Positions 1 through 64,000 of a stretch of 64,000 bases of DNA are shown here, in pieces (position 1 is the first letter of the stretch; each line of letters begins with the position of its first letter). Source of the DNA: Prorocentrum cordatum (Eukaryota); contig CAUYUJ010000048.1 in assembly GCA_963575745.1 (NCBI GenBank), positions 558,001-622,000 on the forward strand, read 5' to 3'. A program made the position numbers and the translations under genes. A model generated the notes under the pieces. That model did no database searches, had not been told where the DNA came from, and was given only the letters and a program-made list of their open reading frames with translations.

Positions 1-210
1 CGGGCGGAGCAGGCGCAGCAGGCGCAGCAGGCGCAGCAGGCGCAGCAGGCGCAGCAGGCGGGCGGCAGGGGGTGCGGCGCGGGTCTCTGGGGAGTCTTTG
101 GGAGAGAGACACCTACTGGGTATTCTGGAAGGCCCCCCTCGGTGGCGGATTCCCGGCCCCGCCCCGCCTTTGGGAAATGATCCTGACTCTTCAGAAGCGT
201 GCTCGGACGC

Positions 211-786
211 TCTCTTCCTCCTCCTCCTCCTCCTCCTCCTCCTCCTCCTCCTCCTCCACCTCTAACTCCTCTAACTCCTCTAACTCATCCTCCTCCTCTT
301 CCTCCTCCTCCTTTTCCTCCTCCTCCGCCTCCTCCTTCTCCTCCTTCTCCTCCTTCTCCTCCTCCTCCTCCTCCTCCTCCCCCTCCCCCTCCGCCTCCTC
401 CTCCTCCTTTCCCTCCTCCTCCTGCTCCCCCTTCTTCTCTTGCTCCTCCTCCTCCTCCTGCTCCCCCTTCTTCTCTTGCTCCTGCTCCTTCTGCTCCTCC
501 TTCTCCTCCTGCTGCTCCTCCTCCTCCTCCTCCTCCCCCCTCCTCCTCCTCCCCATCTCCCCCTCCTCCTCCCTCCTCTCCCCTCCTCCTCCTCCTCCTC
601 CTCCTCCCTCCTCCTCCTCCTCCTTCCCTCCTCCCCATCTCCTCCTCCTTATCCTCCCCTCATCCTCCCTCCTCCCCATCTCCTTCTCCTCCTCCGCCTC
701 CCTCCTCCTCCTCCTCCTCCCCTCCTCCTCCTCCTCCTCCTCCTCCTCCTTCTCCTCCTCCTCCTCCTCCTCCTCCTCCTCCTCCT
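211..786. repeat. (CCT)n/(GAG)n microsatellite; similar tracts at ~6616-6966, 11388-11446, 12160-12238, 13837-14105, 17850-17920, 18986-19377, 36722-37220, 37431-37780 and 43408-43595
   Basis: Direct trinucleotide periodicity. Confidence 0.97.
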
Positions 787-1309
787 TGCACTTTGGGCAG
801 GACCCCCTGCTGGCGTGGTGCCTGCGCCCCCGCTGGACGGGCAGCAGGACGCCCGAGGCAGCTTCCAGGCGCAGCTCTCCTTGCACAGGGGGCCTGTATC
901 CACGTCTCCCCCACAGTGGAAACCCATGCCAAGAATTTCCCGGTTTGCCTCCAAAGATCGTCCCAAGACGGCCCGAGAGGCCCCCGAAAGGGCCCGAAAA
1001 TGGTCCAAGAGGGACCCAAAGCGGCCCCAAAGGGCCCCAAGACGGCCCAAGAGGGCCCCAAGAGGGCCCCAAGAGAGCCCCAAGAGGGCCCAAAAAGGCT
1101 CCCATGCCAAGACATTCCCGTGGGTTTTGATGGTTTTGCGATGGAAAGCGTGACGTCCCCACACAAATCAATGGACGTCCTGGGGTCTCAGGGTTGGGTT
1201 TCTTGTGAAAGGTTTCTTGTGGTCGAGCTCCTTCCGTACCCAGATGTCAGCGAGGATGATGGGACAATTCGTTCCGTCCATGCGATGCCCAGCGGCAGAT
1301 GCAGAGGAC

Positions 1310-1470
<161 letters not shown>

Positions 1471-2642
1471 GAGACAAAAGGAATCGTCGACTCCCAGGGA
1501 TGCGTGGGAAAGTATGGGAAGTGGGGGCGAAGACGAAAGCCCAGAAGCAAGGAAAATCTGGGGAGTCCTGCGACCTGTGTCTATTGATCTGTATGTCCCT
1601 GCTCCCCTTTGCGTAGGGGAGCGGGCGCCGCGCGGGACCCTCACGCGCAGGCACTGGGCGAGGGGACTCGCGGGGGGGGAGCAGCCGGGTGGCGAAGCGA
1701 GCGAGGCGCGCCCCCCCCCCAGAGATCCAACGCGGGATCCCGGCCGAGGTTTTTTCTGGGTGCTCGGCCGGTTGGGGGCCCTCGCCTGGGCCCCGGGGCC
1801 ATCAGACACTGTCTCGGGAGGAGAGACCAGTCGGGGGGGATGTCGGGGGCGGCGAAGAGGGGGGTGAGGACTAGGGGGCGGGGTGGATATCATGGCGGGG
1901 GCCATGATACTTCCCCAGATTTCAGGGCGCCTCTTCTTATTTCATTACGTCCCTGGCCCCCCCCCAAGGGCCGCGCACATGCCGCCGGCCATGATTTGCG
2001 CCCCCCCTCTTGGACATCCCCCTCTCGGCCGCTCCCGAGAATGGGTCGAGCCTTCCGGGGACCCTGTACTGAGAAAAGACGTCCCCGGGTCTCTGGGCCT
2101 GCGATCGGCAGACCGGGGGGGAAAGCAGCAGCGGTGGCGTGGCCGAAGCCGGGCAAGGCCGAGTCGCGGACGGGAGGGCGAGGCGGCAAGGCAGCGAGAA
2201 GGTGGGCCAGGGAATGCCGGAGCGTGCGCGCGTTTTTGCTTCCGCCGTCTCAGCGCGACATCCTTGGCGCGAAGGGATGGCTGGGGCACGCGCGAGCGGA
2301 TTGCACCCAGCGTACAGCTGGCACGAGGCTTCTCAGGAGGGGAAAAAACACAGACAAAATGAATCGTCGACTCCCAGGGAAATTTTGGAAAACGTGGGAA
2401 GTGGGGGGGAAGACTAAGTATGGGGAATCCTGGGACGTGTGTGTATTTTCTCGTGTGTCCCTGGGCCCCTTCTCCAGAGGAATCATAGCTCTGGATGGGA
2501 TACCCTTATGTTCTTGGACGTTGGGCCCTCTCCGCCCTGGATTGCTCGTCGTTTGGGATAGCTTCATGGAGCCTTGGGCTCGCGGCGAAGGGGCCACGCT
2601 CTTGATCCACATTCTTATGAACTTCTTTCGACTGCAGTGTTA

Positions 2643-2797
2643 AGTCGGGCCTGTCCCTCTACGGGGGGAAGATTCAAAATAGTCATTAAATAGTACGGGG
2701 ATGATTTTTTGAGTATTTTCTTTTCGCATGTTTTGATCATTGTTCGAGTATTTCTTTGTTTCGTCTAAAATCCGCCTGTAGGGGGACATGCCCGACC
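2643..2797. mobile_element. MITE-like family A (TIR AGTCGGGCCTGTCCCTCTAC, AT-rich interior); also at 9251-9391 and 39046-39163, with single ends at ~26259, 39296, 45431, 55513 and 56217
   Basis: Left GTCGGGCCTGTCCCTCTAC is the imperfect reverse complement of right GTAGGGGGACATGCCCGAC; flanks are mostly TNA trinucleotides. Confidence 0.75.
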
Positions 2798-2925
2798 TCA
2801 CTGTAGCGGATGCGAAGGCCGCCACGGAAGGGGGGTGACCCCGGCGTGCAGCAGACTGCTCAGCGCCCGCGGGAAGGGGCGTCGACGGCAGTGAGGGCGC
2901 GAGTGCAAGCGGCAAGAGTCAAGCA

Positions 2926-3150
2926 GTGGCGAAGCGTCCTGGCGTGCCTATAGGCCTACCAAACAATGTTCTAGCAACCTTTTCTGGTCTGCACGACATG
3001 TTCTCAGAACACTTCTGGCCGGGCCTGTCCTGTTTCAACACGTCGGGAAGAGGTTCTACGAGCATTGCTGCTGTTCTAAGAACACAGGTTTGGGCTCTGA
3101 GAACAGGCCGTGGCAGGCCTTCCAGGCATGCCGGGACGGCCGGCCCCTGG
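2926..3150. mobile_element. MITE-like family F (CGTCCTGGC.TGCCTATAGGCCTACC / GGTAAGCCTATAGGAATGCCAGGACG); also at 44468-44870 and a split copy at 20844-20900 plus 24850-25010
   Basis: Subterminal inverted repeats and a homologous interior (TGGTCTGCACGA.ATGTTCT...CTTCTGGCCG...TGTTCTAAGAAC). Confidence 0.65.
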
Positions 3151-3875
3151 TCCGAAAAGAGTGTTCCCGCCCAGCAGGAGCGCCGGGCGAGGCGTGCATT
3201 ACAAGCCTCGAACGTATCCCTATCCCTAAGATTGACACGCCAAAAGGCGAGGACAATCTTAGGGATTCGCCCTCAAAAAATAAGGGAATCCCTAAGATTG
3301 GCATCGTGATGCCCAGCATAGGGATAGGGATATGCTCCAGGCTGATAAGTGCAGCGTGCTTAAGCGTCGACTAGACTCAAGAGTGACCTTTCGCCGGAGT
3401 GACCTTTGGTGCGGGCACAGATGGGTCCCCAGACGGCTGAAAACGAAGCAGGAGCAGCGGCTTGCGCGCCCAGGTTTGCCCCCCCCCCCCCCCCCCCGCG
3501 GCCCCCCAAAAAGCCAAAAAGCCGCGCACCAAAGGCCACTCTTACCCAGGGTCACTCTTGCGTGTAGCCGAGAGCGTGGGCATCTACAGGGCGGGCCGGT
3601 GCGGCCGGGGCTCCCGAGAGGAGGGGGGGGGGAGGAGGCCCGACGGGCGGAGGCCCGCAGAGAGGGGCCGCCGGGCGCAGCGGGCGGGGTGCCGCTCGGC
3701 CGCCGCCCGGGCAGGGCGGCCGAGGGGCGCAGGCGGGAGCGGCAGCCTCAGGCGCCGCCACCTCTCCACTCCTGCCGGACTCCTGCCTCTGGGCCGCTGG
3801 GGTGCCTCCTTCTCTGCGAGACTTTCTTCTCACCCTTCCCCTCATGCGCCCCCGCCTCCCCGTTGGGTTCAGCAA

Positions 3876-4034
3876 CTTACCAGCCTCGAACTTATCCCTA
3901 TCCTAAGATTGACACGCCAAAAGGCGATGACAATCTCAGGGATGCGCCCCCCAAAAATATGGAAATCCCTAAGATTGGCATCGTGATGAGGAGGTGCCCA
4001 GCACAGGGATAGGGATATGTTCCAGGCTGGTAAG
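3876..4034. mobile_element. MITE-like family E (CTTACCAGCCTCGAAC.TATCCCTATCC / GGGATAGGGATATGTTCCAGGCTGGTAAG); second copy at 3198-3349
   Basis: About 28-bp imperfect TIRs; both copies share CCTAAGATTGACACGCCAAAAGGCGA and CCCTAAGATTGGCATCGTGATG. Confidence 0.8.
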
Positions 4035-5031
4035 CAACGGGGAGGTGGCAGGACGGGTCTGCATGGCCACGGGACGCCCTCACCGGCTACCAGCGGGCGA
4101 GGGCACGGCCGGCGCGGCCCGCCGCCGAGAGACGGGCTATTGCGCCAGCCAGAGCGGCAGGGCCCCCGTCTCGAGTGGCGGGCAGGCGCGCGCGCCCGAG
4201 GCGTGGCGGCCATGGCGGTGGAAGCCCGTGCAAGCGGGCTGCCGCGGCGTCGGCCGCAACGGCAGTGGCAAGCCCGCAGGCGGCCCGCGGGCGCGCAGAG
4301 TGACGCTAGACCAGACAACGCCGGCCAGTGGCAAGCCGAAGGTCCCCAGGCCTGCTAAGCTTTAAGCGCGCAGGCCCCGAAGGCGACGCCTGGTCTGCGC
4401 CGAGACTGAGGAGAGCCGTGGTGCCTGCACGTCCCAACTGGAATCAGCCACACACACATATATCGCTTCCTCCGACGTACTGCTGGGGTGCAAGCACCGG
4501 CTTTGGAAGGCAATGCAGGTATGTTGCCAATGCGATTCATCCACCTTCTATGGTGGAAAGGAGCGCAGGGTCAGAACACACGCACACAATACAATCCATA
4601 CATATCATATATATATACATACATATATATATATATATATGTGTATGTGTACACAAGCATAATCTATGTATACCGATACATGTATGTGTGTATATATATA
4701 TACTCACATGACCTGAATATAGTCACGAGGCCAGCGCTCGCTCAACACGCCAGGCGGCCCGGGGCTTCCCGCTACGGGGGCGACAATGAGACACATGGGA
4801 CCTCCGACTGCCTCGAACTTGACCCTGACCTCCCTCCCTCCCTGCCAACGTCCCTGAAGCCCTCTGGGGACTTCCAGGGGCTTCCCCTGAGACCTCATGG
4901 GGCCTTCCTGCAGAGCCCTCGGGAGGCATCCAGGGACCTCCTCGGAGACCTCCTCCTCTGTTAGACCTTCGGGGGTTCCCTCGTCGCCGGTCTTGGATCT
5001 GGCCCAAAAACCATGGTCACAAAGCGATCCA

Positions 5032-5050
5032 TCCGTCATTTCGGCTCAAG
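5032..5050 (+). other. Relic (degenerate) dinoflagellate spliced leader upstream of the HAD gene
   Basis: TCCGT---CATTTCGGCTCAAG aligns to DinoSL DCCGTAGCCATTTTGGCTCAAG with a 3-nt deletion and one T>C change; it ends 75 nt upstream of the ATG at 5126. Confidence 0.75.
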
Positions 5051-5125
5051 ATCCGGCAGGGATTCCACACCTAGCCACATTCACGATTCACGAGTTTCGA
5101 CTTGCAAGTTATTATCGTCCACGTA

Positions 5126-5863
5126 ATGTGCAAAATTTCCGCTCTCGTTTTGGAGGACGACGTTGACGGCTCCGAGGTTTCGACTGACCTCGGGAGCGAC
5201 GCGCAGGGGTCGCTCGAACGCCAGGCGGGCGATCGAAGCCAGCCCGCACCGCCGCAGGCGTGCGAGAACCTCGTGATCTTCGAATGGGACGACACCCTCT
5301 TCCCCACCACCTGGCTCGGAGAGCAGGGCCTCCTCGACGAGGACTGCGTGATCACCCCGGCGCAGGACGCGCAGCTGGAGGCCCTCGCGGACCTGGCCGC
5401 CGTGACGCTCGAGACGGCGAAGAGGCGCGGCGGCGTGGCCATCGTGACCAATGCCGAGCAGGGCTGGGTGGAGATGAGCTGCGAGGCGATCATGCCCTCC
5501 CTGCAGCCGCATCTCGCGGGGGTCACGATCGTCTCGGCGCGCTCGCGCCACGAGAGGCCCGGCTTCTTCGAGCCCACGAGGTGGAAGTGCCTCGCATTCG
5601 AGGAGCTGGTGCGCGAGGTTTACGGCGCCGCCGACCCGTCAGGCGTGGCTGTGCGACGCAACATTTCCTCGATAGGCGATTCTGAGTACGAGATGGAGGC
5701 GTTGAAGTGGATTGCGACCAGCACGGATTGCCATGCAAAATGCTTGAAATTAGTTCAGCAGCCTTGCCTTGAGAAGCTAATGGAGCAGCACGAGCAGCTC
5801 GCTAGGATTGTCGACGAGGTCGTCGACTACCATGGCAACCTCGACTACAAGATCGGCGTGTAA
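5126..5863 (+). CDS. HAD-superfamily hydrolase-like protein (245 aa), intronless; probable retrogene, possibly catalytically altered
   Basis: Uninterrupted ORF with GC3-rich codons and HAD motifs in order: I LVIFEWDDTLFPTTWL (usually FDWDDTL), II IVTNA, III WK, IV SIGDSEYE. ATG 5126, TAA 5861-5863. Confidence 0.8.
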   Translation: MCKISALVLEDDVDGSEVSTDLGSDAQGSLERQAGDRSQPAPPQACENLVIFEWDDTLFPTTWLGEQGLLDEDCVITPAQDAQLEALADLAAVTLETAKRRGGVAIVTNAEQGWVEMSCEAIMPSLQPHLAGVTIVSARSRHERPGFFEPTRWKCLAFEELVREVYGAADPSGVAVRRNISSIGDSEYEMEALKWIATSTDCHAKCLKLVQQPCLEKLMEQHEQLARIVDEVVDYHGNLDYKIGV

Positions 5864-7273
5864 GAGCATTCGAGCTTCAACACCTACCCCCTCTCCCATC
5901 CCCTCGCCCCTCTGACCTCCCCATATCTCTCCTCAGGCTTGCGCCAGAAACGCTGTCGTTCTTTTCGCCTCCTTGCGCAGTGCTCTATCCAGTCCCCAAT
6001 TCGAAGTGGAATTGGCCTCCGAGGCACCCCATTCTTCGGGGAACAAACAATGACGTAAACATAGAAACCCTGAGGCCCGCGCATTTTTTTCGGATTGGCG
6101 CTGGAGCCCCCTAGCGGTGCTTCCGGCGCCGCCCCTGGCGCGCTCCGCGCGCCAGGGAGGGGGGCTCCAGCACCGATCTTCGGACGGGGGTAGGGACAAG
6201 GATAAATCAGTTCCAAAGCGTTCCGGAACGCTCTCAGAGCGTTCCGGAACGCTGGGAGAAGGCCGCGGCGCCCGAGACATACTCCAGAGCCGCTGGATCT
6301 CAGAGATTCTCGATTCATCCACCCCTGGAATTATTCTCGTCTTGGCTTCGCCTGAGATCCGAGAAATCTGCGCGTACCTCCGAGTCTTCATGTTTATGCC
6401 ACGGCTTGTTCCCTTTATGTCGGAGGCCTAGAGCTTGACACCAGCACCAATATCGGCGGTGTGCCTCCACCGAGGGATGATGATCACCACCAACACCAAC
6501 AGCTAGGAGATCATCTGCCCGCTGGTGGAGGCCCCCCCCTGTATTCGAGTTGGTGCCCATTTCTTGGCCTCCAGAACGAGGCGTTTGCGCATCTTGCAGT
6601 CTGGAGGTGCGCGCACCTCCTCCTCCTCCTCCTCCTCCTCCTCCTCCTCCTCCTCCTCCTCCTCCTCCTCCTCTCCTCCCCCTCCTCCTCCTCCTCTCTT
6701 CCTCCTCTCCTCCTTCCTCCTCCTCCTCCTCCGCCTCCTCCTTCTCCTCCTCCTCCTCCTCCTCCTCCTCCCTTCCCTCCTCCTCCTCCTCCTCCCTCCT
6801 CCTCCTCCTCCTCCTCCTCCTCCTCCTCCTCCTCCTCCTCCTCCTATCCTCCTCCTCCCTCCTCCTCTCCTCCTCCTCCTCCTCCTCCTCCTCCTCCCCT
6901 CCTCCTCCTCCTCCTCCTCCTCCTCCCCCTCCTCCTCCTCCTTCTCCTCCTCCTCCTCCTCCTCCTTCACCCTGGAGACCCTCCTGGGCCCCTCCGAGGA
7001 CGGAGGCTTGGAGGGGCACTGCTCTTGGAGTCCTGGGCGGCGCTGCCCTGAGGACTGCACGAGGACGAGGACGACGACGAAGGCGACGACGACGAGGACG
7101 CGGACGACGGCGACATCAATTTCGGATCGGATGGGCGGTCACGGGTGTCTCTCCATGACGACGACGACGACGAGGACGACGAGGAGGACGACGAGGAGGA
7201 GGAGGACGACGACGACGAAGACGACGACGAAGACGAGGAGGACGACGACGACGAGGACGATGACGAGGACGAG

Positions 7274-7330
<57 letters not shown>

Positions 7331-10266
7331 CACGACGACTACGACGACGATGACGACGATGACGACATCCATTTTTTTCGAGGCAGGTTTTTTCGCTCAA
7401 TTTGAGACCCCGGGACCCTCACAAATCGCTCCGGCGCGAACAATGGCGCAGAAAAAAGATGGGGTCCGAGTGTCTGGTCGTGATTTTTGGCGATGTTGCA
7501 ATTTTTGTTGGCAACGTCGGAGCTCAGGGCGGGTGTCTCTCCGCTGCAGGTTCGCGTCGAGGCGACCGGCGGTGACCCCGCCGCTGGCGTCCAGAGCTCA
7601 GCGCCGCCGGCGACCCAGAACTGGTCGATGTTGAACGATCTGACGGTTCGGAAATTGCCGATCTTTCACAGTGGAGTGATCCCCGCGGTGTCAGAAACTG
7701 ACCCCGGGGGTCGACACGACGCGAACCCGCCGTAGAGGTCTATACCGGGGAACGAATAGTGACATGCACACGACAAGCCGGAGGTCCGCGCAGATTTCTC
7801 GGATCAATGCGGACGTCCGAGATGTTATGTTTGCGACATTGTTTGTTCCCCTAGTCCAGCGGCCAGGGGCCCCCCTCTGGCACAGGCAGCTTCTCCTCTG
7901 GCACAGACAGCAGGTGCCGACCGCTGTCGAGGAGAGCCCCCAGGCACAGCGCAGTGACGAGATGCCGGGGGTGCGCGAAGACTACGCCAGAGGCTGGCTC
8001 ACACGCGCCCTGCCGTTCACCTCGCTCTCCCCATCCGCCTCCTCCTCCTCCTCCTCCTCCTCCTCCTCCTCCTCATCATCATCCTTCCCGCTCCTTCTCC
8101 TCGTCCATGCTTGCCCTCCTTGTCCCCCCTCCTAGGCCCCTGGGGTGCACAAACTTTCCTCGGAGGGACCACGGTACCACGGCCTTACAGACGCCACCTG
8201 CGGGCACTTCTGAGAATCTTGCCCCACTTCGTTCAGGCCCAGGGCTTCGCGCGTCCGCGAGCTAGCCCCTTTTCCGCCCATGCGTGTGCACGGGACTGCA
8301 CGCGCGCGGCCAGCTTCTGCATTTGACTGAGATTCGGCGGCGAGCGAGGGGGGGGGGAAGTGAGAAGGAGAAGGCCTTCTCAGAAGGCGACGGGACTTCT
8401 CAGAAGCCCTCGCGCCTTCCGAGAAGTGTTTTCTGTCTTCGAGGAAGGCTTAGGAAACTTCTCAGAAGGCCAGGGGACTTCCGAACCTTCTGAGAAGGCC
8501 TTCTCCTTCTCTTTTCCCCCCCGCTCGCCGCCGAGAGATGTTGATCGAAGCCTTGACCAGGTTTCTGTGGACAATCTTTTCGTACTCGTAGCCTGTGTCT
8601 GTGGGGCGTCCGCGCTCCAGCCGTGGCTCCCTCCGGAGGAGTCCGGCACGCGCGAGGGATGCCGATGCTGCTCCTGGCGAGCTGATGCCGGTTGCCCTCG
8701 CTGGCCAGACTCCTTGCGGCGGCGATGCCGCGTATCCTCGCGGAGTCCATGGCCACGTCGATGCGGATCAGTACGCGTGTGCTTGTCGTCGGCGCAGGCG
8801 CTCTAGGGTCTTTCTGAGTAGCACCCGGAGTTGCTGGCGCTGCATTTTCAATGCTGCACGCGGGTGTACGAGCAGGTTGCGTTCATCGCGCACTTGATGA
8901 GCACGTGCTCGCTGGAGCTGCACATCTAAGTCTTCCGGCTGCAAATCATGAGAGCCTCGTTTACCCTCGCAATTCCGCCTTGAGAGTGTACTAGTATCGA
9001 TCAGCTTCTGGTAATCGATGAGATGCGCCGGATTAGCGTCGACGAGCGTCGATTCAGCGTCGACTAGCGTCGATTAGCAAGAGTCGGCAACATTGCATGA
9101 GAGGCTCGTATGAGTTAGTTGCCACCGACAAGGCTGAGCGGCGTGCAGTCTTTTAGGCGCTCTGGCGCCTACAGTGCGCGCGGCCGCGTGCAGGCAGCGC
9201 GCGGGCGCGAGCATCGACGTCCGCCCGTTCGTCGCCCTTCGCCATCCTTAAGTCGGGCCTGTCCCTCTACAGGGGCAATATTTAAGAATAGCTACAAAAT
9301 AGCTTATTTTTGAATGTTGTGTACTTTTTGTATGCTTTTTTTATACCTATTTTTCGTCCAAAAAGATCCCTGTAGGGGGACACGCCCGACCTGACGCCAT
9401 CCCCTTCCCCCCGCTGCCACACCCCTCCTCGAGGAACCAAGCGCTGCACAAACATGGCTAGTCCACAGTGTGCGTTGGGCGTTCGGCTGCTGCCGAAAGT
9501 CACGGGAGCTCCCGGCCCCTGGCTGTTGGTTCTTCAATCCGGGGAAACACCGCGCACACAAACACGAGCTTACAGAGATCCGCACAGATATCTTGGATCG
9601 GCGCTTGGGTCCCCTCCCGTGCGCGCGGGGCGCGCGCCAGGGGCGGCGGCGCCAGAGGCGCCGCCAGGGGCGACCCAGTGCCGATCCCAGACATCCGCGC
9701 GGAGCTTCCACGGCTCACGCTTCCGCAGTCTTCTGCTCCTCGACCTCCACACCTCTCCTCTCCTCCCCTGCTGCCCCGTCTGAGCGACGCCAAACAGCGG
9801 GGTCGTCTTCGCCGACATCGACGCGTCAGCTGCCCGCGCAGGGTCGCGCGTGAGTGCCCTCGGCTCCAGCGCGGCATGCCGCGCCAGCGGCCCCGCGCAA
9901 GCCGCCGCGTGAGGTCGCTGCGCCATCTCGCGTCAGATCCGTTTTTGATCGTCGCTCCGTCTGTGACGGGCCTGCCGGCCGGCCGGAGCGGGCGGGAGAG
10001 GGGCACGGGCGACAAGTGCCCATAAGCCCCCTTCTCCTCCGGCCGGCCGCTTGCGGCCCCCCGGCCAACTCTGGCCTCGGGGCCAGCCCTCGGAGCGAAG
10101 GCCAGCGCAGCGGCGTAGCGCGCGGGCCCAGCCTCGACCCGGCCGCCACGACGACCACGACGACGGCGACGAGGTGGGCGGGCCACGACGACGGCGGCGA
10201 CGTCGCCGACGGTGTCGGCGAGCCACGGCGGCCGCGACGGCGACGACGACGATGCCGACGACGGTG

Positions 10267-10329
<63 letters not shown>

Positions 10330-10564
10330 TGCGGCTGACGCGCTGTTGGAGACCGGGGCCGATGCGTCCTCGCGTCGGGGGCCCGCCGCAGCCGCCCCGC
10401 GCGCGGGGGGCGCTTGCAGCACGGGGCCCATTGCACGCGGGCGTGGCCGGGTGATATTTCTGCCTCGGGCCGCAGCGCAGATGACGCACGGCCTGCATGC
10501 CGCACGCGCGCCCCGTGGGCACGGCTCGGCGCACGCGCTGCTAGCAGTGGCCCTCCTTGGCGGC

Positions 10565-10720
10565 GCGCACAGGGGTGTCGGGGGAGGGGGGAAGGCTTCT
10601 TAGAAGCATCCTGCTTCTTAGAAGGCCTGGGCCTTACGTCCATAGAGAAGGCCCGCGCCTTCTAAGAAGCAGGGGTGCTTCTAAGAAGCCTTCCCCCCTC
10701 CCCCGACCCCCCTCTGCGCG
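10565..10720. mobile_element. Fold-back family B (GGGGAAGGCTTCTTAGAAGCA...TGCTTCTAAGAAGCCTTCCCC); also at 44914-45062, with a related CTCAGAAG variant at 8335-8533
   Basis: About 60-bp arms that are near-perfect reverse complements. Confidence 0.75.
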
Positions 10721-13194
10721 TTGCCGACCTCTTCTGTTTCAGTGCAGCCCAGAGGCCATCCTGCGAAGAAGTAAAAAAAGCGCCATGAGCATAAACTTTT
10801 GGGCGCTCCGCGGATTTTGTTTTTGTTGAATCTGCGCTGAGGCCCCCCCGGCGGCGCCCCCAGCGCCGCCTCTGGCGCGCTCCAGGGAGGTGGGTCCAGC
10901 GCAGGTCCAAGAATTCCGCGTGGAGCGCCAAAAGTTAATGTTTATGGCGTTCTTTCTTCTTCTATAAATTCAGCCCGGAGGCCTTCTGTTTCAGCACAGC
11001 CCGGGTCAGCTACCAACGTGGAAAAAATGTCAGAGAGCGCTCCAAGGAAGGTTCGGCGATGCCCAGTGCATCCGTACATCGGTTTTCAAAGTATTGTTGT
11101 GTGTATGTTGTTTCTTGTCTTTCTGTGGGATGTGATGTTTGTTTCTGGACGGTGCTTGTGTTTGTGCCCGTAACACCTAACACACGCCAAGGGCAGTTTT
11201 ACATCGAGCTTGTACCCCTCCTCATTGCTCAACGTCCTTATCGGTTCTCCCGCAGGCCCCCCATTGCTTCGGCTGTGTGGCTGCTCTGAGGGCCGCGGCT
11301 GTGGCGACAGAAGGTTGAGGCCGTCGGGCCGTCGAACGGGCGGGGAAGAGAGGGGGGAAGCTGGGGGGACGTGCTCCTTCATCCGCTCTCCTCCTCCTCC
11401 TCCTCCTCCTTCTCCTCCTCCTCCTCCTCCTCCTCCTCCTCCTCCTGGTCCCCCTCGTTCCCTGGCCCCCCCCTCCCTCCTCTACGGCCCCCCTCCCCTG
11501 GGGGCAGGGGTGCCCCCGCCAAGACGAGGGCGTCTGCACGGCGGCCGCCGCCCCGCCACGTGAGAGGGGCACTGTCTGAGGGCGAATCCCGGACACGCCG
11601 GTCGTTGACAGCAGGCACTCTTCAGGAGGGAAAAAACACACAGACACAATTAATCGACGATTCCCCAGGAAATATAGGAAAATATGGGAAGTGGGGGGGA
11701 AGACAGAAACCCAGAAAATATGGGAAAATATGGGGAATGTTTTATTTGTGTGAATTTATCTGTGTGTCCCAGGACCCCTTCAACTCTTGGACTGTCGGAT
11801 TCGGCGCCGTCCTGCTTCGATAGGATCGAGTGGCTTCACCTGTTCCTTCCTCTTCCATTGGGGGCGGGCGGCGGGAGCCCAATCAACCTCCAGCGGTGTC
11901 CTACAGTCATAACAGGCATCGTAAGGATGGGCAGCAGCCTTCCCAAGGGAACCCTTGCATCCTTCCCCTTCGGCCCATCCCTGGCCGCTTTCGCTGGCCG
12001 CGCCCCGCCCGCAGAGTGTCGCCATGGCCTTCCAAGGCCCTTTGCATCCTTATCGTGCATTTTTGTCGTTGCACTGGTTGGCTGCACTTCAGGTCCCCAG
12101 AGATCCGACGCCGTGATTTTATTCAATGCGCCCCCCCCCCCCCCGGAAATCTCGACCCACTCCTCCTCCTCCTCCTCCTCCTCCTCCTCCTCCTCCTCCT
12201 CCTCCTCCTCCTCCTCCTCCTCCTCCTCCTCCTCCTCCGTTTCCCGCCCCGAGCCGTCTTCTGCGGGCCCCGCGGCCCGACGAGGGCGCCTGGAGGCTGC
12301 CCGCTTCTTCCGACCGACGGGCGGGTCACGGGGGCGGGCCCTACGAGGGGGCCCCGCTCACCGGGGGCGGCTTCCTGAGGGGGGGTGGGTGGGGGTGGTA
12401 TCTCTGCCTAGGTGGCTTGTGTGCTTTCCTGCTTTCTCATCGCATTTCTCGTTTTCTGTTTCCTGCTCTCTCTCTCTCTGATACCACCCTTACAGGGGGG
12501 GGGGGGGGGGGGGGGGGGCCTCTGCGAAGGGGGGTCGGGGCCGCGGCCGCCTGCCCGGCGGTGCGGCCCTGGGGCCGGGGGCGGGGGGCTGCCGGCCGCG
12601 GGGGGGGGCGGGGGAGGAGGGGGCCCGGGGGCGAGGAGGGGCAGCTTCCCTGGAGGCCCGGGAATGGGCACCAAGACCAACAGAGGGGGGTGATTCCACA
12701 GGGTGAATCTGATCCTCGATTTCGGCGTTGGTGGTAATATTTCGGCCACCTTGGAAGCCATCATATTATCACCATCGCCGAGATCGGGATCGTCTTCCCT
12801 GGGTGGAGGCACACCGCCGATCTTGGTGTTGGTGTCAGTCTCTAGGCATCCGATGTCCCAGACCTCCTCGCGTTGTGACAAGAATCACGACGGGAGGTGT
12901 TGGGCTATTTTCGGCCCCTGCCGGGCTTCGGAACTGTCAAGAAGCGACTCAGGATGAACAGCCGGTCCCAGGGAAGGGGTCCAGACCTCTGGGGGTCGAC
13001 GCTGTGGCACAATCACGACGTCGAGGGTCTGGGTTTTTGGGGGCTCGAGACGCGGGGGTCCATGCAAGCGGGGGTCGGCCAGAGTGACGGCTGCAGGGCC
13101 GGCCCTGGGGTGCCCCGACCCCGGGCTTGGGTGCAGGATCGTGCAGGATCGCGCAGGATCCTGCCACGCCTGACTGACCCGGGTCTGGATTGTC

Positions 13195-13385
13195 GGGCGG
13201 GACGAAAGGGGGGGATAGGGAAAGGGGAGGGTCGAAATCTGCTGCATGCAGCTGGTTTCGGCCCCGCCGCCGGGCCCAGTCCTCGATACATGGCCGCCTC
13301 CCGGCGCCGGGAGGCGGCGGGAAAATCAGCTACGTGAGCTGATTCTCAACCCCCCCTTTGCTATCCCCCCCTTCCGCCCAGCCCG
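13195..13385. mobile_element. Short TIR element (GGGCGGGACGAAAGGGGGGGATAG / CTATCCCCCCCTTCCGCCCAGCCC); partial second copy at 26672-26815
   Basis: Inverted ends; the interior CCTCGATACAT.GCCGCCTCC.GGCGCCGGGAGGCG...GAAAATCAGCTACGTGAGCTGATTCTCAA is shared by both copies. Confidence 0.65.
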
Positions 13386-15435
13386 AGACTGGCCCGGGCC
13401 AGTCGATGCCCGACGTTTTCCATGGCATTCCTGGGGCTTCAGCAGGGCACGACGAGAGGGGAAAGTCGACGGCACGAGCTACGCAGCGGTTTCACAGGGG
13501 GAGTCCCGAGCATCGGCGGCCGAGTTGACGAACCAACAACACGCACCCATACCCATAGAGGGGTCGGAGAGGGCTATGGGTGCGTGTTGTCGGATGGGGG
13601 TCCCCGCTCGAACGGGAGCGTTCCCCAGGGTCCGACAACCCGCACCCATACCCAAAACCAGTCCTCCTCCCAACGACCCCCCTATGGGTATGGGTGTGTG
13701 TTGCTCGTTCGTCACGAGTGGCGAGAGATGTCGCTCAGAGGCCAAGCAGCGGAGCACACACAAGCGAGGAGTGCTTGGTGTTTGTCTTGCCGCGTGGGAC
13801 CGCAGGGCCCCGAGCGCGGAGGAGGTCCGCGGGGGAAGGAGGAGGAGGAGGAGGAGGAGGAGGAGGAGGAGGAGGAGGAGGAGAAGGGGAGGATGAAGAG
13901 GTGGAGGAGGAGGAGGAGGAGGAGGAGGAGGAGGAGGGCGGAGGAGGAGGGAGGAGAGGAGGAGGAGGCGGAGGAGGGGGAGGAGGAGGAGGAGGAGGAG
14001 CAGGAGGAGGAGGAGGAGGAGGAGGAGGAGAAGGAGGGGGAGGAGGAGGAGGAGGAGGAGGAGGAGGAGGAGGAGGAGGAGGAGGAGGAGGAGGAGGAGG
14101 AGGAGATGAGGCCAGCCCCGTCGTATCCATGGCTGGACCCGCCTCGACGTCCAAGTTGGACTGCGCTCCAGTAGAGGCCTCCAGCGGGCGAGCGCGCCAG
14201 CTAGAGCCCAGCATGCCTGGCCCTGGTGGCTATCCGCTTCCAAGCTGGGCGGGTGCTGGGGCCATGGTTGCATGGGGGAGCAGAGGGACGTTGACGGGGA
14301 GGGGGGGAGGCACGAGGCGGGGAGCAGGAGGGAGGAGGGAGAAGGGGTGATGCAGGAGGCAGGTCGGGGAGGGGATGCAGACGGGGGGGGGAGAAGGGAG
14401 GAAGCATCGGAAGCGAGAAGGAAGCGGGGGATCCCAGGGGCCTCAACAAGCGAGGGTCCGCTCCCCGCGAAGTGGGGCCGTGGGGAGCGGGGGTAGATTT
14501 TGTTGCTATCGGGGATGGGTTTCCACTGGTGTCTGGGGTTCGGTCGGTTCGGCTTCGTATCAGTCTGTTGCGTTCGGTCATTCCGGTTTGGTTTGCTGCT
14601 GTGCCGTCGTGGCATCGTTGCGCCGATCCAGGTTGCCTGCGGCCTGTCCGCTTCGGTCGCTTTGGGTTTCGTTGTCGGTTCGGTCGGTATTTGGGTCGCA
14701 CGGTCGCTGGATGCAGCCTGGGGTCCAGGGGTACAGTCAAACCGCATAGTAAGGATGAGCAACTTTCCAAGGTCACCCTTGCTTCCTTCCCCTTCGGTCC
14801 ATACGTGGCCGCTTTCGCTGGCCGCGCCCCGCTCGCAAAGTGTCGACGTGGCCTTTCAAGGCCCTCGCATGCTCAGCGTGCGTCCTTGTTGCACGGGCTG
14901 GCTGAGGAGAGGCTGGGCTGGGAGCGAGAGGTCTGAGGTCCGAGGCGGCAGCGAGGGCGACGAGGTGGGGCGCTTTTAAGGTGCGGGCCTGCGCTCTCGC
15001 GAGGGCACGAGGTGCGCCTCCTCGCCGACGGGAGCCTGCCGAAGTACGGTCGACCCGCATGGTCAGGACGAGCGACTTTCCAAGGTTACCCTGGCATCCT
15101 GGCTCTTTCGGCCCCATGTTTATCAGAGCGTGAATTACCTACCCCGCTTTCGCTTCCAGGCAAAACCAAGTCATACCACGCGCCTCCTCGTCAAGCGGCC
15201 TGATCAGTACGGGCCGTGGTTTGGCATCGCTTGGTACATCTTGGAAGCGAGGGTGGTCAAAAGCGAGGTAGGTTTGCTTGCCCCCTAGTTTAGCGACTTT
15301 CGCTGGCCAACCTCGTCCGAAGAACGTCAGCGTGGCCCTCCGAGGGCCCTTGCACCCTTACCGCGCATCCTTCCGATACGGGTTGGCTGTAAGCAGAACG
15401 TGTCGTTCCCATGCATCAAACGAAGATTCGGATGG

Positions 15436-15750
15436 TCGTCGTCGCCGCCCCGTCGCCGCCTCGTCGCCGCCCGTTCTTTGGGCCTTGGTGCCGGTCTGGC
15501 GGCTCCGTGGTCGCTGTCGCCACCTCGTTGCCGCCCGTCGTCTGAGCCTAGGTGCCAGTCTGGCGGCTCCGTGGTCGCCGGCACTTCCCCGTCGCCGCCT
15601 CGCTGCCGTCCGTCGTCTTGGCCTGGTTGCCGGTCTGGTGGCTCCGTGGTGGCCGTCGCCGCCCCGTCGCCGCCTCGTCGCCGCCCGTCGTCCGGGCCTG
15701 GGTGTCGGCCGAGTGGCTCCGTGATCGCCGTCGCTGCCCCGTCGCCGGCT
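15436..15750. repeat. Diverged ~65-75-bp GC-rich tandem repeat, ~4.5 copies
   Basis: GGCTCCGTG recurs at ~15501, 15565, 15640 and 15715, together with CCCCGTCGCCGCCTCG. Confidence 0.75.
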
Positions 15751-17269
15751 AGGTTGCACCATGCGGCAAGCCCCGCCACCGTGCCTGTGCAGAACCGCAG
15801 CAGGAATGATGCCGACGAGTAGTCTGCACTGGGGCGGTTCGTGATCCTGACCTCGTCTTCGTCCGCGCAGTAGCGAGGGCGAGGAGGAGGAGGAGGAGGA
15901 GGAGGAGGAGGACGAGGAAGAGGAAGAGGAGGAGGAGGAGGAGGAGGAGGAGGGAGAAAATGAGGATGAGAAAAAATGCTTCTTGGGGGCTTCTTGGGGC
16001 TATCTGGGGGCTTCCTGGGAGCTTACTGATAACTTCTTGGAAGCCTCTTGGAGCCTCCTGGGCCTTCTCAGGGGACTCTTGGTCCGTCTTACGCCTATGG
16101 AGGCTGCCGTGGGGGCCAGCCGTCTCGGGGCACTCTTGGGAGCCGCTTGGGCGATCTTTGGGTCCTCTTTGGCCGACTTCGAGCCCTCTTTGGGGCCTCT
16201 CTTGGCTGTCTTGGAGCTATCTTGGATGCTTCTTGGTGGCTTCTTGGGCCGTCTTGGTCGGTCTGAAGTCCAAACATGCCAGAACCTCAGAATCGTTCAA
16301 AAACTGAAGGACCATAAAAGGTTTGGGCCTCTTGGGGCTCTCCAGGAGGGCATCTTGGAAGCCTCTTGGGCCGTATTGGGGCTTCTTGATCTGTCTTGAG
16401 GCCGTTTTGGGAGCCTTTGGAGCCGTCTTGGGCCATCTTGAGCCATCTTGGCGTCATCTTTGCTGCCTTGAACCGTCCGGAGGCCATGAGGCTCCCATGA
16501 AGGCCTCAAGACAGATCACGAGACCCCCACGGCGGCCCAAGAGGTCTCCAATGGGCCCTCCAGGGGAGCCCGAGGATGCCAAAATCATTGATCTTCCATA
16601 TATTTTTGAAGGACTTTGAGGTCCTCACCTGGTCGGGCTTCCGACCGCCCAAGAAAGCCCGAGAGGACTCTCTATACGCCGTATTGTTGCTCTCGTGGAG
16701 GGCTGCATGGCCGTCTTGGGGTCCTCTTTGCTTTTGGGGTCCCTTGCTTGATCTTTGGGTCCTCTTGGGCTGAGGCCCTCTCGGGGGCCTCTTGGGCTGC
16801 CTTGGAGCTTTCCTTGAGGCCTCTTGGAAGCCTCTTGGGCCGTCTCGGGCGGTCTGAAGTCCGAACGTGCGAGAACCTCAACATCACAATCTTTCGAGCA
16901 CCTAAGGGAAGTCAGTGGTTTGGACCCCCCTCGGGCTCTCCAGGAAGGGTGCCGTCTTGAGGCCCGCTTGGGCTATCTGGAGCCGACTGGAGGCTCTCTT
17001 GAGATACTCTTGAGCTGCCTTTGGCCATTTAAGCCGGTTCGTGGACGTCTTGGTTGTCTTGAAAGCCGTCTTGGAGGCCATCTTAGCCCTCCCGATGCCG
17101 CCGGCAAGACCGCCAGACGACAATGCCAAACGGGGCGTTTTTTCAGGGGTGCGCGCGGGGAGGGGGATGGCCCCCGAAACTTTACAGGATCTCACACCAG
17201 ACAACGAGACGCACCCTAACACGCCCACTCCGTGCAGGCACGGTGCCGGATCGATTGAACCACGCGCAT

Positions 17270-17565
17270 CGCACAACATAGTTTGCACAGCATAGATTGC
17301 ACCACATAGGTTACACCACGTAGTTTGCACGACATACTATTGCACCACGTATAGTGCACAACCGATTTTTCACTACACATGTTGCGCACCTTATGTTGCA
17401 CAACGTAGATCACACCACGTATATTGCACCACGTTGATTGCACTCCACATATTGCACACCATGTGTTGCATGGCATAGGTTGCACAACATATATAGGAAA
17501 GCATGTATTGCTCTACATTTATTGCACCATTTAGATTGCAATCCAGATGTTGCACAACATAGATT
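17270..17565. repeat. Diverged ~14-16-bp minisatellite (TTGCACMACRTAG)
   Basis: TTGCAC/TGCACAAC/TGCACCAC recur roughly every 14-16 nt. Confidence 0.8.
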
Positions 17566-18337
17566 GCTAGACAGACACCATCTGGGGTCCACTCTGTCGA
17601 ACATGCTTCTTGATGATTTTATTCGCACGGGTTCGGACAACGACTGAGTCGGGACCGCCCAAAACAAAAGGTGTACTTGTCCCGCGGTTTGCCCCAACTT
17701 CTCGCACCGTTCTGGAGCTCTTGGGCAGGAGTCTTGGGCACACCCTGAGCCAAGGACAGCTTCGAGACGGTGTCCACGGAGCCCTGGGCAGCTTCCCAGG
17801 GCCAGGACCCCTCTGGCCACACTCTGGCCACGGAGGAGGAAAAGGAGAAGGAGAAGGAGGGGGAGGAGGAGGAGGAGGAGGAGGAGGAGGAGGAGGAGGA
17901 GGAGAGGAGGGGGGAGGAGGACAAGCTATGTGCGCTCGCGTCATATCTGACGTCCTACCCTCCCTCCCATCCCTTACCATGGCGCTGATTTTCTCTATCC
18001 GCGGACGCGTGTCGTAGCGGTCCTGTGGCTCCGCGCGCGCGTGCGTAGTGGGTGCGTGGTGGCGTGCGTGCGTGCCGCGTGTGTGCGTGGTGGTGGTGGT
18101 GGTGGTGGTGGTGGTGGTGGTGGTGGTTGGTGGTGCTGGTGCAGGTGGTGGTGGTGGTGGTGGTGGTGGTGGTGGTGGTGGTGTGTGTGTGTGTGTGTGT
18201 GTGTGTCTGTGCGTGTGTGCGTGTGTGCGCGTGTGCTGTGGTGTGACGTGGTGTGGCGTCTTGGTGGTTTGGTGGTGGGCCAGGTGCGTGCGTGCGTGAT
18301 GGCGGTGGTGGTGGTGGCGGTGGTGGTGGTGGTGATG

Positions 18338-18441
<104 letters not shown>

Positions 18442-18451
18442 TGCGTGGGTG

Positions 18452-18511
<60 letters not shown>

Positions 18512-19996
18512 TGGTGTGCGTGCGTGTGTCTGTGTGCGCGCGCGTGTGATGTGGTGTGACGCGGTGTAGCGTGGTGGTGGGGGTGGGGTAGTGGGGTGGT
18601 GGTGGCGGTGCGCGTGCGTGCGAGCGTGCGTGCGTTGGTGGGTGGGAGTTGCGGTGGGCGGGGCGGGGCGCGGTGCGGTGGTGGCGGGCGGATGGGCGCG
18701 CGAGAAAGAGGCCCGCGCTGGGGCGAGAACGCCATCCTGAACGACGGAGGCAAAACACCCATCCGAAAATGAGACCCACGCTGCAGCGGGAGCACGATTC
18801 GGAACGAGCGGGGCCCGAAAATGAGACCGGCGCCTCAGCGAGAGCAGCATTTTGGGAAAAAAAATGCAGGCGAAAACCAAACTCCAGGGAAACTTGTGTG
18901 CAAAAAAACAGTACGCGGGGGGGGCGGCTACTCCCAAGACGTCACCAGGGGAACAGGGAGAGTAGTATTCATATTGAGTAATTGTGGAGGAGGAGGCGGA
19001 GGAGGAGGAGGAGGAGGAGGAGGAGGGGGGAGGAGGGGGCGGGAGGAGGAGGAGGAGGAGGGGGAGGAGGAGGAGGAGCAGGAGGAGGAGGCGGAGGTGG
19101 AGGAGGATGAGGATGAGGAGGAGGAGGAGGAGGGGGTGAGGAGGAGGAGGAGGGCAGGAGGAGAGGAGGAGGAGGATGGAGGAGGAGGAGGAGGAGGAGG
19201 GGAGGAGCGAGGAGGAGAGGGAGGGGGAGGAGCAGGAGGTGGAGGAGGTAGGGGGAGGAGCAGGAGGAGGAGGGAGGCGGAGGAGGAGGGGAGGGGGAGG
19301 AGCAGGAGGCAGGAGGAGGAGGGTGAGGAGGAGGGCAGGCAGGAGGAGGAGGAGGAGGAGGAGGAGGAGGAGGAGGACAACGAGTTTGGGGCACTGAGGG
19401 CGGAGGCCCTTCCCCAGCGCCGTTGCGTCCAGAGGGGCGGAGGGCGGCGCCACGGGCAGCCACGTGTGAACGCTGCCCCATGCTGTTCAGCCGGGCACGT
19501 CCCTCTGCAGGAGGAGTGGGAGGAGGAGGAGGAGGAGGAGGAGGAGGAGGAGGAGGAGGAGGAGGAGGACAACGAGTAGGAGGAGTAGTCGAACATAGCC
19601 AAAAAATAGTCTCGGGACGTTTTGTCGATTACTTTTTGAGACTTTTTGGGCTATCCTGATTTGTTTCTCCACAGGGCGCCTGCAGGAGGACCTGCCCGAC
19701 CCGGCCCTAATGCCAACCGATTCGCCCAGGCCTCCGCGCGCCGTGGGAGCGTCACCACGGGAAGGTTTTCGTCTGAGCAGTGCTTTTGCCCCTGGGGACG
19801 CTTGCCCTGCCCAGGATCGTCCGCCCCTCTGTCCGAATGGAGCACCGGCCCCGGGAAGCGGTCGAGACGTCGGGGGGCTCACGATGCAGGAAGAACAGGT
19901 CAGCGGGGGTCTGGGTGAGTCGTTTGGAACAGTATAGGGTTTCACCAAGGGTGGTTCCGACACTGCGAGCGGGCACGGGCGCACCAGAATTCAGCG

Positions 19997-20163
19997 AGCG
20001 AAGAACGGTATAACATAAACTTTCCGCCGTCGGGGACACCTGCCCCTGGGCGGCTGGAAAGTTTAATACCCCTACTGTGCCACCGTAAGGGTATAAACTT
20101 TCCAGCCGCCCTGGGACAGGCGCCCCCGACAGCGAAACAGTTTATTGTACACCGTTCTTCGCC
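19997..20163. repeat. Long imperfect palindrome (~78-bp arms, 9-nt loop)
   Basis: GCGAAGAACGGT...GGGCGGCTGGAAAGTTTAATACCCCTAC pairs with GTAAGGGTATAAACTTTCCAGCCGCCC...ACCGTTCTTCGC. Confidence 0.85.
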
Positions 20164-21030
20164 CGTTAAAGAATACTGCACCACCGGTGGTCAGCCCCTG
20201 CTGGGCCAGATCGGTGTGCAGAAGAGGAAGGGTTTACATGTGGTTGCCCTGCCATGGACTCGGCACTGCCAGCCGGCACACCGTCGGGGCCGCGGCCGGT
20301 CGTGCTGAGCAGCCCGCACGGCTGGGCGAACACGACGCGCCTGACCACCCTCGCCGTCCAGGAGGCCGGAAAAGCCTTGCGCGTGGGAAGAGGACCTTCA
20401 GAGCGTGAATTAGACCTTGGCGTCCCCCCATCTCGGCGCCTCGAACAAATCGAGACGGCCACCCAGGCGCCATGCTTGCCGTCTGGAGGCCAGATCTGGC
20501 CCCGTCAGAACACGAGCCGGTAGGGAGGCCAAAGGGTACTGGTACCGTTGCTCCCCAGACCTCTCCCGGGCTGAGTTCTGACCAGGATTTCGAGGCGAAT
20601 CCAGCGGTGGCGACGAGGGCCGCCCGGGAGGCCCCCAAAAAGGGGAAACCGAGGGAAGGGTAGAGGTATGAACACTCTTTTGTGAATACTTTTTCCTCTT
20701 CTGACCCGGGGCGAGCAACTGCCCCTGGGGAAGGGGTTGAGAGGTCCAGGGGCCACGGGACGAATGGACGCGCCGGATGATTGGGCGCTGGAGGCGCTCG
20801 GGGAGGGAAGCGCGTGGTGTCGGGCGGGTGGTAATAACAAGCAGTGACTGAGCGGTTTGGCTTGCCCATAGGCCCACCAAATAATGTTATACGACAATTT
20901 GTCCCACGTCCTAAGTGGGGTTCTCGTGTTCCCCACCTCCTAAGTGGGGTTATTGTTTTCTCTGAACGCATCGCGCAGTCCTCCTCCTCACCCTCTCTCC
21001 TCCTCACACGCTCACACAACATCGGAATCG

Positions 21031-21075
<45 letters not shown>

Positions 21076-21110
21076 GCATCAGCATCAGCATCAGCATCAG
21101 CATCAGCATC

Positions 21111-21166
<56 letters not shown>

Positions 21167-21269
21167 TAGCATCATCACTATCCTCATCATCCACATCACA
21201 ACCATCACAATCATCATCATCATCATCTGCCACCCCACTACATCGTCACTCATCATCATCATCAGCATC

Positions 21270-21336
<67 letters not shown>

Positions 21337-21353
21337 TCATCATCATCATCATC
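21031..21353. repeat. (ATC)n/(GTC)n microsatellite; (GAC)n tracts at 7157-7366 and 10240-10328
   Basis: Direct trinucleotide periodicity. Confidence 0.95.
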
Positions 21354-21619
21354 CAGTCACTCTCTCATTTATGTTCTCTGCACACTTCCGGGCAAGAGAC
21401 TCCCACCTATTCTGCACACTCATCTTCTTCAGTACCACCATTTTCATCATCAGCCCACACTAATTCATAATCATCAGCACACGCGCTCATTCATCATCAC
21501 CACCGTCATCATTACATTCGCAGACCTCCTCATCAGTGCCACTATCACCAGTGTACCATCACCATCACTATCATCACACATTCATCACCATCACCATGCA
21601 ATCCTGATCATCGACCAAG

Positions 21620-24345
21620 AGGGAGATTCGTCTGTGAGTGAATTGCAAGCAAGTCTCAGGTGGGAACCCCTCAGGGGGTCCGCACTTCATGTTGGTAATC
21701 CGAGTGGGCCATCGGGATCCTGTAATTGTCGTCACTTTTCAGCTCCTCTTGATTGAACATGGAGCAAAGCAAGTCTTAGGCAGGAGCTTTGTCTGTGAGT
21801 GAATTGCAAGGAAGTCTCAGGCGGCAGGCCCATTCGGGTGGGGTCCGCACTGCATGTTGGTAATTCCAACGGGTCATCGGGATCCTGTGATTGTCGTCAC
21901 TTTTCGGTTCCTCTGGACTGAATGTGGAGGGAATCTTAGGCGGGAGCTTCGTCTGTGAGTGACTTGCGAGGAGGTCTCAGGCGGGAGCTCCCTCGCTAGT
22001 TGTCATCGCTTTGCAGCTTTTCTAGATTGAGTATGAAGGAGATCTCATGCCCGAGCTTCGTTTGTGAGTGAATTGCGAGGAAGTCTCAGGCGGGAGCCCC
22101 CTCCCTATGCGATCTGCATTTCGTGTTGGCAGTCCGAGCGGTTCATCGGAGACCTTGCAGTTGTCGTCACTTTCCAGCTCCTCTGGATTTAATATGGAGG
22201 ACGTCTCAGGCCGGAGCTTCGTCTGTGAGTGAATTGCGGGGAGATCTCAGGCGGGAGCCCCCTTCCTATGCGATCCTTCATGTTATGATGTTCCAACCTA
22301 CGTTAGCCTTGATCAAGAGAAAGAATTTCGAGCCCCCCCAGGAAGTACCGAAACTCAATGGTTTTCACGTGCCGGTCCCTGGGAGACACTCGCCCGACAT
22401 TGTTTCGACACTCTTTTGACAGTTTTTCCGGGTGCTCGAAATTAGGTCCTTAAGTAGGATGGGAACAAGATAAACTTCATGTTGGGAACCCGAGCGGGTC
22501 ATCGGAAGCTTGTAGCTGTCGTCATTGTTCTGCTCCTCTGGACTGATTTCGGATTCCAGGGCTGAGGCGGAGCAGCTCACGGCGGAGGTGAACTTCGTGT
22601 TGCCTCCCGCCTGGGCTCGGCTGCGAGTAACTCGGTGCCTGCGGGGTTGTCCCAAAGGCTTGCTTTCGCACCCAAGCGGTTCGCGGGGTTGACCCAACGG
22701 CCGTTGCCCCGACGGTTTCGCGATATTACCATCGGAGAAGGCGCCCCTGCCGGGCGCGGCGGCGATGTCGCCGAGGAAAATCGGCATTCGCCCCCCCTGC
22801 CAGGAGGAAGGGGAGGCGCATGAGGAAAACAGGCGAGACGCTGACGACGGGGGAGGGGCGAAGGAGGAGGTGGAGGAAAAGGAGGAAGAGGAGGAAAAGG
22901 ACGAAGAGGAAGAAAACACATTGAACAAAGAAGGCGAGCAGAAGGAGGAGACGGATGACGAGGAAAACAAGGAGGATGAGGAGGAGGCGCAACAGAGGGC
23001 GAGACGGGGGGCTTCGGTCAGGGCGAAGAGCAAAAACGGAAGGGCATTGTAAATACATTATCATGTGGGGTCCTACCGTCGGATGAATATTTCGGCACCA
23101 CGCGCAGTCTCCCTCCTCCTCCTCCTCCTCCTCCTACTCACTCCCTCTCATCCCCACACATTCACACAACATCATCATTGCCATCACCATCATCGCCGTC
23201 ACCATCCTACTCGCAAGCACCACATCCACCATCATCTGTCATCCCACTACGTCCTCAATCATCATAATCCACATATCATCTCCTTCGTTCATTTGTCCCC
23301 ATCACCCATATTCATGTCTTGATCCTATCATGATCATGGATCATCATCATCGTCATCGTCACCCGCGCACACATCCAGCGTCATTGCTTCCACCACCCCG
23401 TCACGATCATCGACCAAGAGGGGCTTTGTTTGTAAGTACATCGCGATGACGTTTCGTGCTGGAACCCCATCCTTATGGGGTCCGCACTTCATGTTGGTAA
23501 TCCGATTTGTTCAGCGGGATATTGTACTTGCCGTCTTTGTTCGGCTTTCCAGGGTTGAGTATGGAGGAAATCTCCTGCGGGAGTTTATTCCGTGAGTGAA
23601 TTGCGACGAGGACGTGTCAGGCGGGAACCCTTTCCCTAGACGGTCCGCGCTTCATGTTGATAAGCCGAGCGGGGCATCATAATCCTGTAATTTGCAGCAT
23701 TTTTCGGCTCCTCTGGACTGAATATGGAGGAAGTCTCCGGCGGGAGCTTCGTCTGTGAGTGCATTGCGGAGAAGTCTCAGGCGGGACCCCCCCCCAATTG
23801 GGGTCCGCATATGATGTTGGCAATCCGAACGCTTCATCGGGATGTTGTAATTGTCGTCACTTCTCGTATCCTCCGGATGGAATGCTCAGGACGTCTCCGG
23901 CGGTAACTTCGTCTGTGAGTGAATTGCGACGAGGAAATCTCCCGAGAGACTTTTCCCCTTGGGGTCCGCATTGCGCGTTTGCAACCCGAGCGGGTTATCG
24001 GGATCTTGTAATTGTCGTCGCCTTTTCGGCTTCTCTGGGTTGAGCATGGTGGAACTTTTTGGCGGGAGCTTCGTCTGTGAGTGAATTGCGGGAAAGTTAC
24101 AGGCGGGACCCCCCCCCCACTATGGGGTCCGCACTTCGTGTTGGTAAACCGAGCGGGTCATCGGAATCTTGTAAGCGTCGTCATTTTTCGACTCCTGTGG
24201 CTTGAATGTGGAGGAACTCTCTGGCGAGGGCTTCGTCTGTGAGTGAATTGCGGGGGAGTCTTCGGCGAGAGCCGCCCCTTATGGGGTCCGCATTTCGTGT
24301 TGGGAGCCCGAGCGGGTCATCGGAAGCTTGTATTTGTCGTTTTCT
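21620..24345. repeat. Two blocks of a diverged ~160-bp tandem repeat (21620-22560 and 23420-24345)
   Basis: Anchor GTCTGTGAGTGAATTGC at ~21630, 21791, 21951, 22060, 22221 and ~23590, 23751, 23911, 24073, 24235. Confidence 0.9.
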
Positions 24346-27279
24346 GTTTGGCTCCAACGGCTTGCTCTCGCGCCCCAGCGGTTCGCCGGGTTGTCCCAAC
24401 GGCCGTTGCCCCGACGGTTTCGCGATCTGCCATCGGAGAACGGTCCCCTGCCGGGCGCGGCGGCGAGGGCGCTGAGGAAAATTGGCATGCGCCCCCCTGC
24501 CAGGAGGAAGGGGAGGTGCATGAGGAGAACACGCGGGGTGCTGATGCCAGAGGAGGGGGGAGGAGGAGGAGGAGGAGGAGGAGGAGGTGGAGGAGGAAGA
24601 GGAGGAGGAGGAGGAGGAGGAGGAGGAGGTGGAGGAAAAGGAGGAAGAGGACGAAGAGGAACAGGACATATTGAATAAGGAGGGCGAGCAAGAGAAGGAG
24701 AAGGAGGACGAGGAAGACAAGGAAGATGAAGGGGAGGCGCAACAGAGGGCGATGCGGGGGGCTCCGGCCCGGGCGTAGAGGGAACACCGAAGGGCAATCG
24801 AGATGTATTGTCGCGCTGGCTCCTACCGTCGGAGCAATGTGACTTGCGCGACGCGTTCTTAGAACAGTTACGGCTGGACCCATATTGGTTTAACACGTCG
24901 AATGTATGTTATATGTGCACCGTTTTTGGTCATAGAACAGTTTTGTTGGTTTCTGAAAACATGCGGTTGTAGGCCTATACGAATGCCTGGACGGTCGGTC
25001 CCTGTTCAAGAACGGGGGGTGGCCAAGTTGGGAGTGAAACGCAAGGCCTTCGAGTGGCCATTTCGGGCCCCTTTTTGGAGCCAACTGGTGGCCAAACGGG
25101 GCCCTCAAGGGCCCCTTGAGGGCCTTTGCCTTCACAGCCCACGTGGGCCACCTCCTGCTACCAATTCGCCCCCGATGGTGTGGGGGGGCCTTGCAGGGGC
25201 CCAGGACCTGGCCGAGACAGGCGCGTTCCCCCAGAGCGCCGACCGCAGCAGTCCGATGTGTTGCGAATCGGCGGGGCTGTCGGCCAGCGCCCAGTACGGC
25301 TGCGTGTGGTTCCCCTGAGATCCAGACATCGTCCAGTCTCAAGCCCCGGGGCCTTCGCGGGTCGATCCGGCTCGAGACATGCCCCTGAAGGATGAGATGG
25401 CTGGTTCAGGCTTTGATCTCTCGACTTGTCGAGATTGCCCTTGCGTGCTTCCCCTTCGGCCCATTCGTGGCCGCTTTCGCTGGTCGCGCCCCGCTCGCAA
25501 AAGCGTCGGCATGGCATTCCAAGGCCCTTGCATCCTTATCGCGCGTCCTTCTTATCCAATGGCCTTCGTCCCATCCCGCCACCGTACCTGGGTTGTGAGT
25601 ATGAAGCGTCTTGGATGCTCGTCGGGATCTTGTGGGAGGCCTTTCAGGGGCCTGTTGGACGCAGTTTGGTGGCCTCTTCGGGGCCGTCTTGGGGCCCCGC
25701 TTGGGGCCTGTTTGGGGCCTCCGGGGCCTCCTGGGCGCGGTTCGGCGACCGCGCGCCAGGTCCGCGCACCCCCAGGATGTCCGCAGCGGGCGCCCGCGTC
25801 AAAGTTCAGCTTGGGCCTCGCCATTTCCATGATGGCCCCCGTCAGGCCAACCCCGAGTCCCCCGTACCCGAGCCTTCCAGTCGGGGCCCTGAAGAAGGAA
25901 CGCTTTTCGTTGGGGAGGGGCTCGGTGTTCCTTGATTGTTTTACAGTTTGCCTCGGGTTCCCCTTAGGTTTTAGTATGGGAAATCGAAATTTAACTTATG
26001 GAAAAGAGGGGCCTCGTTCCTTGTTCAGGGTTCCTTAGGTCAACGCCCCGACTGTACGTCTCCCGGACAACCCGGCGTGCGCCCGACGGGCCCGCCCTGC
26101 ACGCCATGGCCTCTCCGAGCGCCGCGGGCCTCTCGCGCGGGGCTCCTCCCCGCGCGCAAAGCCACGGGTTTCTCGAGCCCCCCCCCCGCGGGTGCCCGAC
26201 GCCCTCCCGGGCCCCCGCCGGGGGCGCCCGGGCCCCGTGCCCACGGGGTCTTCGGTCGAGTCGGGCGTGCCCCTCTACAGAAGGGATCTCCGAAAACAGT
26301 CCGCAAGCAGAGTCTGGGGGGCGGTTTGTGTGCCACGATGTTTGCTGATGGTGGGGGCATGTTTTTTGTTTCGCTAATGGAGGATGATGATTAAAAAATG
26401 ACCGGAGGTCGTGTTCACGCGGCGGCGCCCGGGATGATGATTAGAAAAAACCGGCCCCGGGTTGGGAAACTATTTTTTAATCGTCCCCACCCACCCCCCC
26501 CGCCGTCCTCGGGCGCACGCCCCCCCCCGGTGACGAAACACCGCACAGGCGAGCCCTGCTTCTGAGCGGTCCCCCCCGGTGCGGGAAACTATTTTTTTCA
26601 TCGTTTCCCCCGTCCTTTTTCTCTTAATCGTCATCCCACATTACTTTTCTCTTTTTCCGCCCAAGATCCGCCTGCATGCAGCTGATTTCGGCCTCACCGA
26701 GGGGCCCATTCCTCGATACATAGCCGCCTCCGGCGCCGGGAGGCGCCTGGAAAATCAGCTACGTGAGCTGATTCTCAAACCCCCCCTTTGCTATCCCCCC
26801 GTTTCGCCCGACCCGAAGGGAGCCCCGCGCGGCCTGAGCTCAAGGGACCTTCCGCCCTCCTGCCGTCGCCAGGGCCCGGCAGGTGGAGCGGCGCCTGGCG
26901 CACGCGGGGGCAGCCTCGAAGAGCAGGGCACGGCACAGAAAGCGTAGCTTCGCGGAGTTCCGCGCGGAGTGCTTTCCTCCTCCTCCTCCTCCTCCTCCTC
27001 CTCTCATCCTCCTCGCCTCTCTCCTCCCTCCTCCCCCTTCCCCTCCTCCTCCTCCCCCTTCCCCTCCCCCTCCCTCTCCCCCTCACCCCCCCTCCTCCTC
27101 CTCCTCCTCCTCCTCGGGTCGGCGCTGGGCCGTCCCCCCGCGGCGCGCCTCCGGCGCATCCCCATGAGGCGCACCTCGCGCGCCATGGAGGGGGGGGCCA
27201 GCGCCGGCCCAGGAAGTCCGTGCAGACCGTCGAGCGTTTGATATGTTTTCTGTTGCCGCCTGTTCTTCCTCCACGTCTG

Positions 27280-27560
27280 CGCTCGGGAGGGCGCTCGCGA
27301 AGCTGGAGGGCCGCCGCCTGCGCGACGGCCTCGTGGGCCTGCACCGGCACTCCAGCCTGGGCTCCTGCGCGCACGCGCGCGGCCACGCCGAGGACATGCT
27401 TCAGAGGCTGCAGGGCATCGTTGACTCCTTCGACGTGGAGGCGGACAGCGCCGTGGAGAAGATCCTGCAGGACACCCTGGGCGAAGACGGGTCGCTGGGC
27501 GAGGATCCAGATACATGGCCAGTCTGCGCCTTCGCCGGGCACGTGAGCGCGGCAGCCTGA
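27280..27560 (+). other. Possible isolated exon or gene fragment, function unknown
   Basis: Non-repetitive GC3-rich codons (…AEDMLQRLQGIVDSFDVEADSAVEKILQDTLGEDG…); no recognisable motif or splice context. Confidence 0.3.
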
Positions 27561-28939
27561 GCGCCACAGCCCTTTCGCTTGGGTTTTTTTTGTTCCTTCC
27601 CTCTGCGGCACCGTCGTCCTCCGCAGCCTGCCTGCAGGGAGCGTGCACCTGGTCATGGCGTCCCGCGTTGCAGGGTCTAGCAGGGTGGCGCAGCCACGAA
27701 GTAGCCATGGGATGACCACGGTTAGCACCTCGGAAGAGCTGGCTGTCTTACCACCGCCCTCGGCTTGACCGAGTAGCGGAATTACAGAAGAAGCCCTGCC
27801 TCAACTGCATACCCAAACCTCCGACGTCTGATTTGTCTTAAAACCAGGAGGCTCTTGTAGGTCCCGACGCACTCCACTGGACTGCCTTTTCATACCGAGT
27901 GATTGCCCTGGGGCCCGCCACGGGAATTAAAAGAAAAAACGCCGGCATTGAAACAGACATTGCGACGGAGGTCTGGGTACGCGTACGCGGTTAGGGTAGG
28001 CTCGCGCTGCATTGACGCGGCGACGACCGCCCAAAGGCCTCAGGATGGCCCCAGAAATGCGCCCAACATTCCGCAAGAGGATTCCCCTTGCGCCTCGTAT
28101 CTGCCTCGCTCTCATTCCCCCTCCTCCCTTCCCGTCGCGCTCCTCCTCCCTCCCCACGGGCCCCTCCTCCTCCTCCTCCTCCTCCTCCTCCTCCTCCTCC
28201 TCCTCCTCCTCATGTGCAAGGCTCTTCCCCGAAGCAGCCGTCAAGACCCACCTGGCGTGCGGGCAAGCTGCCCCCTTCAGCGCCCGCCAGCCTCCTCCTC
28301 CTCCTCCGCCTGCTGCTGCTGGTGGCCTCTCGTCCTCCTCTGGAGGCCGGCGCAGCAGCCAGTCAGGCCGGTCGTTGAAAGCATGCACAGTGAACCCGAA
28401 TATCGGGACGATCGAAATGGGTACGGAAAGAACGGGTACGATGCCCAACAGCAGTTCCTGCTCATTTGGAGCACGAATCGCTGTCCGCGCCGCCGCGGGT
28501 GCTGTTGTCTGAAGACAAAAAGCCGCCTGCCCAACAGCCGCCGCTGTCGGTTTTGGACAACATTTGTTGTTCGGCATTGTACCCATGATTTCCGTAACCA
28601 TTCCATGCGTCCAAAGAAGAGTAAGGTAAGGATGGTCAATTTTCCCAAGGTTACCCTTGCATCCTTGCCGCTTCGGCCCATCCTCAGCGACGTTCGCTGG
28701 CCAGCCTCGTTCGAAAAACGTTGTTGTCAGTCTCCAAGGCCCTTGCATCTTTACCGTGCATCCTTCTGATACGGGTCGACTGTATTTTGGGGCTCCCAGA
28801 TCTTCACCTACTTCAAGGGCCTTCCTACTTCAATAATCGATCTGCTTGTACTGTATGTTGTCATTCTCTGGGAGGGCTTGAACCCAATCTACTTGAACCG
28901 CCTACCCAATCTACTTGTTACGTACTTTTTCCGACCGAC

Positions 28940-30950
28940 GTGTAGGTCGACCCTGCCAATTCAAGGGTATTCTCGTGTCCTGTGACTCGCCTCCAATGCC
29001 TTCTACACTTACGTGGCAATGTGGCCCTCGACAGGGTCTCGTATCATCTCTTGTTTGTGGAAGGGAAATGGCACCCCGACCCACATGATCGACGTCTGCT
29101 ACAACGCTCCTGGGCGTATACCAAACAACCCCGTCCTGTCCGATTATTTCTTCGGGGTTCGTTTACTAAACGGCTTCGCTTGGCGGGGTGCTTCCTCTCA
29201 GGGTGCTGTTTCTGCTCCAGCCCTGTCCTGTCCGATTCTTTCTTCCGGGTTCGTTTACTAAACGGCTTCGCTTGGCGGGGTGCTTACTCTCAGGGTGCTG
29301 TTCCTGCTCTCTCCTTGTGCCCTCCCCCTGTCGGCCTGGACTGCAGGTTCGTCCCAGCCGAGGTTGATCAGCAGGTCGGCCCTTGCGTCCCTTGCGTCGC
29401 GGCCCGTGCACTCTGCACTTCTATGGCAGTGTGGCCCTCGGAAGGGTCTTGTGCCCTCTCCTTGCTCAAGGGAGGAAAAAGGGAGCCCAACCCATCCTCC
29501 CCCTTCTCCTCCTCCTCCTCCTCCTTCCCTTCCTCCTCCTCCTCTCTTTCGGCACTGTGTGTGCGTCCGTTTCCACACCCTTGGTGAGGAAGAAACCGGC
29601 TTTCAAGTGCAACCAGCTTTCGCGTTACGACGGCGGTTGTTGAAGCATGCGGTCCGCTCCCATCAAAAAAACATTATCGGCGTTTGCTAAAGGACCTGGG
29701 CGTTTACCATACAGCCCTGTCCTGTCCGATTCTTTCTCCAGGGTCATTTGCTGAACGGCTTCGCTTGTCGGGGTGTTTAGTATGTGGGTGGTGCTTATGT
29801 TCTCTACCTGTGTCCTCTCCAAGCAACGTCGACTGTACGTTCGTCCCGGCCGAGGTTGATTAGTAGGCCGTCGCTGCCAAATCAAGGGTATTTTTGTGTC
29901 CTGTGCGTCGCGAGGCCTTTAGACGGGCATTGTGTCCTCTCTTGTTCCAAGAGGAGAATCGCAAACCGACCCACATCATCGGCGTTCGTTAGACGACCCT
30001 GGGCGTTTACCAAAAAGCCCTGGCCTGTCCGATTCTTTTTGGGGGTTCGTTTACTAGACGGCTTCGCTTGTCTGGGTGCTTATTATGAGAGTCTGCGTTT
30101 GCTCTCTACTTGTGCTCCCTCCAATCAACCTCGACTGTACGTTCTTCCCAGCCGAGGATCATACAGCCAAGACGCTGAAATAAGGAACGCCTCGGGTGCG
30201 TAAGAGGCTCGCTGTTCCTTACGCTTTTCCATGGATCCTCCTCCATCACTCCTCGTGCACCTAGGCGCTTCTGGGGCCAAGGAAGAGCTTCGTTCCTTAC
30301 TTAGCGTTCTGATAGTACCTCGACGGTAAGCAGGCCGACCTTGCCAAAAGCAAGGGTGCCCTCGTGTCCCGTGCTTCGCGACCCATGCCTTCCACACTTC
30401 TGTGGCAGTGTGGTCTTCGGGTGGGCCTGTTGTCGCCTCTTGTCCCAGGGAGGAACATGCACACCGACCCATATGATCGGCGTTTGCCAAACGGCCCTGC
30501 GCGTTTACCAAACAGCCTTGTCCTGTCCGATTCTTTCTTCTGGGTGCGTTTACTAAACGGCTTCGCTTGTCGGGGTGTTTAGTATGAGGTTGCTGTGTCT
30601 GATGTCTACTTGTGCCCTCTCCCATCAACCTGGACTGTACGTTCTTCTCAGCCGAGGTTGATTAGTAGGTCGGCACTTCCAAATTGAGCGTACCCTTGTA
30701 TCTCGTGCTTCGCGACCATGCCTTCTACATTTCTATGGCAATGTGGCCCTCGGTAGTGTCTTTTGTTCTCTCCTGCGCAAGGGAGGAAAAGTGAAGCCGA
30801 CCCACGTGACCAGCGTTAACTAAACGGCCCTGGGCGTTTACCAAACAGCCCCGTCCTGTCCGATTCCTTTTTGGGCTCATTTACCAAAATGGCGTCGCTT
30901 GTCGGGATGCTTACTATTAGTGTGCAGTTCCCCTCTCCAATCCACCTCGA
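28940..30950. repeat. Diverged tandem array with core GGGCGTTTACCAAACAGCCC-TCCTGTCCGATTCTT-TTTACTAAACGGCTTCGCTTG
   Basis: Core recurs at ~29111, 29221 (partial), 29698, 30000, 30500 and 30831. Confidence 0.85.
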
Positions 30951-31854
30951 CGTTTCGTTTTTCGTTTCGTTTTCTTCGTTCTTGCTCGTTTCTTCGACCT
31001 CACTATGACTGTGTTACTCGTTTCTTTGTTTGTTGCTGTTCCACTGTGCTTCGTTTCGGTGTCGGTTTCGTCTGGCGCCGGTTTCGTTTCAAACGTTCGT
31101 GATGAACGTGCGGCCTCGTGCCGTTGTTCGTTCTAAAGGCCGGCGCGCTGTGAACATCGATACCCTTTGTTTTTTTTCATTTTTTTTTCTTTTTAGATTC
31201 TTCTATTCTTTGCGATTATATTTCTTTTTTCTTTTTCATGTTTTATTTTTTCGTCTATTTTTTCTTTTTTTTGCTTAATTTTTTACTAGTTTTTCTCTAT
31301 TGCCGTTGTTCGTTCTAAAGGCCGGCGCGCTGTGAACATCGATACCCTCGGTCGTTGGTGTCCTCTCTTCTGCCCTCTCCTATCAACCTCGACTGCGCGT
31401 TTTTCTTGGCCGAGGGTCTTTTGATATGGCAATCTCAAGGTGTCAAGAACCGTCACAACGCTGACACCAGTTTCGCCTGTTGGGCTCGTCAGTCCGCTAA
31501 TGAGCCGCAGATGGCAGCAGTGCGCGCGCGATCTACAATCAAGCTGCGGTGGCATCAAGACCTGGCTCCACGTGTCCTTGTGACACCCTGCCCGCCCAGC
31601 GCCAGGTCGAGGGGAAGAGCCTCAGAAATCGATTGGGTTGCCAAAACCAGTAGGATCTAGCACGCCAGGCACACAACCGTGGCAAGACCACAGGGGGCGG
31701 CCGATCGAAGACGCCTGCTGCGAATCACCGCCGCCCCCTGCCTTTGTGGAAGCGCCTATGTGGCCGAACGTTGAGGCCAGACCTGCCAAGCCATCGGACC
31801 ATGTGTTCCCCGAATCGGTTTGGAAAGCCTTCGGGGAACACGTGGGCGACGATC

Positions 31855-34800
31855 TTTGGGGGCTCTTGGGCAGTCTCGGGTCGTCGGAAGGCCGAAAAGA
31901 AGGAACTGTCAAAATCCGTCAAAAACCTAAGGAACCATCGAGGTGTTTGGCCTCTTCTGGCCTTCCTGGAGGCCCTCTTGGGGGCCTCTTGGGCCGTCTT
32001 CGGCCAGCTTGGAGCCAACTTCGGCCATCTTGGTGGGTTCCTGGCACGTCTGACGCCGTCGGGAGCCGTCTTGGGGGCCCTTCTGGGCCGACTGGGGGCC
32101 CTCGGGGGCGCTGCGGGGCCGTCTTGGAGGCCATCTTGGGCGTCTTGGAAGCAATCTTGGGCGTGTTGGAGCCCTCTTGGGCCGTCTTGGGGCCCTCTTG
32201 GGGCCCTCTTGGGGCCATCTTGGAGGCCACTTGGGTCGTCATGGGGCCCACTTGGGGGCCGCTTGGGCGATCTTGGGGGCCTCTTGGGCCGCCTGGAGCC
32301 GTCGGAATGCCGAGAAGAAGCACATCCCAAAATCCTTGAAAAACCTAAGGACAATCAATGGTTTTGGCCTCTTCGGGCCCTCCTGGAGGACCTCTCGGAG
32401 GCCTCTTGGGCCGTCTGGGAGGCCTCTGGGGGGCCTCTTGGCCCGTCTGGAGCCCTCTTGGACTCTCTTGGGCCGTCTTGGAGGCCGTCTTGGACCATCC
32501 TGGGCGGACTTGGAGGCCATCTTGGACCATCTTGGAGGCTATCTTGGACAATCTTGGCCATCTTGGAGGCCATCTTGGAGTGTTCCCCGAATCGGTTTGG
32601 AAAGCCTTCGGGGAACACGTGGGCGTCTTGAAGGTCATCTTGGCCGTCTTGGAGGCCTCTTGGGCGGTCTTTCGGCGATCCTTGGGGGCTCTTGGGCCGT
32701 CTCGGGCCGTCGGAAGGCCGAAAATAAGGACATAACAAAATCAGTCAAAAACCTCAGGACAATTCATGTTTTTTGCCTCTTCTGGCCTTCCTGGAGGCCC
32801 TCTTGGGGGCCTCTTGGGCCCTTTTGGGCCAGCTTGAAGCCAACTTCGGCCATCTTGGTGGGTTCCTGGCACGTCTGACGCCGTCGGGAGCCGTCTGGGG
32901 GGCCTTCTGGGCCAACGGGGGACCCTCTTGGGGCGCTTCGGGGCCGTCTTGGAGGCCATCTTGGGCGTCTTGGAGGCCATCTTGGGCGTGTTGGAGGCAT
33001 CTTGGGCCGTCTTGGGGCCCTCTTGGGGCCATCTTGGAGGCCACTTGGGCCGTCATAGGGCCCACTTGGGGGCCTCTTGGGCGATCTTGGGGGCCTCTTG
33101 GGCCGTCTGGAGCCGTCGGAATGCCGAGAAGAAGCAAATTCCAAAATCCTTCAAAAACCGAAGGAACATCAATGGTTTTGGCCTCTTCGGGCCCTCCTGG
33201 AGGACCTCTTGGAGGCCTCTTGGGCCGTCTGGGAGGCCTCTGGGGGGCCTCTTGGCCCGTCTGGGGCCCTCTTGGACTCTCTTGGGCCGTCTTGGAGGCC
33301 GCCTTGGACCATCTTCGGCGGACTTGGAGGCTATCTTGGATCATCTTGGAGGCCATCTTGGAGGCCATCTCGGAGCCGTCTGGGGCAGAAGATTGCGTCA
33401 GTGGAAAAAATCCCGGGACCCCGGCGGGACGGGCCGAAACCCATTGGGAGAGTTCTTTGGGAAAAAGAACCAAAACCAAAACCGATAGGATTTGGCACGC
33501 CTGGCACCCTTGCGAGCAGGGGGCGGCGGATCGAAGACGCCTACGGCGAATCACCGCCGCCCCCTGCCTTTTTGGAAACGCCGATGTGGCCGAAAGTTGG
33601 ACTAGAGCTTGGCCAAGCTATCGGACCATGAGTTCCCCGAGTCGGTTTGGAAAGCTTTCGGGGAACACATGGGAGAAAATGATTATGAACAGGAAGAGGA
33701 AGAGGAAGAAATAGAGTAGGAGGATGAGGGTTGTTACTGTAGGAGTCTCTTGGGGCACCCTTGGGGTCTGTTGGGGGCTTCTTGGGGGCCTCTTCGAGGC
33801 CTCTTGGAGGCATCTTGGGGGCCTCCTTGGGCCTCTTGGGGGCCTTTGGGGGCTTCCTGGGGGTCTCTTTGGCCGTCTTAGGGCGTTCCTGGTCCGTCTG
33901 ACGCCGTCTGGAGCCGTCTTGGGGGCCTCTCTGGGCCGTCTTGGGGCCCTCTTGGGGCGCTTCAGGGCCGTCTTGGAGGCCATGTTGGGCGTCTTGGAGG
34001 CCTCTTGGGCCGTCTTGGGGCGCTCTTGGGGCCGTCTTGGGGGGCCCTTGGGCCGTCATATGGCCTTCTTGGAGGCCTCTTGGGCGATCTTGGGGGCCTC
34101 TTGGGCCGTCGGAAGGCCGAAAAGAAGAAAACGCAAAACACCCTCAAAAACCTAGGGAAAACCAATGATTTTGGCCTCTTCGGGCTCTCCTGGAGAACGT
34201 CTTGGAGGCCTCTTGGGCCATCTTGGAGGCATCTTGGGGCCATCTTGGCCGTCTTGGAGGGCATCTTGGCCCGTCTTGGAGGCATCTTGGAGCCATCTTA
34301 CCCGTCTTGGAGGCCATCTTGGCCGTCTTGGAGGCATCTTGGAGGCCATCTTGGGCCATCTTGGCCGTCTTGGAGGCCATCTTGGGCCAAGTTGGGGCAA
34401 CAAAGGCATTGACAGACGGATTTTGGGAAAATTACGGGTGGCCGGCGGGACGGGCCGAAGCCCACTGGGGAGTTCTTTTAGAAAAAGAACCAAAACCAAA
34501 ACCTGAATCGTCCAGCACGCCGTGCACCCCTGCAAGCAGGGGGCGGCGGATTTCTAGTGGCATTCGGCCTATCCCGCCACCGTGGCCGGGTTCTGGGTCA
34601 GAGTTATCATGGATGCTTCTTGGGGTCTCTTCGGAGCGCTCTCGGGGGCCTCTTGGGGGCAGCTTGGGAGCCTCTTTGGAGCTTTTTGGGGGCCTCTTAG
34701 GGGGGGCCTCTTAGGGTTTTTGTTGAGGGCGTCTTGGGGCCTCTTAGCGGGCCTCTTGGACCCTCCTGGGGGGCCCTCGGGGCCGAGGGCTCGAAATGTC

Positions 34801-35150
34801 CGTTCGAGTCCCCCGTCTGGGCCCCCTCTTGGAGCCGTCTTGGGATCCTCTAGTGGCCTTTGAGGTCGTCTTGGGCCGATCTTGGGGGCCTTTAGGGCCG
34901 TCTTGGAGCGTTGGGAAGCCGAAAAGACGAGGGCGGTAAAATCGCACAAAAAGCTGAAGGGACTCAATGTTTTTCACTTCTTGGGGCCCCCGTAGGAGGC
35001 CTCTAGGGGCGTCCTGGAGGCCTCTTGGATCGTCTTAGGGCCTTCATGGGCGTCTTGGAGCGATCTTCAGGCGTCTCGAGGCCCTCTTGGACCATCTTGG
35101 AGGTATATTGGGACCCTCTTGGCCCGTGTTGGGGCTCTCTTGGGCCCGAA
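31855..35150. repeat. TCTTGG-based low-complexity repeat blocks (GCCATCTTGGAG/GCCTCTTGGG) with higher-order duplication; the same family lies at 15980-17085 and, reversed, at 955-1130
   Basis: Dozens of CCATCTTGG/CCTCTTGG/CGTCTTGG units; segments ~31855-32580 and ~32680-33380 are near-duplicates. Confidence 0.9.
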
Positions 35151-35390
35151 AATGTCAAGCGTCAAGACGCCCCGGGCACGCGGGAAGCCCCGAGAGGTCT
35201 GGCAATTGTGGGTCCGGGCCCCCAAAACAGATTCCTCAGAGTTGAAGGCTGAGGCCTGAGGATTGAAGACTGAGGCTTAAGAGATCAGGCCAAGGACATG
35301 CGGACACACACACACACACACACACTCACACACTCACACACACAAACACACAAACACACAAGCACACACACAAACACACAAACACACACA

Positions 35391-35454
<64 letters not shown>

Positions 35455-35472
35455 ACGCACACACACACACAT

Positions 35473-35518
<46 letters not shown>

Positions 35519-35599
35519 CACACACACACACACACACACACGCACACACGCACGCGCACACGCGCACGCAGTTCGCAAGCACGCACGCACGCACACACG

Positions 35600-35696
<97 letters not shown>

Positions 35697-38592
35697 CGTG
35701 CCCAGAGACACGATGGCGGACTCGAATCAATCCCGATGTGTTTTTGGAGACAGAAGTTCGCTACGAGTCCCTGGATGAATGTGCGCAGTTGATGCGTCCA
35801 TGTCTCGCTTCGCAGACGATGGCTTGAATCGGGGGCCCCCGAGGCGACCCACCATTGGCTCGGCATCGCTCGGACGTGTGCACGATTCCCCTCGGCGAGG
35901 ACCGTTGAGGAGCATCTCGGATCACTCACCGGTCATTGAGGACAATCATTGAGGACCATTGAAGAGTGAGCGCAGGAAGTCCAAACACATAAACGGGAAA
36001 CGGACGTCCGAGCGACGGCAAGTTGGCCCGAGGCCGCAACCGAACAGGCCGCCACCGTGGCTCCGGAGGCCGAGCGGGGGCTGGGGCGCCCCGTGGGATC
36101 ACGCTCCCCCGGGGCACCCCTCGCACAGCGCCCCTTCCGCTCCCCTCCTTGGCATCGCTCGGGCGTGTGCAGTTTTTTGTCTCGGCGAGGACCATCGAGG
36201 AGCAGCCTGGATCATATCGAGGAACAAAAAAAAACAAGCACGAAACCGACACATGTACACATAATGGACGTCCGAGCGATGGCAGGCCAGCTCCCACCGA
36301 TCAGAAAGACAACTATCGGGTTGGGATTATGGGATCGGGAGTAATGACCTGATTGCCCGTAGTGCCGCGTATGTTGGATGTGCTTATTGCGCAGTCGTGC
36401 CCTGCATCTTCCCAACCCCTTCCTCCCAGCACGATAACTGCCTTCCTTAGCCCATCTCTCTCCACCTCTGGCCTCTTCCTCTCGCCTCCCCTCCTGCCGC
36501 CTCCTCTCGGACGGGGCCATGACGAGAATAAATCCGTTCCAGAGCGTTCCGGAACGCCCTCGGAGCGTTCCGGAACGCTCTGAGAAGGCCGCGGCGCCCG
36601 AGGAATCCTTTGGAGCCGCCGGATCCCAGAGATCCTCACTCTACATCCTCCCCCGATTCTAGCCTCGTCCTGGCTCCGCCTATCTCCGCACCCCGACGAT
36701 GATGGCGCCCACGAGGGTGGCGGAGGAGGAGGAGGAGGAGCAGGAGGAGCAGGAGGAGGAGAAGGAGGAGGAGGAAGTGGAGGAGGAGGAGTAGGAGAAG
36801 GAGGACGACGAGCAGGAGCAGGAGCAGGAGGAGGAGGAGGAGGAGGAGGAGGAGGAGGAGGAGGAGGAGGAGGGGGGAGGAGGACGCGAGAGCAGGAGAG
36901 GGAGGAGGCGAAGAGGAGGAGGAGGGAGGAGGAGGAGGAGCAGGAAGTGAAGGAGGAGGAGCAGAAGGAGGAGGAGAGAGGGTGGAGGAGAGAAGGAGCA
37001 GAGCAGGAGGAGGAGGAGGGAGGACGAGGAGGAGGAGGAGGAGGTCAAGGAGGAGGAGGAGCAGGAGGAGGGGGAGAAGGAGGAGGAGATGGAGGGAAGA
37101 GGAGGAGGGAGCAGGAGGAGGAGGAGGAGGAGGAGGAGGAGGAGGAGGAGGATAACAAAAATGAAAAGGAGGAGGAGGAGGAGGAGGAGCAGGAGGAGGA
37201 GAAGGGAGCAGGAGGAGGAGCAGGGTGCACAACAGTGCCATGCAAGCACGGGGCCAGCGGCTGCGCCGCCGCCGTCGGCGCGGGCCAGGCCCCGAGCCCC
37301 GATGAGGGCGCCGAGCAGCTCGAGGACGTGGTGGGGCGGACGGAGCAGCTCGAGGGGCAGCAGCGGGGCGCCGCGGAGGAGCTCGCGCGGCTGGGGCAGG
37401 ACGCGCGCGTAGCGCTCCTCCCGGTGCCCCAGGAGGAGGAGGGAGGAGGAGGAGGAGGAGGAAGAGGAGGAGGAGGAGGAGGAGGAGGAGGAGGAGGAGG
37501 AGGAGGAGGAGGAAGAAGAGGAGGGCGGAGGAGGGAGGAGAGGTGAGGAGGATGAGGCGGAGGAGGAGGGAAGGAGGGAGGAGGAGGAGGAGGAGGATAG
37601 GATATGCGTTATGGTTGATGGATACTCAATCTTTTTCATTCTTAATGGATATGGATAATGGATATGTTTCAGCTCCCGGGGGGAGGAGGAGGAGGAGGAG
37701 AAGGGGGAAGAGGATGAGGAGGAGGAGGAAGAGGAGGAGGAAGAGGAGGAGGAAGAGGAGGAGAGGAGGAGGAGGAGGAGATGGGGAGGCGGAGGGGCGG
37801 TCTCTCTAGCGGCCCCTCTCTCGCGGGGGCCCCCAGACGCGGCCTGCGGGCAGAGTTCAGACACGCGGAGCGGATGGCCGCGTCTCGCCGTGGAGGGGAG
37901 CGGGTCTCAAGGGAAGCGGGCCCTTCGTTGGAGGGCCAGGCCTACGTGCTTCCTGAAGACCAGCATCTGGGGCCGAGGCCAGATACCGTTCTCGCGTCCT
38001 CGCCAAAGTGCATATGGACACATGGGGTGTCGTGACGTCCAGAGAGACACTCTCGGGTGGATACGTCTATGGGCAGCGTGGCCGCTGCGTTAGGCGCGTT
38101 GCAAGGCGGAGGAAGGTCTAGATCCGTCCACGGTGCTCCTGTTCTAGAGCAGGTCCCACATGGTATCCCAAGCCCTGGGGTTTTGCACCGCTTGTGGGCC
38201 CTCGGGGCCCTCCACGGGCCCTGGCGCTACCGCCGGAGAACGGCTCGAAGGAGGAAGACGTCGTCCCGGGGGAAGGCCCCAGGGTCCTGGGCAGGATCGC
38301 GACGTATCGTCGATGCATCGCCGATGCGGCTCGATGCGGAGCACGATTTTCTCCACGCCGACGTCGCCGATGCATCGCAGGCGCTGCTGGTGCATCGCCG
38401 ATGCATCCGCGATGCATCTCCGATGTGTCGGCGCAACGCTGCGCCACTCTTCGACCCCAGCTACGCGGTCACCATATAGGAGGCCTCTAAGGGTCCAGGG
38501 TTCTGATGTTCCAACCTGCTTTGGCCTTGACCACCAGAAAGAATTTCGAGCACCAGAAAGCGCCGAAACTTGAGGGTTTCCAAGCGTCGGGC

Positions 38593-39043
38593 CTGGGGGG
38601 CGATACCCGGTCGACACCGTTCCGATGCTTTCTTGTGGGTGCTCGGAATGATTTCTGGGCCGTGGTCCTGCAGTGCGAGGGGGGCAACCGGAGAGGCCAG
38701 GGCCCGTCTTCCCCAGGACCCGCTGCCCCCCGTGCCGAGAGCTTCGGGTGTGGGAGGGCCCTGGGGGGCGACACCCGTTCGACACGGTTCCGATACGTTC
38801 CTGGGTGCTCGGAGTTGTGTTTGGGTTGTGGTCTTGCAGTGCGAGGGGGGCAACCTATGGCCAGGGCTCGTCTTCCCCAGGGCCCGCTGCCCCCCGTGCC
38901 GAGAACTGCGGGTGCGGGAGGGCCCCTTTGGGGGGCGACACCCGCTCGGCACTGCTCCGAGGCGCTCCCGGGTGCTCGGAGTCGTGTCTGTGTCTGGGCC
39001 GCGGTCCTGCAGCGAGAGGGGGGGGCAGCGGAGAGGCCAGGGC
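38593..39043. repeat. Tandem repeat of ~168 bp, ~2.7 copies
   Basis: TGGGGGGCGAYACCCG...GGGTGCTCGGA...TGCAGTGCGAGGGGG units start at ~38593, 38761 and 38928. Confidence 0.85.
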
Positions 39044-39880
39044 TAAGTCGGGCGTGTCCCCCTGGTCTGGGGACTTTTTTTTTGTGAGTATGTTTTGACC
39101 TTTTTGGGTTTTTTATTTATTTTTCCGTCGAAAATGCCCCCGTGTAGGGGGACGCGCCCGACGTAAGGCCAGGGCCTGTGTTCCCCCACGGCCCGCCTGC
39201 CCCCCGTGCTCAGGAGCTTCGGGGGCGAGAGGGGCGCGGGGGGGTCGGGCCGCTCCTCGGAGGCCCCCCCTGGGCCAGGCAGCCCCTTCGCTGAAGTCGG
39301 GCCTGCCCCTCCACAGGAGGGGTATTCAAAAAGAGTTGCTTTTGTTGTTGCTGCTGTTTTTGTTCTTTGTTGTTCAACAAAGTATGGGGACGATGTGTGT
39401 GTGTGTGTGTTGACTATTTGTTTGGCAACTTTTGGCCATTTTGACGTTTTTTTTTTTTGTTTTTTTTTTTTGGAGAGTATGGGGACGATGTGTGTTGGAC
39501 TATGTTTGACAAGTTTGGTGTACTTGTCTTGCCATGTCTTGTTGTTGTCCGTCCGCGAGGCGCCTGTTGTGAGGGGGACGGGCCCCACCCGACCCTCCGT
39601 GGCCGGGGTTCGCCGCGGGGGGAGCAAAGGGCGGAGGCCCGCGCTGCGGCCCGCGGGGCGGTCGAAGCGGCGGGGAGCGAGGGGGGCCGCTGCGGGCTCG
39701 GGAGGGGGGGGGGGCGCATTTCTTATCGAAGGCCCCCAGGGTGCCAGCACTAATCCTAAGAACGCTCCTGTCATCCCTCCCTCCCCTCCCTCTCCTCCTC
39801 CTGCCTCCACCTCCTCCCCCTCCTCTCCTCCTCCTCATCATCTCTCCCTCCTTTTCCCCCCTTCCCCCCACCCTTCCTCC

Positions 39881-39902
39881 TCCGTAGCCATTTTGGCTCA
39901 AG
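39881..39902 (+). other. Perfect 22-nt dinoflagellate spliced leader at the 5' end of a LINE
   Basis: TCCGTAGCCATTTTGGCTCAAG is a 22/22 match. It is followed by ATGGG rather than a GT donor, so it is not an SL RNA gene. Confidence 0.97.
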
Positions 39903-40018
39903 ATGGGTTGCTCGGGGGGCTTTCAGCCTCCGTGCTACACTGGATCGCACTACCGTGCGCAGGCAAGAGTGTGTGCACTCTGGCAGTCGGGCGGCCTCCT
40001 TCCAAACTCACGCGCGCC

Positions 40019-41128
40019 ATGGCGGGGAGCGGCGGCGTGGGTGCTGGGCGTGGGGGAGGCGGCCGCGCGGCGTGGCCTGCGAAGTGGAAGTGCTCGGTGT
40101 GCGACTACTACAACTTCGCCGAGAGGGCGTGCTGTCGCAAGGGGTGCCAAGCTGCGGAGTGGCCAGCGCCGCGGCAGCTGGGCGCCTTTCCTCCGCTGCG
40201 GGGGTGGCCTGCAGGCGGCGGCGGTGGTGGTGCTCCTGGCTGCGCTGGCGGCGGGCGCGGCGGGCGTGGGGCAGGCGGCGGCAAGCCTCCCACACGTGCC
40301 CCGTGGTGGCGAGGCGGAGAAGGTGGCGGCCGTGACGCTGGTGGCGCCGTGGAGCTCAGCGAGGAGCAGCGCAGTGGCTTCGTGTGCATGGCAGAGGCCG
40401 ACTTCGCCCTCTCCGCCGCGCTCCTGGCCCCGAAGGTCCGCGAGCAGCTTCTGCAGGCACGGAGGCTGCGTGAGGGCGGACTGGGGGCCGAGCTGTCCAA
40501 GGACAAGACGGTCAAGGCGGCCCAGGTGCAGGCGGACGCCTAGGTCTTGCAGGTCAAGAAGTTGGAGGGCCAGCTGGAGCAGGCAAAGGCCAAGGCGGTG
40601 GCGGCCATCAACGAGTCGGCCAGCCTCGCGGACAAGTTGGTGCTGCTGCGGAAGGAGTGCGACGAGGCGGCGGCCAAGGCACGCGAGGCGCTGGCGGCTC
40701 AGCGCACCAGGGTGGCGGCCGAGGAGGCTGAGGCGGCGACAGCAGCCGCCGAGCCGAGAGCAGCACCAGCAGCCTCCCTGGAGTCGATACAGGAGGCGAT
40801 CGGCGGCTTGTCGAGGGACGAGATCGCGAAGCTCGGGAAGGTGCTTGCGGAGCTCAGCGGCATGCCAGGCGCCGCCGCCGCAGCGTGGGCGCCTCCCCGT
40901 GCGCCTGTGGCAGCGGCGGTCCTTGTGCCCTCGGCGGTGCCAGCAGCAGCGCAGCAGGTGGACGCTCCCAAGGAGGAGGGGCCTGGCGTGTCGCAGGCGG
41001 CGCAGCAAGCGTGGCAGGACATCACGTGCGGGATTGAGGACCCCGCCAAGAGGGAAGCAGCGGAGCAGTTGCTGGGCGACGCCAAGAAGATGCGGACGGA
41101 GGTCAAGCAGATGGGGGAGGAGTCCTAG
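40019..41128 (+). pseudogene. LINE ORF1: Gly-rich N-terminus, RanBP2-type zinc finger and coiled coil; one in-frame stop
   Basis: ATG 40019; WKCSVCDYYNFAERACCRKGC fits W-x-C-x2-C-x3-N-x6-C-x3-C. TAG at 40541-40543, then the same frame continues (QVKKLEGQLEQAKAKA...) to TAG 41126-41128. Confidence 0.8.
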
Positions 41129-41144
41129 CAAGAAGTGTGGGGTC

Positions 41145-43307
41145 TGGAGGATCTGCACGGTCAACGTCAATGCGTTCAGCAACCTGGGAAAGTGCATGGC
41201 GGTGAGTGAGGTGCAGGACTGCGACGCCATACTAGTCCAGGAGACGAGGCTCCTGGAGGGAAGGAGCAGTGATGCGGAGGCGCAGCTCCGCAGCCAAGGG
41301 TGGCGGGCGAGAGGCACGCCTGCAGTGCCGTCAGCGGCAGGAGGCCTCAGCACAGGAGGCCTCCCCACCATGGTGAGGAGGAGCCATGGCATGGCGGAGG
41401 TGCAGGACCAGCAGGCAGCGGTGCTGGTGGCAGGGCGAGTGCACCTGTGTTGGGTGTCAGGCGTGCTGAGCAGCGGCTTCTTGCTCGCCAACCTCTACCT
41501 GGAGGCGGGGGTCGGCCTCAACGATGGCAACGTGGCCAGCCTCAGGAGGCTGGCAAGGAGGTTGAGGCAGTGCCGCAGGGACTTCGTGGTGGGCGGCGAT
41601 TGGAACCTCACGGAGGAAGAGTTGCAGGCAGGCGGGGTGCCCGACATGTTCGACGGCGAGGTGGTCAGGCCCGCCTCGCCCACGTGTGCAGCGTCGGGGA
41701 GGACCATCGACTTCTTCCTGGTGCCCAGGGGGCTGGCTGCGCTGGGTGTGCGGGTGGTGGAGGCCTCGCCAGTGTGCCCGCACTCGGCGGTGATCCTCGA
41801 GATCCGCAGGCAGCAAGAGGAGGAGCGCTTCAGGCTGGTCCAGAAGCCGCGGACCTTTCCTGAGGTTCGGCCGCAAGGGTGTTGTGAGAGAGACCACGGC
41901 AGCAGCTGGAGGCAAGCCAGGATGAGGGTGCAGGAGCAGCTCGCGTCGGTGCTGAGGTTCGAGGGTGAGGCCGCAGCGAGGAGCACCCCACGTGCTGAGG
42001 AGGAGGCCCCTCAGCCCAGCAGCAGTGGTGGCGCAGCAGGCCAGCGCACAGCTAGAGCTGGCCAGGAGATTCCCAGGCCAGTGAGGGGCAAGGGAGCTGA
42101 AGGGGTGTCTGCGGCGGAGAGATGGGGACCACTAAGCAGCGTGCTCCCGATCGCACCTGCGCCGCCGTCCTGCGTGACGGACGTGAATCTGATAAGGTGC
42201 TGCGCCCAGCATGGCGAGGAGTGGCAGAGCATCCTCGACAGCTGCGGGCTACGGCGAGAAGTTGGCGCGGAATGGCTCGGCGCTGCACCAGGCGTTGAGG
42301 ACCAGCCAGCGCACCTCGGGGCCCTGGCGCCAGGAGCGCAGGGCACCGACGCAGCGGAGAGAGGGGGCAGCAGCGCCGCGGGCAGCGCTGTGCAGGAGGC
42401 GCAGGCGGACATCCCTCCCCATGCTGGGACTGGCAGTGCACCTCCGAGCCAGGCACCGTACGGAATCGCGGGTTGTCCCTTTCAGGTTGATGCGGCTGAA
42501 GGAGTGCACGTGAGGCCCCCCAGCCTCTGGGTCGAGAAGAGGCAGGCAGCCTCTGCCGCTGAAGAGGAGGCCCCTCAGCCCAGCAGCAGCGGTGGCGCAG
42601 CAGGTCAGCGCGCAGCTGGAGCAGGCCAGGAGCTTCCCAGCCCAGCGAGGGGCAAGGAAGCTGAGGAGGTGCCTACGGCGGAGAGATGGGGACCCCTAGG
42701 CAGAGTGCTCCCGATCGCACCTGCGCCGCCATCCTGCGTGACGGACGAGAAGCTGATGATGTGCCGCGCCCAGCATGGCGTGGAGTGGCAGAGCATCCTC
42801 GACAGCTGCGGGCTACGGCAGGAAGCTGGCGATGAAGGGTACGGCGCAGCGCCACGCGGCGAGGTCCAGCCAGCGCACCTCGGAGCTCAGGCGCCAGGAG
42901 CGCATGACGCCGACGCAGCGGAGAGAGGGGGCAGCAGCGCCGCGGGCAGCGCTGCGCAGGAGGAGCAGGCGGGCAGTCCTCCCTATGCTGGGACTGGCAG
43001 TGCACATCCGAGCCAGGCACCGTACGGAAACGCGGGTAGTCCCTTTCAGGTTGAAGCGGCTGAAGGAGTGCACGTGAGGCCCCCCAGCCTCTGGGTCGAG
43101 AAGAGGCAGGCAGCCTCTTCGGCGGGGCAAGCCCAGCGCCTGCAGCAGGACGGGCAGGCCCAGGGCGCGGCGGCGGATGGGGGCTAAGGGAGCCCTCACA
43201 GCCGCCTTCGCCACCTTCCTGGAGTGCGCGGAGGACGAGTGGGTCGACGTATACCAGCTGGAGGAGCAGAGGGCCAGGTACGTTGGCAGAGCGGACGGCT
43301 TCTCCAC
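41145..43307 (+). pseudogene. LINE ORF2 N-terminal part: EEP/APE-like endonuclease (~41145-41800), duplicated insert and frameshifted linker
   Basis: Motifs TVNVN, ILVQETRL, NLYL, FVVGGDWN, RTIDFFL and PHSAV occur in canonical order. The frame stops at 43187; a different frame carries ALTAAFATFLECAEDEWVDVYQLEEQRARYVGR up to the gap. Confidence 0.85.
41994..43121 (+). repeat. Tandem in-frame duplication of 564 bp (188 codons) inside LINE ORF2
   Basis: GCTGARGAGGAGGCCCCTCAGCCCAGCAGCAG begins at 41994 and 42558; both copies end in ...GTCGAGAAGAGGCAGGCAGCCTCT. Confidence 0.95.
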
Positions 43308-43407
43308 NNNNNNNNNNNNNNNNNNNNNNNNNNNNNNNNNNNNNNNNNNNNNNNNNNNNNNNNNNNNNNNNNNNNNNNNNNNNNNNNNNNNNNNNNNNNN
43401 NNNNNNN
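43308..43407. other. Assembly gap (100 N)
   Basis: Run of N. Confidence 0.99.
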
Positions 43408-44037
43408 AGGAGCGAGGAGGAGGAGGAGGAGGAGGAGGAGGAGGAGGATCGAGGAGGAGGAGCGAGGAGGAGGATCGAGGAGGAGGAGGATCGAGGAGGA
43501 GGTTCGAGGAGGAGGAGGAGGGAGGAGGAGGAGCGAGGAGGAGGAGGAGGAGGAGGATCGAGGAGGAGGAGCGAGGAGGAGCGAGGAGGAGAGGACGAGC
43601 CCAGGCCGCAACGTCGTGGTCCTCCGGCAGGGCCCCGGGTGCCCCCTGCTGGCGCCGAGGCCGCAGCCGCCCGCCCGCGTGGCCGCGGGGGGCGCGGCCG
43701 GGGCGGAGGCTCCGGCGCTCGTGGACGACGCCCCCGGAGGCCTGGGGACTGAAGTCGGAACCTGGAGCATATACATTGCCAGTGGCGAGCGGTTTTTCAA
43801 TCCCAGGACTTCTTTTAGGGTCGGGGACCACGTCGAGGGGGTCTGGTGTATACTTTTTCCCCCATTTTCCCGTGGAAACAACAAAAAATGTATATACCAG
43901 GATGCCGTATACACCATAGTCCGTTTTCCTGTGCGAATCTCAGTGCGGGACCAGAAAAAGCATCGGTGTATAAAGTTCGCTTCCTTATGAAGCAGTCCTG
44001 GCTTTACGTCAAGCGCGTCCTTCTACACAGGGGAGAT

Positions 44038-44235
44038 TAGGGGAACAAAATGTGGCATGAACATAAAAACTTGGAGGTCCGCGCGGATTTCTAGGATCGG
44101 CGCTGGGGCCCCCGGCGGCGCCTCTGGCGCCGCCCCTGTCGCGCTCCGCGCGCCAGGGAGGGGGGTCCAGCGCCGATCTGAGAAATCCGCGCGGACCTCC
44201 GAGTTGTTATGTTTATGTCACTCATTGTTCCCCTA
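44038..44235. mobile_element. Fold-back family D (TAGGGGAACAA...GGAGGTCCGCGCGGATTTC / GAAATCCGCGCGGACCTCC...TTGTTCCCCTA); also at 7745-7853 and 6036-6415
   Basis: About 55-bp inverted arms, with an interior GC hairpin (GGCGCCGCCCCTG.CGCGCTCCGCGCGCCAGGGAG) shared with 6095-6180. Confidence 0.75.
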
Positions 44236-44242
44236 GATACAG

Positions 44243-44408
44243 TCAATCCGCGTAGTAAAGATGGGCAAGTTTCCCAAGGGTGCCATTGCATCCTTGCCCC
44301 TTCGGCCCATCCTTAGCGACGTTCGCTGGCCATCCTCGACCGAAAAACGTCAACATCGTCTTTTAAGGCCCTTGCATCCTTACCGCGCAGCCTTACTATA
44401 CGGGTTGA
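44243..44408. mobile_element. MITE-like family C (ends TCAATCCGCGTAGTAAAG / CCTTACTATACGGGTTGA); decayed copies at ~11907-12080, 14737-14900, 15050-15385, 25420-25550 and 28620-28780
   Basis: Imperfect TIRs and a shared interior CCCAAGG..CCTTGCATCCTT.CCCCTTCGGCCCAT...TTCGCTGGCC...AAGGCCCTTGCATCCTTA. Confidence 0.75.
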
Positions 44409-45716
44409 TTAGATGGAAAAATAGTCTATACATGATCTAGGGAAGATAGCCTGGGGGCTCAGACGCCGTGGCGGAGCGTCCTGGCTTTCCTACAGTCGGG
44501 GATGGACATAGCCCCCGCCCTGACACGTCGATTCGTGAACTGTCCGTTTTCGGTTCTCGAGAGGGCGCCGCGGACGTCATTTTCCAGGCTTGCGCCCGCC
44601 AGGTTTGGCCCCGACGTCGTTTTCACTAAATTACGTTCTGCTAAACGGGAGTTCTGTCCATCCCCGATGTAAGCCCACCAAAAAATGTTTTACGAACCGT
44701 TTGTGGTCTGCACGAGATGTTCTTGGAGAGCAGTTCTGGCCGAGACTGTCTTGCTTCAGCACACCGAGCTTCTGTTCTAAGAACCTTAGTTTTGTTTTCA
44801 GAACACGTTGGAGTCCTAAGAACATGTCGCGGTAAGCCTATAGGAATGCCAGGACGGTCGGTGCCTGCTCAAAGGGCGCGTCTTGTTCAGTCGTTGGGTT
44901 GTTGATGTCGGCCACGCGCAGAGGGGGGGGTAGGGGAGGGGGGAAGGCTTCTTAGAAACACCCCTGCTTCTTAGAAAGCGCGGGCCTTGTCGATAGATGT
45001 AGGAGCGGTGCCCTCTAAGAAGCAGGGGTGCTTCTAATAAGCATTTTCCCCATCCCCCATCCGCCGCCAATAATGGGAGGGGGGGCGATGAATGAGCGAC
45101 GCCAAAAAACGTAGTCGTCTGCGCCGATCTTGGCGCGTGAGCTGTCCGCGTAAGGTCGCGCGTAAGCGCCCTCGTCTCCATTGTGGTGTGCCGCGCTGGC
45201 AGCCCGCGTAAGCCGCCGCGGTTTCGGATCGTCGCTCAAATGTCGGGAAGCTTGAGACGGGGGTCAATGCGAACGGGGGCCACCCAGAGCGCCGGATCTT
45301 GCGGGAGCCTGCAGGATCTTTAGGGCCTTGCAGGGCCCCGCAGGATCCTGCAAAGGCTGGATCTGCACTCGCCCGGGCCAGTCGAAACCCGACTTGTTCG
45401 TGCGCTGCGCATTAGGGGGCGATCGCTTCAAGTCGGGCCTGTCCTTCTACAGGAGGAGTATGTTTGACTATGTTCGCAGATGTGCTGTCTGTGTTTTTTC
45501 CCCATATCCTAAGGATTGGGGTTCTTGTTATTACTCTGACGCCTCCCACTCCTCCTCCTCCTTCTTCCTCCCGCTCGCGCCTCCCTCCTCCCAATGATAA
45601 TCACCAGATAAGACAAGACAAGATAAGATACTACAATATAAGATAAGATAACACAATATATGATAAGAAGAGATTTCAAGATAAGATAAGATATGTTAAG
45701 CTCACACTCACACTCT

Positions 45717-46706
45717 CTCATGATCACAAAACGCTGCCAGGGGCATCACTTGGGAGCCCCAAGGGGGAGCCACCCTGGCTGATCTCACGAGCCCGTTCGC
45801 GCCGATTTTGGTGGGACGTCTCAGCTAAAATTGCCGTTTGGCCTCCCCAACATGTCTCTCTTGAGAGCCTCATGGTCACAAAACGCTGCCAGGGGCTTCA
45901 TTTGGGAGCCCCAAGGGGGAGCCACCCTGGCTGATCTCACGAGCCCGTTCGCGCCGATTTTGGTGGGGCGTCTCAGCTAAAATTGCCGTTTGGCCTCCCC
46001 AACATGTCTCTCTTGAGAGCCTCATGGTCACAAAACGTTGCCAGGGGCATCATTTGGGAGCCCCAAGGGGGAGCCACCCTGGCTGATCTCACGAGCCCGT
46101 TCGCGCCGATTTTGGTGGGACGTCTCAGCTAGAATTGCCGTTGGCGCCCCCAACATGTATCTCTTGAGAGCCTCATGGTCGCAAAACGCTGCCAGGGGCA
46201 TCATTTGGGAGCCCCAAGGGGGAGCCACCCTGGCTGATCTCACGAGCCCGTTCGCGCCGATTTTGGTGGGACGTCTCAGCTAGAATTGCCGTTTGGCGCC
46301 CCGAACATGTATCTCTTGAGAGCCTCATGGTCACAAAACGCTGCCAGGGGCATCATTTGGGAGCCCAAGGGGGAGCCACCCTGGCTGATCTCACGAGCCC
46401 GTTCGCGCCGATTTTGGTGGGACGTCTCAGCTAGAATTGCCGTTTGGCTTCCCCAACATGTATCTCTTGAGGGGCTCATGGTCACAAAACGCTGCCAGGG
46501 GCATCATTTGGGAGCCCCAAGGGGGAGCCACCCTGGCTGTTCTCACGAGCCCGTTCGCGCCGATTTTGGTGGGACGCCTCAGCTAGAATTGCCGTTTGGC
46601 TTCCCCAACATGTATCTCTTGAGAGCCTCGTGGTCACAAAACGCTGCCAGGGGCATCATTTGGGAGCCCCAAGGGGGAGCCACCCTGGCTGATCTCACGA
46701 GCCCGT
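45717..46706. repeat. Homogeneous tandem satellite, 151-152-bp unit, ~6.5 copies
   Basis: Units CTCATGGTCACAAAACGCTGCCAGGGGC... start at 45717, 45869, 46021, 46172, 46324, 46475 and 46627. Confidence 0.97.
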
Positions 46707-46715
46707 GACGAGAGA

Positions 46716-46751
<36 letters not shown>

Positions 46752-46796
46752 AAGAGAGAGAGAGAGAGAGAGAGAGGAAGCGAGAGAGAGGGAGAG

Positions 46797-46831
<35 letters not shown>

Positions 46832-46984
46832 CGGAGAGAGAGAGAGGGGGAGTTGAGAGAGGAGACAGGCGAGAGAAAGAGAGAAGAGAGAAGAGAGAGA
46901 GAGAGAAAGAGAGAGCGAGAGAGAGAGAAGAGAGAAGAGAGAGGAGAGGAGGAGAAGAGTGAAGAGGAGAAGAGGAGAGATGAG

Positions 46985-47023
<39 letters not shown>

Positions 47024-47078
47024 CAGAGAGGAGAGAGAGAGAGAGAGATTGAAAAAAGTGAGAGAGGAGGGGGGGAGG

Positions 47079-47110
<32 letters not shown>

Positions 47111-47189
47111 AGAGGAGATGAGAGAGGAGAGATGAGAGAGAGAGAGAGGGAGAGAGAGAGAGAGAGGGAGAGACAGGGAGAGAGTGAGA

Positions 47190-47280
<91 letters not shown>

Positions 47281-47446
47281 GGAGAGAGCGAGAGAGAGAG
47301 AGAGAGCAGAGAGAGAGAGAGATAGCGGGAGAGAGCGAGGGAGAGCGAGAGAGAGCGAGAGAGAGCGAGTGAGAGCGAGAGAGAGAGAGAGAGAGCGAGA
47401 GAGAGCGACAGAGAGCGAGAGAGAGCAAGAGAGAGCGAGAGAGCGA

Positions 47447-47519
<73 letters not shown>

Positions 47520-47539
47520 GAGAAGAGAAGAGAGAGAGC

Positions 47540-47572
<33 letters not shown>

Positions 47573-47816
47573 GAGAGAGCAGAGAGAGAATAGAGAGAAG
47601 AGAGAGAGGAGAGAGAGAGAGAGAGAGGCAGAGATAGAGGCAGAGAGAGAGAGGCACAGAGAGAGAGGCAGAGAGAGAGAGAGAGGCAGAGAGACAGAGG
47701 CAGAGAGAGAGGCAGAGAGAGAGAGAGAGAGAGGCAGGGAAAGAGAGGCAGAGACAGAGAGAGGGCAGAGAGAGAGAGAGAGAGACAGAGAGAGCAGAGA
47801 GAGCAGAGAGAGAGGC
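46707..47816. repeat. Long imperfect (GA)n tract
   Basis: About 1.1 kb of GA/GAGC/GAGGCA repeats. Confidence 0.98.
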
Positions 47817-48289
47817 AGCTCAGTCACACTTGAATCCAGATTCGTCCTCACCGAGTCCCACCACCAAGGGAGCGCCAGCAAGGGGATGCACATATGGGGA
47901 TCCCCACGCAGTGAATAATTGTTTCGTCCATGTTTGCCGCTGTTTTGATTATGTTTTTGGTGGGCGATCATCGTGCAACGTTGAATCGCGGTCGCGAAAC
48001 CGCGGGGCGGGCGCCCCCACCCTGGCCCGAATGCTTGGGCGAACGGGAGGGGGCGCCGCGCGACGCGCAGCGGCGCGGGGCGACGCGTGCCCAAGCGTTG
48101 GGTGCGCGACGTCACGAAGTCCGCCCTGCTTGCATGGGCGAGCGCGCGAGGGGGGGCGTGCGCCGCCCAGGGTTGGGAAGGGCGTCGCGCACGCACGGTT
48201 GGTCGGGGTGTCCCGCCACGCTCGGCGAGGGGCACCTGCGGTGCGTGCGGGTGCCGTCGCGCGCTTGCCCATGTAACGTGCAATGCCTG

Positions 48290-49200
48290 GGCGCGGCACC
48301 CCGCACGTGTGAGTCGCGCGTCCTCGGCTCACTGGTGGCCGCTGCTCCGCGCGTGCGTTGCGCGGTCTGGTTCTTCGTGGCGCGGTCTGCCCCTTTGTGG
48401 CACCTGCACGTGCCAGGCGTGTGTCCACGTGTGGGGCGCGCGTCAGGCCCTTGGTGGCACGTTCTGCCCGGGTGTGGCACCATGCGCGTGTGAGGCGTGC
48501 ATCCTCGGCTCATCTGCGGCCGCAATTCGGCACGTGTGAGGCGTGCGTCTGGCCCTTGGTGGCACGTTCTGCCCGGGCGTGGCGCGCCCGTGCGTGGCAC
48601 TCTGCACGTGTGAGGCGTGTTTCGTCGGATCATCAGTGGCCGCAATTCCGCACCTGTGAAGCGTGCGGCTGGCCCTTTGTGGCACGTCTGCCCGTATGTG
48701 GCACGCCCGCGCGTGGCATCTTGCACGTGCGAGGCGTATCCTCGGCCCACCGATGGCCGCAACTCCGCCTGTGTGAGTCGCGTGTCTGGCCCTGCGTGGC
48801 ACGTTCTGCCCGTGCGTGGCACGCCCGCGTGTGGCACTTGAACGCGTGAGGCGTGTTTCCTCGGCTCATGTTGGCCGCAACTCCGCACGTGTGAGGCGTG
48901 GGTCTGGCCCTTCGTGGCACGTTCTGCCCGTGTGTGGCTCTTAGCACGTGCGAGGCGTGTGTCATTGGCTCATTGGTGGCCGCAAATCTGCCCGCGCGTG
49001 GCGCGTGTCCGGCCCGTTGTGGCACGCTTCGCCCGTGCGTGGCATCTTGCACGAGGCGTGTATCTCGGCTCATTGGCGTCCGCAACTCCGCCCGTGTGAG
49101 GCGCGCGTCTGGCCCTGCGTGGCACGTTCTGCCCGCGCGTGGCCCCCGGCTCACGCGATGCGTGCATCCTCGGCTCACTGGTGGCCGCAATTCCGCGAGT
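48290..49200. repeat. Diverged tandem repeat of ~104-120 bp, rich in GCACGT/CACGTG, upstream of the DIRS-like element
   Basis: Anchor GGCCGCAAYTCCGCAC recurs at ~48518, 48638, 48755, 48873, 48977, 49078 and 49183. Confidence 0.85.
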
Positions 49201-49286
49201 GGGAAGTGACGCGCCACGCCCGCGTCGTCCGCGCAGCGCGCAGCTGATCAGCGGGAGAAGTCAGATTTCGCATTCGCGCGGGCATC

Positions 49287-50810
49287 ATGGCCGCTTCGAC
49301 GTTTCCTGGTTGGGCGGCCAAGGCCAAGTCCGAGGCCCCGCGAGGGGGTGAGTTCTACAGGAATTTGGCCGAGTTGCTCACTGGGCCCACGTGCTCGAAG
49401 TGGATCCGAGTTCGCTGAAGGGCCTCGACTCAGCTGGAAAGGTGGGCGCTCGACGCGCGGCGGCTGCTGGCCTGCCGATGCGGTCTGGCAGGCGGGATGC
49501 GCCAAGGCATTGGCCCGTGCGGCTCGCGAGCAGAAAGGCCCGGGCCAGGCGCAGCTTGCGCCAGCTGCAGTGGATCTGCCCCGCCTCGCGGAAGCGCTGC
49601 GCTCCACGCGCGAACCGACCGCCGAGCACGTGGCGATTGGGCCCGCCATCCGCCGCGCGGGAGGTCGCAGGGTTGAGGGTTGCGCGTGCGTCGCTGGGCG
49701 TCGGCGCGCCAGGCGCCGCCCTTGCAGCCATCATCTGCTGCGGTCGACGCCCTGGGGGCCCGAGCAGCAAAGCTCCAGCGCGAGGGCGTGGCCAACCCAT
49801 GGGCGCCGCCAGACCTCAAGGCGCGATCGCTCCGCGCGCGCCCGCGCGGCGCGCCCCGTTGGCGCGCGCGGAAGGCTTTCCTGCCGTTCTGGGCTTCGGG
49901 CACAGCGCAGGGGGCGGAGGCGGACCCCTCGGCTGCTGGGGTCCAGAAAGGGCCGCTGCCGTTCAACCAGTGGCGCCCGGCCTTTCATGCGCGCGCGGCC
50001 GCGGCAGCGATCTTGGACGACCAGCCGAGCTCCATGTCACTTTGGTGTCATAAGCAGCACGTGGTGCAGGTGCTTCCTGCCCGAAACGCACGGCGGCGCG
50101 GCCCCGCGCTGGCGCGGCGCAGGTGGCCGCGCGTGCGAATTCGCCTAACGATCGGCCGCGCCTGGCGTCGCACGTCGACGCGGCGGCGCGCCGCTCGTGG
50201 GCAGGGAGATCCAGGGCGGGAGACCCGACCTTCGAGGCTCTGCGACGCGCGTGTGTTTTTGCGCCTGGCCCGGCCTCCGCCTTGCGTTGAAGGTGAACCG
50301 CGCTGCGCAGACGCGGGGCGAGGGCTTGCTGCGCGCGGCCGCAGCCGCGCGCGACGCGGCGGAGTGCAAGCGAGCGAAGGCATCGACACCTCGCCAGGAG
50401 CCCCCAGCGGGGAGCGACCGCGGAGGCAAGGGAGGCCAGGCGAGGACTGCCGGGGCGACTGGCACCCGGCTGCGGGGTCTGCCGCGAGCGGGCACCGCGG
50501 CGGCTGGGGCAACCGCGGGAGCTGGAACGCCGGAAACCAGAGCGGGGGAAAGTGCGAGCGGTCCAGCAAAGGGGACCGCGAGGGCAAGAGCGGCAACCTG
50601 GCGGCACCGAGGACGCCCGAGCAGCGCGTCAAGCGCCCGCGAGGCGAGTTCAGAGTCGCGGGGGGGCCACGCCTGCCGACCGCGTTCGCGCCGCTCGCCA
50701 GGCATCGGGCCAGTGCAGAGCGCGATGGAGGAGCCAGCTGCCCAGCGAATGAGCGCTGCCGCGCGCGACGTGAGTGCCGGGGGGCGATGCGAGACTCCAG
50801 ACCGCGCTGA
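49287..50810 (+). pseudogene. Putative gag-like ORF of the DIRS-like element (fragmented)
   Basis: ATG 49287 (MAASTFPGWAAKAKSE...) and frameshifted coding-like segments (KLQREGVANPW, FLPFWA, PLPFNQWRPAF) directly upstream of pol. Assigned by position only. Confidence 0.45.
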
Positions 50811-50879
50811 CAATGTGCAAGGGGAGGCGCAGGCACATTCTGCGCCATTGCTGCATGAGGCGTCATCGGCGGGCGCAGC

Positions 50880-52790
50880 CGAGGACATGCCGAAACTCGA
50901 ATTCACGCGCGGCGCGTTGGGATCTGACCACGCGCAGCCGGCTTTCCCTGTTGCCGATAAAGAAATTCGCGGCATCTTCGCGCGGTCCGCGGCGTCCGGC
51001 CCCTGCGATGTTGCGCGCGCGAGGGGGTGTTGGATCCGCGAGATTGAACGCCTTGGCCGCTCGTTTGAAGACAGCGGCGAGGCGGAGGAATGGCGCAGGC
51101 AGGCGCCACCGCAACTCGAGCAGATTATTCGCAAAGTTAACGTCCCGTTGCTCCGTGCGCTCGTAGCGCGGTCGGAATACGGAGACACAGGCGTTGTGCA
51201 TTGCTTCGCGGAGGGCGCGCCAATCGCGGGAGCGCCGCCGTCGACGGGGACTGGCATTCTCGCGCAAGGGGCGCCTGCCCGGACGTTGCCGCACTGCGCT
51301 TGGGCGCGGTGGCGCATAACCAAAAGATTCTAAGCCAATGCGCGAATCCGAGGGGGCGAGCGCGCTCCTAGAGAAGACGCGCGAGGGCGCTAGTCTAGGG
51401 CGAATGTCGCGGCCGATTGCTTTTCTGGCGTCGGCGACTGCTGCCGAGATCGCGCGAGTCGTCGGCGATGACGCGCGTTTGCTGCCGAGATTTCCCGCGG
51501 CGCAGCGCAGGCCAGATGGGGGCGTCAAAATCCGGCCCGTCGATGACGGCACTCGCGCCAGCATTGCGGAAGCGACGCTGCCCGGGGAGAAACTTGTCGT
51601 TGACGGGGTCGCTCGTGTGATTGCGGCGCGCCGCGCCTTCTTTGAAGCGCGCGGCGTGGCGCCGGCCCTGTGGAAAGCGGATATTGACGCCGCGTGCAGG
51701 CGCATCCCGCTCGCCCCAGGCCACGCGTGCGCGGCGTGGAGCGCATTCCTGGCGGGCGGCCGTCCGTGGGTCTCGCAGCATTATGCGCCCCCCTTTCGGA
51801 GCGTCTGGGTCCGTGCACGGTCGGGGCCGAGTTGCCGCTTTCCTTCGGCGCGCAGCGCGGCGTCTGCCGCGGACCCCCGCGGGGCGGCATGTCGACGATT
51901 ACTTTGCCCCTGATGCCGCGAAATCGGCAGCGCGTGCCATGGAAGTTTTCGCGCGGCTGGCGCGTGCCATCTTTGGGCCCGGCAGCGTTGCCAGCGGCAA
52001 GCTCGAGTGGGGCAACGAGCTTGTCTTGCTGGGGGTTCACTCCGCCTTCTCCGGCGCGGGCGCCAATTGCGCCCCGTCGGAGGACAAGGCGCGCAAGTGG
52101 GCTGGCGCGATCACTCGCGCGCTCGAATCAGGAAAACTCGAGCCGGGCGCGGCGTCGAAGCTGGCCAGGGCACTATCCTGGGCCAGTCAGTCGCTGTCCA
52201 AGCGGCTGGGCAGAGCTTTTCTGCGACCGTTATTCGCGCAGCAGCACGGCTGCGGCTCTCGCGTCAAGACTCCGCTGCGCATAGCGTTCGAGTGGTGGCG
52301 CGAAGTGCTGGGCGCGGACAACAACGAAGTGGCGGAGTGGACAGCCCGCCCTCTGGACGCGGCGCATTTGTTTGCCGATGCGCGGAGCACCTCGCCGCGC
52401 GCGGCGGCGGCGCTGTTCGCGCACGACCGAGTGGCACACAGAGTGGGCGCCGGACGCCGCGGCGTTGCGGCTGTTCGGGCAGCGCGGCGACAATCATATT
52501 ATGAGCCTGGAGCTATTGGCCATCGCTGTGGCCATGTCGTCTTTCAGACATCTGTCGTCGAACCGGCGCTAGAGATTTTTCAGACAACCGCGGAGCAGAG
52601 CAGGCGGTGGCGCGAGGATCCGCGCGCCATTTTGACCGCGCCTGCCTCGTGCACGGGGCATGAGCGCTGGCTGCCGAAGTCTCGGCATCCGCGTGGGTCC
52701 ATCGGGCGCCCTCGGCTTCGAATATCGCAGATCCGCTGTCGCGGGAAGATTACGACCTGGTGCGCCGCTTGGGCGCGACTTGTGTAGAAC
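50880..52790 (+). pseudogene. DIRS-type reverse transcriptase and RNase H (frameshifted)
   Basis: RT motifs KIRPVDD, LWKADIDAACRRIPL, PFGASGSVH, HVDDYF (51888; YxDD site), LVLLGV and GRAFLRPLF. RNase H motifs LFADARST (~52368), IMSLELLAI (~52500), DN (~52583) and SNIADPLSR (~52718). Confidence 0.88.
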
Positions 52791-53579
52791 CCACGCTGGG
52801 CGATCGTTTCTTCGCCCCTCAGCAGTGGGCCTCCCTCGCAACGGCCCGCTGAGTGCTGCCGCCTGCTCCGGTTGGGCGGCGCGGGGGCGCGCGCGTCGCA
52901 TGCTTTCCCGCGCGAGCCTCGCAACGCGGAGACGCGCGGGGAGATGTTGGACGCGTCGATCTTCGCCCAGTGGCTTCGTGTGCGATTTGCGACGCCAGCC
53001 GCTTGCCTTCTTACGTCGAGCTTTTCGCGTATCTCAAATTGCAGAATGTGCTTCGCTGGGAGCATTTGGCAGACGTCGACGCCGACTTCAGTCGGCCTCA
53101 ACTATCACCGCGCAGCAGCGATGTAGTAACCAGGCGGCGCGCCCGCGGGCCGCTAACCACCGCGCGCTGTGCCCGCGTGAAGGGCCATCAACGAATCGAG
53201 GATACAGAGGGGCATGCTGGCTCTCGATGGGGTTCTCTTTCGGTCGGTACAAGCGTTGCAACGAAGCAGAAGCAGCGCCACCCGCGCGCCCCCCGGCCGC
53301 CGGGGCCCTGGCGGCGCATGGTGAAAGGCAGGATCGCCCGAGGCCAGATCCCCCCCCGGCCCTCCGCCCGCCGGCATTGGCGAGGGCGTCGCTGTGCGCC
53401 CGCAGCCTCCGCCGGGGCCGCCGCCAGGTTGGCGGCCGAGGCGCGGGGGCGATGCTGGGGCGACGGCGCCAGAACAAATGCGCGCGGCGTTGTGCCCTGG
53501 CGACGCGCACGGCGATCCTGCGGAGGGCTCGCGAGCTCGGGGAGCGGTCGAGGCCGTGGTTGAGTATGCTGTTTCGTGC

Positions 53580-54609
53580 GCAAACCAATTAAACGCGCCC
53601 AGTGAGGGGCCGCGACGCGCCCTCGACGGCGCCGCTGTAATGCGCCCGCCCGAACGCCGGCGCTTCGCCGCGAGGGCGCGCTTGGATGCGGCGCCTGGCA
53701 GTTGTCCTCGATCAGCGCAGAGCTGGGCGTCCGCAGCGCGATGGTGGTTACGCTTCTCAAAGTGCGTCCTTGGGCGGGATTCCCCCTTTCCCATCAGCGC
53801 GGGGGGCCTCCAGATCGCCAGTGCGCTGTTCCGCGCGAGCGGCACGTTCGCTAATTGCTGCGGGCACTCGCGCATGGCACCCGAGCTGTTCTCGGTGTCG
53901 ACGGCCGCCTTCGATGATCGCTCCGTGAAGCGGGCGCGATTGGGCGTCGCGAGGAGGTGCCCGACGTCCCCGAGAATCAAACGTTTTGTGCAGCACGCTT
54001 TCCTGTCCAGAATCGTTGAAGCGAGCGCCCCGGCCCCGGCGGCCGCGTCTGTCAGAGGAGACGTGGCGAGGCCCATGTGTTTCGGACACGTGTTTCCGTT
54101 GCGCCTACCAAATGAGGGCGTGACCGCTGTCTTCGATGGCTCGGCATTCAGCGAGCAGCACCGGGCATCGGTGCGCTTCTCAGCAGAGGCGTTAGGTTTG
54201 CAATTGCAGCGGCGCAAGAATTCGGAACGGCCTGCGGCAATTTGGCGCAAGTGCTGGCGCCGTACCGAGGGCGGCAAAAGGCGCGTGTCCAGCGCGCGTC
54301 TTCGGCGCTTTCTTCGAGAAAGCGGCACGCAGGCCTTCGCGAGCTCCTCTCCCGCGGACGCCGCGGCCGCCATCCGGATCGCGGCCGGGGCAGCGACAGC
54401 GCGCCCGGAGGAATTCGACGCGAAGGCGCTCCGCCGTGGACGCGCGCTCGACGTAGTCGAGACAGGGGCCGGCCCCGCCCCAGGCCGAGACACTTCGCGC
54501 GGGCGGCTGGCGGAGCGCTGCCTTCATAGATAATTTGCCCGTATAGTCTCTCAAGCGGGACGCTGGTCTCGAGGCCATGGACAATCGCCCTTCCGACAGC
54601 GATGCGTGA
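53580..54609 (+). pseudogene. Tyrosine recombinase (phage-integrase-like) of the DIRS-like element
   Basis: FPLRLPNE (catalytic R, 54102), LQRRKN and KALRRG (HxxR position, 54423); after a frameshift, RAGGWRSAAFIDN with AAT at the expected catalytic Tyr (54532). Acidic tail ends at TGA 54607-54609. Confidence 0.75.
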
Positions 54610-56575
54610 AGAAAAGAGACTGGGCTGTGTGCCTGGTGTGGCGCGCGCGCTGGCGCTCCGGCTCCGTGCCGGAGTATGTTGGACCATGTTTGCATATGTG
54701 ATGTATGCGTTTTATGGTTTGTCCATGTTTGCCTCTGTTTTGATTATGTGTTGGCATATGTTTCGATTATGTTGTGACTATGTTTGGGCATGGTTTGGTT
54801 ATGTTGTTACTTGCTGTCGCCCTCGCTCTGCCGCCGTCCCCTCTTTCCTCCTGCCCCTCCTCCTTTCCCTGTGCGTGCCGTTTCTTTCCGTGCTCAGCTG
54901 GTTGCTCCTGGTAGCCCTCCAGCGCGTCATGGCTTGGCGGCTCCGCCTCCTCGCGGATGTTGGAGTTTGGTCGGCCTTGACGCCGCAGGATAATCCGCAG
55001 CAGCCGCCGCAGGCCGTGACAGGGGGCGGAAATTCGCGCAGTTGTTCACTGGCGCTTAGAACGACGCTTTGGTCACATCGTATAGTTCTGACTATTGAAT
55101 TTACCGTTCTTGCCTCCTCTCCCTCCTCCCCGTTGTGCCGCGTCCTCTTCGGCTGTCCTCTCCCCTCTCCTTGTTTGGCGGGTAATTGCGCCCTTGGGCC
55201 TTCGGCCCGCGTGCCACACCAGAGGACTCATGTACCATATTATATCGACAGCCGGAGTGTGGAGCACTTCAGGCATGCAACATTATCCGGCCATTCGCTT
55301 CGCGGGATAAACACGTTTCACCCAGTATCGAGCGTGGCCGACACAATTTGTTGTCCGCTGGGTTGTTCTGGCTGGACCTCGGGGCCCATTTCACGGGCGC
55401 GGTGAGGTTGCCATTGGTCTGCTGAGTGGGTCGGCGCCCCCCTGGCCGTGGGGCGAGAAATAAACGCGGTTTCTGTTTCGTCCAAGATCTCCCTGTAGGA
55501 GAACATGCCCGACCTGACGACAGCTCGATGCTTGTCGCCGATGTCGACAGCGGTGCGCCGGGGCTCTCTGTGCCCCGCCATGCCCACCGGCGGGCAGCGG
55601 GCGCGGGCCTCGGGGCCCGCGAATCAGCGCCCAGTGCCAGCAAAGGCCACGGGCACAGGGGGTCGACTACGGGTGGGCGTAGGGTTACACACTGTTCACG
55701 TCTAGTTCTTCGGAAGGTCTTTCATACTTTTGGGGGCCAAGACCCTCTCGTTTCTAACTGTTCCATCCTGGGCCTCTTCCTGGCCACTGGGGGGCCAGGA
55801 ACAATTAGAAGCGAACCCAATCAGACATGAGCACGATGAGAAATGAACGACGCGCAAGTCTGGCACGCCGCCTCTACATCGAAGAGGGCGAAAACCAAGC
55901 AAACATATTTTTGTTGGCGCTCCGCGCGGAGTTTTTGGAACCGCGCCCGGGCCCAGTGGCGGCGCCTCTGGCGCCGCCCCTGGCGCGCCCCGCGCGCCGG
56001 GGAGGGGGGCCCAGCGCGAATCCCACAAATCCGCGCGGGGCGCCAAACATGCATGTTTATAGCGTTGTTTCTTTTTCTACTACAGGAGGATTTTGCAAAA
56101 ATACTCCAAGAATAATATGGGGACGATTGTGCGACTATCCACGCCCATTTCCGAGTGTGTTTTGATTATTTGAAAATTGTTCCTCCAAAAATTGCCTGTA
56201 GGGGGACATGCCCGACCTAAGACCATGGGTGGGCGTAGAATGAATGAAGGGGCGGTGAATGGGGGCGGGGAAACGTGCACCTGTCGTGCACCGTAGGTGC
56301 CCTAAAGGGGTCCCCTGGAGCCCAGGAATGGGAACGAAGGGCACCCGCCCCCTCGCCCCTGACGTTTCGCCCCCCACGATGTAACGCCCAATTGCTTCGG
56401 GTGCCCCCAAACGGTGCATGGCGGCGGCATTGGATGAGGAACGTCTTCGTGGGGCCCAGGCCCCGGCGCATTCCTCGTTGTTTCAAGGAAAGGTGGGTGG
56501 TCCAGATTTGCGCCCCATCGATGGCGAGACCCTGGGCTCCTTATCGAAGGTATCTTTATCTCAAACCTCCACCGG

Positions 56576-56597
56576 TCCGTAGCCATTTTTGTTCAAG
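56576..56597 (+). other. Relic dinoflagellate spliced leader at the 5' end of the second LINE
   Basis: TCCGTAGCCATTTTTGTTCAAG, 20/22 identity to DinoSL; ATG follows at 56601. Confidence 0.92.
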
Positions 56598-56600
56598 GTC

Positions 56601-57797
56601 ATGGAGCGTCCGACTACCGCGAGTCGTCCGCGGCGCTCAAAAGGCGAGGGGCTGCGGCGCTGTTGGCGGCGGCGGCGGGAATGGAGCGTGCTGTGTCTGC
56701 TCCTGCGGGCAGTTGTCCTGCGCAACCAGAGGGCGGCTCTTGGCTGCCACGCCGTTGCCCCGCCCTGGGCTCGGGCGCGAGGTTCGGCGGGCGACGGCCA
56801 ACCTGTGCCCGACGCTGAAGGCTTCGTCAAGGCGGGCAAGGGCAAGAAGGGGCGCCGCAAGGCCCGAGCCGCAGCCGCAGCCTGGGCCAGCAAGGCCGCG
56901 GACGCGGGCAGCAGCGTCGGCGGCAGCAGCAAGGGCAGCCCGAGTGGAGGCAGCCAGCCGAAAGGGGTCCCGCCTGGCGGAGCTGGAGCGAGCCATCGCC
57001 CACCTGGAGGCCTGCTCCAGCCTCGGCGGCGAGGGAGATGCTTTTGCGGCTGAGCGGCCGGCCGCCCGTCGTGCCAAGAAAGACCGGGCTGCCGCCGACC
57101 TGGCTCGCGACAAAGGAGGCCGGCCTGTCCCCCGCGGCACGCTTGCACGGGGCAGCCAACAGGGCCAGCAAGGCAGAGCGTTGGGCGGCGGCCGCACGCA
57201 AAGGCGCTCGAGGCGGCCGACGCCGCGGTGGCAGCAGCAGAAGAGGCAGCGCAGGCAGCGGCAGATCGGCTGGCGGAGGCCGAGGAGCGCCGCACCAAGG
57301 CACGAGAGAAGGTGGCCGATCTGGAGGAGGAGGCGGCAGCAGCGATGATCAAGCAGGAGCGGTTGCAGGTCTCGCAGGACGGCCTGCAGGCTGTGCGGGG
57401 GCTGTTCTTCCAGTTGCGGACCTTTCCGACGGCGCGCCAGGCGGGCAACATTGCTGGCGCGTGGCGGTCGACCACCCAGCAGTTGCAGGCAGTCGAAGGA
57501 CAATTTGCAGACCGCGAGAGTTCACCAGCCACCAGCGCCCGCGAACGTTGGAGCGACGCCTGCCCCGTCGATGGCGGCGAGCTCGACTCCGACTCAGACC
57601 TGGACCTAGCGGGCGGGGCGGCGCCAGCCGCTGAGCGCTGGCAGGTGGAGCGCCCCCCGCCAGCCTCGGGGCCGCGGTCCCGGGTGCCGAGGAGCGCTGT
57701 GCGCGAGCTGGTGGCAGAGGCGCGCGACCCAGGCCCTGTGACGACGGTGCCTTCGGGCCACGCTGCGGCGGCCGCTGGCGAGAAGCTGCAGCTTTAG
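56601..57797 (+). pseudogene. ORF1 of the second LINE (frameshifted; basic region and coiled coil)
   Basis: Segments EGFVKAGKGKKGRRKAR, LAELERAIAHLEA and AEEAAQAAADRLAEAEERRTKAREKVADLEEE in shifting frames; stop at 57795-57797. Confidence 0.6.
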
Positions 57798-57874
57798 CCC
57801 CGGCAGCACGAGGCAGTCTGGCAGAGCGTTCCAGCTCGAATTGGCCGAGGCGCTCCCACGAGCGGCATCGGCGG

Positions 57875-60800
57875 CCAGGTTGATCACGATCAACGGCTCC
57901 ACCCGGGCAGAGACCAGAACGGCGATCGAGCAGATCCGAGACGGGGGCGCCTGGGACGATGTCTTCCTGGTGCAGGAGACCCCTTCCACAAGGGCGTCCA
58001 CGACTTCTTCGGCGCGGAGCTGGTGTTCGAGGCATGGTTTTCCAGGCGGCTTTCGGCCCCTGCAAGCGCGCGGGCCAGCTGGCGCAGGAGGTCTCGTCGG
58101 GGGTCGGTGCCCTGACGGCGAGGTTCAGGGGGGCGGCGCAAATCGAGCAGGACTGGGGAGACCTCTCGCAACGGGCGATCGCGCGTCGGGTCGCCTTCGG
58201 CGACTTCGCGGTCGTGGTGGCCAGCGTCTACCTGGGACGCTCCACGAAGCTAGCGGGGGTCAACCTCGAGCTGCTCGGCATGGCCCAGGAGTTTCTCAAC
58301 GCCGCTAGCGAGCCCTTCGCGTGGCGGGAACTGGAACATGGAGCCGCAGGAGCTGTCGGAATCGTGGCGGCCTCGTTCGGTCGGAGGAGCAGTGCTTGAG
58401 TCGCCGCAGCCGACTTGCAACGGCAAGAAGTACGACTACTTCGTCGTCTCGGCTACGCTGACGGCGCTCGCGCCCCAGGTCGAGGCTATGCGGCCGACGA
58501 AGACGCACCCGCGCGCGCCAGTGCGTCTCTCCTTCGCGAAGTTGGGCGCCGCGGAGGTTCGTCGAGCAGAAGGTGTCCGCTGAGGCGAAGGCTCGAGCGG
58601 CTGACCTTGCCAAAGAAGTGCAGCGGCAGGCTCCCCTTCGGGATGCTCGAGGCCTTCCCGACGAAGCGGCGCGCGAGTTCGACGTGGCGGAGGCGCACCT
58701 GATCAGGCTGTTCGAGATTCAGGATGGCGGAGCCCACCGTGGCAGGTCTCGCGGCGTCCGCGCCCAGAAGCGCCAGAAGGGCCTCTGGCGCACCGAGACG
58801 GCCAGGAAGGTCAGCCCGCTCACAAGGCTCTGGATGTCCCTGCAGAGGCTCTCGAGGCAGTTGTCGGCGGCAGCAGCGGCGCTGGCTCCGCCGCCAGGGC
58901 ACCGGGCCCACATGGGGCATCTGAAGGAGGCCGCCCTCGCTCCGGCACCGCACTTCACCCAGCAGGGCTGCGACATGTTCGCGTCCGCGAGCACGCGGCC
59001 GCTGCTGGAAGAAGTCGAGGCGTCCACGCGGACACCGACTTCTTCTTGAGGGGCCATCCAGGCTGCCACAGGCAACCGCGCCAAGTCTTACACCCATCTC
59101 GCGCGGCGCCGCTGGGCGGAGTTTGTGGGCGACGCCCTGGCCGCAGGAGGCAGCGGAGCGCATGCAGCCAGCAAGCGGCAGCTCGAGGGGAAGTTCTGAG
59201 TCCTGGGCGAGGGGAGCCGGGCAGGGGCCCCGCCTGTCCCGCCGGTTGGCCAAGCCGCCCTGGACCAGACGCCAATCGAGCGGCTTTGGGTGGGCAGGAG
59301 GGCCGCCGATGCGCCGCGGCAGGGCAAGAACGCTCAGTGGACCTCTGCCGCCTGAGAGCTGGGCAGCGACCATGGACCTGCCTGCCGTCGCAGGGGGGGG
59401 GGGGATCGAGGCGGCCAAGACCCCCATCAAGAAGACCGCCTTGGGCTTGGACGGCTTCCACCCGCGACTGCTGCTGCGCTTGGGCCAACCGTTTGTGGCC
59501 CGCGCAGCGGCGCTGCCTTCGACCTGGGAGCGCGATCCCAGACCCCCGGGCCTCTTCGCGACGCTGATCGCATTCCTGGCGAAGCCCGACGGCGGCAGGA
59601 TGCCCATGGGTATGATGCCCTTCTGGCTGGGGCTGTGGAGTCGCATGCGCAGACGGCATTGCACCAGATGGGAGACCGACCACGAGTTGCCCGAGATCTG
59701 GGGCGGCAGCTCCGATACCAGCTGCGACAGGGCGGCCTACTTGCACGACCTCTACCTCGGGCTGGCGCGCTGGAAGGGCGTCGAAGGGGCGTCCGTCTAC
59801 TTCGATATCAGCAAGCTCCACGAATGGATTGATCAGCTGCTCCTCTGGGCGGCAGAGGCTAGCGGCTTCAGCCCTGGTCTGGCGAAGGCGCCCTGCGTTG
59901 CCCACGCGGGCCCCGGGCGCGCCGCGGTGGGCGGCGCCATCAGCGAGGAGATCTGTGCGAGAGGGTCGGTGATTGCAGGCTGTTCCTGCGCGACTACGAT
60001 GGCTCGTCAGATTCTGCACACGACTTGCTGTTTCGCGGTCGCGCCCTCCTCCAGGTTGGACGAGTGGTCAACCTGATCGACGATGCGGCGGCGCATGGCA
60101 TTCGGCGCGAAGCAGATCGCCAAATCAGCCAGTTCGCCACAGGGGTTGTGTCCATGCTGCGCGACAAACGCCTGCCCATCCACTGGAGCAAGACCAAGGT
60201 GCCGGCGTCGTCGGTCGACCTGCAGAGGGCGCTGCTGGCGCTGGAGGGCTGGCCGCTTCGAACCCGCGGACGCGTTCGCCCCGGGGCACCGTGAGCTTGG
60301 AGGCGAAGCGACTGCGGGAGCCCACCGCAGGGTGACCGCGCAAGTGGCGCTTGCAGCCCCGCGGCAGGCGCCTCGCCTGGGTCGGAGATTTGGCCCAGGG
60401 CTGCGACGAGCTAAAGTGGTGAGGGCAGGGCAGACGGCGAAAGCCCTCTGGGGCTCTGCTACCTCTGGAGCGCCGCCTGGCCGCGCGCGGGCCCCGAGGG
60501 TGGCGGCGGCCAAGAGTGCAGGACGGCTGGCCCCAGGAGCAGCGCTCAGCTTCGCGTTGCAATGTCCGCAGGTGGCTGGCGCCAGGACCCCCTGGTCATC
60601 GCGACGTGCATGGCTGTGCAGGCCTACGTCAGCGCGACCTGGGCGCGCCGGGCCTGCCCCCCCGCGATCAAGGCTTGCCTTGAGCCCAGCCTCAGGCTGG
60701 AGCGCAGCCAGAGGCCATGGTCGGCAGTGCGTGACCCTGTGGCGGCGCTGGCGCCCACCCTGAAACGCATAGGCCGGCAGCTTACGCGGGGCGGCCTCGC

Positions 60801-62314
60801 CATCAAGGACGAGCTGGGCGTCGAGTTCAACGCGCGGCGCTGGCCCCCCGCCTTCCTGTCAGAGCGTGCCCGCGAAGCGACCGGAAAGGCGGCCGCCAGG
60901 GAGGAGTGCCGCACGAGGACCGTATCGCTCTGGCCGTGGCGGCTGCCTCCAGCGTGGTCGCCAGTCAACGAACTGCTGGGCATGAGGACCACGGAGATCT
61001 GGACCCGCCACCACAAGGGCTGCCTGCGCTGGCTGGTCTCGTTGCCCCATTGACCCCTGGCGAGGCTCGCGAGGCGCAAGGCCGACATCAGCCCCGCATG
61101 CCCCCCATGCCATGGGGGGGGCAGGGGCGATGTTCCATCGGCACTTCGGATGCCCAGCCTGGCCGGCATGGAGGAGAGATCGTCTTCCAGCCGACTTGAG
61201 GGAAGGGGCTATCTTTGCTCGCAACCTCGGGGAAAGGTTCGGAGAGCCGTTCGCCCAGGGCCTCTTCGTCGACGCGGGCCCCGCGTTGAAGAGACCGCTT
61301 TGGCAGCCTCGCTGGGGGCGGCATCAGATTGGATGGGAGAGCCCCATGGTGGCGCCGCCTGGCACGCTGGTGTTCACGGACGGCCCCTGCATCAACAGCC
61401 GCTTCCCCGCCCTCCGCAGCGCGGGCTGTGCAGTCATTGCGATGTCTCAGGAGGGCCAGGTCTTGGCGCGAGCCTGGGGGGCGGTCCCGCCGCATGAGAT
61501 GCCCACCCAGTCAGCGAGGGCTGGTGAATACTATGCGGCTGTGGTTGCATTGGGGGAGACCATCGGGGCTCGCGAACTCCTCAGCGACTGCAAGGGCACG
61601 GTGGACTTCAACGGCAAACTGCAGCGTGCTCAGGGGCCGACCTCGCTGCGCGCCCACCTGCGGGCGCGGGCCGGCGACGCGGTCGATGGCGCCGCGGCGA
61701 GGCACATCCCAGCCCGCACCTTCGAGGCGGCGGTTCGGCTCGGCGAGGCCACGGCGAAGGAGAGGGGCGGGAACCGCCTGGCCGACCTCAGGGCCAAGAT
61801 GGGCGCTGGGCTCCATGCGACGGACGACGGCGACCTTGCGCTGCTCGAGGGTCTCCCAGCCCGAGCCCGAGACGCGGCCAGGTGTGCGGCAGGGATCGAG
61901 GTCCACATCACCGACCACGGGGCCAGGGACTACTGGCCGACGGAGGCGCTCGAGGACCTCGATTTCGGAGGGCCTGAGCGGGGGGCCAGCGAGCCCAGCG
62001 CGGCGGCAGGCGGCCCCCCAGGCGCGACGGCCGCCGCCGTGAACGCGGGTTCGGCAGCGGCGGCGGCCTCGAGCGCTGCGGAGCGAGGAGGCGGGGCGAG
62101 GGGGCGGCCCTCCTGTGCGGAAGCGCCCCGCGGCAGCGGCGTCGGCGAGCGCTTGCGGCCTGGGCCCGGCCAGCAGCTCAGCAGCCGCTACGCAAGTGGC
62201 CGACAGGGGGGCGGCCGCTCGGACCCAGTCGCCACCCGCGACGGGCGACAGCGCGGCCTTCGGTCAGCCGCCGCCGCCTGGAGCCGAGCCTTGGCAGGTC
62301 CCACCAGCTGGTGA
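57875..62314 (+). pseudogene. ORF2 of the second LINE: EEP endonuclease, reverse transcriptase, RNase H (multiple frameshifts)
   Basis: EN: LITING, VFLVQET, VASVYL, GGNWN, YDYFVVS. RT: TALGLDGFHPR, FLAKPDGGRMPMG, YFDISKLHE, GSVIAGCSCAT, LIDD (~60073), SKTKV. RNase H: VFTDGP, GEYYA, LSDCKGTV, GNRLADLRAKMGA. Confidence 0.88.
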
Positions 62315-64000
62315 TGGGGCGCGTGGAGGGCGAGGAGGGGGAGTTCCTAGCCTTCACCACGTGCTCCATGTATGCGAGGACGCCCATGGTGCACTGGCGA
62401 TGGCTCCGCGCCGAGTGCGCAGTTGCCGCCACCAGCAGAGCCCGCCAAGGATCGAGAGAGCAAGCGCGCCGACCTTGAGCGCGGCCTGCTGCCAGGGTCC
62501 AAGCCGAAGAAAGCCTTCGGATCGCTCGCGGTGCCGACGGCCGAGGTGCGGAGCCGCTGGGCAGAGGCTGGGGCTGGAGGCGGGCGGCCACCTCGGCGAG
62601 TGCGCGGCCTCGGGCCCCAGCTCGGCTCAGGGCGGCGAGGATGAGCGGCCAGCCAGGCGTCAGAGGACGTGCGCGTCGGCCGCCAGCGGAGGCTTGGACG
62701 CCAGCGCAGCCGACGGCGGCCTCGGCGGTTGCTATGCGTGCTCAGCCCAGAATTGCATGAATTCGTCAACACGGGCCGTTGCCCCCGAATAGAGTTAGAA
62801 ATACAAGCACCTCCACCGTAATGACCCCACCGCGTGGTGAGTCAGTGGGGATTCGGGGTCACCACACGGTTTTGGGGCCCCGAAGTATCGGCGGCGGCGA
62901 GAGAGGATTGAGGACACGGGGACGTGTGGATGTTTTCGAGCAGGGCTTGCCCGGGAGATTTTCTTACGTGTTCGTCCGTTCCTGGAGGTTTTTCAGCCTT
63001 GGGGTGCGTTTCAGAAGCTGTGCCTCGTCGAGAGCTTCCCGGGGATGCCCGAATCGTCCCGACTGGCCGTTGGATGCCCGAGCAGGGACCCGAAAACCAC
63101 CAGGCGCCGAAGATGGGGAGGAGGACCGGGCAGTGAGACACCTCCCCGCAGGGTTTCGCCGTGGGAAGGTGGCAGGACAGGTGTTCACGGCGACAGGCGT
63201 CGTCTCTTACAGCCGTTAGCAGGAGCAGGGGGGTGAGGATTGGGATGTGTGGATGTCACGGCCAGGGTGAAGACCGGGTGTGCGTACAGTGGAGGCCATG
63301 CCGAGAAATGCCTTGCTTGCCCCCAGAGTGCCTTGGGTTTCTTGGGCTTCGACGGTTTTGCAGCGGACAGCGTGACGCTCCAACGCTAACCATCAATGGG
63401 CGCCCCGGGGTCTGAAAGGTTTATTGTGGATTGGCCCTTTCTGTATGTGTAGATATCCTGGCCGGGGCCATGAAGACTGCCAGATCTCTCGGCTATCAAA
63501 CACCCGTCTCTCCATGCATTCCCTGGGCCCTTCTCGTCCGCGCACGCTTTTCTCCATGGTGTACTGGACCCCCCCTCTTGGCTTTCCTTTTCGGTGCCCC
63601 CGAGAGGTGCTGTCATGTCGCCGTCCAGCGCGCTCCACATCAGCAGCCCGCAGGGCCAGTCTGCGGGATCAGAGCGAGGCCCAGCGCTCACTGGTGCCGC
63701 GACCGTCGGCGGGGTCTGTATGATGATGCTCCTCGTGGCCGCGATCTCGCACACGGTCTGGGACAGGAGCGTGCGACAGCCGAAGTTGCTCGCGCAGAAG
63801 GCGGCAGACGAGGCGCAGGGGTCACATAAGGAAGGGGGGGGGGACAGACCCAGCGGAGGACGCATCGATTCCCCAATCGCCCATTTACCCATGGGCCCGA
63901 CAGCCCACCCCGTCCAGGAACGTGCGGCCTCGCTGTCGGGGGCATGCCGCCCATCTGGCGGCGAAGCATCGCCAGCTCCAGGTCGATGCTTCCCCCCCCT

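What the first reader, a model, noticed from the sequence alone, without database searches (positions are those of the whole stretch)
51600..61900. Old retroelements appear inactivated mainly by T>C / A>G changes, a possible 'reverse-RIP' mutational signature
Conserved residues are repeatedly replaced by codons one T>C or A>G step from the expected codon. In the DIRS RT: YxDD to HVDD (CAT 51888) and W to R (CGG 51822). In the second LINE: endonuclease catalytic H to R (CGC 58512; the first LINE has PHSAV), YxGR to HRGR (CAC 58735; the first LINE has TAC at 43279), RT KFY to KLH (CTC CAC 59816-59821), RNase H TDGS to TDGP (CCC 61385), W to R (CGG 61661) and H to R (CGC 61715). The DIRS copy is also visibly saturated with GCGC/CGCG compared with the young LINE at 41100-41950. 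This is opposite to CpG deamination and fungal RIP. Established: dinoflagellates replace part of their thymine with 5-hydroxymethyluracil. Inference: modified T in silenced repeats may drive AT>GC decay. Counter-examples exist (GGNWN ~58329, TAG 40541, AAT 54532), and the ancestral codons are inferred from family motifs rather than from an alignment.
Basis: partly seen in the sequence, partly recalled or inferred. Interest (0 to 1): 0.78.

Follow-up and report, generated by a model that had tools for sequence, protein, structure and literature searches.

The report
GC-ward decay of dead dinoflagellate retroelements
Two dead retroelement copies in a GC-rich, dinoflagellate-like genome really have lost conserved residues mostly through A/T-to-G/C changes, but the evidence points to a general GC-favouring substitution process, not a repeat-targeted "reverse RIP".

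Summary
Relatives confirm 7 of 9 inferred ancestral residues; 61715 is ambiguous and 58735 could not be aligned.

A systematic, outgroup-checked codon analysis shows the bias is real. In the DIRS-like copy, single-step replacements are AT>GC 53.8 against GC>AT 19.5, a per-opportunity ratio of 4.35 (95% CI 2.5-7.5). T>C and A>G rates are equal on the coding strand. The same method on 11 relatives from other hosts gives 0.67. LINE-2 shows the bias in transitions only (11.3 vs 6.0).

Nucleotide-level evidence does not fit a repeat-targeted hypermutation:
- The 40 best-supported changes private to the window copy are 13 AT>GC against 24 GC>AT, and third codon positions go 1 against 7.
- Non-retroelement repeats in the window give a ratio of 1.06.
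- Both elements also carry frameshifts and stops.

Best reading: strand-symmetric, GC-favouring long-term substitution acting on sites released from constraint, in a Prorocentrum-like high-GC genome. A link to 5hmU is untested.

The parts
51212..52849 (+). Dead DIRS-like ORF1 (RT / RNase H-like), read in four frames: 51212-51790, 51792-52397, 52399-52557 and 52559-52849. In-frame stops at 51317 and 52661; a further one listed at 52570 lies outside the adopted frame chain.
   Evidence: tblastn of P0154/P0155/P0156 gives 62-82% amino-acid identity. P0154 has a weak Pfam RT_RNaseH match (E 0.003, below cutoff). Atlas neighbours carry RVT_1, RT_RNaseH and Dam.
53211..54606 (+). Dead DIRS-like ORF2 (tyrosine-recombinase-like). 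One frame switch near 54280-54480. Stops at 53322 and 54544. The conserved C-terminal Y is N at 54532.
   Evidence: tblastn of P0158-P0162 gives 55-68% identity for the main HSPs (59-77% by the BLASTP identities). Atlas neighbours have PF00589 on 27-29% of members, which is a lead only.
57850..62023 (+). Dead LINE ('second LINE') with endonuclease, RT and an RNase H-like C-terminus. At least 3 frame switches within the part aligned to P0003. Stops at 58581, 58602 and 60074 among others.
   Evidence: Colinear tblastn to P0003 (1624 aa; Pfam PF03372 and PF00078 above cutoff). 663 homologues of ORF 58925-60076 at E<=1e-3. The start near 57850 comes from reading the frame translations.
41121..41966 (+). 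Uninterrupted endonuclease domain of the 'first LINE', used as the unbroken comparison. No RT was found downstream in the window.
   Evidence: tblastn. Pfam Exo_endo_phos E 0.0011, below cutoff. GC1/2/3 = 0.64/0.51/0.84. At conserved columns AT>GC 1 against GC>AT 4.5.
48000..54600 (.). Compositionally distinct block: GC 0.68-0.71, CpG o/e 1.1-1.3, GCGC/CGCG about 2.1-2.6 times expectation. It holds the 118-bp satellite and the DIRS-like copy.
   Evidence: The 118-bp satellite gives AT>GC 15 against GC>AT 13, equilibrium GC 0.73.
21620..24372 (.). 163-bp repeat family (9 units), used as a non-retroelement control for the polarised spectrum.
   Evidence: AT>GC 31 against GC>AT 61, equilibrium GC 0.40.
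45717..46706 (.). 152-bp satellite (6.5 units, 96% alike), used as a control.
   Evidence: 5 against 2.
32190..34400 (.). About 400-bp repeat family (4 units), used as a control.
   Evidence: 35 against 47.

Best explanation
Region 51.2-62.0 kb holds a dead DIRS-like element and a dead LINE in a GC-rich genome that looks like a Prorocentrum-type dinoflagellate.

After they lost function, their formerly constrained first and second codon positions drifted toward G/C. These positions have GC2 of about 0.50-0.55 in intact relatives. The drift was driven by a strand-symmetric, DNA-level substitution process that favours weak-to-strong changes. I infer this is a fixation bias of the GC-biased gene conversion type, possibly helped by mutation bias. 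It is strongest over the long term and in this GC-rich block.

Third positions were already about 0.73-0.80 GC and do not rise. The most recent changes reflect a roughly balanced raw mutation spectrum.

The elements were disabled by frameshifts and stops as well as by these replacements.

Shown: the direction, size, polarity and strand symmetry of the bias, and its absence from recent changes and from control repeats. Inferred: the cause (fixation bias) and that it is not specific to repeats.
For: 1. The bias on the window lineage is real and polarised.
- DIRS ORF1: AT>GC 27.8 against GC>AT 9.5, with 456 and 716 opportunities.
- DIRS ORF2: 26.0 against 10.0, with 365 and 577 opportunities.
- Pooled u/v = 4.35, CI 2.5-7.5.
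- Using only outgroup-supported changes: 24.8 against 9.7.

2. The method does not create the bias. On 11 metagenome relatives it gives a pooled u/v of 0.67 (30.3 against 65.2). The unbroken LINE-1 endonuclease gives 1 against 4.5.

3. The process is strand-symmetric. Per opportunity, T>C is 0.099 and A>G 0.092; C>T is 0.017 and G>A 0.014.

4. In the DIRS copy, transversions are also raised (12.3 against 7.8, u/v 2.5). A fixation bias predicts this.

5. Codon positions converge. GC2 is 0.60-0.63 in the window against 0.49-0.56 in relatives over the same columns. DIRS GC1/2/3 is 0.705/0.609/0.728.

6. Recent changes are not biased.
- Window-private changes against X1 contigs: 13 against 24. By codon position: 10 against 11 at positions 1+2, 1 against 7 at position 3, 2 against 6 outside the mapped reading frames.
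- Across all 1640 variant places: 672 against 686.
- Non-retroelement repeats: 86 against 123, u/v 1.06.
- DIRS residue-level against the top 40: Fisher p = 0.0002.

7. There is regional heterogeneity. The satellite beside the DIRS copy has equilibrium GC 0.73, while the 163-bp family at 21-24 kb has 0.40.

8. The likely host's unique coding sequence is GC-shifted: CDS 65.9% against 54.2-60.8% in six other dinoflagellates, genome 59.7% (PMC10666404, passages).
Against: - The equilibrium GC implied for the DIRS copy is 0.81 (0.71-0.88 from the CI). This is well above the window mean of 0.63 and the published 59.7% genome mean. A uniform genome-wide process therefore cannot be the whole story.
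- In LINE-2 the bias is in transitions only. Transversions go 1.2 against 4.8. A pure fixation bias does not predict that.
- No unique neutral sequence from this genome was available. No genome is held, and no Pfam domain was found on the 100 window ORFs scanned (of 222 candidates).
- Only 40 of 1640 variant places were shown, and some may be strain polymorphisms or assembly errors.
- Meiotic recombination and gene-conversion bias have not been measured in this organism.
- The organism itself is inferred from a single named relative.
Confidence: 0.5

Rival explanations
1. Repeat-targeted A/T-to-G/C mutagenesis, the reader's 'reverse RIP'. Silenced repeats carry modified thymine (5hmU, possibly oxidised further to 5-formyluracil), or escape mismatch repair. 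T then mispairs with G on either strand and T>C / A>G transitions build up specifically in silenced copies.
For: - Transitions carry most of the bias: DIRS transitions u/v 5.6 against transversions 2.5, and LINE-2 transitions 4.5 against transversions 0.6.
- Dead copies show the bias, while unbroken or functional relatives and the LINE-1 endonuclease do not.
- It is strand-symmetric, as expected for modification of both strands.
- There is a context enrichment. 22 of 40 AT>GC transitions create GpC (28% baseline) and 19 of 40 create CpG (35% baseline). GTG>GCG occurs 9 times. This matches the GCGC/CGCG excess.
- Literature, passages read: 5hmU is enriched on repeats and silences transposons in Amphidinium carterae and Breviolum minutum (PMC11572971, PMC11071213). 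5-formyluracil mainly induces A:T>G:C transitions in E. coli (PMC7051996).
Against: - The youngest, copy-private changes in these same elements are 8 AT>GC against 16 GC>AT transitions (u/v 1.1, CI 0.4-2.8).
- Satellites and other repeats in the window give transition u/v of 1.2.
- Third positions lose GC.
- In A. carterae, repeats with high 5hmU are reported as less diverged, not more. In B. minutum no sequence motif was found for 5hmU (passages).
- No passage I read reports a mutational consequence of 5hmU.
- 5hmU has not been mapped in this organism.
Confidence: 0.17
2. Compositional change while the element lineage was still active, or an artefact of comparing with relatives from lower-GC hosts. 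On this view the replacements are a subfamily-level adaptation to a GC-rich host and not post-mortem decay.
For: - 8 of 27 informative derived residues, including HVDD, are shared with the P. cordatum copy P0157.
- In the deepest-covered stretch, only 6 of 16 residue-level changes are flagged as private against X1 contigs (my comparison).
- The P0154 lineage moves the other way (GC>AT 8.5 against AT>GC 2).
- Relatives in other hosts have locus GC of 0.53-0.60.
Against: - Among changes at positions where nearly all outgroups agree, including catalytic Y, W and H, I count about 11 AT>GC against 4 GC>AT transitions by hand from the list. An active element could not tolerate these.
- 19 of the 27 derived residues are not shared with P0157, and these are themselves mostly AT>GC transitions.
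- The unbroken LINE-1 endonuclease in the same window shows no such shift.
Confidence: 0.1
3. RNA-level origin. Editing of retroelement transcripts (ADAR-like or dinoflagellate mRNA editing), or reverse-transcriptase or RNA-polymerase errors, become fixed in new copies through retrotransposition.
For: - Widespread nuclear mRNA editing is reported in P. cordatum (PMC10666404 passages).
- Some derived residues are shared between copies.
Against: - T>C and A>G occur at equal per-site rates on the coding strand (0.099 against 0.092). Editing or copying of one RNA strand should be asymmetric.
- Lineages that replicate through RT (11 metagenome loci and P0154) show u/v of 0.67 or lower.
Confidence: 0.04
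4. Nothing beyond ascertainment. The reader picked A/T-rich conserved codons, and any change away from them looks like AT>GC.
For:
- Conserved-site opportunities are not balanced.
- One example is ambiguous and one could not be tested.
- The H at 51816 turns out to be ancestral.
Against: - With opportunities counted explicitly, the excess persists (p = 2.7e-9 against equal rates).
- The same pipeline on 11 control loci gives the opposite tendency.
Confidence: 0.04

Closest known systems
GC-biased gene conversion / weak-to-strong biased substitution (as described in mammals, birds and yeast)
   Same: It is a strand-symmetric W>S excess. In the DIRS copy it is seen in transversions as well as transitions. 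It is stronger in older changes than in the most recent ones and varies by region.
   Different: It is not demonstrated here. There are no recombination or polymorphism data, LINE-2 shows it in transitions only, and the process has not been measured in dinoflagellates. The passages I read (PMC7299967) only raise it as a hypothesis for codon usage.
Fungal repeat-induced point mutation (RIP)
   Same: Dead repeated elements carry many transitions that destroy conserved residues.
   Different: The direction is opposite: RIP is C>T/G>A (from general knowledge). The changes here are not concentrated in the copy-private layer, other repeats are unaffected, and frameshifts and stops are also present.
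5hmU marking and silencing of dinoflagellate transposons (PMC11572971; PMC11071213)
   Same: The same kind of organism and the same element classes. Passages name LINEs and Ngaro/LTR elements as 5hmU-enriched.
   Different: Those papers, in the passages read, report silencing and not mutagenesis. High-5hmU elements were the less diverged ones. Nothing here measures 5hmU.
Compositional relaxation of pseudogenes toward the host's equilibrium GC (GARP shift in GC-rich genomes)
   Same: GC2 and the GARP share rise in the dead copies (0.60-0.63 and 0.42-0.51) relative to intact relatives (0.49-0.56 and 0.34-0.41). GC1/2/3 converge.
   Different: The implied equilibrium (0.81) exceeds the local GC (0.68-0.70) and the recent-mutation equilibrium (0.51-0.55).

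Membership tests
Non-LTR retrotransposon (LINE) with AP-type endonuclease | Reverse-transcriptase domain homologous to LINE RTs | tested here: met
   ORF 58925-60076 has 663 homologues at E<=1e-3. The full-length relatives P0003, P0015 and P0017 pass the Pfam RVT_1 cutoff. The window ORF itself gives no Pfam match.
Non-LTR retrotransposon (LINE) with AP-type endonuclease | N-terminal endonuclease/exonuclease/phosphatase domain upstream of the RT, colinear with relatives | tested here: met
   58326-58754 aligns to P0003 residues 180-311, whose domain passes PF03372. The conserved D (11 of 11 relatives) and H (12 of 12) are replaced by N and R.
Non-LTR retrotransposon (LINE) with AP-type endonuclease | Intact ORFs, meaning a potentially active copy | tested here: not met
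   At least 3 frame switches and stops at 58581, 58602, 60074 and elsewhere.
Non-LTR retrotransposon (LINE) with AP-type endonuclease | 3' poly(A) or simple-repeat tail and target-site duplication | not tested
   The element's ends were not mapped.
DIRS-like (tyrosine-recombinase) retroelement | RT / RNase H ORF | tested here: inconclusive
   The relative P0154 has only a sub-threshold RT_RNaseH hit (E 0.003, 18.1 bits against a 24.8 cutoff). There was no PDB sequence hit. My model had pLDDT 35.6 and was unusable. Atlas structural neighbours have TM 0.71-0.74 to clusters carrying RVT_1 at 97-99%, one of them with Dam 26% (a lead). The YVDD motif is present in relatives.
DIRS-like (tyrosine-recombinase) retroelement | Tyrosine recombinase ORF in place of an integrase | tested here: inconclusive
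   The profile of P0158-62 finds no PDB chain at E<=1. The model had pLDDT 39.7 and was unusable. Atlas feature neighbours carry PF00589 on only 27-29% of members (a lead). The C-terminal GGWRS...Y motif was read from alignments, and its assignment to recombinases is from recall.
DIRS-like (tyrosine-recombinase) retroelement | Terminal repeats (inverted, or split direct repeats with an internal complementary region) | tested here: not met
   blastn of 49200-51250 and of 54600-55500 against the window finds no matching partner flanking the element at E<=1e-5. The copy may be truncated.
RIP-like repeat-targeted hypermutation | A directional transition excess acquired by each copy after duplication, so concentrated among copy-private changes | tested here: not met
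   The 40 best-supported window-private changes include 8 AT>GC against 16 GC>AT transitions. Only 40 of 1640 places were shown.
RIP-like repeat-targeted hypermutation | Affects repeated DNA in general and not unique DNA | tested here: inconclusive
   Non-retroelement repeats show u/v 1.06, which argues against it. Unique DNA could not be tested.
GC-biased gene conversion-type fixation bias | W>S excess in both transitions and transversions, strand-symmetric | tested here: inconclusive
   DIRS: transitions u/v 5.6, transversions 2.5 (CI 0.9-6.7), symmetric. LINE-2: transversions 0.62 on about 6 changes.
GC-biased gene conversion-type fixation bias | Stronger in old or fixed changes than in recent or polymorphic ones | tested here: met
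   u/v is 4.35 at residue level, against 1.21 for window-private changes and 1.06 for repeat singletons. The ages of these classes are inferred, not measured.
GC-biased gene conversion-type fixation bias | Correlation with local recombination rate | not testable with these tools
   No recombination map or population data were available.

The most novel reading that the evidence does not exclude
Silenced retroelement copies in this dinoflagellate undergo a strand-symmetric T>C / A>G hypermutation. It would be caused by enzymatically modified thymine (5hmU, oxidised to 5-formyluracil) mispairing with G, preferentially in G-T-G and C-A contexts. This would make it a mutagenic genome-defence by-product that mirrors RIP and helps drive the unusually high GC content of the genome.
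Probability: 0.15. Interest if true: 0.85.

Novelty: new member of a known kind. Interest (0 to 1): 0.42.

Why it matters
Mutation is A/T-biased in nearly all organisms studied, and dead transposons normally decay toward A/T. Here a dead element has demonstrably decayed toward G/C, with 3 to 6 times more weak-to-strong than strong-to-weak change per site. The genome appears related to Prorocentrum cordatum, whose high GC content has no established cause. The passage I read offers only a selection hypothesis (PMC10666404).

If the process is a fixation bias, this is indirect evidence for frequent meiotic recombination and gene conversion in a group where sex is hard to observe. If it is specific to repeats, it would link the abundant 5hmU of dinoflagellates to mutagenesis.

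Either way, the test on whole-genome data is simple and well defined.

Tried and rejected
- Whole genome: none is held, so there were no family consensuses and no unique-sequence control.
- Earlier notes of this scan: none.
- Pfam on 42 plus 14 stop-to-stop ORFs of 39-64 kb: no retroelement domain, even at E<=10. I rejected this as evidence against retroelements once HMMER and tblastn found hundreds of relatives.
- Pfam on 100 further ORFs (the 100 I passed from the list of 150 printed, out of 222 candidates): no host gene, so no in-window unique-gene control.
- Sequencing runs: no RNA holder is listed. X2 laid nothing and X3 only 21 short pieces.
- Metagenome scan for DIRS relatives: 12 loci at 32-65% identity (best segment). 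They were too distant for nucleotide-level polarisation, so I used them as outgroups and method controls.
- Close LINE-2 relatives: the best are 49-64% identical short fragments, giving only 15 differing columns. This is not independent.
- Structure prediction of the two DIRS proteins: pLDDT 39.7 and 35.6. No fold search was run on them.
- PDB sequence searches: nothing useful.
- Cluster look-up: only P0157 carries an organism name.
- Self-blastn for extra in-window copies of the high-copy stretches: too few to polarise.
- Using the aggregate 1640-place table as a polarised spectrum: rejected. Polarity is mixed, so it only shows that the window copy is not more GC-shifted than the other copies (672 against 686).
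- ADAR or RT-error reading: rejected on strand symmetry.
- CpG-creating context as the sole driver: 19 of 40 against a 35% baseline is not clearly enriched.

Full report
**What is there**

The window is 63% GC and rich in microsatellites and satellites. It has a 100-N gap at 43308-43407. No whole genome is held, and no earlier notes exist.

Stop-to-stop ORFs between 39 and 64 kb give no Pfam retroelement domain. The elements are real all the same.
- ORF 58925-60076 has 663 homologues at E<=1e-3 among 1.84 billion representatives.
- Region 58326-62023 is colinear with the 1624-aa protein P0003 across frame switches; the endonuclease start near 57850 comes from reading the frame translations. 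P0003 passes Pfam cutoffs for Exo_endo_phos and RVT_1.
- 51212-52849 and 53211-54606 match two sets of apparently intact proteins. Identities are 62-82% (P0154-56) and 55-68% (P0158-62, main tblastn HSPs).
- They also match a degraded gene model that its source names Prorocentrum cordatum (P0157).

The 'DIRS' label rests on leads only: a sub-threshold RT_RNaseH hit, and Atlas neighbours with RVT_1/Dam and with Phage_integrase. My own models were too poor to use.

The 'first LINE' is only an uninterrupted endonuclease domain at 41121-41966. No RT follows it in the window.

**The observation**

All cited codons are in place. Relatives support the inferred ancestral residue for 7 of 9 cases. At 59816 and 59819, every overlapping contig of run X1 reads T, which gives TTC TAC (F, Y). 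Position 61715 is ambiguous (H 6, R 4 of 15). Position 58735 has no aligned relative. The GCGC/CGCG excess in the DIRS block is real, at 100 and 92 against 40 expected.

**Systematic test**

For every codon aligned to columns where close relatives agree, I inferred the nearest ancestral codon. I then counted single-step changes against the number of possible nonsynonymous steps of each kind ('opportunities'). Below, u/v is the per-opportunity rate of AT>GC divided by that of GC>AT.

| Data set | AT>GC transitions / transversions | GC>AT transitions / transversions |
|---|---|---|
| DIRS ORF1 | 18.0 / 9.8 | 4.7 / 4.8 |
| DIRS ORF2 | 23.5 / 2.5 | 7.0 / 3.0 |
| LINE-2 vs family consensus | 11.3 / 1.2 | 6.0 / 4.8 |

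- Pooled DIRS is 53.8 against 19.5, with 821 and 1293 opportunities. That gives u/v = 4.35 (95% CI 2.5-7.5) and an implied equilibrium GC of 0.81.
- T>C plus A>G make up 41.5 of the 81 single-step DIRS changes.
- Twelve metagenome loci at 32-65% identity (best segment) serve as outgroups. They confirm 52 changes as window-derived, 24.8 against 9.7. They also show that one apparent change (H at 51816) is ancestral.
- The same pipeline on 11 of those loci gives a pooled u/v of 0.67. On the unbroken LINE-1 endonuclease it gives 1 against 4.5. So the method does not manufacture the bias.
- Per opportunity, T>C (0.099) equals A>G (0.092).
- GC2 and the GARP share are higher in the window than in relatives over the same columns.

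**Evidence against a repeat-targeted process**

- Laying the contigs of run X1 on 49250-64000 placed 2621 pieces, 253 of them at 99% identity or more. So other copies in the same or a very close genome are available.
- The 40 best-supported places where every contig differs from the window were listed, out of 1640. On the window lineage they give 13 AT>GC (8 transitions) against 24 GC>AT (16 transitions). By codon position the counts are 10 against 11 at positions 1+2, 1 against 7 at position 3, and 2 against 6 outside the mapped reading frames.
- Six of these places fall at codons that also appear in the residue-level list, and by my comparison all six agree with the intact relatives in polarity.
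- Over all 1640 places, the window has A/T where reads have G/C 672 times, and the reverse 686 times.
- Consensus-polarised singletons in four non-retroelement repeat families give 86 against 123. That is u/v 1.06, ranging from 0.65 at 21-24 kb to 2.8 in the satellite beside the DIRS copy.
- The residue-level DIRS spectrum differs from both of these data sets (Fisher p = 0.0002 and 3e-6).
- Of 27 informative derived DIRS residues, 8 are shared with P0157, including HVDD. The other 19 are not.
- Each element also has frame switches and in-frame stops.

**Interpretation**

The bias is real. It acts at the DNA level, is strand-symmetric, and belongs to the dead phase of the elements, because it holds at positions where nearly all outgroups agree. 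It is strong in older changes and absent from the youngest ones and from other repeats.

That pattern fits a fixation bias of the GC-biased gene conversion type, with regional variation, better than a continuing repeat-specific mutagenesis. The likely host also has GC-shifted unique coding sequence: CDS 65.9% against 54.2-60.8% in six other dinoflagellates (PMC10666404 passages).

Three things are left unexplained:
- The implied equilibrium (0.81) exceeds the local and genome GC.
- LINE-2 shows the bias in transitions only.
- There is a modest enrichment for GTG>GCG and CAY>CGY contexts.

These keep the modified-thymine idea alive. It is chemically plausible, because 5-formyluracil gives mainly A:T>G:C (PMC7051996 passages). 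It is biologically plausible, because 5hmU marks and silences dinoflagellate repeats (PMC11572971 and PMC11071213 passages). But none of the passages I read reports mutagenesis.

My searches listed no paper whose title or abstract start reports GC-ward transposon decay in dinoflagellates. That is two searches, not proof of absence.

**Limits**

- This is one window, with small counts for LINE-2.
- Only 40 of 1640 variant places were visible.
- Ancestral codons were inferred by parsimony from protein relatives.
- There was no unique-sequence control.
- The organism is inferred from one named relative.

Noticed in passing
window 55914-56038 (copies at 44071-44194, 9580-9705 minus strand, 6087-6171): A repeat of about 125 bp with an internal inverted structure. 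Contig joints on opposite strands fall at 55946/55978 and 55958/56003. It is extremely abundant in run X1 (summed depth 6841 in bin 55646-56137). It could be a MITE or introner-like element; P. cordatum is reported to be rich in introner elements.
   Followed up: partly
window 62534-63517: A second stretch with very high summed depth in X1 (784 and 258), with many loose ends at 62822 and 62876. It has no other copy inside the window.
   Followed up: partly
window 39888-43187: A 1099-codon open frame holds the endonuclease domain only at 41121-41966. Its last 1.2 kb is an internal duplication of roughly 170-200 residues. The scaffold gap follows at 43308-43407, and no RT was found. The 'young LINE' may be a truncated element or an endonuclease-bearing gene.
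   Followed up: partly
window 41100-41950: The unbroken endonuclease region has CpG o/e 0.66 and TpG/CpA o/e 1.47. The dead DIRS block has CpG o/e 1.27 and TpG/CpA 1.0. This is the opposite of what methylation-driven decay of old repeats would give.
   Followed up: partly
window 45717-47814: A 152-bp satellite (6.5 units, 96% alike) runs directly into a 1.1-kb (GA)n tract.
   Followed up: no
P0157 against window 51163-54194: This public gene model, named Prorocentrum cordatum by its source, aligns to the window's DIRS-like copy in several frames. It has GC2 0.63 and a GARP share of 0.49. It looks like a gene call over another degraded copy and not a real protein.
   Followed up: partly
window 51816: The close relatives P0154 and P0156 have Y here, but 6 of 9 outgroups have H, like the window. 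So this apparent Y>H is a change in the relatives, not in the window.
   Followed up: yes
window 36000-64000: All retroelement remnants (endonuclease ORF, DIRS-like copy, LINE-2) lie on the + strand, and cumulative GC skew rises steadily. This is consistent with a position inside a unidirectional dinoflagellate gene array.
   Followed up: no
window 1-38000: There are many long trinucleotide tracts, (CTC)n, (GGA)n, (GAC)n and (ATC)n, each of hundreds of bases, plus 21/32-bp minisatellites at 32-34.4 kb. No Pfam domain was found on any of the 100 ORFs scanned.
   Followed up: partly
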